From: Takakia lepidozioides
Taxonomy: Eukaryota; Plantae; Bryophyta
Assembly: GCA_030704615.1 (NCBI GenBank)
Contig: CM060732.1
Location: forward strand, 37,758,001-37,822,000
Length of the DNA: 64,000 nucleotides
Reading direction: 5' to 3'
Under the pieces are notes generated by a model. It had not been told where the DNA came from and ran no database searches. It saw only the letters and a program-made list of their open reading frames with translations. The translations under genes and the position numbers were made by a program. Shown here piece after piece: positions 1-64,000 of this stretch; the stretch's first letter is position 1, and every line of letters starts with the position of its first letter.

Positions 1-1482
1 GCGGACCACCAGCTCTTCAGAAAGTGTGAGTACCTTCCGTGGGGCTGCCACAACCATCATCAAAGATGGAGAGCCTCATATAAAACAGGCTGCTAGTGTA
101 GCCATGTTCAGGAAGCTCTAGTATCAAGTCAATCTCCTTCCTTGTGAATGCCACTCAAGCATGGTGGAGACAATGAGGGGAATATGTGCGTATGCCCAAA
201 TGACCATGGCGAAAGGGCCAGGAGAGGGAAAGCAAAACCCAACATGTCCATAAGTCGGAATACAATCCAGACAACGGTGCCCATGTAGCTGTTATAAACC
301 TAATACAGACGAACAGAAGCTTAAGCAGGGGCCCCGAACATACGAGATTGTGCAGCAGCTCAGGAGATCAGAGTTTCCTTGTAGACAATTATTTTTCAAG
401 CAGGGGATGGAGTAGTTCCTCATAAGATGCTTGAAGAAGTTCACCATGGCTTTACACAAGCTGTGGGAAAATCCATGAAAGAGCAACGTGCTGGAATGTT
501 TGAGGGGGAAGGAGAGAACTGATGACGTATGAGCTTACCAGTATGAGCTTAGTGTGAAAGTCGTGGAACTCTGCTCGGCTACTTCATAGTAGATTTGTTC
601 ACAAAGAAAGGGCATAAGTAAATAGCCTGATATGCAAGTGTCCCCATGTGACACTACAAGTCTAGTTGTAGCATGAAGCCTAATTTGACGACCAGGGGAC
701 TTGTCATGTGGAGACAATGTTTGGCATTCTACAGTTGGCATCGGGTTTTCAAACACTGTAATCGCACGTTTCTATTACTGCCTGATCTCCAATACATACT
801 ATGCAACTTCTGAACTGGATTCTACCGCATAACCACAATTTAGACGGAATGGGTTTTCTTGACCCAAACTCAAACTTTCTTGGAATCCTGAACAATGTCA
901 CCTTAGTTGAGGCAGATGTGAAGGTGTAGTTAGGCTAATAGAAAAGTACCTGTGACCGACAGAGCGCCATTAACATCATATTATGTATAGAGTAGACCTC
1001 TGAATAGACTTTAGAATGGAAAGTGGAAATTTACTGAGACCACAAGTGACCACTTTCTAGTAATGTCAGACAAGTGACATGGGTGCACCCTGCTCTCTCT
1101 TTCAATCAAAATTGTACGCAGACGATGTTCAAAATAGGCACGAGAGGCTTGGCCAGAGATCAAATGAGTGATCTGTGATATGGTACGAGCCTGTAGCCGA
1201 AGAGCCTTCCAAGGGGATATAACGAGACTTTTCATGAACATCACATTCACCTAACTGATCCATTGACGCATCACCCGGCCCTATGTCTGTGCAGTTATCC
1301 ACTTTAAATAGTCAAAATTTCGGACAACTTGTACGTAATCCAGCACACATAACAGAGTCAATATCCGATGTATTTGTTTTTGCCGAGATTTCAAGAGAAC
1401 CGATCCCCGGTATGCCGTCAAAGAGACCGTGTACACTGCGATCATCTCTCATGTGGGCTGAACTCTGTGTGACAAAGGGCCA

Positions 1483-2037
1483 TCAGAGATGTGCGTCGTC
1501 CCTCTTGCTATAAAAGCTCAGTAAGGAATCTATCCAGGCTGGGTTCGATATTGCGCCCTTCCGAGTCTTTTGAACCCTCTCAGCCTGGCACATCCAATCG
1601 TCGACGTGTGGGTAGCTCTGCACAAGCAACCTATACGGAGCATCTCCGAGGTCAAGAAGTAGAGACTGCGGGTTCTTGAAGTTTGCCTCGATCGCACGTC
1701 TAACTATTGCCTCCGAGTTGCATTGTAAGCCCACCTCAAGAATGGTCAAAATATTCTTCTTGTTGAAGTCCACGTTGCCCTCGACATACTGCTCGCATTG
1801 TTCCTTCAGGGCTGCAACCTCATATTCCGTGGCCAGCACAAGGAGGTCCATCCATATGTGCTGGAGGAGAGTGGCAGACACGGATGCCAGGTAGAAGTAG
1901 TCGACAAATGCCTCGTACACATCCTTGTCGGTAACATTGCTACCGAATCTACATCCTCCGAGCTGCAGAGACGGTAAGACCAGATCACCTCCGTTCTCCA
2001 TTACAGCTTTGATTACCCGCGATTTAGCTGCCTGCAC
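1483..2037 (-). CDS. BTB/POZ-domain protein, last exon (upstream exons probably at ~2140-2600)
   Basis: ORF reads AAKSRVIKAVMENG...YEAFVDYFY...LLVLATEYEVAALKEQCEQYV...NILTILEVG, the typical BTB/BACK pattern (AARSPVFxAM / F..YLY / LL..A.KY....LK..CE). The 5' exon structure is unresolved. Confidence 0.75.
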   Translation of the reverse strand: MQAAKSRVIKAVMENGGDLVLPSLQLGGCRFGSNVTDKDVYEAFVDYFYLASVSATLLQHIWMDLLVLATEYEVAALKEQCEQYVEGNVDFNKKNILTILEVGLQCNSEAIVRRAIEANFKNPQSLLLDLGDAPYRLLVQSYPHVDDWMCQAERVQKTRKGAISNPAWIDSLLSFYSKRDDAHL

Positions 2038-2603
2038 CGACCCAGCAAGAAAAAATACAAGATCAATTCCATATTCTTCAGCTATAAATGGAGAGTAAAT
2101 GGACAGAAGAACAGTGCACGACGCAGTAAAAATGGATTACTTCAATAGACCTTATGAACAAAAATGTACTGCCTCAATCACATGTACAGTGTACTTGCTG
2201 AGAATGTATCCTACCTCCAGAAGTTCGCGCTAGTGAAATCAGGCTAGGCTTCAAGAGTCGGACCAAGACAACACGGTGGATCTGCCTGGTCTAAGTTTTG
2301 CCCTCAAATTGCACGAGGCCATCATGGTGAGTTGTCTGCTTTACGGTACTGCCGGGTGCTCGCGTAAAGCCCAGCCTCAAAAAGGCGACCTGCTTGCACA
2401 GAAGAGATATTTGGTGCTCCTGTGCAGATATGACTCTCTGCAGATCAGCCTCCTTTCGTTCCCACACCCCATCGCAATCTGAGTTCGCCCCTTCAGCGCT
2501 CGTGGATGCAGAACCTGGTGTATCACTGCCATGGGAATTGGTGTCGCAGCCTTCATGAGATTCAGCGGTCATTGAGCCTGTGCTGGTCCCCTTACCTCCC
2601 ATC

Positions 2604-2950
2604 TCTGCCCAACAATCCACTGAGCACAAGCTCTTCCCCCTCCCAACTGATCTCTGCCAACAATCCACTGAGCACAGGCTCTTCCTCCTCCCCACTGATC
2701 ACTGAGCACAAGCTCTTCCCCCTCCCAACTGATCTCTGCCAACAATCCACTGAGCACAGGCTCTTCCTCCTCCCCACTGATCACTGAGCACAAGCTCTTC
2801 CCCCTCCCAACTGATCTCTGCCAACAATCCACTGAGCACAGGCTCTTCCTCCTCCCCACTGATCACTGAGCACAAGCTCTTCCCCTCCCAACTGACCTCT
2901 GCCAACAATCCACTGCACTGAGCACAAGCTCTTCCCCTCCCAACTGATTT
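2604..2950. repeat. Tandem minisatellite, 82-bp period, ~4 copies
   Basis: TCTCTGCCAACAATCCACTGAGCAC recurs at 2651, 2733 and 2815, and partially at ~2897. Each unit contains two CACTGAGCACA(A/G)GCTCTTCC subunits. Confidence 0.95.
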
Positions 2951-5170
2951 CTAGAGTCAGTCTGTAATTAGAATCTTGTTATTCCTGGTCTTTGAGCAAA
3001 TAAAAAAAATGTGTGTATATAGTATATAGCTGTGTAATGAAAGCAGCCCTATTAGACTATCCACTATCTGCAGAGGGAGGAGCACATAATCTGTACCAAG
3101 TTTTTAACAGGTCTGGGGATTCCGTAAATGGTAGTTTTGTTGTCTAACATATATATAAAAGGTCTGAGATAGACCAAAAATATATTGATGAGGAAAAAAT
3201 AACCTCACATGACAGGCCATGAAGGCTCAGAAAGGGAACACCGCCCAGTAAGTAACCAGCTTTTTTTGCATGGTGGATAAGGATCAATAAAATGGATACA
3301 TATAGCTTTCTTTGCATGGTGGGTAATAAGGATTGCTAAACAAACACATGCACAACACTCTCAATAAGCTTACCGTCAATACACTACTATTTTCTGATTA
3401 GGAATCAGGATTGAATAAATAACATTCACTAATATATTTGTAATGGTGGTTTGACCATATCCGCGAGATTTCCCAATGCTTAGACCACAAAATTGCAATG
3501 CTCTTAAGTTTCAAGCCAAGCCACACACATGTATGTTGGGTGTTGTGGCCAACCCAGCTACAAAAAAGGGTCGTGGTCAAGTAAAGGGGCAGTAGCCGCA
3601 AGGTGAAGTGGCTCTTAGTTACGGCTTCGCCGGAGTCTTTTCTCTCTCTCTCTATATGGATACCTAGAACTTTTGAGTCATTTGGGGGGGAGTTGGGCAA
3701 TTATGTTTTCCCTAGCCCAATTTATGGTCGTTAAAAATATCTACCTTTCAAGTGAAAGGCAGATAAATTACACATGCTTCAGCAAAAGTCTTTCTCCTAC
3801 TGTATTTTCAAAAGCCATGTGCAGAACTGCTCTTAACTTTTGCAACGCATGATCCACAAGGATATTTTCTCATCCACAGCATTAAACACCGGCTATCTCT
3901 AGTATGAGAGTTTACTCTCAAGTTTCAACTCTGAATGACATACTGAATGACAGAATATAATGGATAAAATTATCAGATAATAATTGGTGATTTTAGGTGT
4001 ACATATATCAGTATAAATTAAATACATTTGATAGGAAAATAATAAACTCTACAAATAGACTTACAAAATTTAGGCATAAAAATTAATATACATTTCCAAG
4101 ACTTTTCTTTACTATGTACATAATCATTCATTCATTCGCATTACTAATTGCTGTGATTGAATAAATAAGGATGGCATACTGGACAATTTTATGTCCACCT
4201 TTTGAGTAAATGAAATTGGGGACATGGGGCATCTACACAAGTTTCTACCATGATGGATCCCCCATTAACTCCAGGCATGGCATGTTACATGCATTATGCA
4301 GTAACTGCTTTGCGAGGACCCTCTGCTCATGTAGATGTGTCTTGAAAACCCGCACACAGTGAAGAATGTTCTCCTTTCAACAGGCGTGATTGAAAAGGAA
4401 AAGTATATTACCCTTGCCAACCTGTGTGTACTTTCTTCCGGCCGCATACCATCCACCTGCTGCCAGAAACCCATAATGTGTGAAACAATATCTTAAAAAC
4501 TAAAATCATATTCACTCGAGTACCATTTGACTGCAATGTAAAATGTTCTGGATTGATCTTATGTGGTATTCCTCCAGCTGTTAGAATCAGCTTGGAAAGG
4601 ATCACCCTGCCCGAAGTTTTGGGTTGAGGGAGGACCAAACAATCATGGGCTGACAATCTGAAATTCGGGGTAAATACTGACAGAGATATTGGTTGATAGT
4701 TCCCTGCCAACATTGGCTACGACGTAGGCTCATGAGCATGGTCTCATCATACACCCTCGGTGAAGGAGAAGCATCAACCGACTGGTATGGAAATTCAACC
4801 TCACATCGCAGCTCAGCCCTCTTCCCCTTAAAAGAGACATAACACAGGGGACTGCGGCAAGAGGGTAAGTACCTATCAGGCACTAGGATAATAGGTAGAA
4901 CATGCACCTGGGCTTCAGGTAATCCAGACACAAAACACTTGCAGGTGAAGTAAGAACTGGTCAAAAGCACACCCTCTCCCACCTTCAGACAGCAGCTTCA
5001 AGAGTATCACTCTACACTGTATGAGCTCTTAAACTTCCCTCAATGAAAGAAACACAAGGGAGAGAGAGTTGAGGCCTTTCGTGCTCTCAGAAATGTCACC
5101 TGACTGCAGCAATTTCAAAAGGTCCAGTCTGGACAGATAAGGAGGCGATTGTGCAGAGGTGAGGGCGCCA

Positions 5171-8100
5171 TCAATGCTTGTCGGTGGCTGCTGCAAAAGT
5201 CCGAGGCAATGACAGAACAAGTGCCTTTAGATCTGGCATGCGGCTCTCCAACACCTCCCTTTTGGTGATTACTCTGTCTGATGCACAGTCATTCTCCTGA
5301 AATCAGGACAAACAGAAGCCAGGTTATCAACCCTACATTATAACCCGCATGTTGGAAAGATCATGAGAAACAGCACTAAGACATTCTCGTTTATAGAGCA
5401 TGGTGAAACAATATATAAACCGACATCTTGGAGTGACAAATGACGAAGGCATACTTCAGGATTGGCAGCAGCCTGCAAAGCCAGCAGCTGCACGGTGGCG
5501 GCATGGTATTCCATTAGCGTTGTGAAGGACTCCTCTGGAATAGCCCCCTGTAACAAATCCATGCAAAATGGGAATACCACTCATGACCAGCAATAGTAGA
5601 TCGCCGCAAAAGGATTAAGTATATCAGTGGGAAAGAAGGCTATCACAGCATGAGGACATCGTCTACCTTTCTGGCAGTCATAGAAACTTGTAACCCCTAC
5701 CAATGCAGCAGCACACACCTTATGTAAGAACTTTTAAAGAGCAAAGAGCAGCGTTTCACCTTTAATCGAGTGACAGCTGCTGCTATTGCCCTCCCTGGGG
5801 CTTGCAAAGCCCTGTTGTGCACCTATACCAAAGTCCACCATTGACCAAAACACCCTTAGACACAAAAACTGGAGTTCCAAAATCTATTTAGCACACTGAG
5901 CTGATGCATTGCCTGCTAATCTCAAAATTTCACAAATGACATCAAATGGTGAGACAAAGAAGAAATTTGTACCTCCACAGGAGGCCAAGATACAGAAGAC
6001 TATTAAAAAAATAAGGAGTGAAGTCAAGTGTCCTTCGGGGATAATGGGATTGCAACCAGAAGACACCCATATAAGCCTACATCCTGAAGAAAAGAAAGGA
6101 TAGGGCTCAAGGAACTACTAATCTAAAATTGAAGGACATCATTACTTTACCATGAGCTACAGAATCAATCAAATCCGTTTGTTTGTAGGTGTCTCTTAGT
6201 ATTTGGTGTACAATATAGAACAACAAGAAACACGAGTCAAAATGCACCACACATGAGCCAAAGACAAAGTGCCTAATGCAGACAAGCTTCCAGATACATT
6301 CAAGTCCTCAAGGCTCAAGCCCTCTGCCAAAGATAAAGCCTCTGAAGAGACAATAAAGTAGTAGGTCAAAGGCACCCTTGAGGAAGGGAGACAGAGATAC
6401 TTGTACCCTGTGGCTGCCCTATACATGCAAGCTTTGGCCTAAAGGGTCCTATACTAACCCTGCTGGAGCAAATATTATTATAGTGATAGATTGTACTCAT
6501 AAGACGTTGTTTGCCATAGCCTTGTGGCCATTGATATTATAGTGATAGAGAGATAGACTGGATACGTATGTCTGACTTGCCTGGACGAAGATGAGAGCCA
6601 CTACTTTGGGCAGCAATGCCACAGGGTCAGTCGCTTCTGCAACTTGTGATGTCAAGCCCTATGGCATAATTTGAATCAACACCACATCATGAGTGAAGAT
6701 GACATGAGGACATAGTTTGTGAAATGTTGCATAGTACCCACCTCCATCTCCAGAATACTGTCCAAGAGTGAGATAAAGACTTGAATGTATAATGCAGCAT
6801 GCCCACGAGAAAAATTATTTGCTCTCCGACAATCTATTCCCACTTACCAATTCCAACCCCCAACAGCTAATATGGTTCAAAAAAGTGAGAATTGGACACG
6901 CACACTCAACGATCTCATTCGTCAATTTTTGCAACATGAGAGACCATGCCTCAACGTGTTGGTTGAACCGTACCTTGCCATAAGAATGTAGAAGAACCCT
7001 TTCTGCCTTCTTATCCAGCTTCTTCAGCCGCAGACCGCTGGATAGAGAACCTCAACACACATCAGCCACTTATAAAAGTTTATTAACAGACAAGCCTATG
7101 ATGCTAAGCTGGTCTTTCTGGATACCATTAGTTGTGCTTGCAAGGAGCATAGTGAGGCCATATTCTCAAGTGATACGTACCTCTCCTTCACAACCATCTC
7201 CAATGCCATTTCAAACGCATCGACACTCTGCACAGCATATGACGCACATAACTTTATGTCATACAGTTCCACAATTTCTGAAGAATCTTCCCCTTGCTCC
7301 CCAATCGTTCCGCCTCTCCCCTTGTGGTACTTGGGAATGCTACTTGGGAATCACCATGCCCCAAAATTCCAGAGACATAGAAAACCCTGATACACAAACA
7401 CCAAGCTTCCAGTTAGAGGTGCATGTAGCACTATTACCTTGCCCTCCAAGCTCTCCACAATATCTACAGCCTTGGCTGATAGCTCTGAACCTTGCAAGCT
7501 CTTGGCCTGCACAGCCAACACCACCCAGGAGGTTAAGAAACGACGAAGCTTGGTACTTCCACCTTTACAAAATCTTCAAATATGTTTCCACGTGAGCTGC
7601 CATGAGAACTTTTTCAGTACAAACCTTGGGAGTGATGAAAACATACCAAAGCAAGTCTTTGTGAGGCACTGAGCGGCTCTGAGAGAGTTAAGTCCTGCGG
7701 ACCATCCAAATCTTCTCCCTCCTCGAGTCTTCTCTCCATAGCCTGTATCCCAAAGAGGACCATCATTCAGAGTACCAAATACAAACAGGCATGGGACCAA
7801 ATTGATTCCAAGATGCTTTTTGCAAAGATGAATAGTCTGTCCCATGGTGGATAGAGACAGCAAACACTCAATACATCCAGTATTAAGTGCATACCTGGGT
7901 ACTAAGAAAAAGGTCTGCAATTTCAGCCCCCGTTGTGCGAAGGAGATGCCGATGCAGAACCACCTGTAACCATAGCTTTCCAAAAATGTTAGGACTTCTT
8001 TTGTTCGTGACCAACCAACTGATCACAGCAAGGCATCCCAGCACTACAAGTAAAGCTTCCAAAATAGCCAAGACGAGCCCTATCCCTCTCTTTCCCATTC

Positions 8101-11100
8101 TTTAATCTTCCTTCCTTCTCTCTTGGATGTCATGAAGTCTCAGTCTTTCTATCTTGTTGACCTAGTTCATTCCATGGGGCCTCAGAGCTTCCACATGGAT
8201 TATAAAGCTTTCCTCTCTTCCTTTCTTTCTCACTGAAGTCTTCCACTACGAGGATCAGAAATGCTTGGCAGCTTACCTGCACGAGGTAAGCTGCCAAGCT
8301 ACGAGGACAATCACTCGAGCAATAGTTTTTGTCTTTGGCTCTGGTTTTGTTTCCTCTCTCATGTTTTCTTTCAACTTTTGTCCCATAAGCTCGACGAGCT
8401 TTCCGTGGACGTTATAGAGCACCATTTCCATTTCCATTACGAGCAATGGCTTCACTTTTGCATGGTAGTGATATGCTGCAAAGTCTCAAATCCTGTTTCG
8501 AGGCAGATACCAGTGAAGTAGTGTTAGTCAAAGAGAGAGAGAGACTACACATAGCTTCTTACCACAGTTGTTCTGTCATGGTCGAAAAGGTCCAACGCTT
8601 TTGAAAACAACTGAAAATCTGCAAAAAGCTGGCAAATTTAACAAAAGACAGTTACGTGATGGTGAGGGCAAACAAGGGCCAAATGAAGGGGAACAAAAGA
8701 ACTAGACATCCTCCACAACCGTGTTCTTAGCAGGCTATTCCAAATGTCTGCTATCTGGATCAGGCAATATTTCTGAACAATTCTCTACCTCATCAATTCT
8801 TTGCTGAAAATGCTCCACCCGACGCCGTCGCTCTTCTGCCTGAGAAGAAAAGATCGCACGCTTTGCATCCACCCAAGCAAACATTACAGAAGGCCTCACC
8901 GAGGCTGCCAATGCCTTTGCTAGTGCCCCTTCATCCCCTTCTTCTGCAACAACCAACTTTCAGACAGACATTGTTTGTGGAGTATAAAAATATTATCAAC
9001 CACATTCTCAACATCACCGCCAGTTCTTGTCAGCTCGCACAATCAAGATACATGCAGGCAGATGGCTTTTTATTTGCCTTATGTCCTATCATCTTAGGAG
9101 ATATGGTTACTATGGCAGATTCTTTAAGTTTGAAGACCAGAAATGCTTGGCAGGATGCCTGCAGGTGTCTTAATGCAGCACTTTTCTACCCCATGTATCC
9201 AGGAGAGTCAGTATTCCCTGGAGACTATGTTATCCTGGGTGGATTGTAAAGTACGTTCCAGTAAATGGTCTACATCCCTCTCTCTCATGTGGACATTATT
9301 AAGTTCCTTGCTTTCTTTTCCTCTTTGCAACCCCCGGTAAACGCAGTGGAGGTGAGTGATAGTAAACATATGGAACCACTTTTCTACACGCCATGCTCAA
9401 ACTAAGCTCAGGGTCTACCCAGCAGGGGTTTCTGGTAAGTTCTACTCTGTCCCAGGTAGTCTATAGGGCTCCAATGGACATGATAATGATCTTTGTTTCT
9501 TTCTTTAGACATAAAACCATGTCAGAGCGTAGTTTAACTCACTCTCCACCCACATCTTTCTCTAGACATACTTTTAACTGCATTCTCTCTTTTGTCTTGT
9601 TGTTCTACTTTGTCCCTGGACCTCAGGTCCCCATGACCATAGGTTACTCTTTTTCTCCATACAAAGTTGCATTACCTATTCCTGCATTCTCCATGTCGGG
9701 AAACCATTCCAAAATCTTGGCTGCTAAGTACTCGTGTGACAAGAGCTCATTGTCGTCAGTTGTTGTGCTCTCACCCTTGCTCAAACCACCATGCTTGGAA
9801 CCCTTCGGAATGCTGGACCCAGTTTCTTCAAGAAGCACACCAATTCCCCCTTTGCCTTTTACCCCCCGTTTCCTTCCCTTTCCTCCCTTCCCACCCACAA
9901 CCTCTGTCTCTACCGGTGGTGGCTTGGCCATTGCGATCCCTAGGCTTCCCTTCTTCCGTCTCCCGCTCTTGGCTTTGCCACTTTCTTCATTGTCCCCATC
10001 GGTTTCCCGGGAGGCAATTGGTGCAAGAGTAGTAGCCATGGCCTTTTCTGTTCCAGAGATCTGAACATCTGATGGTTTCCGGATGATAAAATTTGCTGAA
10101 TGAGCATCTACAGCTTTCTTCTGTGACAGAGCACGGACCTGGCCTTCAAATTTCTCAAACAGATTCTGCAAACCACACAATAAATGACATTCAAGTGATT
10201 AGTGACTCTCAAACCCTTTAAACAAACAGGTCTGCTACTAAGCTAACGTAGATGAAACAGCCGTGCCCTTCACCAAAATCCATCCTCTCTTACAGCCAAT
10301 TTATTGAAATCTTGGACAAGCATTCATTAACAAAATTAGCTGACAGGAACTTTAGAAGCATCTTTTAAAATGACAGACACCCCCTGCCATGAAAGTGGAT
10401 ACTCACATACCCCTTACCTTGATAAACGCATTGCTCACCATACATGTCTCTGCTAATACCACTGCCACTCCTCCCTGCCGATACCAATTCAGGACTTGCC
10501 ACATTAGGTCACTCCACTAAAACCCTCAGCTTTCTACAAACTAGGCCAGGGAACCTTGGTGGACAGTGGAAACACAATACACCCAGTTGGCCTCATAACA
10601 GACTAAGTTCAGAACCCAACACTTATGGAACCAGCAACACTGGGAAAACTGCCTACATCATCCATATTAATGGCAGCATAGAACAAGTTTTGATTTCAGC
10701 AAAGCTGGTCTGATTCTTACTTTCACAGCTCTCTGGACAGAAGGGCAGAGAGCCACAAGCTTGGCTGCATCTGAGACCCCAAATGATGGTGGAACTAAAG
10801 GCAATGCATCCACCCTGCAAAAAGGAATTGACAAACAGCACCAAGGTGATGATGTAAATGTACCTAAAAACCTTGAGAATAATGAGAATCATGCACAAGC
10901 ACCATGGAAAAAGAACACCCGACTTGTGTGCCATTCCTTCAAGAAAAGCAGGTCCTCGTCACTCAAAAGACCTCCATGCTTTTATGCAGGTAGATTACCA
11001 GGTATTTCCAGCAATAGTTTCTTCTGCTGCTGCATCCAACTGACTTACAATCGAGGGATGCACAAACACTGTATCCAAGGGAATCCCGTCCTTGTATTTA

Positions 11101-13955
11101 GCCTGTACACCAATTCCAAGGCGAATTTTTCTCAAATACAAGAAAACCCGGAAACCAGAAAAGTGGGTACAGGGCATGGATTTATTATATATAAGGTATG
11201 GAACTCACCAACTCTGCTAGTAAGCAAGGGGAAGTGGAATCAGAGTTCTTCCCACCACAAGATGTGCAAATTGGATTCTGCTTGCCATTGCAAAGAGGGA
11301 GAGAGAAGCAAAGGGGGAGGGTCTAACCTGTAGGTACTGTTTGGGCTGTGGCACAGTCAACTTGCGAACTGCATCATATGTTATGTACCCATTCTGCAGA
11401 CCACTTTATTTCAGACCAAAGAAAGTTGAAAGCTATCTCTTGAGCCCATGAGCAACCATTAGAAGCTTCAGAAAATGCTCTGAAAATGCAAATATAAAAA
11501 TGGCAGACGGATGAGTGACTAATGCATTTCGGCAAGCCTTGAGCATGTCACTTCTGCCAATTTTGAATATTTTTAGTTCAGGGTTTTCGGCTTCACAGAC
11601 CACTTATTTACTCCTTCGATCACTTCAAAAAATGGAAAACAACAACAAACCTGTGAGAAAAATGCCTCCACACTCTCACGCTGAGCAACAGCAAACACCT
11701 GCATTTTCAACAAATGAGTGTTATGCCCAAGCGAATGTTACCTTCATGCGTACTACATCCATATAGAAAACCCCTGGGCATAGAGGACTGACTAACCCAT
11801 TACAGTTTTAGAGACAGCCTCCCTTCCTCTAACTGTGACGTCAACCCTTGTCAAAAATCAACTAGAGAAAAAGATTGTTTCCTCAACCACACTCATTCCT
11901 CCCGCATTTGATCACTAGCACAAGAGTGCTGAATACATGGAACCAACATGTGTCAGGACAGACAGCTTAAATTATAAAAGTATCTTCCTTCTTTTCATTC
12001 CTTCTCATGGTCCCAACCCTAATGAAAGCAATGAGTTGCTCACCGCTGGTGTCCAAATAGCATTTCCACCACGAAGAGAGCCCTTGACCTCCTCACTTGC
12101 AATCAACTGATTCAGCACTGTTTGAAATAGGCCCCCCTCTCCACTAGCCCCCACAACCATCACGTCATCTCCCTCACGTAACTGCTGCTGGAGAGAGGTC
12201 CAGAGAGTGGAGAGAGGGGTGGGAACCATCAGAGCTCGCACTGCACCCCGCACCATAGCCCGAATGCGTGCAACAAAAGCTGGTGTATACAGCTGGCCTC
12301 CTTCAAGTTTCCCATGGATCTATCCTACATCAGAACCCTGTGGTGAAAAACTGTCTCTCTGATCATTAGTAGCGTAGGGTTTGGTTTACAATGGTATAAT
12401 GTTGAGCTGGGGACTGGTTTGTTGGGGCCCATGTTTCTTTGTCCCCTTCTCTCTTTGAGCTTCCTGTGCTGTCTCCCTCTCTCTCTCTCTCCGATACAAT
12501 GGCCACAAGGCTACGGCAAACAACATCTTATGAGTACATTCTCTGGTACACAGAGGAAGAGGGGATTGTAATTGTCCGATGTGCGGGCAGCCTGAAGACA
12601 ATATCCATTTCCTGATACATTGTCAGGGATCTTCTCACCAGAGAGTGACCGTCTTCAGGATGATCAAGACCATTGCTCTGCACCTCTGTTCGCCAACTTC
12701 CAAAATCTTGAAGCTGAGCCTAAAGCCCTGGCCCTGATGGGGTCTAATTGCTGGGCAGCTCACACACAGCAGTATCTACAGGATATCTGGAAAACCCGAC
12801 CAATTGTCTCTATCAAGGTGAGTCACACTACCAGAGAGAGGCCCTCACAAAGGTAGTATCTGTTCCCTGTCGTTCCATCCAAACTGGGCGCAGGGTCCAT
12901 GGCCACAAAGCTACAACAAAGAACGTGTCATGAGTACATTCTCTCTAAACCCTGGTGGAAGAGAGAGGAAGGGGAGAGTGTGATGGCCCAACGTGCAGGC
13001 AGCCCGAAGACAATATCCAAGCTCTGATACATTGTCTGGGATATTCTCACCAGAGAGTGACTCTCCTCAGGAACATCAAGAAAATTGTCCCGCACCTCTG
13101 TTCACCAACTTTGAAAATCTTGAGGCTAGCCTAAAGCCCGGGCCCTGTTGGTGTCTAATTGCTGGGCACCTCACACACAGCAAGTTAATGCTTGTGTGAA
13201 GGGCTTTCTAGAGGATATCTGGACAACAAGAACTACTTGTCTTCATCATGGTAAGTCACACTACCTGAGTGAGCCCCTCACAAAGGTAGTATCTGTTCCC
13301 TCTTAGTCCACCCAAACTGGGCACAGGGTCTATTGCCACAAGGCTACGACAAACAACGTCTTATGAGTAAATCCTGGTGGATGCAAACCCCACAAAAGGC
13401 TACTGGAGGGCAAGTTTCCGGCGGGGTCAATGGCCGTAAGCATGGCAAGCCTATGTTCCCAGGGAACGGCATGAGTACATTTTCTCTCTCACAAAGGAAG
13501 TTAGGTGTAGAGCGTCCCTGAACTTGTTTCCAGTCTGTCACATGGATAAGCACTCTGTCGAACCTCCATGGTCTGAATCGCATTCCTCTTGGCAATTGTG
13601 CACGGGTGCCGATGAACATTAAGCAGATGCAGAGAGGAAAGGGAGTTTGCCAATGCCCAATGTGAAGGCAGCTAAATCCACCTCTGTTCACCAACTTTCA
13701 AAATCTCAAGACTGAGCCTAAAGCCCTGGTCCTCTTGCGATATCACTGTTGGGCAGATCACACAGCCAGTTGATGCTTGTGTGAAGGGCTTCCTGGAGGG
13801 AATCTGGAAAGCCCCGAACAAATTGTCTATATCAACGGAAGTCCCACCACTCGAGTGAGCCCCTCATAAAGATAGTGTCTGTTCCCTTTCGTTCGGCCCA
13901 AACTGGGCACGGACCTTACGGACAAAAGGATACGGCAAACAACATCTTATGAGTA

Positions 13956-14024
<69 letters not shown>

Positions 14025-15075
14025 GAGCCTCCCTCATACTTACTTTCTCCCACAGTTTAACAACAACGGGGAACTTGTAGATTAGGAAATATCCTACCAA
14101 AGTTCCAAGCCGGGATTCCAAAGCCCCAGTCAATAACTCAGCCCCAACACCAAAACGCCGTGCAATCTCCGCCAGAGAGAGTTGCCCCGCCTCTTGCAAG
14201 GTCTCATTAATCTCTTCAGCCACTGAATCCCAGTACCTCGAAGCCAAAATTTCCCCTTGTACTAGTGTCAGATCCGGATTGCTCTCTACAATTTGTTGTG
14301 CTTGCTTCTCACAATGAACGAGTTCCACTCCAAGGGTGGTGGCCAGGTCAACCAAAGACAGACGGCCCACGCGCCGGACCTCATCTTCCACTTCTTGTTT
14401 CAATCGCTCCTGCATTCAACGTATTAAGCAAGATTACAATTTCCACACCATACAAAAATTGCATAGAGCTCCAACTGATATTTCCAACCCAAGTTGTGAT
14501 TATGAAAAATGGCCCACTTGTATCCCCAATCCACCCATCGTAAGAAAATGGTCTCAGATCAAGTATGCAAGAAACAAATGCAGCTGTAGAAAGGTGTAGG
14601 ATTTAAACGGCATTTCCATTCCCAATCCTCTCTAGAGAGAAAAATTACGCCAGATCAAGCCGTTTGGAAGAGAGAAACTTGCAGCATTGCCTAGGTATGG
14701 GATTTTGAAACATGTATCATTCTCCCAATAATAATATTGCTCTTGCCATGCCTGGTGAGTCGAAAACCCTACGCCCCATATCGTATGAAAACCTCAAATC
14801 ACAGACTGAAAGAATCCATTTTCCAAATCGGAACGTCCTGACCCAATCTGTCAAAAAAGAACGCTGAGAACGAGCAGAGAATGAACAGGCCACGAACAGA
14901 CCTGGGTGATGTATTCTTTCCCAGAGACGGTGTGCAGCAGATCAGCGTCCAGGAGACCTAGCTCCTGCAGCTTACTGACGAGCTCAACTACATTGCGCTC
15001 CGACAACCGCAAACTCGCCTTAACTTCCTGTGCTTGCTCAAACAGCTTCTGCAACTCTCGGAGCTCCGCATCCAT
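5171..15075 (-). CDS. UFL1: E3 UFM1-protein ligase 1 (multi-exon, ~18 exons)
   Basis: Exons assemble into a plant UFL1: MDAELRELQKLFEQAQ...RLSERNVVELVSKL (14902-15075); GRLSLVDLATTLGV (~14100-14412); LEGGQLYTPAFVARIRAMVRGA (12044-12320); VFAVAQRESVEAFFSQ (~11651-11698); NGYITYDAVRKL (~11330-11393); VVLHRHLLRTTG (~7900-7963); SGLRLKKLDKKAERVLLHSY (~6975-7038); VHNRALQAPGRAI (~5760-5822); and DCASDRVITKREVLES to a TGA at 5171-5173. Confidence 0.95.
6491..6534 (-). mobile_element. 44-bp 5'-truncated non-LTR retroposon insertion with a 15-bp TSD (UFL1 intron)
   Basis: Flanked by the direct repeat TATTATAGTGATAGA at 6476-6490 and 6535-6549. The insert is near-identical to 20229-20272. Confidence 0.85.
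8240..8438 (+). mobile_element. LINE 3' end fragment, (ATTTC)n-tailed family, in a UFL1 intron
   Basis: Aligns by eye with 63745-63922 (ATGCTTGGC-GC-TACCTGCACGAGG ... TAAGCTC..GAGCTTTCCG.G.ACGTTATA.AGCACCATTTC). Confidence 0.75.
12440..14020 (+). repeat. Degenerate ~400-bp direct repeats in UFL1 intron 2, each with the GGCCACAAGGCTAC...ATGAGTACATT end; finishes in a (TC)~31 microsatellite
   Basis: The motif recurs at ~12500, 12900, 13335 and 13930. Shared blocks (GCCCTCACAAAGGTAGTATCTGTTCCCT; CACCTCTGTTC.CCAACTT) appear three times. (TC)n spans 13959-14020. Confidence 0.8.
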
Positions 15076-15597
15076 GGCTCCAACTATTCAACAAACTCCC
15101 TCACTCCCTCAGTAATCTCTGTGTAGAGCAAAGCAATGCATTCTTTCCTAAGCCTTCAACCCTAGGATTGATTCGAAGCCTCAATCCCTCGCACCACTAA
15201 CTTACATTCTCTCATCTCCCTCATTCCCTCATCTCTCACATTTGCATTCCCCACGTTTGTTTCCACGCAGTCTTCACGGAGATCTAGATGCAGGCCGTGA
15301 GTTCAAATTCGTAAACTAAACAAAGCAACAAACAACAGGACTAGTCACGAGCAGGTACGTCCGACGAAGTGCGGTTTTCTCTTCGGACAATTTGCATAGC
15401 TTAAAGAAATGCGTGGTTTAGGTTTAGGGTTAGAGGACGGAGTTCTGGGAGGTGTTGGAGAGGGGCACTCTCCTCTTTACCGAGGATCCACGCTCGCAGG
15501 TGGATTGGTCGCTAGGGCATAAGAGGAGGCAGGAGGTTTGATGCGAGGAAAACAGTGCGACAACACTAGAAGAGAGTGAAAAAGAGACAGGAAGAAA
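15076..15597. promoter_or_regulatory. Probable bidirectional promoter and 5' UTRs of UFL1 and LEO1, with telo-box-like motifs
   Basis: The start codons are 522 bp apart in head-to-head orientation. GGTTTAGGTTTAGGGTTAG lies at ~15415-15433 and AACCCTAG at ~15158. Confidence 0.6.
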
Positions 15598-18500
15598 ATG
15601 GGGGAGGAGAAGCGACATGAGATGATGGCGACTTTGTTCGGCGCGGAGTCTGAGGACTCGGACGACGAGCCTGAGGTGGCACGCGCTGCTGCCTCATTTC
15701 AATATGTGAGTATGATTTATGTGTAGCCTGTAGAGAGAGAGATGACGCCAACCGAAGTTAGCGTAAATAAGAGCTTCTGCTCCTTGCGGGGTACTGCAGG
15801 TTGGCTCTATGTGTAACGTGTATATTCTGTCTCGCTCTCATACACACGCATGTACGCTTTCCAGGGGTTTTGCTATTGTTAAGCTAACATAGGTTTTTTT
15901 TTTCATCTTGTCTTATAGCTACATATGGAAGTGGTTCAAAGAATTGACAAGTATAGGACATAGAGGGAGGTAAGGAGAAGGGGCGAGGTAGTGTTCTATT
16001 CCTCCACTCTGTTGCCCTTTGTTGTCTACCGTGATTCTTCCTTGTTGCTGGTAGAGTAATTGTGTGTCATGTTCCTTTTCTTGTCAACCAAACAATTGGG
16101 TTATGGTCTCTAATTGGAAGGAGAGCTTGTGTGCCCTCCCATTAATCGGAGGGCAGGTCCATAGAAGTGAATTCAAAGGTCAGAAAGTGTGTGGACAAGC
16201 ATGTCTGCATGTCTCTGCCCTTGCCTCCTCAGTGTTGCTCTCTTTATGCTTGCCAGTAGTGTTGTTTGTCAGTAAATGTGTTCTGATCTTTTTTCTTCAG
16301 TTGTACTGCCTCTCACTATCAGTGAAGACATTATCTCAACCCTGCCTTTCTCCTCTTTTCCTCTCGTCTTCTGGCTTCCAGGCTCCTTGAACTGAATCTG
16401 CCAGAGATCTCACTTATTTTCTTATGCTTTCTTTAGCAACCTTTTTCATGGATGCCAGTCATGTGGGAGATAATTTGGAAGAATATTCTCTGCCACAACA
16501 AACAGAAATTGACTTGCTCAAACACTCACTCTAGTTGTGTGTGCATCTTTCTAACCATGTCGTGTAGTTTTAAGCTTTTTCTTTCGGTGTGAACAATAAC
16601 TAAGCACAGCTTCAGGATGAAGGAGATGATGAGGAGGGAGATGGAGATGGGGAGGCGGAAGTGGAGAGCGAAGCTGAACCAGGGCGAAGTGAGGGTGAGG
16701 ATCGTGCTGACAATGACAGGGCCGGAGAGGGAGAGAGTGATGCTGAAAGGGAGGTTGAAGTGAGTGCCAGCGGATCAGAGCACTCAGATCATGCTCGGGC
16801 TGTGGAGGACGGTGAGGAGGAGGATGTTCGGGGACTTAGGGAGGCAAGGTACTGGCATCATCTTCAAACCTTTCTGCCAACAACAATCTCAGCATTGAAA
16901 GTTAACCTCACCATGGAGCAAGACTTTTACTTCGCTTGCATCTCTACATTTGTGTAGAATCCTGTAGTTACATCAGAACACAGTAGGTTCATGGGAAGGT
17001 GTGTGGAAGGGGCACACTAATTCACGAAGATGTTGAGTAGTGCAGCAAAGAAAGTTGAGCTACTACTTGAACTGGCACTGAGTGACAATGGCTGGGTAGT
17101 GCTTCCTAGTGCTTCCTAGGCATTTACCAGCCATCACTGAGCTGCACATTGCTCCATGTCTGTTGTGTGACTTCATTCTGCTGACTGAAGTTGGTGAACT
17201 TCACCCGCTTTCACCTCCACTCTTTCCATCCTCGTGAGGGCAGTGAGGGAGGGGAAGATGAGCAACAGGGGTCAAGGGAAAGAGTGGAGGTGGCAGAGGC
17301 TCGTGAGGTTTTTGGGGAATCAGATGAAGATGAGGATCAGGAACATGAGGTTCTGGAACGGCGTAGCGAAGAGAGCTTGCAGGCCAGTCCTGAGGTAACG
17401 TCCCTTCTCACGTTGAAGTTCTGTTTTGTGTTCCAGATCTGCCTCAGTGTTGGGTTTGGTCTTTTGGCAATGGTCACACGTGTTCTCTATTTGACTCCCT
17501 GACCTAGTCTACATCATGACAGAGTTTGTGCTCAAGATAGCAGTCCGTGGGATGGGGCTTTCTCCCAAACTCTTGTAATACACCCCTTTGGTGGTAGTAG
17601 AACTATCAGGCCTCACATAAGGGCACAAGAGAGCTTCCCAACCATACAGCTTAAGGCTATGTTTGTATAGGGCCAGAGTGGCAACAGTCTCACCTGCTGA
17701 TGTCCCGGCAATTGTGATACTATGGGAAGTCTCGTCTAGGAAGCAGTTGGCCTCTCTTCTTTCATGGTATGGTAAGCGTTTGGTCACAATTCTGTTTGTA
17801 TCTTGTCGTGCAGACCTGGGGTCTTTAATGTAGTGTTTCGTGAAGTGAGGTGGCATTGTGTCAATGTGGAGGGCCAACTTGGGATTTTTTTGGGTCAGCA
17901 GGCTCGCTCAGAGAAGGGAAGTGAGGGAGAGGGTGTTAGGCCCGATGACATAGTAGGCAATGACGAGGATGAGGATGTGCGGTATGAGTCAGATGAGGAA
18001 CAACAAGTGGAGCGTAAGCGTGAGAAGCCTACAGGACCCCCTTTGGTGCTGGAGTTGCCCTTACGTCGCCCGCCAGGCAGGCCTGATCAGGCATGCATTG
18101 CTTTTAAGAAATGCTGGGTTTGAGTATCAGTAGTGTGTTTATCTTGTTCTGACAGAAAGGGTATAAAGAGGGTGTGTTGCTCTGTCAAGGTTGATCTAAT
18201 GTGAAAGCACAAATCCTTACTGAACCTGGAAATAAAAGGCAGCTCACTGAGCTAATCAAGGACAGCCAACCAAACATTGATGGCTAGACCTCCTGTCATA
18301 AGTGACAAGGGGTTTCAGTCCAGCAGGGTATACGAGACTCATCCCAAACTGGCCATAGTGCTTGGGCAACTGCTAATGCCAGATTGTTGAATTGCATGAT
18401 ATACAAGCTAATTTAGACTTCAGGCTAGAAAGCACAATTTTGCTGCTATAGACACTAATTTGGCCACAGAGGAGGTGTGGGGGTTGAATGTCTTGGGGCT

Positions 18501-21500
18501 GTGGCATGGGCCACTGATAACGAGGTTGAGAAGTACACTGAGGCGGCTGGGTGGGGGTGGCATTGTAGATGAATCTGGTGCGAGTGTCCAACATAATGGA
18601 CATAGATACCAAGCCATTTGATCCCAAGACATATGAGGCTGAGGAGATGTTTGTGACAGATGAAGTCACTGGCCGCAAGCAACGGCTGCGCCTGGAAGAA
18701 AATGTAGTGCGTTGGCGTGCTGTCCGCAACCGGGAAGGCTCCCACTTGGTCAGTTCCCCTGCTAAGAGCTTCAAAACTTGATGAAACTAACACGGACCAT
18801 TTCTAGCTGAAGAAGAGAGTGTTTAGACCGCACTTGCTGGAGCGTGTGGCAACACTCTCCCGTTCCCCTTGGTTAGCGTATAGGGTTGTACTCAATTGTT
18901 GCAAGTTGGAGTGTAGAGACAGTGGGATAGAGATGTAGGTGCCAAAAGTTGTAGTACATGGTCATATTTTTAGCACGCAGATATCACTCTGGAAGAACTG
19001 GAGAGCAAGTTGTTCTGGAATTGTTGAATCTTCTCCACATTGTTAGTTGTCATGACGAATTTCGTTGTCGTCGCGCAAATGTGTGTCGTCTGTGCAGTAT
19101 GAGAGTAATGCACGGTTTGTGAAGTGGTCGGACGGTAGTACACAGCTGTTGCTTGGCAGTGAAGTCTTGGACCTGTCTGTACAAGATGCCCGCCACGATC
19201 AATCCCACCTCTTCCTCCGCCATGCTAAGGTCTTTTCCACCCATATAATCAGTGGAGAGTGTTAGTGGCTAGTCATTACTATTCACTAAATGTTTAATTG
19301 TCTTGTACCTATGATTGATATCAGGCTGAAGTGATGTCTATTTGTTCTTTGTTTGTCTGTATTTTGTTGTCATTGTAACGTTGTACAATTTGTTCAGCAT
19401 GTATTGTTAGATAGGTTTTCATATCCTTCCTGGGAAGAGCTTCTAGTTTTGCTTGGAGGTGCTGGCCCACATCCTCGAGTAGTTGATTGTTGAAAACGTT
19501 GAAGAGCAGAGGGGAGAGGGTACATCCTTGAGCACCTTTCTTGTGTAGATTGACAATGAACCCCCTGTCGCCAGCGAAAGGGGATGATTTCAGTCCTCCA
19601 GATAAGATTAAAGAGAAGTACAAGGGCCTCTATCATGGGGTTGCCACCGTGCTTGATAAGCTCGTTGACGATGCCATCAGGTCCGCCAGCTTTATATCCA
19701 TTTAAATGCTCAATTACTTCCATAATCTCAGAAAAACTAATGGGAGCGTTGTAACCCTTTGAAATATACTCCAGTTTATCAGGGCTGTCTTGAGTCATAG
19801 GAATAGTCTTTTCAACTGTCCTTCCATTCTCTAGAAGACCCCTCACTGTTAGACCTAGAATTTCTGCCAAGGGTACTGTAGTGAGTTACAAAGGTTTTGA
19901 CAATAAAGGAGGGTACCTTCGAATTAAAAACCTCCAGACGCATCCTAATACTATAACCCGATGTCAACCGTTGAAGTCACCACTGCACCCGTAGTAGTCC
20001 TCAGCGCTTGTTCTTGCTGACAATTCTTCGGATTGTACAGACGTTGAAGGGCCAACCAGAATCTCTTGTCATTACCACCAAGGTGGTTTGAGTTTATTTC
20101 ACTGTTATAACGTGTCCCAATATAATTTCGTCTGAGACCTTACAAGCTGATTGATGTCTTTGCGGATCTGGTAGTACGTAGCCCACAATTCTTTGTTGAC
20201 TTTCAAATTGCAGCACTCAAGGAAGAGATTGTACTCATAAGACGTTGTTTGCCGTAGCCTTGTGGCCATTGACCCCGCTCCCAGTTTGAGCGGGAACAAC
20301 TCAAGGAAGAGAGAGAGAGAGAGAGAGAGAGTATGTGTGTGTGTGTTTTCCCTCTATTTGGAAAATTACGTCTTGTACTGTTGGCATTGGTAAAGCAGCC
20401 AGCCACCCAAAGCTGCAGGTTGTTTGTTTGTATTGAGGGTCTTGAGGTGGGCTATGGACAGAGTGTATTGCAATCGCAAGGGCGGCTGGTGCATAAAATG
20501 AAGTTCATGCCGTCATCCCTTACATCCAAGTCACATCGCTTGCTCACAGCGCTGGTGGACTCACGCCATAAGAAGGTCTTCAAAGTCAAGAATGTGATTA
20601 CCACCATGGACCCTGAAAAAGAAAAGGAGGAGAAGGAGAAGGTAGACACACCTCTCTCTCCCTGTCTTATCTTCTCTTTTCTCTCCCTCTGACATAGGTG
20701 TGGCGGTCCATGCCATATGTGAGGAGCGGTGATGATACCCACGTGAGATTCAGGTTGTTGTTATGCTCGTAGCCAATAATTTTCACTCCTTACAGGTAAC
20801 AGATAGATCTGTTTTACAAAGTTCAGGGGATCCTGAGAAATTTGGCCATAATCAATCACGTCACCCGCTTGAAGTCATAATAAGGAACTTGTAGAAAATG
20901 GGCAGGAACTGACAGCAAAGGAAAGGTGTGGGTTTTTGTTAAAAGGCTGCAGAGCAGCGTATACGGAGTAAGGAGGACTTGCAACGCAAGCAGGAGAAGA
21001 TGACACGCAAGTACCCGTCTCAAGTTGTACGCGACCGTGAGCTCCATCAGCAGCTGTCACCTGGTTATCTGGAGGGTGCCTTGGATGAGGTAATGTGTGC
21101 ACTGTTTTGAGGATTCCAACTATCTATTCAGATTTTTGTTACAGCAGTAAAGTACACTCTTGCTCCGTGTCAACGCAATTCTGTAGCTTTACAATCTCTG
21201 ATAAAGCTGCACTTCAAATAGTACTAAACCCCCTTCATGGCGTCCTTATGGGGTTTGGCCCTCTAGAACTCTTCAGAATAAAATTGCGACAAAATAACTT
21301 AGCAAGTATAGATGAAGGGTAAAAAGGTAACAGAAAATATAGAGAGAGGCTATGACATTGGTGTGAGGTTGTAACGGGTGTCCAGGAGGATGAAGTAGAG
21401 GAGTATACAGAGAGGAGAGAGTCGCGAAGGTTTGAGGAGCAATTGGAGGCCGAGGAGCGTGCCGAAAGGAGAATCATGTCTGCCAAAAGGGTATCTCACT

Positions 21501-22713
21501 TTTTCCATTGCCATTATTGTGAAAGTCGATTTCTGTATGTGCATCTTGATAACATGTATGGAATAATAATAGTTGGTTGCACTACCCATCAGAGTCACTC
21601 CATTCTTGGGTTATTTACCAACCCTCTTATGTCCATATGTTTATGTGAGTTGCTCCTTGGAAGTGAAGTTTGGGATGACTAGCTTCCCATGTAGGAAAGG
21701 TAATCAGCAGGTAATCAGCAGATAGGACCTTCTCGCCCTCTTTCCCAACTTTGATCCTAGCAGTCACACCAGCAAGACAGTTTCATGAGAATATTATTAC
21801 CGAGCTTTTAGTACTGGTTTGAGCCCTTGTGGCCCCCATTATGCCCAACTCTCCTTTACCCCCTTTCTGCCTAAGGAATGTGAGGACCATGGCCGTAGGG
21901 CTACATCAAGCACATCTAAATAGCTCGTCATTTTAATACAAATCCATCCCCTGGTGCTCTTTAAATTTCCGGGTTTCAACGACATACATGATGATACCTG
22001 GCTATTGACAATTCTGTTCTGTCCAAAATGCTGAATTTGTTGTAATGTACTGGTTTGTTATGCAGCAACCCCCAGCAAGAGAACCACTGAGGAGACCGAA
22101 GGACAGGCGGGCCCCACTGCCAAAGCGTGACCTCATAGAAGACTCTTTGTCAGAGGCAAGCGAGCGGGAGCTGTCGGCATATGGTAGTGATCACCAAGAT
22201 GACGATGATGATGTTGGCATGATTGATCGAAGAGGAGAGGAGGATGAGGATGAGGGCAATAGGACATTGGCAGATCGGGGCATATCAAGGGAGCGCGAGG
22301 TGAGACTTAAGACCATGTTGTTCGGTTCTCTTCTTGCTTGCTGGACCAAATCTGATCATCTTATCTGAACAACGGCTCAGTTGGAAGGAGTGCAACAAAC
22401 TGTCTCCATTTGCTCTTGAGCAACTAACAGACTCTTTGAGAATTTCCAATTGTTAGGCTTTTACTTTGTACTGTTTGAATCAGCTGATATAATCCGAGAC
22501 TCCAGTCCTCAAGTGTTTGCTGTGTCTGAGGGGGATTCAACCTTCAATTTCAATCTTCTGGGGTGGTGGCTATGGCAGGAGAAGAGACGTGCAGATAGAG
22601 ATGATGATGACAGGAAGCGAAAGAGAGAGAGAGAGGAGCGTGAGCCTTCACCTCTGAAAAAAGCTGTGCAACGTCGGCGTGTTGTTGTTAGTGATAGTGA
22701 AGAGGAAGACTAA
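15598..22713 (+). CDS. LEO1: RNA polymerase-associated protein LEO1 (PAF1 complex; VIP4 orthologue), ~11 exons
   Basis: MGEEKRHEMMATLFG (15598) and acidic exons precede the Leo1 domain: MNLVRVSNIMDIDTKPFDPKTY...RLEENVVRWR (18569-18748), YESNARFVKWSDGSTQLLLGSEVLD...SHLFLRH (~19097-19228) and LQSQGRLVHKMKFMPSSLTSKSHRLLTALVDSRHKK (20461-20641). The C-terminus RRRVVVSDSEEED* ends at 22713. Confidence 0.95.
19321..20214 (-). mobile_element. Degenerate LINE ORF2 (RT) fragment in a LEO1 intron
   Basis: Non-LTR RT motifs KAGGPDGIVNELIK...LFNLIW..EIIP.RW and QGCTLSPLLFNVF lie in broken frames. Confidence 0.85.
20229..20298 (-). mobile_element. 70-bp 5'-truncated non-LTR retroposon insertion with a 14-bp TSD
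   Basis: Direct repeat ACTCAAGGAAGAGA at 20215-20228 and 20299-20312, adjacent to (GA)n. Same 3' terminus as 6491-6534. Confidence 0.85.
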
Positions 22714-23736
22714 GGCAGTGCCTAATATATTACATGTAGTAACAATGGGCCAAGATTGGGTGTGTAAATTGATCACTCGTGGATAAATGGTCGAACATAA
22801 TTTGTTCTTGTAAGAAGCAGTTTAGATGGTTGAGTTGAGTTTAGATGGGTGGTCATTGGTCCTTCAGCTGTCTCTGTCTGCCTTTCAAACTTCTCTGATG
22901 AATTCTAAGTGCTAACAGAGATTCTCATTCAATCAGGCCTGCCATATTGGAATGGCTTATGGAGGAGAAAAGAGTGGGTTTACATGTGGCTGGACAGTCT
23001 TGAAAGCCTTGGCTGGGTCCATGGGCTCAGAAGCCCCTTTCTACCCCTGCATGGGTGTGTCCATGTGCCTGTTCTGGTCTTGGGGTCAAGTGTTGTGGGG
23101 GTAAATAGATTTTTGTTTACCCTCCAGATAAGAGTAAATAGAAGTGAGAAGATTATATATCCTCGGGGTAAGGGTAAATGCAAATTTGATGATTTATTTA
23201 TCCTTCCGGTAAAGGGCAAAGCCAATATATCCATGAGCGCAAGTGTAAAGATTTACCTTCTGTATATCCAAAAGGTTAAACCAAGAGTATACTGAAAGAT
23301 ATGTAGGTTGTACGGGATTGTTATGCTCAGTCATTCTGGGTGTAATAGGTAGGGTTGAGTATATGATATCGTGAGAAATGGGGGGCTGACCATGATATTT
23401 TCATCACACTACAGATAATAATGAGAACAAAATGTGAGTCCCTGGTGCTCTGCAGTTTGCGGTGAGGAACATTCAATTGCCTCATCGTCTCTCTTGTCTG
23501 TGATTCAAATGCTGATCAGCACATGACGGGATTAACCTTCGATCAGGGAAGCTTACGATGTGGTTTTCAAGCTTTGACGAGTAAATCCAGCCTATTTTTC
23601 GGACTCCATCGGCCTCCCAAGCTTCCTCGCATAATTTTAACGGCACCTCCAGCAACAGATTCCTTTAGCATCATCTCTTACAGGATCGGTCAGCCTCCCT
23701 CCTTTACCCCAGAGAGGAACAATGTGCCAGGGTGAA

Positions 23737-24080
23737 TGGCAGTCGGGACGGCAATGCGGCGCCGCATTGCTGTCATCCGTCCATGCCCTTTCGGATGCCC
23801 TTTCTCGGACGTTCCACGTAGGTACCAGTGTGGATGCTTGTCCAAATGGAAATGTGGTGACGGAAATTCCAGATGGAAATGCGGTGCTGCATTTCCGTCC
23901 ACATGAACAGTCATCCTCCCTCCTTTAGAGGAACAAAGTGCCATGGGAAATGGCAGTCGGGACGGGAATGCGGCATTTCCATCCCGACTTTCATCCACCT
24001 TTGCCCTTTCTCAGTCGTTACACGTAGGTGTTAGTGTGGATGCCTATCCAGACGGAAATGCGGTGCTGCATTTCCGTCCA
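23737..24080. repeat. Two diverged ~130-165 bp direct repeats, probably subterminal repeats of a DNA transposon
   Basis: ATGGCAGTCGGGACGG...GGAAATGCGGTGCTGCATTTCCGTCCA at 23737-23901 and 23950-24080. TGGATGAA repeats follow to ~24320. Confidence 0.7.
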
Positions 24081-26549
24081 GAGGAGTTTCTCCTTTCATA
24101 GCGCATTCGGTACATAAGGAACCATATGTGGGCGACGAGGCGAAGTGCAGAAAAGAGCTTATACTAAATGTTGCTTAATGATTGTGTTTGCAGAGACCGA
24201 ATATAGAAGAATGGTGTGGATGAATTAATGAGGATGAAGGAGAGTCAATGTGGATGGCACGCTTCGAATATGGATGAATGTGGATGAAAAGTTATGGATG
24301 AAATATCGTGGATGAATGTTGAACGAGGATGTCATTATAACATTTATCTAAACCAAGCACAATGATCAATGTCGTTTGCACAAACATTACAAATTGGAGA
24401 AAATCCCTCATGAAGCACATGATAAGATTTAATCAATGTCTGCCATTTGGGGAAAGGTAGACTGATGAAAGCAACGTAGAATAAGACAACACAGTAAATG
24501 TGAAACAGATCTTTGATTCTTTGATTTTCTCCCACTGGTTATTACAACATTCCACTGTGCAACACGCTCCACTTTCGTTTTCCTCTTCAGTGTCGACACA
24601 TTGTGAGCCATTGCAGCACCATACTTCCTGCAACGCACCTTATCACCACCCTAAACTGGCACTCGACTGAAAATGCGACCTAGTGGCCTTGCCAGTGAGG
24701 TACAATCTGCTCATCTGAGAGCACTGAAATTTTCAAGCTTATTCTTTAGTTGTAAGCATACCCATTAGTTGTAACAACATATTAGAAGATGAATTTGGCT
24801 ACCGGTTGTGCATGAGGAGGAGTTCTAGGTCTTTCACATTGTGCACCAAAAATTCAAATGACGAAACCACTAGGCAGCACATGCTTTGTCTTCTTGTTTG
24901 ACCCATAACCAATGTTAGGCATCAGTGTGGCGCCATTGAACATATGAGGCTGAGCATGCATGTTAACTTTGCTCATGCAGCTTTCTAGAATCATGTGAAA
25001 TCCAGACTGTAATGACTAACTGCTTGGAGTACATTGTTGTCAATGCATACAAGCCATGAACTGTGCAGCCAACAAGCAGGCAATCATGATTAACAATTGA
25101 GAACAAGCAAAATGTGATACCATCCTATAACTACATTACCACGAACCCACTTTCCAATGCAACCATGGTATTATGAAGTTGCGTAGGGACACAAAATGTG
25201 TTACACTCGCGGCTCGCCACATCACCACAATAAAAAAATAAAATGAAGTTTGCATTTCAGTCACTACAACTAATATCCCCCGAAACTTGGGCACTGTCAT
25301 CGACAAAAACCCGAGCTCTGAGGTGCTTGTTGGGCTTCCGAGCAGGCCGACAGGCAGTTGGGGGAGACATCGTAACACTCTGCTGACGAGCAATGGCCTC
25401 CGCGTAGTTAGGGAGGATGTATGAACAAGGAGGGTTGCACCACAAGTCACTCTGAAAAACAAAGACGTCGTGCAAACCCAAATTACATGTACTGCATTAG
25501 CTAATGTGAAAGACAAGGGTGGGGGGGGCTACAACATGCTATAACTGGGAAGCGAATACCAAACGAACTTACTCACATGTGAAATCGTCGTCGAGGTCCT
25601 TGTCGTCTCCCTCGTTGATATCAACATGCACTACAGCCTCTTGCTCTTTGGCGGCAAGCATTGGCCCTTGCAACTCTTGGAGGAGGTCAGTAAAAATGGT
25701 CACATCCCCTTCCATACCCAACAAATGTCGGCCCGCTGCGTTGCAAGCATGGTACGAAGCTCCTGCAAGACACAGTTGTGTTACTAAGATGTTACAAATG
25801 AGCAAATGCATACAAAAGGACAAAAAAAACAGTGCAACTTCACCCCTTCAAATTGAGTACGTTGACGCACTCAATTCTGGAGGGGTGAACAGAAAAATGA
25901 ATGAAGCAGACAAGAGAAGAATGCTACCATTTATCGGAGTGGATGATTACCATTTGTCATGCCCAGATAGGCAGCAAACATGAACTACCATCCAAAACCA
26001 GAAGCATGACTCAAGGGGGACGAACCACAGTTGCGCTTGTGGCCCTCTAAAACTGTGTGCGTCAACGCACTCAATTTTGGAGGGCCACAAGTGGATTTTT
26101 TTATTTTTTTTATTTTTTTCAGGTTCTTTGGGTTCTCCCTTCTTTCCTGCCTAGAACTGAGTGCGTCAACGCACCCAATTTCTTCACTCATAAAGGAGCT
26201 CCGTAAACGCACTCAGTTTTTCGACACCAACTGTGAAGGGTTCTCTTCAAGTTCCTCTTTGTGCACAATGGATACACATAAAGAATTCATGGTGTGGAAT
26301 CCCCCCCGCACTCAGTGAAACTGGGGCTCTTTGGACAATATTATTCTCTTCCATCTCCTCTCTCTTTGAATGATGTTCTATCTGCTGACCTATTTCGATA
26401 AATGGAGGAGAACACCCCTAGAAACTGTGTGCGTCGACACACTCAATTTCTGGAGGTCTTGGGTTGTCTCCAATTTTTGAATCCTCACATGATGGTTCTA
26501 TTTCTGTCCGTGATTGCCGGAAAAGAGAATAAAATGGCACCCCTGAAAA

Positions 26550-28320
26550 TTGAGTGCGTCAACACACTCACTTTTCGTAACCTCTCCACAGCCAAAAATC
26601 AAACAAGCACAGACAGATTACCTTCAGTCATTTTTTAGGAGCACTCGCCAATGCATCTCCTTCTTCTCTTTCTTCTCGAAAGAGGCGGATGACAATGGTT
26701 TTGCAGTTGTGCAAGAACATGTCCTAGCAACACGCTTTCAACTCGACAATGGCACTATCTTCCTCGAGAGAGAGATGTACAGTGTTGTCGGGAAGTTGGT
26801 CAAATATGCATTCCAAAAACCTGATGAAATTGCGTATATTAGTCAGTGGAGAGTTCCTCCAGGAAGATACAGGGTCCTCGGAGCTCCCTACCGGCAGTCC
26901 GTTGGCTCATATATCACACAGGGAACTGCAGCTTCGGTGGTTCAAGACAAAAAGGATGTGGTGGTGAAAATGGAGACAACAACCTCCACCCCAATCGTTG
27001 AGCTCTCGGACTCGTCGGAGGAGGACGTCTTTGAATTTCCATCTGTGGTGCATCCACCATTAGTTGTAGAAATGGAAGTTAAAGACATCTGCAGTATTAT
27101 TCCAAAGCTGAAGTCAATGGGAGGGATGGCCGGTTTCAAGAGTGAATTATGGGGAATTGACTGGGACACTTTCAATATTGAACGTGTCGAGTTCTTGCCG
27201 GAGACATTTGATGGGGATATCCTCTTTGTGCTGCCTCCACCTGGGCGAGTTGGAGCTATTTCCAGTCTAATGCAAGGCAAATGGACACCCATGGTGTAAA
27301 ATAAAACATCCAATATTCAAAATCATGACAACCTCGTATTCAAGATAACGGTTTGCAATGGGCACGTGAGGTGCGAGAATTTGAATGGCAGACATTTCCT
27401 TCTCCTTGGAGTTCAGAACCAGGGCGAATGGAAGGGTGTCACGGACAACCCATTCAAGCCTAGGGAAAGACCTCCAAGCACCAACCCATTCTGCAGATCA
27501 ACACATTGTCCATTGAGGAGATGGCGGACATGCCATCTTGCAATCTGGCGGAGATAGTGCACAATGCATGATTGCAATAATCTGGAAAATAAGGAAGAGA
27601 TTCGTATGTGGTGACGGCCGATGATCTGACACGTGCTCTGCAGCAACAAACCAAATACCAGGAGTTCTTGCGGGGTGGGGTTGGTGGCAAGGGTCTCGAC
27701 AAGAGTAAGTTGATGTTGCGAGCTGTAGGAAGGTTGGAGGATCCGACCAAGATAGCTGGGGCGGTCAGCATGTGTGCCGATGTAACCCCTCTCGTGTCTT
27801 GTGTTCCGCATCTGAAAGGCGAGGAGAGATTCGGCTCTTGTAAGCGAAATTGAACACCCCTCCTGGTCCAGGGACCGGACAACTTTTCCATGCCGCGTGT
27901 TTCCTTCCATCAAAGATCAATTTCCAGAACGTCCACTACGGAGGAACCTTTGTCACAGCGCCAAACCCCTACATCTCCCACTATCAATGTAATGGTACTG
28001 CGGGAGAAGAACATGCTCCCCAATGTGATGGAGTCCATGTGCCCCGATGACATTTGGTGCTGGGTCTCAAGTGAAATGTTCGGTGCTCTGGGCCACCACA
28101 TTTGAAAAGTGCACGTCATTCATATCCAGAGCTAGTGCATGGACTTTGCCTCCGACTTTCTCTGGTTTGTTTTGCCCATACGGGAAAACAGAGGCAAAGA
28201 ACCACAAATTATGGTTATGCGCTGACGACTGTGGTAGATGCGTGTGTGGGACTGTGCGACCATTGGTGGTCATGAAACCTTCTCCACCAAGCGTTTGGTT
28301 TGTGAAGATGAGGACAGAAG
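26550..28320 (+). pseudogene. Degraded, internally deleted DNA-transposon (Mutator-like) transposase with a Cys/His-rich N-terminal DNA-binding region
   Basis: Broken frames read VEFLPETFDGDILFVLPP...WCKIKTSNIQN...CNGHVRCEN, then MPSCNLAEIVHNA*...VVTADDLTRAL, PHLKGEERFGSCKR and WLCADDCGRCV, with several stops and frameshifts. The family assignment is recalled resemblance only. Confidence 0.5.
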
Positions 28321-29906
28321 TCGCGCACCTCACTTCGGTAAACTCCCCCTTCAAGTCATAGTTACTCGCTTTGATGCGCGCGCCTAACTCCCAACCTGGC
28401 CGCCGGGCCAACTCGGAGCTTCGGCTGCTCACCGGGACATAACGGTCCCCCTTTCTTTCCCCAACAAACCCTCCACCGATTTGGGAAATTCCCTTTTGGT
28501 AGATGGCAGTCCGGAATAGCTCCCCACTCCTTGGTCGCTTTCCGGCTCGCTCGCTTACTCACTAGTTTTTGGTCACCAACGGGCTTGCACCGTTCTCGGG
28601 GTTACTACTCCCTGTATATACTTCTATGACTGTCCGTTGGGGTTTCACAAACAACCATGCCATTTTATGGCGAACCACCACGAAGACCCTCAATTCTCGG
28701 TGATGAGTCGCGGTGAGTCTTGGCCTACCCACCACGGCCCCATTGGATCGTGGTGATTCCCAAGACTCCCCATGACTCCCACCACCAGGTCTCCGCCCCA
28801 TGGTGAGTCCTATGCCACCCCCACTAAGCCCCACTAACCTACCACCACCCCCTTGTGGAGCCACCTCCACCGCAACCCAGTGTGCGGGGCTCCACCTAGT
28901 GAGCGCCTCCGCCTCCTTGAGTGCCTTGGGCACTCAAGGGTGCTGCAGCCCCCCGTACCTATTGCTGCCACCGCCCCCACCACAGGGGCAGCCCCTTTGC
29001 GTCCCGACCCCCTGCCCTCAAGGCAAAGGGCCGCGACACACACCCCTACCAACAGGGAGTCGATGTCCTTATCGACTTGTCCATTTTGTAGAAACGAACA
29101 TCCAAGTTGTGGCGTCCCACATCAAGGAGTTTGTTTCCGCACCATGGCGTCCAATGGCTAAGAACCAAACCCCCACTTGACTCTACTCTCCACTAGCTAG
29201 TTCGGCCGACTTCCTCCAAGTCAACGCCAAGGGTGGGGCCTCTCAAGCTCCTCCCAGTGCACTCTTCTTGGCCTACTTCAAGGCCAAGGAACGATCCTCC
29301 CTGAGGATCGAATCGCCTTACTGCAACAACATTGCTTGCGACCGCTCATGATGCCGCTTTTGGCATCACCTTGAGCAAGGGTTCACCTTGAACCCTTTTT
29401 GACTAGGAAGATAACCTTGAACCAACCGTGCGCCCCAATTACTACAATTGGGTCCGCCTTGGAATGATGGCCTGAGGTACGGGATCACGCCGAAGCTGCA
29501 CTACGGCTTCGTCCTGAGGCTACACGATTATAGTACGTGAACAGAAGCACGTCTTCCGCGTTAGCCCGCACTACAAAGCAACCCCCTCGGTAGCGCAGTT
29601 ATAGTACGCGCACGCGCCAGGTGCGCACTAGCACGTGAACTCCTAAAGAAGGTGCAAGTTTCCTTGTCCCTTGGATGGGAGTCACCCGATTTCGGCACTG
29701 CACAAACACACGATTAACCCAATTTACCTCTCCCACTTTTGTGAGCTAGTATGCATTCTACACACTAGCCAACCATACCATGCATCACCATTCCAAACAA
29801 AATAGGAAGCACAACATTTGGGAACCATTTCATTTATACCAAAATTTGTACAATACAAGTTTTTGCAATCGGATTCCTGAGCTAGCTAAGCCGGGCTAAG
29901 CATGCA
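28320..29906 (-). mobile_element. Probable 3' LTR of the chromoviral Ty3/Gypsy element
   Basis: On the minus strand a polypurine tract GGGGGAGGAAA (29917-29907), just after the pol end, is followed by TG. The distal boundary is approximate, placed where transposase homology resumes. Confidence 0.5.
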
Positions 29907-29940
29907 TTTCCTCCCCCACGCTCCAAGGTTGATGTCCCCA

Positions 29941-30736
29941 TCAACGTTTCTTCCACTTTTGAGGTCGCCCTTCGAAAGCTGCAACCGCCTCGGATGCGTT
30001 CCCCATTTCTGAGGCACGCACCCAAGATGCCTCCACATGATGATAACCCTTACTCCGTTTCTTGATTCTTGAACCTCCTCGACTTAAGCACTGTCTCCAC
30101 CTCGTACTCATGTTCATTTTCATGATCTAACAGCACAGGTGGCGGACGCAACACTTGAGGCCGATTCGGACGCGCTTCATCTTTGAAGTAAGGCTTAAAA
30201 AGGGAGACGTGGAATACCGGATGCACTTTGCTGTTTGGCGGCAGCTCCAACTCATACACGTCCTCATTCATAACCTTCCAGATGCGAAATGGTCCCGCAT
30301 ACGGAGGTACGAACTTCGGACTCACTTCCGGAGGTAGTCGAAAATTCTTGATGTTCAACCAGACCTCCGTGCCTGCCTCAAACTTGACTTCCCTCCGTTT
30401 CCGATTTGCTTGTCGTTCATACCGTTTCCTAGCTTTGGCGATGTTGTACTTTGCGAGCTTCAACAAGCGCTCGCGTTCCTCCAACACCGCTGTTGCTGCC
30501 GGTTCCTCTACGTCTTGGGCGGCCCAACTTGTCGGCACTAGAGGTGCTTTTCCATAGACCAATACGAAAGGGAAAACACCCGTTGCGGAGTGTTTTGTGT
30601 TATTATAACAGAACTCTGTCGCGTCCAAGTGCTTCACCCAGTCCGATTGGTCCGCCGACACATAATTCCGCAAGATCTGTTTCACTACGGAATTCACCCT
30701 TTCTGTTAGGCCGTCTGTTGTAGGTCGGAAGGCGGT
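29941..30736 (-). mobile_element. Chromovirus (Ty3/Gypsy) integrase C-terminus plus chromodomain
   Basis: TAFRPTTDGLTERVNS, FCYNNTKHSATG, GPF/Y motif (PYAGPFRI) and VHPVFHVSL are present. The chromodomain YEVETVL.../KGYHHVEASWV...AVAAF is split by a frameshift. Confidence 0.92.
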
Positions 30737-32579
30737 TGTTAAGTTATTTTACCACTAGTGTGAAACTAGCTAGGAAATAGCTAGCTTTTACATATTGACA
30801 TTTGGGATTGGCCCAAGTGTCAATCCAGGGGTCAAGGTAGATTTAGGCCCTGGAGTGGTTATCTTCACGGCAAGCGCAGGAGGCTCATCTTTCTCAAGTT
30901 GAGCCTCACCGCGCCTAGCTATGGCGCCGTAGTGTGGATTCCCCATGGCGTGGGGTGCACTTGGCTTGACTTGTATTTGAGTGATGACATGAGTTTATGC
31001 TTCAGCTTTGTGAGCTCGCATGAGCTTGTGCTTGTATTCTTCTTCTTTATCACTCGAGAAAGATCAGCTCGTATCTATGAGTGTCAGATACGAGTTAGTT
31101 GTAGCACTTGTGGTTTTTGCTTGAGAATGAGAGAAACCAGGTTGTTATGCAATGAGCACCGTGGAGCTCTTGGTTGTTAGAAGCGGAGGCGATGTGGGTT
31201 ACGAGGTGGTAAACCTTGGCATTCGATCTTCAGCTTCAGAGATGAAAGCACCATACTGCAGGTAATTCCAGAGCACCTTGATGGTTTTAGATTGTGTACA
31301 TGCATGAGCAAGCACGATTGGGAAGAGGACCAGTCAAGAGCAGGTTATAGTGGCTTTGGTGGCAAAGCTGAGAACTAGACTTGGGAATGCGAGCTTTCAT
31401 TGTGTGAAGGATTGCAAGACCAAGCAAAAGGGCTGATTTGGCTTGGGGCAAATCAGTGCACTTTGTGGAGTATGTTGAGAGTGGGTTTCAATCTTGAGCT
31501 TCAGCATTGAGAGGGCTCTTGTCATGGCAAGAGCAGGGCTGGAACAGGATCTAAGAGGTGCGGCAAGGCCATTGAATGTGCACCTAGGGTTTCAGAGCTT
31601 GGAAGAAGAGCTCTTGCACCACAAAAGGAGTGTCTTGTGGCTGGAAATGTAAGCCTTAGGGTTTCAGGAGCTTGGCAAAGGCTGTGGAGTGCTTAGTCTT
31701 GTCTTAGGGAGCATCAAGGAGCCAAGGAGCCAAGATAGGGGGCTGATACCTCTTGTGTGAAGAGGTTGCATGTGTGGAGCATGTATTCAGCTCATTGAAG
31801 CTTCCATCTTCAAGCTTGGAGGGCAAGCAAGGAAGAGGGAAGGGCTGACTTCCCTTATGTGAGAGCAATGCATGTGTGGAGCATGCTTTCAGCCTGTTGA
31901 AGGTTTGTACTTTCAGGTTTGGGAGTGCAAGAAAGGAAGGAAGGGACTGGTTTCCCTGTAGGGCATGTGTGGAGCATGATTCCAGCCCGCTGAAGCGTGT
32001 AATTTTAGGTTGGTGGGTGCAAGAAAGAAAGCAAAGGGCTTATGCTCTGGTGGTGAGAGTGGGGCATGTGTGGAGCATGCCTTCAGTCCATTGGGCTTTT
32101 GTCTTCAAGCTTTAGAGAACTAGAAGAGAAGGTAAGGGGCTGATCTGCTCTTATGTGACAGTCCGACACTTGTAGAGCGTGTTTTGAGTTGGGGTTTCAA
32201 CCTCAAGCCTAGATAGAGCATGGCTCTTGAAGTGGCAGGTGTAGGGGGCTAGAATAGGCTCTAAGACAGATGTTATAGCCAAGGGAAGCGCTTGAATGAG
32301 TGCTCACAAGGGCTGGAAACCAGCAAGGCTTGGTTGTTTGCCATTGAGTTTAGTGGCGTGTTTGGGGAGTCTAAGTGAGAAAGAAGGCTTGGTTTGTGGC
32401 AACCATCTTCCTCATGGCTTAGAGCTACTATTGGTGGTGTGTGGGAGCCGAAAGAGCAAGAATACCTTGCTGATTTCTTCACAGCCGCCATAGCTCAGTG
32501 CAAAGAAGCCTAGAGTCCAAGAGACACAAACCCTAGCTTGGCGTGGCTAGACCCCTTGGAGAAATGGCTAAACTGTCCT

Positions 32580-33410
32580 GAGTGGCCTGTGGGGCTGTGA
32601 CGGGCTGTGACAGGCTGTGCCCTGTGGCCTGTGGGGCTATGACGGGCTGTGATGGGCTGTGACAGGCTGTGCCATGTGCCTGTGGGGCTATGACGGGCTG
32701 TGATGGGCTGTGACCGGCTGTGCCATGTGGCCTGTGGGGCTGTGACAGGCTGTGATGGGCTGTGACAGGCTGTGCCCTGTGGCCTGTTGGGCTATGACAG
32801 GCTGTGTGGGCTGTGACAGGCTGTGCCAGGCTGTGCCCTGTGGCCTGTGGGGCTGTGACAGGCTGTGCCAGGCTGTGCCATGTGGCCTGTGGGGCTGTGA
32901 CGGGCTGTGACAGGTTGTGGCGAGCTGTGACGGGTTGTGGGGAGCTGTGACGGGCTGTGGCGAGCTGTGACGGGCTGTGAGGGGTTGTGACAGGCTGTGG
33001 CGGGCTGTGACAGGCTAAGCCCAGTGGCCTGTGGGGCTATGAGGGGCTGTGAGGGGCTGTGACAGGCTGTGCCCTGTGGCCCTGTGGGGCTGTGACGGGC
33101 TTGTAACAGGCTGTGGCGAGCTGTGACGGGCTGTGAGGGGTTGTGACAGGCTGTGGCGGGCTGTGACAGGCTAAGCCCAGTGGCCTGTGGGGCTGTGAGG
33201 GGCTGTGCCCTATGGCCTGTGGGGCTGTGACGGGCTGTGGCGAGCTGTGACGGGCTGTGACGGGCTGTGGCCTGTGGCCTGTGGGGCTGTGATGGGCTGT
33301 GACGGGCTGTGACAGGCTGACTTTGGCCTGTGGGGCTGTGACAGGCTGTGAGGGGCTGTGGCCTTTGGGGCTGTGACCCCTGCGACCTGTGTAGGGCTGT
33401 GACAGACTGT
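32580..33410. repeat. ~830-bp G-rich minisatellite of ~10-bp units (GGGCTGTGAC / GGCCTGTGGG) in the retroelement 5' leader
   Basis: Dozens of GGCTGTG cores are directly visible, with higher-order duplications (e.g. ~32950-33037 and ~33113-33197). Confidence 0.97.
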
Positions 33411-33901
33411 GCGCCATGCTAGTTTTGTGTGGGCGCTTGTTTTTATAGGTGATTGGTCCGGATTTGATCACCGGCCAGTCCTAGAGTATGTTGTCGATGG
33501 TGAGGCTGGGGTGATGACCAGCCAGACCATCATTGTTTCTCCTGTGGTGAGGTTGGAGGTGATGACCAGCCAACCATAGGAGTGCTTGCGGTGGATGCAG
33601 GTACAGGTGTAGGCTATGTTAGGAACTTAGTATTCCAAACCATAAGCCGCAACAGGTTCTCTACCTGGTTACCTTGTGGAGAGGGGGTTAGGGTTCATGA
33701 CTGGTTGAGTGTCAACACGGAGGTGCCACTAGTTGCTGGGGACAGTGCCGGTTCGAGCACTAGCGATACTAGTGGATACACGAGACGAGGTGTGCGGTTT
33801 AGGCCAGCTTCACCTCATGTGTCTTCTACGGAAGGTTCTGATTCGGATTGTGAATCAGGAGGACTCATACCGGCGGTAAAAGTTGTTTCCTTGCCATTGT
33901 T

Positions 33902-35110
33902 GTGGGACACAATGGAGGAGATGTATGGAGCTACCAAGGGCCACGAAGGTACTCTGGGGCGGTGGGCACCATCAAGTTGGATGATTTTATCCAAGAGTTT
34001 GATAGTTGGTGTGATTTGCAGCAAATGCGCAATCCACAACTATTTACGCCTTTCATGGCATGGAAGGGGCTGTTTCAACACCTTGAGGGGCCGCCTATGG
34101 ATGATTACCATGAGTTCAGGCGGGGGCATGAGGTTGAGATCGAGGAGTGGAGGATGTACTGGTCACCCGACTATGTCTCCATCACTAGGGGCACTAGAGC
34201 ATGAGGGCAGTGGCTACACCTGCCGCTGCACCGGCAGCTTCAGCAAGTAGCAGAGGGACTAGTGGGACTGGTGGTACAGTAGCTACGACGTCCACCCAAG
34301 CCACTACCGCACCAGCACCCGTGCCTGCCTTCAATCTTGTTGTGGAGTTCTTCGAAGAGTTGAGAGGGAACTACCAAGGGGTGAGGACAGAGAAGTTGCG
34401 GAGCTTGCAAGAGTTCCAACGGAAGCCGACCGAGAGCTTGAGGGAGGCTTTCACTCGCATGAGGCGCTTGATAAATGTAACCCAAGGGGTTACGGAAGCT
34501 TAGGCAGTCCAATTCTGGTATGGGATATTGGACAAGGAGCTGAGGAGAAGGGTGCGGGATGCAACTCTCCTACAAGCGGCCCAACCCACCTTAGCAAATG
34601 TGTTTTTGCTGGCAGAGCGGATAGAGCTTAACAAGGTGGAGGAACGAGTGATCATGGTGGGATTTGCTAAGGAGACACCACGGGGTAGTGGTGCTCCTAG
34701 CCAACCACTACCCTAGCCAACGTGCTCAAGGCAACAAGGGGGCTCAGGTGAAGCTCAGGGAAGGGCAGAGAGGACCTCAGATGCAGGGGTCTCTCCCTTC
34801 ATTTGCTGGCCAACAACGGGCGGATATGGTGTGCTGGACATGTGGAGGACCCCATATCAAGAAGGATTGCCCAGAGGGAGGCAAAGGGCCGGTACATGCA
34901 TAGCCTGCACAGTTGCAGTGTGGGCATTGTGGCAAGCATAGGCATGGAGAGGCCCAGTGTTATGACTTGCATCCTGAGTTGCGCCCAGACCAGTTCCAAG
35001 GGAACAATGGTGGCCGGGGGCGAGGTGGACCAGCCCAGAGAGGACGAGGTGGCCGGGCACGAGGTGTAGGCCAAGGGCAAGCTCAACATGGCCAAGGACG
35101 CGGAGGTTAG
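33902..35110 (+). pseudogene. Retrotransposon gag with two zinc knuckles
   Basis: GTIKLDDFIQEFDSWC and LQEFQRKPTESLREAFTRMRRL (gag core), then CWTCGGPHIKKDC and CGHCGKHRHGEAQC. In-frame stops occur, e.g. at 34501. Confidence 0.85.
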
Positions 35111-35829
35111 GATGTTGACCAAGGCATGGCCAACCGGCTTCAGCAGCTAGAGCAGAGGCTCGCTGCCATGGCTACAGCTCAGGTGGTACCGGCTCCCAAG
35201 CAGGATGGTCCACCTCCTGCTCCTGAGGGAGGAGATATGGGAGGCATGGGATTCATGTGCAGAACAACACTACCATTAGAGCAGGTGGAGTCTGCTGCAG
35301 TCGTGACTCGAGGAGCAGCACGAGTTCCTGAGCCACAAGGTGCAGAGGTGGAATCGGATCCACAGCGAGGGGAGGCAAGCCGTCAGGCGAGGCTTCCTCA
35401 ATCATTCACATTGGCGGAGACAGTGTCGACGCCATCCATGGCACCTAGTTCTCGCCCGACTGTTACCGAGGCGGAGGTTACTATGCCATTGGGGAGAGCT
35501 ACACGGGTAGCACCACTACCTAGTGTTGCCAAGGCTACGACAGCTAGTGTGCTGCTAGAAGCGGCCACATCTGTGTGCCAGGCTCCATTGTTCTCGGCTA
35601 CCATGATTGCGACGCCGGGGGTAAGACCAGCTGAGGTGTTCAGGCTGGCAGCTACACTCTGTGAGAGTGGGGAGGTTACTTCATCTTCTACGGAGATAGT
35701 GGGAGGTGTAGTGCCGGAGGGATCCTCGGATTTGAGGGTCAAGACTGCCATGGCGGCACCATGGCAAGTTGCAGCTGCCAGGTTGATGGAGCTACCAGCT
35801 AGGCCAGCCATTGAGCGCGCCATGGTGAC

Positions 35830-36300
35830 ACCTGGAGTTGTCATGTTAGACAACCAGGATGGCATTTTCTGTTTGAGTGGACCGGCAGGCAAGAGGTACC
35901 GGCCACTGCGGGTCTTGTTGGACTCGGGAGCTCAGCCATTGATGCTGGGCAGAGCTGCTATTGCAGGCTAGGGCCTCACGGAGGCGGATATGGAGCCTTG
36001 TCTTTTCCAGATACAGACGTCTCTAGGAGGATCGGAGCAGGCTCGGGGCATGACACGGCGTGAGTTGGCTATCAGACTACGGCCGGATCACCCTATAGAT
36101 GGCTCAGTGATGCGAGCCAAGGCCATTGTGACAGACGCGGTCTCATAGATGTCCTGGTTGGTGGGGCAGTGCTGTACCCCATGGGCTTCACCCTGGATTT
36201 TTGGGAGGAGTCAACTTCCTATAGGCCTGCATGGCAGTCAGGGGAGGGCCGGCGTGTGCACCTCCCTGTGACGTTCATAGGAGGAGTTACGGTTGCCCAA
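35830..36300 (+). pseudogene. Retropepsin-like aspartic protease
   Basis: Catalytic motif VLLDSGAQPLMLG at ~35911-35950, and YDVLVGGAVLYPMG after a 1-nt frameshift at ~36147. Confidence 0.8.
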
Positions 36301-36629
36301 CGAGGCAAGATGCCGACACTAGCAGCATTCACATCGGCAGTGAGTTGGCCTAGAGAGTTGCTTGAGGGCAACGCTCATTCAGAGGATGTACCACCTCCGG
36401 GAGAGCCTGATGACATGTATGGTATGGCAGAGTTGCCTAGCATGGTTGCTCAGATTCCATTGTGGGGCACGAGCAAGGATTTGCTGCGGGATGCTGATCG
36501 ACGGGTGCAACAAGCCTAGGTGGAGGCTTTTGTACCGTCAGGAGAGGAGGAGAGTGCGGGGATTGCACCAGGACCACCTCAGTTGTCTCCATTGGACACC
36601 ACACCTATTGTGTGGCAGTATCCGGATGA

Positions 36630-37600
36630 AGACATTTGTCTTCTGGACTTGTTTGGCGGGATCAGCACCGGATTGGCTGCTGTGTTACAGGCAGGTGTAC
36701 GAGTTCGGCGTTACCTGTATGTGGAGAGGGATGAGACTGCACGACCCATTTCACTTCGTCATGTTGCTCAGTTGGTGCAGCGGTACCCTGAGTTGTTGTC
36801 GATGTCTGCAATTTGTGGATATCAGCAGGCCTTGTCAGCAGACATTTCGTTGCTGGGGGCGCAGGATTTGGAGCGGGTTGGCTCCATTGATCTGGTAGTG
36901 GCTGCCAAGGGCATTCATCAGCCGGGCATGGCAATGGATTGCGAGACTCGAGGTCGGGTCTATTTTGGGAGATGGTGCGGGTTTTGCGCCACTTGCAGCT
37001 TCATCAAGCTGTATTTCCAGCATACATCTTGGAGAATGTGCCACTGATGGGCGATTCTCGGACCAGGGAAATGGCCAGTGTGCATCAAGTCTGGTCGTGG
37101 CTTGGGTCAGCAGTGTTGCTAGATGCAGCTACAGTGGGGTCACGGGCTCATCGTCCGTGGCTATGGTGGACTAACTTGATGCCACCCGCACTGCTCAAGC
37201 GTGCATTTGATGGGGTGCAGCGGCCAGCACATCTCACAGTGGATAGCATTCTGGACACAGGGAGGCAGTCTCAGCGTGTGAGACACGATGACCGTTCGCC
37301 TTTGGCAGTGGTCAACAAGATGGGTCAACCACGAGCAGCATTACCTACACTGCTCAGCTTCCCAGGATCGCATGCTTTCCGGGATAGTGGACCTGGCCTC
37401 CTGTGGGATGATCAGTTGCAGCAGTTAGTGGAGCCTAATGCTGACGAGCATGTGCGGGCAATGGGTTTTACCACTGGTACCACGACGGTGTCGTCTCTTT
37501 CTGAGGCATCACGTTGTCAAGTGTTGGGGCAAGCAATGGATCTCAATTGCTTGACCTGGATTATCAGCTTGGCTATGGCTGAGCAACGCAGAGTGCGGAG
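36630..37600 (+). pseudogene. DNMT3-like C5 cytosine DNA methyltransferase domain within the retrotransposon pol
   Basis: Motif I LLDLFGGISTG (~36640), II YLYVERD, IV IDLVVA/CQGHS (a short deletion at ~36902 removes the expected GWP and shifts the frame), VI ILENV (37032-37040), VIII LLDAATVGSRAHRPWLWWTNL, IX EPNADEHVRAMGF and X VLGQAMD are all present in canonical, non-permuted order. Confidence 0.93.
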
Positions 37601-37999
37601 TACACTTCCCTCGATGGTCTCTCTGCCTACCGAGACGGTATAGGCAGTGAGTGGGGGCGAGCATGTGAGGACCACGGGGTGCAGACATCCATGGCACACG
37701 TGGGAGGTGCTCGAGGTTCAGATGGAGTTGGCAGCCAAGGTGGCGATGAAAGATGAGGTTGGGGATTTTTCTCGGGTGGAGGAAGTCCTTGAGGATGAGA
37801 TGATGGGGCAGGATGAGGCCTTGTCACTGACTGAGTAGGTAGGGAGTACTGCTCAAGAGGTTGTAACATAGCAACCACTGGACGCGTCCTCAACCTCTAA
37901 GCCCACTGGACTTAAGGTTGCAGTTACGGAGGACAATTGGGAGCCTGACATTGGACCCATTGTCACCGGAGGAGAGAGACGACGTATACGGCGGTTCCT

Positions 38000-38640
38000 G
38001 AGGGCTTACAGGAATTGCTTTGCCTTCAGTTTGAAGGACTTGGGAGCACTGAAGGGTCAAGAGATCCGTATTGAGTTGGCCACTGACACGCCAATCTTTC
38101 GGAGACCCTATAGATACAGTGACATGGAGAGGTCTTTGATTCAGATGAGGACTCAAGATCTCTGGGAGGCAAGTTTGGTGGAGCTCTCTAGTGGAGAGTA
38201 TGCTTCAGCCACAAGAGGCCATTGCACAAATTCCACGCCCCACGGATGTGAGCCGAGTTCGAGCTTTCATGGGGTTATCAAACTATTATAGACGGTTTGT
38301 CAAGGGATTTAATACCATTGCAAAGGCTCTAACCAAGTTGACCAAGGTGGACCAGGAGTGGCAGTGAGAAGATAAGCAGGAACGAGCTTTTCAAGAGCTC
38401 AAGGTGAGGTTGACCTCGACGCCTATCCTGAGACGACCTATCAGGGGGCATCCCTTTCAGCTGCATACGGATTGGAGCATGTTGGGGCTTGTCACGGATC
38501 ACCAGCCACTCAAGTGGTTGATGGAGTCAGACAAGCTTACGGGGAAGCTTGCACGGTGGGCACTCATCCTCCAGGAGTATGACTTTCAGATTGTGCATCG
38601 ACCGGGTTTGGTCAATCGGGATGCGGATGGATTGAGTTGA
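38000..38640 (+). pseudogene. RT and RNase H remnants with internal deletions
   Basis: PIFRRPYRYS...SSGEYASAT jumps directly to RAFMGLSNYYRRFVKGF, so the YxDD core is missing. FQLHTDWS joins VTDHQPLKWL...KLARWALILQEYDF...ADGLS. Confidence 0.9.
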
Positions 38641-38849
38641 ATCCATGCATGAGCCAGCAGGATGACACTGGAGCTCGGTGGCATGGTGAGACGGACGAGG
38701 AAATGGTGTCGGGATGGCACGCATCTGCATTTTTGTGTATCTTGGCATCGGGAGGTCAAGTTGGACCTACAACAGGGATGACTGTAGACGGAGTGTCTGA
38801 GGACCCTGAGGCTAGTGATGAGCCAGGTGGTGCCAGAGATATACATGAG

Positions 38850-40060
38850 GATTCGGCTGTGTTGGACTACCTCCGCACGGGAGACACGGCAGCCACTGTG
38901 ACTGCCAGGGAGAGGGATCGGATCCTGCAACGAGCCAAGAGGTTCAAGTGGGAGGGGATACATCTACTTCGAATGTGGGAGGATGGTCGGGTGAGGATTG
39001 TGCCTCACCCCACACAGCGTGCATGGTTAGTGCGGCATGCCCATGAGGAGTTGGGGCATTTTGGAGTGCGACGCACTCACAGTTTACTGCAAGGGCAGTA
39101 TTGGTGGCGTGGTATGCATACAGAGGTGCAACAGTTCGTGGCTAGGTGCATGGTGTGTGACAGGGTGCGTGCTTCATTCAACACCCCTACACCACAGTTG
39201 CATCCTTTATCAATCATGGGATTGGGCTACAGGTGGAATTTTGACTTCGCAGGACCGTTGCCACTGACTATGCGCCACCACAGATATGTGTTGGTGATGG
39301 TGGAGCACTTCTCCAAGTTGATTGAGTTGGTTCCATTGCCTGACAAGGCTAGTGAGGGGGCTGCGTATGCATTCTTGGATCGTGTGCTTAGCCGATTTGG
39401 TGCTCCAGCTGAGGTACTCACGGACCAAGGGAGAGAGTTCTTGGGGGAGTTTCAGGCTTTGTGTGATAAAGCCTTGATAGACCACCGCACCACTTCTCGG
39501 GATCATCCTGAGGCCGATGGCTTAGCAGAGAGAATTGTTCAGACGGTGAAGAGGGGTTTGCGCAAGTATGGCTTGCAGAAATGACACCTAGGAGATTGGT
39601 CTTGGTTAGCCATGGGCTACAGGTTCAGCAAACAAGCATCACTTGCCTCCTTCTCACCATATTTCCTTCTCTTTGGCCGAGAGCCGGATTTGCCCGCAGC
39701 CATTCGTAGGGACACTACTCAAGTCCTTAACCTTGACGATCCGGACGTGTGGGTACGTGCATGTGATCAGCGTGCAAAGTTGTTCAAGAAAGTCATGCCC
39801 ATGGCTTTTGAGAACCTTGCCATTGCACAACACCGTGATACGTTGAGGTATGCCACTATACGTGATGGAGGATATCGTCCTGGGGTTCGGAGGTTTAGCC
39901 CTGGTGACTATGTTTATTTGCAGCAGACTGCTCCTACAACTCTGGATGTTACTGCAGGGCGTGTTATTCTGAGGGTTCGAGAGGTGTTGCCCTCAGGGGT
40001 CCTGATCTTGGAGGGTCGGGATTGCATGATTTGGAAGGACCATGTGCGTAATTGTGCGCC
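38850..40060 (+). pseudogene. Retroviral-type integrase
   Basis: HHCC finger (HAHEELGHFG...CMVC) and DDE triad (FDFAGP, TDQGREF, GLAERIVQ). A stop at 39582 and a small deletion interrupt it. Confidence 0.93.
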
Positions 40061-40127
40061 ATGTCACCTTCCCAATGTCGATGGCAAAGTTGACCCAAAC
40101 TTGGCAGTGGTACCTGCAGGTTTGAGG

Positions 40128-40271
40128 TGCATGCTCTGTGGATCTGCCAAAGGGGCAGCCACCATGCTGGTGTGTGATCGATGCTCAAGGGGTTGGCATA
40201 TGGGATGCTTGACACCACCTTTTGAGAAGGTTCCTGACGGAGATTGGTTGTGTCCACACTGCTTGGGATAG
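40128..40271 (+). CDS. PHD finger at the C-terminus of the retrotransposon integrase
   Basis: CMLC...MLVCDRCSRGWHMGCLTPPFEKVPDGDWLCPHC is a complete C4HC3 pattern, in frame with the integrase C-terminal ORF 39612-40271. Confidence 0.93.
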   Translation, partial: CMLCGSAKGAATMLVCDRCSRGWHMGCLTPPFEKVPDGDWLCPHCLG

Positions 40272-40417
40272 TGGCAGTGGACATGACTGGAGGCAACTAA
40301 CAAGACATGGGAGGCCAAGCTCATAGGAGTCAATACATGAGATCCCAAGCTCAAGTTCACAGGTTGCAAGACGGCGACTAACGATGGGGCAACTCTTGCA
40401 CCCGGCCTCTTGATCTA

Positions 40418-41300
40418 CACCACAAGAGATGAGCGTTTTTAGGACTACGGCTTTGGCAGAGTCATAAAAACTGCACTAGGTATACGACTACAGACCGCTG
40501 AAATGCGTTGCAATCATAGTTTTATCGCTCTGTAGTAATGGATATCACTACATGACTCTGGAAAGTTAGGGAGCATTGGTCAAACATTTTTGACCACGAT
40601 GACAGGGATGGTTTATATGACTAGTGTGATATGTTTGACTACACGTGGACGACGTTTCATGGAATCTTATGACTCCATGATTGAAGATGGTTTCACAGCT
40701 CTAATTATATGACTACATCACTACACGTGTCATTTTGAAGCCACATACACGAATGTATTCATCCATTGGATGAGTTCATCCACAACATGACATGGCATGT
40801 AAACTTATGACTGCCTAAGTGCAGGTTGTTTCATAACCTATAAATATGACTACATCACTACACGTGTCATTTTAAAGGCATTTATATGATTCTATTACTA
40901 CACGTGTCATTTTGAAGGCATATACATGAATGGATCCATCCATTGGATGATGAGCTCATCCATCCATGTTTACCACAAATTCCTATCAGCTTTGAATATG
41001 TGTGGGGAGTTGATATCTGTTCAATAAATTGGATCTGGATGGACGTGGCTTAACAAGCATCGCAAGATATATGAGATTAAGATACGCAATGGTCATGGTT
41101 GTACATGGAGATTATTTTGAATCGATAGATTGTATAAGATCTAACGGTCTAGATTGTTTAAGATCTAACGGTTTAAGATTAGGTATATCGAACTTCATGA
41201 GCAAATTCGCTTAAGTCTGGGCTGAGAGTTTTGGCAGATGCAACAATAGAAGGGGATGATGATGGTAGTAGGATTTTAGCCTATGACCACTAGAATTAAT
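40418..41300 (+). mobile_element. CACTA/EnSpm-like terminus with subterminal repeats
   Basis: Begins CACCACAAGA (one mismatch to CACTACAAGA). ATGACTAC and ACTACACGTGTCATTTT(G/A)AAG repeats follow at ~40720, ~40857 and ~40897. No partner TIR was found. Confidence 0.55.
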
Positions 41301-41857
41301 CAAAGTGCAAAAAGTTAATTTTTTTTCAAAAAGTTGCTTATAGGGTTTGCAAAAGGTTTAAAAAAATCAAAAAATTGCTTATAGGGTTCCCTGAACAAAG
41401 GCCTGGGACTTGGGCTTTTTTTTTTCTCCTGTGCCTGCGAGAGATGTTGTGTCATGGAACGTGATGATGCTGGAGCGTGGGATAGAGGCTTTGCAGACCT
41501 ACCCACTCTTGAACAAATGAAGGAGAGGAGGAGGATGAGACGAGACAACTCCGACATCATCCGACATCTCTCGTCATCTCGTCGAGGAGGAGAAGCTCCC
41601 AATATTCTTGCGAGATCGCCGTTTTTGGGAGAGAGACGAGACGAGGAGAAGCTCGCCGTTCTTGGGAGAGTCAGCTTGGTCTTAGCAGGCCGTGTTTCAA
41701 TCTCTGCCTGCTCAGGTGCACCGTGGTGGTTCGATCTCACATACCAATCTGACATCACCTGACTACAGACACAAGCAGCACACACAAGAGGTCCTTTTGG
41801 GTTGATGGTCCGTCAAATCCTCCATGGGTCATGACACAAGGTCAAGAACAATGTGGT

Positions 41858-44160
41858 GAGGGCACCTTCTTCTTCAACCTGTTTCAGCCTGTTTTGCCCT
41901 CTCATCAGACTCGCCCTGAGATGCATATTGAATCCTGTAAGTTAGCTTGTTGGGCGGATCTGTGGTGGTTTAGAGTGACTTTGACAAGTTGCTGCCGATG
42001 CAGCAGCAGGAAAGTATCCAAAAATAAGTAACAGAGATGAGGAGAAGCTTTGGAATGAACACTTTTCCGACCCCAGTCAATGGCGGGACAATGGAGACAA
42101 TGCCTGTTGGACTATACTAGAGAGAAGCAGATGCAATTCAGAATTGGAACTACTGTAATAATTAGGGTTGGGGTGTTTGCTGGAAGAACTTCACGGCGTC
42201 AGTGTCAGCTGCTTACATCAAGTATTCATGATTTGTACACAGGCAGGGATAGCTGAAGGACCAGGGATAGAGGTCCAGATTCATCCAAGAAGGCCGGATT
42301 TCAAACACAAGATTACTTCTGATTCCCTGTGGATCAACAGCTGCAAGACATCTGCTAATGAGAAGATGGTCTGCTAATGACAACACCTTCTTCAACACAT
42401 TTCACCCTGTTTTTCCTTATCAGAATCGGCCCTAAATTTTCATGTTGAATTCTGCAAGTTAGCTGGTTGAGTGAACATGGGATAGTTTGGAATGACTTTG
42501 ACATGAACCTGCCAATGTGACAACATGAAAGTATCCAAAAAGAGGTAACAAAGATGAGGAGAAGTTGTGGAATGAATACTTTTTTGACCCCAGTCAATGG
42601 TGGGACAACCGAGCCAAAAAGGTGAATGTCTGTCATGATTTTGATCACCAGTCATGTTGCGACCCGAGGCCCTGTTGTCTTGGGCTGACATGCAGGGCAG
42701 TGCTGAAAATCTGGCTTTCCGCTGTAAAAGTAATGAACTTTTCATATTTTGGAGGTTGTGTGACCTGGTTGGGATTGCATCTTTGTGCAAGATCTTTCTA
42801 CATGTTCAAGTGTGTGCCAGTTTCTACGAAGCATTGCACCTGATGAGGCCCTTTGGTGCAAGCTGTAAGTTTTCCTTCCAAAGCATTTTGTCCCCTTGGT
42901 TTTGCTGTCTAGGGCTATGATCATGGCATTTATGCTTCTGATCTCGGCTGCCTCTGCTGGTCAACAGAGCTAAAGATCTAGATGGTTTTGTGGTTTTTTT
43001 TGGTTCTCAGGTACATGATGATCTTGTGGTGGTGGATACATCGGTTGCAGACCAAGTGACAGCATGGCGGCGCAGCCAAAGCATGACTGACGTATATGCT
43101 GGTGATCATTGGTGCTCTGGTAGAACCTGTACGTACCATCAAATTGGTGACGTTTTCTTGCGAGAAGACTGGCAAAGCCCACAGTACTGTTACTACCTAT
43201 ACTCAGACTTTGCCAACCTCCAATACTCAACCTTTGTGCACGGTTTAGATTCTGATCACTGCCCCTGCCCTGGTGGACATGTATGCCAAATGTGGGTGCA
43301 TCGAGGATGCCAAGGGAGTGTTCAACACTATGGCTGAAGGAGACGTGGTGTCGTGGAGTGCGATGCTTGCAAGGTAGGGGGTGCGGGATGGAGGCTTTGG
43401 AGACCTATGAGCAAATGATGGGGGAAGGGGGCTCGTTCTTCAATAGCATAGCGCTACAAGTGGGTAGATGGTCAACTGGAAACAGCAGCGGCAGCAGCAC
43501 AATTCATAGAATAAGGTGCTGCTAATGAAGGTACCTTCTTCAACGTATTTCACCCTGTTTTCCCTGCTATCAGAGTCGTCCCTAAATTTTCATGTTGAAT
43601 TCTGCAAGTTAGCTCATTGGTGGATCTATGGTGGTTTTGGAGTGATTTTGACATGTTACTGCCAATGTGGTCGACAGGAAAGTATCGAAAAATAAATAAC
43701 AGAGACTCGAGGAGAAGCTCTGGAATGAATACGTTTCCGACCTCAGTCAATGGTGGAACAATCGAGACAAAAGGTGAATGTTTTTTGGAAACAGACGTAA
43801 GTCAGCATAGGAACTAGTGTGATAAGTAGGGTTGGTGTGTTTGCTCAAGCAATTCTAGGCTATCATTCTCAGCTGTTACCAGCAAGGCGAGGATGTATGC
43901 ATGATTTGTGCAGGGGCATGGATAACTGAAGGAGCAGGGATAGAGTGTGGGTCCAGATTCATCCAAGAGGGCCGGATTTCAAGCTCCAGATTACCTATGA
44001 TTCCCTGTGGAAAGATAGGTACAAGAAACCTGTATGGGTCGATGGTCAACTGGAAGCCGCAGCAACAGCGGCACAATTGATCAAATCAGGCACTGTTAAT
44101 CAAGGCACCTTCTTCAACACATTTCACCCTGTTTTTCTCTCTTATCAGAATCGACCGTAT
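41858..44160 (+). pseudogene. Mosaic of captured host gene fragments: repeated OSB-type PDF-motif exons, an F-box SKIP31-like exon and a PLS-class PPR fragment
   Basis: EKLWNEYFFDPSQWWDNR (three copies) and HPRxPDFKxxITxDSLW (two copies); DTSVADQVTAWRRS...HWCSGRTCTYHQIGDVF (43011-43180); ALVDMYAKCGCIEDAKGVFNTMAEGDVVSWSAML (~43267-43370). Confidence 0.7.
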
Positions 44161-44599
44161 CAAGAAATATTGCACTGTTTAACATGGTCCTTGATTCTAC
44201 TAGCACCAGAACAAATTAGTACTACAACCCATGTATGTGGGCTTGCTTATTTTTTGCATACTCGGCCTTTTCAGGCATGGATTTTTGGACCTTGTGGCCT
44301 TTGAGGTATCCATTGGGACAGTGGTCTCATTTGGATTTTTGTAATATAATTTACAGGGCGTGTATTCCCCTGTACTTGTATATTTTGACTGTCATTGTGG
44401 TTGCTAGTATGCAAGAGGGGTCCATTATGTTTTTATATCGGAATTTCACCATGTAATGAAGAATTTAAATCATTTAATCTATTTTATTTTATATAACATT
44501 ATTAAATTAAACAATAATACCATTTAATAAAAATTTCCAAGCTGGTATCCCCTTGTTTTTAAAAATAAAATATTAATTTAATAATTATAAATTATAAAT

Positions 44600-47500
44600 A
44601 ACATACTTATCGGCCTCCTCCCTCAGTTTGGGCCAAAAATACTCTTTCTTCAAGAGTGTCGCGGTGCGTTTGGCTCCGCCATGGCCCGCAAGCGGGTCAT
44701 CATGGCATTCTCTCAAGAGACTATCTTTGATCCCTCCCTTCGGCACATAGAGACGTTTTTGCTTATACCGGAGCAGTCCATTTTGCAAGTGGAACTGCGA
44801 TTTAACCCCCATCCTCAAGTCCCGCATCACGGACTCCGCCATCTCATCCTTCCGGTAAGCCTTCCGGTAAGCCTTCCGGAGCGCCGTCTCGCCCCTGTAC
44901 ACCATCATGAGCTGCTGCTTTCTACTTAAAGCATTGGCCACCACATTGTCTCGTCCCGGTTTGTACTGGATATCCACGTCGAACAGTGCCAAAGTGTTTT
45001 GCCACCTAATTTGTTTTGGGAACAACTTAGGTTGCGTGGCAAAATACTTCACTGTGATATTGTCCGTGAACACCTTCACCGGGTTGGAACCAATATAGTG
45101 GCGCCAAAGCTCAAGGCAATGCACCACCGCCTTCATTTCTTTCTCGTACGTAGGCCACCGTCACTCCACTTCATTCAGTTTCTTACTTTTGTAAGCCACT
45201 GGACGTCTATCCTGCATGAGTACACCCCCAATTGCGAAGTCCGACGCATCTGTATGAATATCAAATGGACGGTCGAATTCCGGGATTTTGAGGACTGGAG
45301 CTTCCGCCATCCACTGCTTCAACTCAGCAAAAGCTTGGCCACAAAAGGTGTTCCATACCCAGACTTTGGATTTACACAGAAGGTCTGACAACGGCCCCGC
45401 GATCTTGGCGAAATTTCTCATATACTTACGGTAGTAGGAGGCGAGTCCTAGGAAGGATCGCACTCCCGGGACCGAAGTCGGAGGCTCCCAGTCCAAGATC
45501 GCCCTCACCTTTCTGTCATCCATTTTTATCCCATCATGTGTAATCACATGCCCCAGGAACTCCACTTTTGTGACCCTGAATTCGCACTTTGAAGCTTTGG
45601 CATACAGCTTCCCTTCCCGCAATTTCTGGAACACCCTTTTTAGGTGCTCCAGGTGCTCTTCCTTTGTTTTCGAGTACACCAAGATGTCGTCGATGTACAC
45701 GATCACAAAGTCATCCAACCACTCCTGGAAAAGGCTGTTCATTAGCGTGCTAAAGGTCGCGGGTGCGTTGGTGAGCCCAAAAGGCATCACCAAGAACTCA
45801 TATGAACCATACTTTGTCCTGCACGCGGTCTTCTCCTTGTCTCCTTCTGCCACTTGAATTTGATGGTAGCCGGAGCGCAAATCGATCCGGCTGAAATACT
45901 TCGCTCCTGCCAACCGATCAAAAATGTCGTCGATCCTTGGCAAAAGGTACCGGTTTTTTATAGTCACCTTATTTAGAGCCCTGTAATCGACACACATCCG
46001 CAGCGTCCCATCCTTCTTGTCTGCGAATAGCACCGGGGCTCCGTAAGGTGACTTATTCGGCCGGATGTACCCCTTTGATATTAGATCCTTGAGCTGAGTC
46101 TTCAGCTCGACCAACTCTCTGTGGCTCAACCGGTAGGGCGCCTTGGCAGGCGGCTCCGATCCCGGTATCACCTCAATCTTGTGGTCAACTCCTTTTCACG
46201 GTGGCAAGCCGCTTGGTAAGTCCTCCGGCATCACATCCTGGTATTTCTCCAAAATCCCCTTGATCCAATCTGGGCTCGGCTCCCTATCGCCTTCTCCCTT
46301 CACTTGTCTTACATAAAGCAAAAACTGGGGCTCGTGTGACTCCTCCACGGCCCACTCCCTTGCTGACAGAAAGTTTATTCGCCCTCCCACGGGGTTGGGC
46401 GTTTCCGACACTCATAAAACTTCGCCACCATTCCCACACGGTAGCGTAACTACTCTCTTGCGGCCATCTATGACCGCTCCGGATCTGCTCAAAAAGGTCA
46501 TCCCCAAAATGAGATCCACTCCATCGATGTCGCAAATGGTGAAGTTCTCACGTCCCTCCCAACTCCCCAGTTGAAGAGGAACATCGAAGCCAATTGTGGT
46601 TCTCCTTTGGCAGAACGCACCTCAATAGAGGCCCCCACATCACTTGTCGGGAGTCCCAGCTTCCGTGCCGTTGCCGGCGTCGTGAAGGAGTGCGGCGCTC
46701 CTGTGTCCACCAACAACGACACGTTAGTTCCGGAGATTATCCCACTCACAAACATTAACTGACTCCCTTTACGCAAGGCGCTAGTTTCCTGATACAACTC
46801 ACAAAAGTAGTTGCCTATCTTGCAAGTCTTGGCGACCACTGCCTCCACCAAGCGGCTAATGGAATCCTCGGACGACTCCGTGGTTGCCTGAGTCATGTTC
46901 AATTGTCGGGGTTTCGCGCACTTTTTTGTCATATGCTCGGGTTTCCCGCAATTAAAGCACACTCCATCGAAGGTCGCCTTCTGCCCGCCATAAGCTGTCG
47001 CACCAGGTTTTCCTTTCGGGGCACCGGGTGCCGTCTTGACGTGTGAGGGCCCTCCCTTTGATTTCCATGTGCTATTGTCGCTACGTGGCCTATCCCACTT
47101 CTTTTCCGATCGGAAGGAGTCACCCTCCCGCCGGGTCTTCTTGTGGTTCAGCTCTGTACGGCCTTGTTTTTCGCCCCTAGGGACATTCGAGAAGCATTCA
47201 GCCCTCTCAATTGTCTAGTTCAAAGTCTTAGGTGGCTTCTCCTCCAACTTCCACCTGGCCCATGGGGCTAGTCCCGCCACAAAGTTGAAGACCATTTCTG
47301 GTTCTGCCTTGTCCGCGACTTCAAGCAATAGCACATTGAAAGCCTGAACATATCCCCGAATGTTAATTTATTTGCTTCAAATTCCTCATCTTGTTCCGGG
47401 CGAGCCAGGACGCGTTGAGGGGCACAAACTGTCTCTTCATCAGTTCCTTGAACTCACTCCAGTCAAAGGTTTCCGGGTTTGGACCTCGGTTGTGAAGGCG

Positions 47501-47780
47501 TTTCTGCCACCATTGTTGAGATAGCCCCTTAAATAGATGGGAGCCACTTCTACCCGATCCTCGTCACTCAACTTGGCCGCCCGGAAGTACTGCTCTAGTT
47601 CCAAGAGCCAGGTGTTGAGTGCCTTCCGATTTCGGACGCCCTCGAAGGTGTCGGGTTCATTAGGCTTCACCTTAAACTTTGCCTTAGTGGAAGTAGCATT
47701 AGCTGCCTTCAACACGTCTTTCAACGTCCCGCCAAACTGCGCCAACAACCCTTCCCAGCAGGCTAACGCCATGTCAGCAG
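44600..47780 (-). mobile_element. Chromovirus (Ty3/Gypsy) gag-pol 5' portion: gag, zinc knuckle, protease, RT, RNase H, integrase zinc finger
   Basis: EPDTFEG...WLLELEQYF (gag); CFNCGKPEHMTKKC; LLVDTGA; [11 protein letters not shown]...[12 protein letters not shown]...VYIDDIL; [12 protein letters not shown]; CHDDPLAGHGG...WPKL. Several frameshifts are present. Confidence 0.95.
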
Positions 47781-47944
47781 GCTCTTGCCACATCAGCTTC
47801 ACGCTCACGCAACGTCAGCGTGACCCTACGCTCACGCCACATCAACTGGTGTGAGTGTACGCTCACGCCATATTACCATTGCGTGAGCGTATGCTCACAC
47901 GCGACGCTCACGTGGTAACGTCGTCCTAATAGGAATAATGTAAG

Positions 47945-49485
47945 AACTTAATGCACACGTGCAACCTCTGACAGGATGGTACGCCGGTTTCCGGCATGTC
48001 AAATCTTCCCCACCTTCTCTTGAGAGTGACATGGAACCTAAGGAATGTCAAATCCAGTCGGGGTTACACTGGGTTACACGTGCACGACGAGGTGTGTAAC
48101 TCCACTCGGGGTTACACAGAATGGAGTGTAACTTCGGTCGGTGTAACCCACACTAGGTCTCGAAATTTGACTAAATCCGCTAAGTATAAAATGGACTAAC
48201 CAGAGTTACATGAGAAACCAGGGTTACAGAGGGTTACACCAATTGGAGGGTTACAACGACCGGGGTTACCCTACAAGAGCCTCTCATCAAGAGTTGATCG
48301 ATGAACCTCGCCGCCTGCAATGCTATCACCTTACCACCACCCTACCCACGACAACTTGCAACCCACTCGGATTCTTAAGTATTTAATAGTGAAACCGAGG
48401 TAAGAGGGGGTGGGGAGGATTTGACAGGGGCCCCGCCAGAGGAGCCCAGGTTGCCGGAATATGGCGAAAGTATTGTCAGATCACAGGCGTCCATTGAGGT
48501 TCTTACATTATTCCTATTGTCTTCCCTATAAAAGCATCCAATTTACCGCCCCAAATTGGAAGCATGATTTTTAGAAAACCAGCTTATTTGAGTCACATCT
48601 GAAAAATATATACCCAAAAAATCTTGAATTGCTTGACCCGAACTCGGTTGCGTATAAAGCAGTTAAGGATTAATATGATTCAATTGCTCATGTTCTGACC
48701 AATTAATTCTATTACGTAATGGTAGGCAGTGGGTGAAGTGACACCATATTAAGTTATGTCTGCTTTGGTAGGAAATTTCTTCTTCTCTGCACTCATTACA
48801 TTGCAATGAGCATTGATACTGAAAGTATCAATTACTAGTTTTTATCGTGGCCAAAAACAGCAAAAGATTATCATTGAAGGTGAAAGTCCAACAACTAGCA
48901 AATTGTCAAATTGGGTGAATCTTTTGGACGGATTTAAAAAGAATGGCTACAGCTGCAAAAATTGACTACAAAGGTTTTGCCACTGACTTTTGTCAAAGAC
49001 ATGCAAAATCTTTCTCCTAAACAAATGCACAATTAACTGTTGACAATTGATGAACTTGTGCCCACACTTGCTGGGGCCTAACTTACTTGGCTGCAATCGA
49101 GACCCGTTGATACTGCTCAAATATTTGGGCACTAGACAACCTGCAAGGAATCGAATTTGACTAGATTGAAGAAGAAAATGACAAATTTAATTCTCCCTAG
49201 AAAATAGACTCGGTTGCTCATTCCGCATCCTCATGGCAGAGTTCAAACAAAAGTGTCACCCCATCTTGTGTAACTCCTCTTACTAGATTGCATACTTACT
49301 CCAATTTCAAGACCAAGTGTGAGATTGGGGTTACACTCCCACTCCCTCCCGTGTAACCCCGAGTGGAGTTTACACTCCCTCCTGTGTAACCCATTGTCAC
49401 TCCAACTGGAGTTACACTCCATTTAGTTCCCTGAGAGGGAGGGAAAGATTTGACATGCCAGAAACGGGACATGTGCATTAAGGTT
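47945..49485. mobile_element. Non-autonomous DNA transposon with ~200-bp imperfect terminal inverted repeats
   Basis: 47945-48170 (CTTAATGCACA...GGCATGTCAAATCTT...ACTCCACTCGGGGTTACAC...CACACT.GGTCT.GAAATT) is the reverse complement of ~49300-49485. The arms contain many GGGTTACAC repeats, and the interior is AT-rich and non-coding. Confidence 0.8.
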
Positions 49486-49822
49486 ATGTCATCATAGATA
49501 AATTTATCGAGAAAAATACAAGATATATTTATAACTTGCTTGTTCATTCGGAGAAAATAATGATGGTGATGTTGGGCGAGGACTTTGTGGGTTTTCCAGT
49601 TATTGCATTTCTGTGCGCATCTATCAATCCGACACAATCAGAGAACTGCCTCGGCTATCTCACAAATTCTAACACAGCCTGTGTGATATCTGCTCACATA
49701 AATCCAAAGGGCCCAGGTCAGAATCGTGCAGATGATGGAGGATTGGAGCAGTGATGGCGGCTGTATTCCAGCAGGCGGCTACTGGAGAGATTCAGCAGCA
49801 GTGCTAGGGACATGGGCGTGCC

Positions 49823-50792
49823 TCATCTGTTTGTGGAATGGAACTTCAACCAATCCTTGTAGAATTGTGCATACTGCCTTGTGTTGTTATCAATGGCGAC
49901 CTCGTACATCTTGTCCAGCCGCTGCAACTGGTTCTCTTGTTCTGGGCTCACATTTGATGCACCATTGGCAGATAGACTTATGTCGCTTTCAGCCCAGTTC
50001 TGATCTGCAGTGTATTGTTCAACGGGGTTGGGTACAATGGATTGCCGCTGTTGCGAGTACCAGGCCATAAGTTCCCTGAGATGTGGGAAAAAGAGGTGCT
50101 CCCACAGAGCTGGTGCGAACTCCAAACGAGAGGAAGCTGGATCCACCATGAACATGTCCAGTATGTGTCTGGTTCACAAGAATTTACGGGCCATATTACT
50201 TCAGATCTAGATAGCCGTGAGGATTCGGATAAGGTACAACAAATTCATTGACAAGAAGAACCTGTGGTGCAAGTCCGCAAGTCGAATTTAAACGTGCCAG
50301 GACGCGTACAGAATTCACGAGAAATTCCTTGGGAGCGCATGGTGTGATATAAAGAGGAGAATACCTAGTGGTCTCGCGGTCGTGGTCGCGAAGCTTGCAC
50401 ACAAAGGCGAGATTGAGGTGCGCCCATGCTGCGAGATAAGAACTGGGCAGTCCTGCTGTGCTGGAGCTCCCCTGACTATGGAGCTCTGCACAAACTTGGA
50501 GCAACTTCTCTGCGTAGTCCAGCCGAATGGACCTCTCCATTATGTCCGTGGCGGCAAGAGCTCCCTCCACAGCATCAATGCCCCAGTTCAGATTGGAGAG
50601 AATTGCCCGCTCAACGTAGGGGGGTCGGGACTTTGGTTTCTGCAACTTGGCCACACGATCTGCGTATTGCTCCTTATGCTGTTTGCGATGGCCCGTGTCT
50701 AGCAAGGCGTCCAATGCATATCGTCCCACCATCTGTACCATTGCCTCCACAGCTGCTTTATCAATCTCCGCTGCGAAAATTTGAGGCGTCAT
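49823..50792 (-). CDS. Truncated LIN/CERBERUS paralog, N-terminal LIN domain only (2 exons, 257 aa)
   Basis: Exons 50792-50365 and 50168-49823 with a GT-AG intron give 774 nt with no internal stop. It encodes AILSNLNWGIDAVE...RLDYAEKLLQVCA...YLAAWAHLNL...HILDMFMVDP..SRLEFAPALWEHLFFPHL...NTRQYAQFYKDW. Confidence 0.85.
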
Positions 50793-52898
50793 ATGTACCC
50801 GATTTTTAGTGAAAAAATTGCTACCTGTACCTAGGGGGATCTTGGAACGAGGACGACGAGGTCGCAAGCTGTCCTAGGCACCATTGCATTCTGGGTGGTC
50901 AGGGCGTTGGAATGACTCTTCACGTGGTACGTGAGACCGCGCGCTAGTGTGTCCTTGGAGACGTCAAAATCTCACCTGCCAATGTGCTTGAACGGCTAAG
51001 CATTTTGCACCGGGGTCGACGAATTATCCTAGTGTCAGAGAAGCTCGTAAGAGCAGAAACCCCCTGAACCCAAGATCCGATTACTTGCACTACAGTCTCA
51101 TGTAATCTCATCCTTGTAACAAATTTCTTTCCACCGTCAAGCTCCATCCCCCCTCCATCTGAACTCCTTCATACTTCTACAAATGTCGAATCCCTCATTT
51201 GTCTCGACCCCACTTCTTCAGCTTCCACGCACCTACTGCACAATGCAAACTTTCACACCAAAGGATGGATAGACCTTGAAAGAGAGAGCACACGAAGTGT
51301 CCGAATCCTGGGCGCCTGCGAGAGGAGAGTGCACGCTGTGCATAGGGGGAGGAGAACGGCGGCGGGCCCCATAGAAAGCGACGAGCGTGTATGAGGGCAA
51401 CAAGCTGGCGCTGCGTTATAGCCATCATGGGATCGATCAGTGAGAGAGACCCGTGCAGTGGGTCCATATGCCATACAACACCCGTGCGGTTAATTACCTC
51501 CACACTCGGAGAGGGGCCACAAGCTCAACCTACTGGCAGCAGGCAATCATATGTGCATTATGCTGCAATCACGCAACCATTGCAGCAGCGCAACTTTCTT
51601 GCAAACCTCTGTCAGTTTAGTATCTGCTTCTAGTTCATTTTTTGGATCACCTGATTGGACGACGCTCAGTACCATCTGGGCAATCCTTTGTGGAGGTACT
51701 CTATACATTGGGAGAGGATAGAAGATCTGAAGTGAAGTGCACAGTAGTACTGCACAAGCGAGTTTGTGATCCTATTGCTTGATGAATCATTCATCTCTTT
51801 TTAGCTCTAGACTTGTATAACTTTGGTGACCATTTGTGTGTCGTTGCCAACGTTCCACTGGTTGAGACGTATTTAAAGAGCAGTCAACAGGATAAGACAA
51901 ACATAGATACTTGCAATCAAGTGCAGGAGGATTACCGTAATATAAACGACATGTTTGCCAGCCACGCAATTCTGTTTCCATGTGTTTTTTTTTGGCCCTT
52001 CCAACTAAACTTTCTGAAATTAGTTCTCAAGGGCATCAAGTAGATCTTATCATGCTTGACAATCATGTATCTTTCGCTTACGATCTCGGAATTTGATGTG
52101 AGAAGTTGGGACTCTTCACGTCTAGGGCTTGTAAACAATAGATTGCCGCTATAATCTCCTTGGATGCTATTTAAGGATGCAGAATCTTGTGGGTCAACGT
52201 ATCCATTCGGATCCAGTCACCACATTTCTGATTCTGTCCATTTCTGTGGTGCTCAAGGATGCTCAAGAACTTATGGTTTACCGTGCTTCAGACAGCCGGC
52301 CTGAGCCTGCCGCCACAACTAGAACTTTCTTCGATCAAGCATGTTTGCAGCTCTAGGTCAAATTTGGAATCCAGAAGTACACATACGCATGTTCCATCGT
52401 GTCCTGAGAGGAGGTAGAACATAGTTCCCATAGTTAACCTGCTTTGTCGCGGATGAGAGAGGTGGATAGGTGTAATCATAATGAGAGAGAAGGTGCAAGG
52501 AAAGTGTAGGGTGCGTGGAGAGGGGTGTTTTCATCCAGAAAGCTTTGCAGACTCTACAATTGCTGGGTGGTGCAGGGCCATGAAGACGGGATGCAAAGAG
52601 GGTTGTGGTTGATTGCAAGCTACATGGTCGGGTCACTCGAAACGTGGAGCTCGAGACAAGGTTGCTAATCTGGGGTTGTTTTGAGTACCGGTCGATGAAT
52701 TCGAAAACTTGAATTACACCTTCCAAAAACATGTACACGAACTTGCTCTGACGCGGAGATATCTTCGTGATCAGAAGCGACCCTTCGTGGATTGTGGAGC
52801 GTGATCTCAAGAACGCCCGACATGAAATTCATAGAGCTGGAATAATCTGGAATCCGTCCAAAGAAAGCTGCCTCCAGCAGGGAATTGGAGAATCCGAA

Positions 52899-55800
52899 AT
52901 GTCGCTCCCCATGTACGCCGCTGCTGTAGAAACTGCGGCGGTCGGGGCTATGGTTTCTGTGGTGGGAAGCTACACACTTGATATGTTGTTAAATAAAGAC
53001 CAACGGGCCCAGCATAAGGAGCAGTGTGCGGAGCGGCTGAGACTGCATGACAGACATGAAGTAGAGTACGCAGAACAGGCTATTCTGGCGAACCTAGATT
53101 GGGGCATCGATTCAGTGGAGGAAGCTATCAACTCCTCAGATCCAGAGACACGGAGTGCACGCCTTGAGTACGCTCAAAAGATGCTTCAGGTGATTACACT
53201 CTGCCCAGCTCAATCTGTACACTCCCCTCTTCTTGAGGTAGCTTGATTTAATTAGCGCCCAAGATGGAAGCTCGAGTGCAGTCTAATCTGCGCTGGATGG
53301 GTGATGTGTAGAAGCAAGTCTGATCATCGCTCTGCAAGCGGCGGAAGTCGGTCGCTGATCTCAGGAATTGAACTAAGTTATATATGTACAGTAACTCAGT
53401 TGTTCTGCAAATCTCTTGATCAAATTTGGTGGGTTGATCTACCTAGGTGTGCGTACTTTTAGACAGTCGGTCAACAACTGCAGGAGTATCCAATTGCTAC
53501 CTCTCAGCGTGGGCACACCTTAACCTGGCCTTTGTGTGGAAGCTCCGTAACAATGATCAGCAGGCTACCAAGCACATACTCGAGATGTTTCTAGTGGACC
53601 CTTCGTGCTCTCGTGTGGACCTTGCTCCCAGGTTGTGGGAACACCTCTTCCTTCCTCATCTTACAAGTATTCTAGCGTGGTACTCTGAGCAGCGGCTAGT
53701 TGTTTTGCGAGGGACTTCAGTTACGCAAGAACAGACTCGTCAGGGACCGGATGGTGACCGTTTCTCCATGGATGATCCATACCCAGAAATGAATGCCAAG
53801 AACTTGAATCTTATGAGCGGGGAGAAAGCCACAATGCTCCAAGAGCTGGAAAAGCTGTATCTGGATTCTTTGGACGAAAATACGCGCCAGTATGCACGCT
53901 ACTACAAGGATTGGTTGCACTCTGATCTCGGCTACAATAAGAGTTCACGGGGAATGGGCATGCCTCTCATGCCGATTGCCGAGCCGCCCATGACTCCAGT
54001 GCATGAAATTCAAAATGTCTCTGACCTCTTTCGAGGCATTCGAGCGATCGACAGATCGACAGGTCCGTACCCTATGAGGGAGCCACCAGTCACCAATCAC
54101 GGCACCTCCTTTTCTTCGACTAGCTCCCCCTCGCCAATTATTCTCAGAGATTCAAACGGGTCTTCGTCGAAAGAGCCCGAGGCGCCATCTAAGCTGGGGT
54201 GAGTAATCTCACCAAGGATCGACATTCTCGATTATCTAGAATTTCATTAATTTGTGTAACTCACTCGAGAATTCACCACCTGCTTGACCTAGAAATACAT
54301 TTCGAGAGGTCAGAAAGGCTTTGCGCATTGGATCTTCTCAACTCCATTCATATAACTATTCGGCCTCACAATCCGGCCCACAGGAAGGTCTGCGCTAGAC
54401 TTAGTGCCAGTCAGCAGTCCACAACCTACTGCATGCTCAGGCTGCGTTCAAGTAAATCGTCCTAAGTGTGATTTTACAACCCACGAGTTGGGTCTACATA
54501 AACTGCTAAGTAGGTTTGAGCTTCTGATTGATGCAGGCAAAGCCCATTGTTGCTTCCTTCAAGTGGGAGAGCCAGTGACAACAGTACTACTGTCAGCTTT
54601 CTGCAAAGTTGTAATAATGTATGAGCCTCGAAGCACCACCCAAGTCCATCGATCTAGAGACTAGAGTCTATATATGTGTATTATGTATATCTCTAATTTA
54701 TGGTAACACCTCTTCTTGCTGGAGAGTTGTACAGATGGGTGCTCGTCCAGGGGCAAAACATTCTCGAGAAAACATGTATGTGTGCAATATTGATCTGAAG
54801 TGTAAGCATAGAACTTGCACGCACATGTACAGAACATATCCATGGTACTAACAGTACAGTTTCGGGCTATATAAGTAACTTGTATTCGCAGTTATACATC
54901 AACTGCCATGAGCTCGTACTAAGTATTTTAATAAGCTCGGAACATTTCAGGCAGTGTACTATAATAGGCATTCCTCATGACACCTCAGGCATAGAAATGG
55001 GATCTAGTTCGACAGGGTCTGAGATTGAGCACCAGCTAGAGATAGTGGCAGCAGTCGGAATGAGTTCAAGTCGCTTTTATTCGGGCATGTTTTTAAAGTT
55101 TGGGATCCAAGTCTGTTGTCTCTAACTGTTAGAATTTGAAGCAGATGAATAGTAAAGTGTTTTAATACAAGGTCCCTAGAACTGATCCTTCCCCAGCCTT
55201 CTGATGTGTTCTTTTACAGCCCGTTTGGGAGGAAGCCCCATCAAGCGTCACCAGCACCACAGGCGCTGTTGCTCACCCATTTGCCAAAAGTCCGATATCC
55301 GACAAATTTGAAAGCCCAGATGCTGTTCAAGCTCGAGTAGTTTTTGACAATGACTTAGCTGGATCAGGTACTCTTCATCTTTCGCTCGAAAAAGGGTTCA
55401 ATTGGAGCACTACATTGGGACCTCCAACAGAAGTCGCCAAAGTCTCTGATCTGCTGGACCCCTCCAAGTCGGAGAAGCTAAGGGTGGCTGAACCCCCAGA
55501 AAGGAAATTGAGTGATAAGCGGCTATATACTGACCATCGCAACTTAGACCCTCACAGATGTCCATTAGCGTCTGCCGCGCGGCCTATGGCCGACTATAAT
55601 TCCCCGGATGACTCGGTCCGGTCTGCTATAGTGGAGACAAGAACGTCCGAATCTGTCTGGAAAGGAGAGGTTGAGGTAAGCATCTGCACAACTAGTAGTT
55701 TCTAGTGCAACATGGATTCGACAATTAGAACAGTTAATTAGCTATAGGTTCCAGAAGAGGTTTACGTGCAATTTAGATCGTGTTCTAACTACTTTTTACA

Positions 55801-58800
55801 ACTTGTTCAAACCTGTGCCCATGGAGCCGGGCTCACTAAAAATCTAGATACATCTAATTGGTTGCAAGAGCCAGTGCCACCAACACCACAACAAGTCACG
55901 GTGCCAGTAGCTGACCCTGTTGTTACTACAGACACAGCATTCTCTCGGGGACGAAGCTGATTTTCTGGTGTAGAGCTGATAAGTGGCGTTAGATCTGTGG
56001 TCATGAATACAGGAAGATTGCGTGCAAGAAAAACACGTTGTTCTGCTCCCAGAAGCGTCTGAAGAATTAGCGCGCCCAATCACTCATATCAATCCAGTAT
56101 CTCCAGAATTACCAAGACTAGAGGGTCCTCAATTTTTAGAGGTAGCAGCTCAACACCCTTTCCAAATGATCAGCCCTGAAGCTGACGTCACCAGCACCTT
56201 TGCTATCGCTGCAAAGTCTGGCCCTGGATCCTTACAATGCAGGTATTATGCCCTCTAACATCAAGTAGGATCCATACGTGCAGGGTTCAGGCCAAAATTT
56301 GAAAAGTAAATTCTGGATACCAGTTGTAATGCTCTTGTGGGTTTGTACATAGACAGTTTACCTAGACTAAATTTGGAATAGGTGAACCAGACTCGGTGAG
56401 TATGAAATGATGATCCATGTAACGGAGATATCATGCAACATCTACAACAAATGGGTGCTAAAAGTAGGACTTCCTACTCAGGTTGTTCCTTCGAACACTT
56501 GCTCCATATATAGCAAACTTAGTTGGTCCGAAGCTCAGGCCGTTAACTGGGTCCTAAAATCGTTTCCTTTGTGATTGCAGCTCTCCCACCGACTACAGTG
56601 AATCAGTCCTGGATGCAGCGCATCTAGACGAGGACCAAGCCAAAGAATCCAGACAGTTGCCTCACACTTCAGATGCTGGCCCTGTTGCCGAAATTTCTCA
56701 GTGGGCTGAAATGGTTGAGAGCAACACTTCAAAGCCTCCTAAGGACTTCGTCTGCCCCATCACAAGCCAGCTCTTCAACGATCCAGTGACCCTTGAGACG
56801 GGGCAGACATACGAACGAAGGGCTATTCAAGAGTGGCTAGACCGTGGAAACACCACCTGCCCTATCACACGCAAAAAACTGAAAAGCAAAAAGTTGCCAA
56901 ACACGAACTATGCTCTCCGAATTCTAGTGGCAAGCTGGAAAGATGACTACCCAGAAACACCAAACGAATACGAGGTGCTTACACACCCTGGCGAAGAGGT
57001 ACGATCGGAAAGTGAATTATCTCCTTCTCACACATCGCCGACAAGCAACACTCGCAGTACTAGATCATTCAATTCCGATGCTAGCAAAGGATTACCGACG
57101 AAGTCATTTGACTGTCGCCTTTTCGGCCAACGCCCCAAAGATGCTCTCCTAGCGCCCCTTGATGCCCTGTTGGTGTCTCAGCTGTCTCCTGCGATTTCCA
57201 CCCTATGTCCCATTGAAGACTTGAGGGAGTGTGAAGCTGCAGTGATAACTATAGCAAATGTGTGGCAGGAAACCAAGGGGAATAACAACGTGGAAAATCT
57301 TCTGTCAAATGTTGATGTGATCGAGGGATTAATAGAGGTGATGAGGCCATTAACTCCACCTGCCATGGACACTTTTGCTGCTCGCTCCTGCTCAACTAGT
57401 TTATGTAGCTAGTCTTGTGTAGTATCTTGGTGAATGTCCGAATCCAGGTTTCTGATCTAGCTATCTGTGGACAATATCAGGTGATGTCAAGATCAAACGA
57501 AACAGAGGTGCTGAAGGCTTCAATCTATGTGGTCTCTGAGTTGATGACCAAGGACGATTTCGCTGGGCGGGCGTACATCCAGGCAGACCCAAAATTAGAA
57601 TGCCTGGTGGGACTTCTTCGAAGGGGACTGGAGTCTGCTGCTGTCGTTTTATACCAACTCAACCTCTCTATTGGGCAGCTTGCACCCCTTGGTTTGCTGG
57701 CTCCTCTTGTCGCTATTGTGGTGAAAGATTCTGCTAGTAGATTCATCGACCCTGAGCTAGAGGTAAGACCCGAGAGCGGAGAGTCTAACAAATGTTCTCA
57801 TGCCCTCCGGAGAGAGAAATGAAATGAAATGAAATGAAATGGTGCTATATAATGTCCGCGGAAAGAGAGAAAGAAAGAAACTTCAAATTATGTCCACGGC
57901 CCGAATCCCAAAGAGCTTCTTTGACAAGCTGGAGTATGACAACGAATTTGTTGTTCAAAGGAAGAGGGACCTTCGTGAGGCTCAAGTGCTCCAGTAGTGG
58001 GACTTGTACCTGGTATAACAATTGGTTCCCGGGCATTCCAGATTTCCTGTAGAATCTCCAGCCCAAAAGAAGGGAATTGATTGACAGTCAAAACAAAATT
58101 GGTACCCTGGGTTAGGCTGGTAGCTCCCTTCACACAAGCATCAATCTGCTGTGTGTGAGCTGCCAAGCAATTAAACCCCAACAGTGCCAGGGCTCAGGGC
58201 TGCAGGCTCAGCCTCGAGTTTTTCAAAAGTTGGTGAAAACAGGTGCAAGACTATGTTTAGTAACTTAGCTAAGTACATTTTTTATGACAAATTTATGTTC
58301 ATTGATGTGTAGCTGGTGATGAAGCCCAAGGCAGCTGCGGTGATTCTACTGGACCATCTGGTAACAGGGGACGGCGATACCACGACCAGAATTACAACCT
58401 CTCTCACTCTCATTTCGCTCGATGCCGTGTCCGGCCTCATTGACAGGATGGATTCCCAAGATATGGAGGAGAGGCTAAGCACAGTCTCGCTCCTGCTTTG
58501 TTGCATCCAAGCAGAGGGCCACTGCCGCAATCTCGTAGCCCGTTCCACAAAGCTGGCCTCTGTTATGGAGCTTCTCCACAATGGGAACAAAAGGGCCCGC
58601 ATTGTCACCATTTCCTTTCTGTCAGAACTTACCCATCTCAGCAGGTAAGTTGAACATTACTGTAGATGAAGAGTTCATGCACAATCTATCCACCACTCGA
58701 CATTAACTAGGTTTACAAACCAAGACTTCACATATTATGGACACTTTGATTGCCCATCTCTGAACAGATTACATTATGTTTCTGATCAGGAGCTGTAATT

Positions 58801-61800
58801 TGTGACCCACCGTGCACTGCTGTTGGATCCCCAGGCAGTCAACTGCAATAGCAAAAATGCTCAGGCCTGATGTCGAACACCACCATCACCCAACCCATCA
58901 GGCTCCATTTTAGAAGGCGAAAGAGTTAACTAGCACTTGCTAAGATTTTAATTAGTCTTCAGAGGTATGAAGATGTTATGCAAATTGCAGACCTGTGTGA
59001 TTTTAATTTTGGAATGTTCAGGAGGTCTTTGAACAACGAGCTCTTACAGTTGGTGAAAACCGGAGGACTTCTGAGCAGCAGGCATGCGTTGCTAGTTCAT
59101 CTCCAATCGGCCCCATTGGAGCAACGTCCAGTGGCTGCCGGTCTGTTACTGCAGCTTGACCTTCTGGTACGACATTTCTTTCCCGGGAGGTTGCTAGGGA
59201 ATTTCCCTCAATGAAGTCGAGTGCTGGACATGGCTTATACATCAGTCAGCTAGAAGGGTTCAGTGGGGAGAAAGAAAGAAAGAACCTTTATAACGTCCGT
59301 GGACAAGAAGCTCATTGAAAAGCTCATGAGTCCTGATCCGATTAAGGAAAGCATGATACAAGGGAAAAGAAGTGGGGCCCCCAAGAAGCAACTTGAACTG
59401 GAAAATACGATTCAACTGCTAGAGATTCTCCTTGGAAGGTGGAGACCTCACTTCGATATGCCGCCAGGCATTTCTATGTCCATAGTGAAACACCTTATAG
59501 CTGCACATGAAGGATTGGCTGTACGGAGTCCCCGGATATTCTCTTCTTTTCGCCCCGCAGGGGAAGGATGAGATTTACTCAATAGAACCAAGAACCCTCC
59601 GAGGAGGAAGAAAACAAGGCATGACATGCAACTTTAACGTACCAAGCCCCAAATCCCAATTGCAAAAGAGATTATATGTGGGAGGTCCAACAGACAGTGA
59701 ACTCTTGTTCCAAGGTAGCTCACCCTAAAGAAGCTTTGAATTTGAGCAAACGTGAAGTCCTTGTTGTACCATTGATCTGCTCTATCTAGTTTTTCGGCAT
59801 TGTCTTAAATTGTTGTCCAATCGAAACTGATCTTTTTGCACGAGGTGATGAGCAACTGCCTGTCTCATGACAGGTTGAACCCCGAAAGGGCAGCATATAC
59901 CGAGAGGAGGCAGTGGAGACGTTTCTAGAAGTGATGACTTGCAAAGAGATCGATGGTTCACAAGAGAAAGCAGCAAACACATTGATGGCTCTCCCGGGTC
60001 GGTTCTCTTCGTCTGGAGAATCCCTAACCGAGGCATGGCTCCTGAAGACTGCAGGACTGGAGGAAAGCTCTGAAGCCTGTCTAAGAGAACTCGACCACGG
60101 TCCGAACAACGGACAGGTCGCCCCTGAAGATCTGGTAAGTGCAAGGTTTATGTGTAGCTTGCCCAGAGCTCTATTTCACAGCGGAATCAGCTCAGAAGAT
60201 CTCGTATCACAAGGTTATTTGACAGAGAACAATACAAGTTCTACGAACTCTTAATTACGAACTGCAGCTTCGCTTCTAGCTTTTATAATGCGATGGCATG
60301 ACTTGATCATGTAGGAGGAAGAGGAGAAGGCTGCAACACTGTGGGAGAAAAGAGTGGCAGAGGCGCTGGTAGAGTATGAATGTGGTGTGATAGTGGAGGC
60401 GCTAGGCCAGGGCTTGCAAAGCAAAAAGAAGGAGGTGTCAAGGCCTTGCATGATTGCCGCAACTTGGCTCTGTCACATGCTGCTTCAACTGGTCGACACA
60501 GGGGCCCGCCAAACTGCGCGCCACTGGTTGCTCACTCCGTTTGTAAAAATTCTAGAATCTGCCAGCGACCTGCAGGATAAGGTCCTGGCAGGCCTGGCTC
60601 TACACAGCTTCATCGCAGATCCAGGTGAAAACTCTATCATTCACACGATGATCTTTGTTATATTTGGCAGCGTGAGTAGGGTAGTCATTTGCATATTGAT
60701 GATCAGCACTTTGTGGCTGAAAGTAAGGGCTGACTTGCTGAGATGTACAGGGGGGGTGAAGCAGCTTGAGGCCGTCGCCAAAGACATCTGTGGATCACTG
60801 AGAGAGATCCGGAAATCAACGTGGACAGCCAAAAAGATCCTACGTGCACTTGCCAATGTTAACTGCTCACTTACGGTATAGATTCACGCTCAAGTGATCT
60901 TTATTTCTGTATTTCATGAAATTTTCTCAAGTGCTGACCAGTAGAGGAGTTCTGTGGACTCTTCGGACATTCTAAACAACTTAGACATAAGCATCCAGAT
61001 GGCACCTTGTGGCATTGTGATCTGTAGACCTGTGAGGTTGAAGTTCCCTTCGTCGAATATCGCGTCATGCTCATGAGAGACAGATCAGCAGACGGTCAGT
61101 GATAAAGTGACGAGTCTCCTACGAGTGTCTAATTTGGATCATTGGAGTCTGAATTGAACTTGCAGCCGATGCTATGGACGCATGGAGAAGTCACAACAGT
61201 GCATTCGTCTGGAAGTAATGGTGATGTGCGCACATTTGCTCTTGGCAAAGGTCGGCTATTCACTGGCCATGCAGATGGCTCTCTTAAGGTGCACTCAAAC
61301 GTTGAATCCCCATATTGTTTGCGCAGAATGCTATACTAATTTGTGTATGTATCCATTGGGCCGGGGACTGCGAAGGAGACTTACCCTTATTTATGGTAAT
61401 CGATCTGTTCAATGTGAAGGTGTGGAATGCGAGGACGAGGCTACCGAATCCCATGCAAGAGGTAAAGGAGCACACAAAAGCCGTGACATGTTTGGCAGTC
61501 TCGACGACGGCAGAGAGGCTTTACAGTGGCTCCCTTGACAGATCTATCCGGGTAATTATATGCAATTTGACATCTCTACAGTTTTCATTAGAATGAATAC
61601 CACACACACAGACAGCACACTCGAGTGAATATCAGCTCTCAGATGGATCATATACTTGGTAGCCTGTCATTTGACTTCACACAGGCCGTTGCTTATAAAA
61701 TTGAAGTACTAAAACTCGTGTACACATATAAATTTTTATTTTAAGGCAGGTCTGGGCAGTGGGATCGGGATCGGATCAGAATATTGCTTGTGTTGCTCAT

Positions 61801-62570
61801 TTCGATATCAAGGATGGGGTACAAGGGCTTGTCGTTCGTGGGCCTATGGCGTGCATTATTCCACAAGGGCCCGGCATCCTTAAGGTGTGTTATGTGCAAT
61901 CCTCATAACCTGTAGGACGAGGAAATCAGTTCTGTGTCTCGGGACTTATCTATATAAGACCAAGTTACCGATGCAATGTTGTCTGGACATCCCTTTTTGC
62001 CTCTACCGCGCACGACTGTCCTTGAGCTGTCCTTGAGCTAATCAAGTGCCATGCAATTGGCAGGCCTAGGAAAAGTAAGAACATTGTCAAAATATTCGAA
62101 AATTGCTTTGTATATGATCCGTGCATCAAATAGAGAGAGGAGACATCGACGCTTGAACATGGGTTGTGGATCATTGCAGGTGCACTATGATGACATTTCT
62201 ACTAGGCACCTTAATGTGAACAAGCATGTGCAAAGCCTAGCCATTGCTGCTGATGGAAAAATCTACTGTGGCTGCACTGATAACAGCATTCAGGTCAGAT
62301 TCCTTTTAACTATTTTGTCGACTATTTTATCATGGTGCCTCGTATGCATTGACTTCCACAGCATGCAACGAAGTGGTGAACAGAGTTTGGACATTGTGCC
62401 AATTGACGTGAGCAAACTTGCAGGAATTGGATCCTTCCGGAAGTCCAGTGGTGACTATTCAACCAGGTGTGAAAACCTTGCTTGCATCGAGAAAGGTGAT
62501 CTATGCCCTCCAAGTCCACAAGGACTTACTGTACTCCGCAGGATCCATTTCGGATGGTGTCGTTGCCAAG
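52899..62570 (+). CDS. LIN: U-box/ARM/WD40 E3 ubiquitin ligase LIN/CERBERUS (multi-exon; 3' end beyond the window)
   Basis: LIN N-domain (QHKEQCAERL...AILANLDWGI...YLSAWAHLNL; PIAEPPMTP), U-box PPKDFVCPITSQLFNDPVTLETGQTYERRAIQEWLDRGNTTCPITR (~56735-56870), ARM-like exons at 57481-60876, and WD40 exons (LFTGHADGSLK, EHTKAVTCL, LYSGSLDRSIR, IYCGCTDNSIQ). Confidence 0.93.
57817..57865 (-). mobile_element. Very short LINE 3' end with an (ATTTC)n tail in a LIN intron
   Basis: The reverse complement CTTTCCGCGGACATTATATAGCACC(ATTTC)5 matches 63884-63922 and ~8399-8438. Confidence 0.7.
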
Positions 62571-62679
62571 GTATTTTGACCAAATCCACTGTAGATCTAT
62601 ATAGGAGAATTCAGCAGCATGGAAGATTCATCACATGCATTTGAGAGGAGTCCCATACGCTGGATTTCGCTCGTTCATT

Positions 62680-63922
62680 ATTCCTTTCTTTGATGTTGCC
62701 CTTTTGGCACAATCCCCGGTCTTCCTGCAACGCCATCTCCACATTTTGGAACAGTTCTCCAACTATGAGATGCAAGTCAATCTTAGCAAGACCAAGATCA
62801 TGGTCTTCAATGGCCAGGCTGATCGTAGATTCATCTTCAACCAGCAGGAAATTGAGATTGTGAAATCATACCGGTACCTGGGTCTGGTTATCCACTCCCC
62901 CAAGTTTCACTTTGCAGCCACTGCACTGGACAGATTGACTAAAGGTAAGGTGGCCTCCGTCCGCCTTCAGGCCAAATGCAAGCAAATACATCTGCGTCAT
63001 CCCCCAACCAAAAAGTGGCTGTTTGACACCGTCGTCAGCCCTGCTACCATCTATGGTTGTGAGTTCTGGGCACCTGGTGTCCCTGTCTCCTGGTGGGAAA
63101 AGAATCTGGAACCATTGCAGTCATCTTTTCTCCAAGCAATGCTTGGCGCCAGAAGCACAACTCCATCTCAGATCCTAGGTGCGTTCGCATGTGTACCATT
63201 GCAATCCGGGCCCTCTTCCGGCTTACAATCTTTCTCCATAGATTACAGGCCCTTCCACCCAGGGGATCGTGGCAAGGGCCCTCGCAACATCTATGAGGCT
63301 CAAAGCTGCAGGTTTGAGGAACTCCTGGTATGCTCGAGTGGACAGTTTATTTCAACGCAACGGACTCTCTACTGCTTCCCTATTACCAATGAATCCAGAT
63401 GAGGTGGACATCACATCCAGACATGACCGCAACGGACTCATTAGGAGAGAGCTTATGGAATTACATGTCAAGAGAACTTGGAAGCTACCCAATCTCACGA
63501 CAAAGCTCCACTTCTATCGAGAGACATTCTTGGTGCTCCGAGATGATACAATCTTGAGACCAAATTACCTTTCAGCATCCTTATCTCCTTCTCTCCTGAG
63601 GGCATTGGGGCGGTTCAGGATGGGTTCCCACAACCTACGGATAGAGACTGGCATATGGGAAAACCTGCAACGGGAGGACCGCCCAGCTTGCAAAGTGGGA
63701 GATTCCACTGTTTATTCAGTGGAACCCAAACTCTCACTGATGTCTTCCACTATGAATGCTTGGCGGCCTACCTGCACGAGGCCTTCACCCTTAGACAATC
63801 GCTAGAACATTAGTTCTTATTCTTTGGTTCTGGATTTGTTCCTCTCTCATGTTTTCTTCCATTTGTCCGATAAGCTCTAGGAGCTTTCCGCGAACGTTAT
63901 AAAGCACCATTTCATTTCATTC
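62680..63922 (+). mobile_element. 5'-truncated LINE (RT C-terminal half plus 3' UTR) in a LIN intron
   Basis: DVALLA...LQRHL...VNLSKTKIMVF...YRYLG...IYGCEFW and RFRMGSHNLRIETG. Ends CACCATTTCATTTCATT. Confidence 0.88.
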
Positions 63923-64000
63923 TTTTATACACTGGAAACAGCAGACCCATTAACAACACCAATGGTCGATTGAAGTCCTTCCAAAGGGTCCAAAGTTCAC

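Follow-up and report, generated by a model that had tools for sequence, protein, structure and literature searches.

Does the moss Takakia lepidozioides harbour a retrotransposon family that carries its own DNA methyltransferase, or was a methyltransferase fragment caught up in a single element? The window analysed here (64,000 nucleotides of contig CM060732.1) contains one decayed Ty3/Gypsy polyprotein, readable at 33854-40271 in the order gag (with two CCHC-like knuckles), protease, C5 methyltransferase (MTase), reverse transcriptase (RT), RNase H, integrase and PHD finger, all on the forward strand (Table 1). This is the domain order given in the initial annotation, which had further described the frames joining the MTase to its neighbours as broken only by point stops. 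The frames are indeed continuous, but a 10-bp deletion interrupts the MTase, and the window copy carries 10 in-frame stops, at least six frame breaks, a deleted RT core and a truncated 3' end. This copy is dead and cannot function.

Table 1 Features of the MTase-bearing element in the window.
Feature	Position	Strand	Remarks
Presumed 5' terminal repeat and long leader	30737-33853	+	Element membership presumed
gag, capsid-like part	33854-34713	+	Three pieces: frame 2, then frame 1; stop 34501
Two CCHC-type zinc knuckles	34832-34960	+	Read from translation; stop at 34901 between them
Aspartic protease	35765-36165	+	LLDSG at 35915-35929
MTase N-half, motifs I-III	36520-36903	+	Same frame as post-protease segment
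MTase C-part	36891-37640	+	Motif IV, ENV, DAATVGSRAHR..WWTNL, target-recognition region, motifs IX-X
Linker and RT N-terminus	37644-38213	+	Same frame as MTase C-part; RT N-terminus 37872-38213
RT thumb and RNase H remnant	38214-38637	+	Thumb 38214-38364; RNase H 38368-38637
Integrase, H2C2 zinc domain and DDE core (rve)	38583-39581	+	PF17921 E=1.2e-15; PF00665 E=1.2e-12
Integrase C-terminal region and PHD finger	39585-40271	+	Natural stop 40269
3' untranslated tail	40272-40417	+	Up to truncation point; PPT-like motif and 3' repeats missing

In the 5' part of the polyprotein, the gag region gives a weak Pfam match below the cutoff (PF03732 Retrotrans_gag, 34198-34500, E=0.0023), and its DNA is homologous to the gag regions of loci from Marchantia (L004, 80% over 111 bp), Sphagnum (L006) and Calypogeia (L001). 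The first knuckle, CWTCGGPHIKKDC near 34832-34870, has CX2CX3HX4C spacing (zf-CCHC E=0.015), while the second, CGHCGKHRHGEAQC at 34919-34960 and downstream of the stop, fits CX2CX4HX4C and gave no match in the Pfam search. The protease reading frame meets a stop at 35969 and switches near 36064-36145, and its pieces by themselves had no Pfam match. Residues 53-158 of the related protein P0276 match 35765-36082 at 45% identity (tblastn), and the part with LLDSG aligns with the Asp_protease_2 domain that this relative carries at residues 99-185 (PF13650).

Downstream of the MTase, the linker and RT N-terminus (..PIFRRPYR.. at 38091-38114, with stops at 37641, 37836 and 37869) are collinear at 89% with L005, a close second copy of the element whose homologous ORF carries RVT_1. 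RT and RNase H are present as annotated, except that the RT catalytic core and part of RNase H are missing through deletions of 548 bp at 38214 and 174 bp at 38488, respectively, seen as gaps relative to L005 and L001; PF17917/PF17919 match the RNase H remnant. The integrase, with DFAGP at 39243 and TDQG at 39420, has a 1-bp frame break at ~38640. It is followed by a Cys4-His-Cys3 PHD finger at 40128-40262 (PF00628 E=9e-11) that is also found in L005 (88% identity, Pfam E=4e-10), and the Pfam search of the window gave no match to a Chromo domain.

Based on the comparison with related loci, the extent of 30737-40417 first assigned to the element holds for its coding part, whereas 40417 is a truncation point rather than a natural end, and 30737-33850 is only a presumed 5' repeat and leader. 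Homology to L005 ceases exactly at 40417; beyond the equivalent position L005 runs into a motif, GGACCTAACCACCAGCTAGGGGGGCG..TTGTGGTA, that is common to Sphagnum L006 and Calypogeia L007. The presumed 5' repeat begins with TGTTAAG, which differs by one transition from the TGTCA that opens the 5' repeat of L006 and L007, and the integrase homology of an outer element ends at 30739, beside its start. Repeats of ~100 bp (31740-32100) and a tandem array of 10-bp units (32546-33400) lie between this start and gag. No second copy of this stretch was found in the window or in the related loci examined, nor was an LTR or terminal repeat pair found within the window.

The MTase shares its frame with the polyprotein segments on either side, and the frame map confirms the continuity noted initially: the N-half carries on frame 1 of 36064-36516 with one stop between, and the C-part carries on in frame 0 into 37644-38288. 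The N-half, with motif I (LFGGISTG) at 36649-36672, aligns to P0274 (57% identity) and to P0005, and its best PDB matches are all DNMT3A motif I, yet weak (E~0.15). In the C-part, motif IV reads GSGCQGHS at 36894-36917, with the Cys retained and GCQ instead of PCQ, followed by ENV at 37029-37040, DAATVGSRAHR..WWTNL at 37122-37178 and LGQAMD, the end of motifs IX-X, at 37524-37541. The annotated C5 MTase is borne out by the HMM search, in which the stop-free piece 36891-37640 matched PF00145 with E=1.9e-7 (31.3 bits against a gathering cutoff of 22). This piece is matched by 973 protein clusters (best E=6e-90; 106 at E<1e-30), many of which are polyproteins of 1000-3400 aa.

Taken alone, the flanking stops and internal frameshift of the window MTase could suggest juxtaposed fragments, as expected if a single copy had taken up a piece of a host DNMT3 or if a retrotransposon had inserted into a host gene. 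The frameshift, however, is a 10-bp deletion at ~36902, inside motif IV, that is private to the window copy, L005 reading ..VVAGWPC at this point. The same domain occupies the same place in L005 (89-91% nucleotide identity), in the likewise collinear loci from Calypogeia (L001, L007), Sphagnum (L006) and Marchantia (L004), and in K. nitens and Closterium proteins, the nearest named relatives of the element being liverworts and Sphagnum. In relatives such as P0010 and P0352 it sits within single intact ORFs (zf-CCHC, (PR), MTase, RVT, RNase H, IN). The MTase also evolves under purifying selection, with a dN/dS of 0.31 between the window and L005 and pN ~0.22 against pS ~0.76-0.80 across genera, comparable to neighbouring regions (IN 0.13, IN-C/PHD 0.20). 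No DUF3444, ADD or PWWP companion domain was found beside it in the Pfam search of the window, and there was no sign of an intron-bearing host-gene capture. A one-off capture, contradicted by collinear copies in several genera, intact ORFs and purifying selection, is therefore given almost no credence. The MTase is an integral part of this family, and MTase-bearing elements of this kind are widespread in green algae and bryophytes.

With respect to the type of enzyme, a profile of 40 domains matched DNMT3A best (5e-26, in three collinear blocks), followed by a partial match to DRM (7e-15) and M.HhaI (1e-9), with DNMT1 absent from the list. An AlphaFold model of the domain (pLDDT 95.7) retrieved only DNMT3A/B/C as its top 50 Foldseek matches in the PDB (target-normalised TM ~0.83), although identity over the fold alignment is only ~20-23%. 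The proposed DNMT3 rather than DRM affinity is supported by this profile and fold match, within a comparison to solved structures in which DNMT4-type enzymes have no representative among the matches. The motif order is linear (I-X) and not permuted, as in the catalytic domains of DNMT3A/3B/3C and in plant DNMT3 (PpDNMT3b; PMC6453930), and motifs such as ..FGG..TG.., DA..V..AHR.R..W.NL and ..R..LG... are shared. Unlike DNMT3, the window MTase is extended between motifs VIII and IX and, lacking the companion domains named above, is embedded in a retrotransposon polyprotein.

In the MTase tree, the window groups on one side with Closterium proteins and with GAQ93235.1 (P0127) of Klebsormidium nitens, a protein that may be one of the published KnitGypsy-Dnmt3 copies. 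As the MTase clusters with these algae, the element belongs to the streptophyte 'Gypsy-DNMT3' lineage already described in the literature, as does KnitGypsy-Dnmt3 of K. nitens (de Mendoza et al. 2018, PMC5890265). Both have Gypsy gag, protease, RT, RNase H and integrase and an intron-less, non-permuted DNMT3-related domain in Pol under purifying selection, and GAQ93235.1 shares the order zf-CCHC, protease, MTase. A further resemblance lies in the repeats, which are direct and split in bryophyte relatives (5' X ... Y X Y 3') and were called DIRS-like in K. nitens (PMC5890265). A DNMT3-type C5 MTase in Pol between protease and RT is a trait of this lineage. The novelty initially suggested for land plants was thus overstated, as elements of this kind were already published from a charophyte and the Klebsormidium relative shares the window's side of the tree. 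The window element differs in its host, in an MTase that is only ~39% identical to that of the K. nitens protein, and in the terminal PHD finger of the window, L005 and Sphagnum copies, which is not mentioned in the main text or the supplementary files checked of PMC5890265. Relative to the literature searched, bryophyte hosts of Gypsy-DNMT3 elements and a PHD finger recurring with the MTase are new.

The same holds for a second architecture, RT-RH-MTase-IN-PHD, of chlorophytes and metagenomes, e.g. the Scenedesmus sp. PABB004 'pol' KAF8056149.1. Its MTase is 35-40% identical to that of the window and likewise shares a Gypsy-type Pol with a PHD at the C-terminus, but is placed between RNase H and integrase and lies on the opposite side of the tree (SH-aLRT 96). 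Other retrotransposon-encoded C5 DNA methyltransferases, those of SymbioDIRS-Dnmt3 and SymbioLINE-DNMT in dinoflagellates and of the EpiLTRs, where the enzyme is also joined with a chromatin reader, reside on DIRS, LINE and DAM-chromovirus backbones and are independent acquisitions in their authors' view; the EpiLTR DNMT was added at the pol 3' end and is reported as sister to DNMT4 (bioRxiv 10.64898/2026.05.21.726589).

DNA methylation by this lineage is predicted from sequence, and the MTase could instead be a regulatory or scaffolding pseudo-enzyme like DNMT3L, or an RNA m5C methyltransferase acting on element RNA. Pseudo-enzymes of the DNMT3L type lose the catalytic Cys, ENV and motif VIII Arg motifs. 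These are invariant or nearly so in the 40 divergent domains, and intact relatives keep GWPCQGH / ENV / ..AHRxR..WTNL / GxxMD; motif IV is the canonical GWPCQGH in streptophytes, whereas most chlorophyte relatives have ECQ in place of PCQ, which would fit a loss of DNA methylation. RNA methylation has been raised for a LINE-borne DNMT that was inactive on DNA in yeast, and the enzyme for which DNMT activity was shown is that of the Symbiodinium DIRS element and not that of the Klebsormidium Gypsy element (PMC5890265). The best structural matches are DNA-bound catalytic domains of DNMT3A/B/C and not DNMT2, and we regard a role other than DNA methylation as unlikely. DNA and RNA substrates cannot be distinguished by sequence.

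The integrase of the bryophyte branch ends in a PHD finger, for which the best solved matches (CHD4, KDM5A/B PHD1, ATXR5, PHF21A, DPF3, AIRE, UHRF1) are H3K4me0 readers. Chromoviruses also carry a histone-tail reader at the C-terminus of a Ty3/Gypsy integrase, presumably directing integration to a chromatin state, but theirs is a chromodomain, which tethers them to H3K9me chromatin and serves as a model for PHD tethering. PHD fingers occur in integrases of algal LTR elements, e.g. REM1 of Chlamydomonas. MTase and PHD occur together in L005, L006 and 30 of the full-length class-A proteins. Among class-B polyproteins, those inspected from Closterium and metagenomes (P0115, P0352, P0010) gave no PHD match to Pfam, so in the clade of the window the writer does not always come with the reader. 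The 'self-contained epigenetic module' of the initial annotation may describe such elements, as suggested by the repeated pairing of MTase with PHD and the conservation of catalytic motifs.

Possibly, MTase and PHD serve the host, either as a device by which the element limits itself, silencing new copies and being tolerated on that account, or as a gene domesticated at this locus. A DNMT could slow retrotransposition and thereby raise the fitness of host and element (PMC5890265), and the element is CpG-depleted (observed/expected 0.51), while transitions account for 77% of the changes that separate it from L005, both being expected of methylated DNA. This depletion is not specific to the element, however, since flanking DNA is similarly depleted (0.48-0.62), and 10 stops, deletions and truncation show that the locus is not domesticated. 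Such a service to the host seems less probable still than an MTase that does not methylate DNA, although self-limitation and benefit to the element are not mutually exclusive and would look alike in sequence.

In intact members of the Gypsy-DNMT3 lineage, the protease would cut Pol, and the MTase would stay with RT and integrase inside the particle or the pre-integration complex, where it may methylate the element's own cDNA, a model proposed by de Mendoza et al. 2018 (PMC5890265), or the DNA around a new insertion, while the integrase PHD would tether the intasome to nucleosomes with unmethylated H3K4. We consider it likely that this region is a dead, 3'-truncated 'Gypsy-DNMT3' copy of a Ty3/Gypsy family whose intact members mark and target their insertions in this manner. 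New copies would then land, and be marked, in silent chromatin, in which they may do the host the least harm.

The element was read along a single path, obtained by stop-to-stop translation of 33.4-40.5 kb in the three forward frames, which runs from gag to a terminal PHD finger (see table). Within Pol the order is protease (PR, 35765-36165), reverse transcriptase (RT, 37872-38364), RNase H (RH, 38368-38637) and, last, integrase (IN, 38583-39581), with a methyltransferase (MTase) placed between PR and RT. Two CCHC zinc knuckles lie in gag (34832-34960; the first is spaced CX2CX3HX4C), and Retrotrans_gag and zf-CCHC gave weak Pfam matches in the polyprotein. RT_RNaseH, RT_RNaseH_2, Integrase_H2C2 (1e-15), rve (1e-12) and PHD (PF00628, 9e-11) were matched as well. 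The protease piece alone had no Pfam match; an LLDSG at 35915-35929 aligned with the Asp_protease_2 region of a related protein, P0276. The set of RVT_1, RT_RNaseH/RT_RNaseH_2 and Integrase_H2C2, which is typical of Gypsy elements, was found by Pfam in a 5-kb close copy of the element (L005) and in the related protein P0010, and Gypsy affiliation of the Klebsormidium nitens RTs has been reported (PMC5890265). No Chromo match was obtained on 39585-40268, unlike the integrase C-terminus of chromoviruses, and Pfam places the PHD there instead.

Broken genes of the window were searched one piece at a time. ORFs opened at the first start codon gave PF00145 (DNA_methylase) at E=0.08 only, so that the MTase was missed, and a stop-to-stop piece including motif IV was needed to recover it by Pfam. 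On 36891-37640 the match then reaches 31.3 bits (E=1.9e-7) against a cutoff of 22, which bears out the C5-MTase proposed in the initial annotation. Motifs I, IV (with the catalytic Cys), VI (ENV), VIII, IX and X follow each other in linear, non-permuted order. The motifs named in that annotation are all present, and it was also correct that the N-half of the domain continues the frame of the post-protease region and the C-half that of the RT N-terminus, as seen in the stop-to-stop frames. The window frames, the single-ORF relatives and the collinear copies all have the MTase in frame inside Pol and intronless.

Searches of single window pieces against PDB sequences with phmmer were weak (E~0.15-0.4), and it was a profile of 40 intact MTase domains from relatives (A1) that was decisive. 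Among sequences of solved structures this profile matched DNMT3A best (5e-26, three collinear blocks), followed by DNMT3B (4e-24) and DNMT3C, with DRM (7e-15, permuted and partial), M.HhaI (about 1e-9) and DNMT2 (4e-7) lower; DNMT1 was not listed among these matches. When an AlphaFold model of the first A1 sequence (pLDDT 95.7) was compared with the PDB by Foldseek, the top 50 matches were all DNMT3A, DNMT3B or DNMT3C (E~2e-20, target-normalised TM ~0.83). Profile and predicted fold thus identify the MTase as a non-permuted, DNMT3-like domain in a comparison with solved structures, a set without DNMT4-type or host plant DNMT3 sequences, and the earlier preference for DNMT3 over the permuted DRM holds. 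In a profile search of the protein collection, the best 120 matches all belonged to the TE-associated family, with no host DNMT3 or DRM among them. Among the 40 domains the catalytic Cys and the motif VI Glu (ENV) do not vary, nor do the D-A and a single Arg in motif VIII; the ENV Asn and most other motif VIII residues (..GS.AH.xR..N) are nearly invariant (90% or more), and the LGRxMD of motif X is a majority-level consensus. Motif IV reads GWPCQGH(S/T) in streptophyte sequences and GWECQDLS, with Glu for Pro before the catalytic Cys, in most chlorophyte and metagenomic relatives (A1; relatives P0010-P0138).

In a library of 1.84 billion proteins, 36891-37640 matches 973 clusters at E<=1e-3, 106 of them below 1e-30, and many of the matches are polyproteins of 1000-3456 aa in which the matching stretch is central. 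P0010 (2188 aa) encodes zf-CCHC, protease, DNA_methylase, RVT_1, RNase H and integrase in one ORF, and a further related protein, P0352, has a similar architecture. At the DNA level, loci of Calypogeia fissa (L001, L007), Sphagnum troendelagicum (L006) and, as a fragment, Marchantia polymorpha (L004) align collinearly with the window (67-80% nucleotide identity), and Marchantia paleacea, Riccia sorocarpa and Sphagnum jensenii are further named relatives within the length limits of the search. Liverworts and Sphagnum are the closest named relatives of the window element, and the closest copy is in run SRR327418; from these affinities a land-plant host is probable. Between the window and L005, dN/dS is 0.31 in the MTase (214 codons), 0.13 in the integrase and 0.20 in IN-C/PHD; across genera, pN of the MTase is ~0.22-0.26 and pS, which is saturated, ~0.72-0.80. 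Readings of the domain as a one-off capture or a chimera are therefore rejected, given the position of the MTase throughout the family, in single-ORF relatives and in collinear copies across genera, and given its dN/dS. The initial annotation had called the MTase integral to pol, and the family agrees with it.

A maximum-likelihood tree of 67 MTase domains, built without an outgroup and without host DNMT3, SymbioDIRS or EpiLTR sequences, splits cleanly between two architectures, PR-MTase-RT-RH-IN and RT-RH-MTase-IN-PHD. All 40 proteins with the order RT-RH-MTase-IN(-PHD), Scenedesmus and Cymbomonas included, fall on one side of a branch with SH-aLRT 96, and the other side (27 rows) holds K. 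nitens, Closterium, metagenomic PR-MTase-RT proteins, bryophytes and the window. The window and L005 lie within a bryophyte clade of nine rows (SH-aLRT 99). GAQ93235.1 of K. nitens (P0127) is on the window's 27-row side, but in a basal polytomy of this tree without outgroup; it has zf-CCHC, protease and DNA_methylase in the same order as the window. Closterium proteins carry zf-CCHC, PR, MTase and RT or, in others, MTase, RT, RH and IN. From K. nitens, de Mendoza et al. (2018) described KnitGypsy-Dnmt3, with intronless Dnmt3-related domains in a Gypsy Pol, Ka/Ks < 0.2 and DIRS-like repeats (PMC5890265), and later papers by the de Mendoza group use the wording 'streptophytes (Gypsy-DNMT3)'. Domain order, the side taken in the MTase tree and the repeat layout of the relatives together make the window element, on sequence grounds, a probable member of this known streptophyte lineage. 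The literature searched contains no report of Gypsy-DNMT3 elements from land plants, nor of their PHD finger. Physcomitrella and Selaginella were part of the 2018 genome survey, and Marchantia and Sphagnum are absent from the supplementary files consulted (PMC5890265). What is usefully added to the known lineage is its range in bryophytes, its association with a PHD and a second architecture, that of chlorophytes.

The PHD (40128-40262) has the full Cys4-His-Cys3 signature (CMLC..CDRC..H..C..CPHC). Among solved structures it is closest to CHD4 PHD1/2, PHD1 of KDM5B and KDM5A, PHF12, ATXR5, PHF21A/BHC80, DPF3, AIRE and UHRF1, whose PHDs read the H3 tail with unmethylated K4. It reads ..SRGWHMGC.. 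and lacks an aromatic-cage Trp at the second residue ahead of the His; the Trp beside the His we take to be a structural position, a functional reading that follows general knowledge of such PHDs. The PHD of L005 is 88% identical to that of the window and is matched by Pfam, and in Sphagnum L006 it is partly conserved. A PHD also forms the terminus of 30 full-length and 19 partial polyproteins of class A (chlorophyte and metagenomic RT-RH-MTase-IN(-PHD) proteins), and Pfam found none in the Closterium and metagenomic proteins examined from class B (PR-MTase-RT-RH-IN). The MTase writer is thus frequently, though not invariably, paired with a PHD reader.

The copy in the window is a functionless fossil. 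Its lesions (see table) were called against L005, a 5-kb contig of the public run Logan SRR327418, by global alignment and the frames of both copies; identity to window 36325-40417 is 89-91%. That every gap in this alignment is a lesion of the window was ruled out, as three of them (1 bp at 37805, 1 bp at 38387 and 11 bp at 39600) disrupt the frames of L005 and not those of the window. Motif IV is degraded to GCQ and cut by a deletion where close relatives have GWPCQGH, and several conserved Arg codons of the MTase now read Trp, Cys or His when compared with A1 (HRPWLWW, ADEHVRAMGF, SRCQV). Transitions make up 319 of the 412 substitutions (77%) between window 36325-40417 and L005, with 57 at CpG. 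This transition bias and the Arg losses fit a silenced element whose methylated cytosines were deaminated.

Direct and inverted scans of 26-46 kb and 30-41.5 kb, and a blastn comparison of 30-42 kb with the entire window, revealed no pair of terminal repeats, and an initiator-tRNA-type 12-mer matched as primer binding site at chance level only. Homology to L005 ends exactly at 40417. L005 has a further 139 bp beyond this point, running into the motif GGACCTAACCACCAGCTAGGGGGGCG(A)TTGTGGTA, which is kept in Sphagnum L006 and Calypogeia L007 just 5' of their 3' repeats. Because of this continuation, 40417 is ruled out as a natural element end, and the window copy is, judging from these alignments, truncated there with its 3' repeats missing, so that no LTR pair is found in the window. 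On the 5' side the sequence borders, at 30737-30739, on the C-terminal end of an integrase that belongs to another, minus-strand Ty3-type element. The sequence starts with TGTTAAG, one transition away from the TGTCA with which the 5' repeats of L006 and L007 open, and 30737-33853 is presumed to be part of the element. Between this presumed 5' end and gag lie four repeats of ~100 bp (31740-32100) and an 850-bp G-rich array (32546-33400) of 10-bp units (GGCTGTGAC/GGGCTGTGA-like) with higher-order periods of ~42 and ~103 bp; CpG observed/expected in this repeat-bearing stretch is 0.30.

Instead of a pair of identical LTRs, L006 and L007 carry split direct repeats, in the order 5' X, internal region, Y-X-Y, the 3' layout being Y-X-Y-X-Y in L007. 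Their ends are TGTC...GACA, and the internal Y|X junction is GACA-GC-TGTC, a palindrome that resembles joined element ends. The Y unit of ~100 nt and the upstream G-run motif are conserved between these two, a moss and a liverwort. Split repeats are uncommon in elements whose integrase is of the DDE type; those of L006 and L007 fit the remark on DIRS-like repeats in KnitGypsy-Dnmt3 (PMC5890265), the window copy itself being without a 3' end.

A second Ty3/Gypsy element occupies the minus strand. Its two parts are collinear with one polyprotein and lie 13.9 kb apart, with ~118 aa of the integrase core missing, and since they are collinear over this distance, the DNMT3 element and the material at 40418-44584 may be enclosed by it. 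At 44585-47000 CpG observed/expected reaches 0.88, above the rest of the window. At 41800-44150 (+), three diverged repeat units with spacings of 517 and ~1150 bp encode ..EEKLWNEYF.DPSQWWDNR.. and ..RPDFKHK.T.DSLW..; they have no Pfam match and presumably resemble the 'PDF' motif of plant OSB single-stranded-DNA-binding proteins. These units may represent part of a host gene or else captured sequence. Besides other retroelements, the window contains plant genes, namely a UFL1-like ORF and, on the plus strand, a LIN-like U-box/ARM E3 ligase (PF04564 + PF23654; U-box + ARM_LIN_2nd). Its N-terminal region has a diverged copy ~2 kb upstream, on the minus strand and in head-to-head orientation. 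Within the length limits applied, homologues of a BTB-like host ORF were not found.

Features of the DNMT3 element, its lesions, the split repeats of two relatives (positions in their own loci) and neighbouring features of the window
Feature	Position	Strand	Remark
gag	frame 2 33854-34200, then frame 1 34198-34713	+	stop-to-stop translation
Zinc knuckles and protease	frame 2, 34652-36145	+	stop-to-stop translation
Post-protease segment and MTase N-half	frame 1, 36064-36903	+	stop-to-stop translation
MTase C-part, linker, RT N-terminus	frame 0, 36891-38213	+	stop-to-stop translation
RT thumb and RNase H	frame 1, 38149-38637	+	stop-to-stop translation
Integrase and PHD	frame 0, 38583-40271	+	natural stop at 40269
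In-frame stops (n=10)	34501, 34901, 35108, 35969, 36517, 37641, 37836, 37869, 38365, 39582	+	translation
Upstream frame switches	~34200, ~34650-34713, ~36064-36145		
10-bp deletion	~36902, inside motif IV		window lesion; L005 has ..DLVVAGWPC there
548-bp deletion	38214		window lesion, RT catalytic core gone; L005 retains ..YIDDIIIF.. and Pfam RVT_1
174-bp in-frame deletion	38488, RNase H		window lesion, against L005
1-bp deletion	~38640		window lesion, against L005
L006 split repeats	5741-6079 and 14362-14931		
L007 split repeats	5855-6193 and 14454-15429		
Second Ty3/Gypsy: zinc knuckle and protease	46498-46962	-	
Second Ty3/Gypsy: RVT_1 and RNase H	45161-46171	-	
Second Ty3/Gypsy: RNase H/Integrase_H2C2	44585-45136	-	
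Second Ty3/Gypsy: integrase C-terminal SH3 (Tf2-1-like)	30050-30697	-	part spans 30050-30739
LIN-like gene and N-terminal copy region	50196-50867 (-), 52767-54202 (+), 56657-60881 (+)		
LINE-like (non-LTR) RT fragment	62635-63805	+	weak RVT_1 at 62635-63402
LINE-like (non-LTR) RT fragment	19394-19870	-	RT-like ORF, no Pfam match

As far as sequence comparison reaches, these results establish a Gypsy Pol with a DNMT3-type domain that has intact catalytic motifs in live relatives, is kept by selection and is often accompanied by an integrase PHD. The observation made in the initial annotation is confirmed, and the structural side of its interpretation is supported. With respect to function, we infer that the MTase would act on the cDNA of the element or on its insertion site, and that the PHD would tether integration to H3K4-unmethylated chromatin, by analogy with the chromodomains of chromoviruses and the H3K4me0-reading ADD of DNMT3A. 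Alternatively, the MTase could methylate RNA, could have a non-catalytic role, or could be self-limiting for the element. It is also possible, if on balance doubtful, that Gypsies with a DNMT3 writer and an H3K4me0-type PHD form an ancient green-lineage clade (chlorophytes, Klebsormidium, Closterium, liverworts and Sphagnum) that persisted into land plants. The pair would then be a co-selected module that chooses and marks silent chromatin, in elements with split direct repeats despite a DDE integrase and with possible exchange of the MTase with host DNMT3/DRM.

Retrotransposons that encode the silencing enzyme of their host strikingly reverse the usual arms race, and descriptions of DNMT-bearing retrotransposons had so far been limited to dinoflagellates and a single charophyte. 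The streptophyte Gypsy-DNMT3 is no oddity of Klebsormidium, as it is also found in Closterium, several liverworts and Sphagnum, with a sister architecture in chlorophytes and hundreds of public protein clusters in the lineage. Since bryophytes such as Marchantia are tractable in terms of methylomes and genetics, the role of a transposon-borne DNMT would be testable in a land plant.
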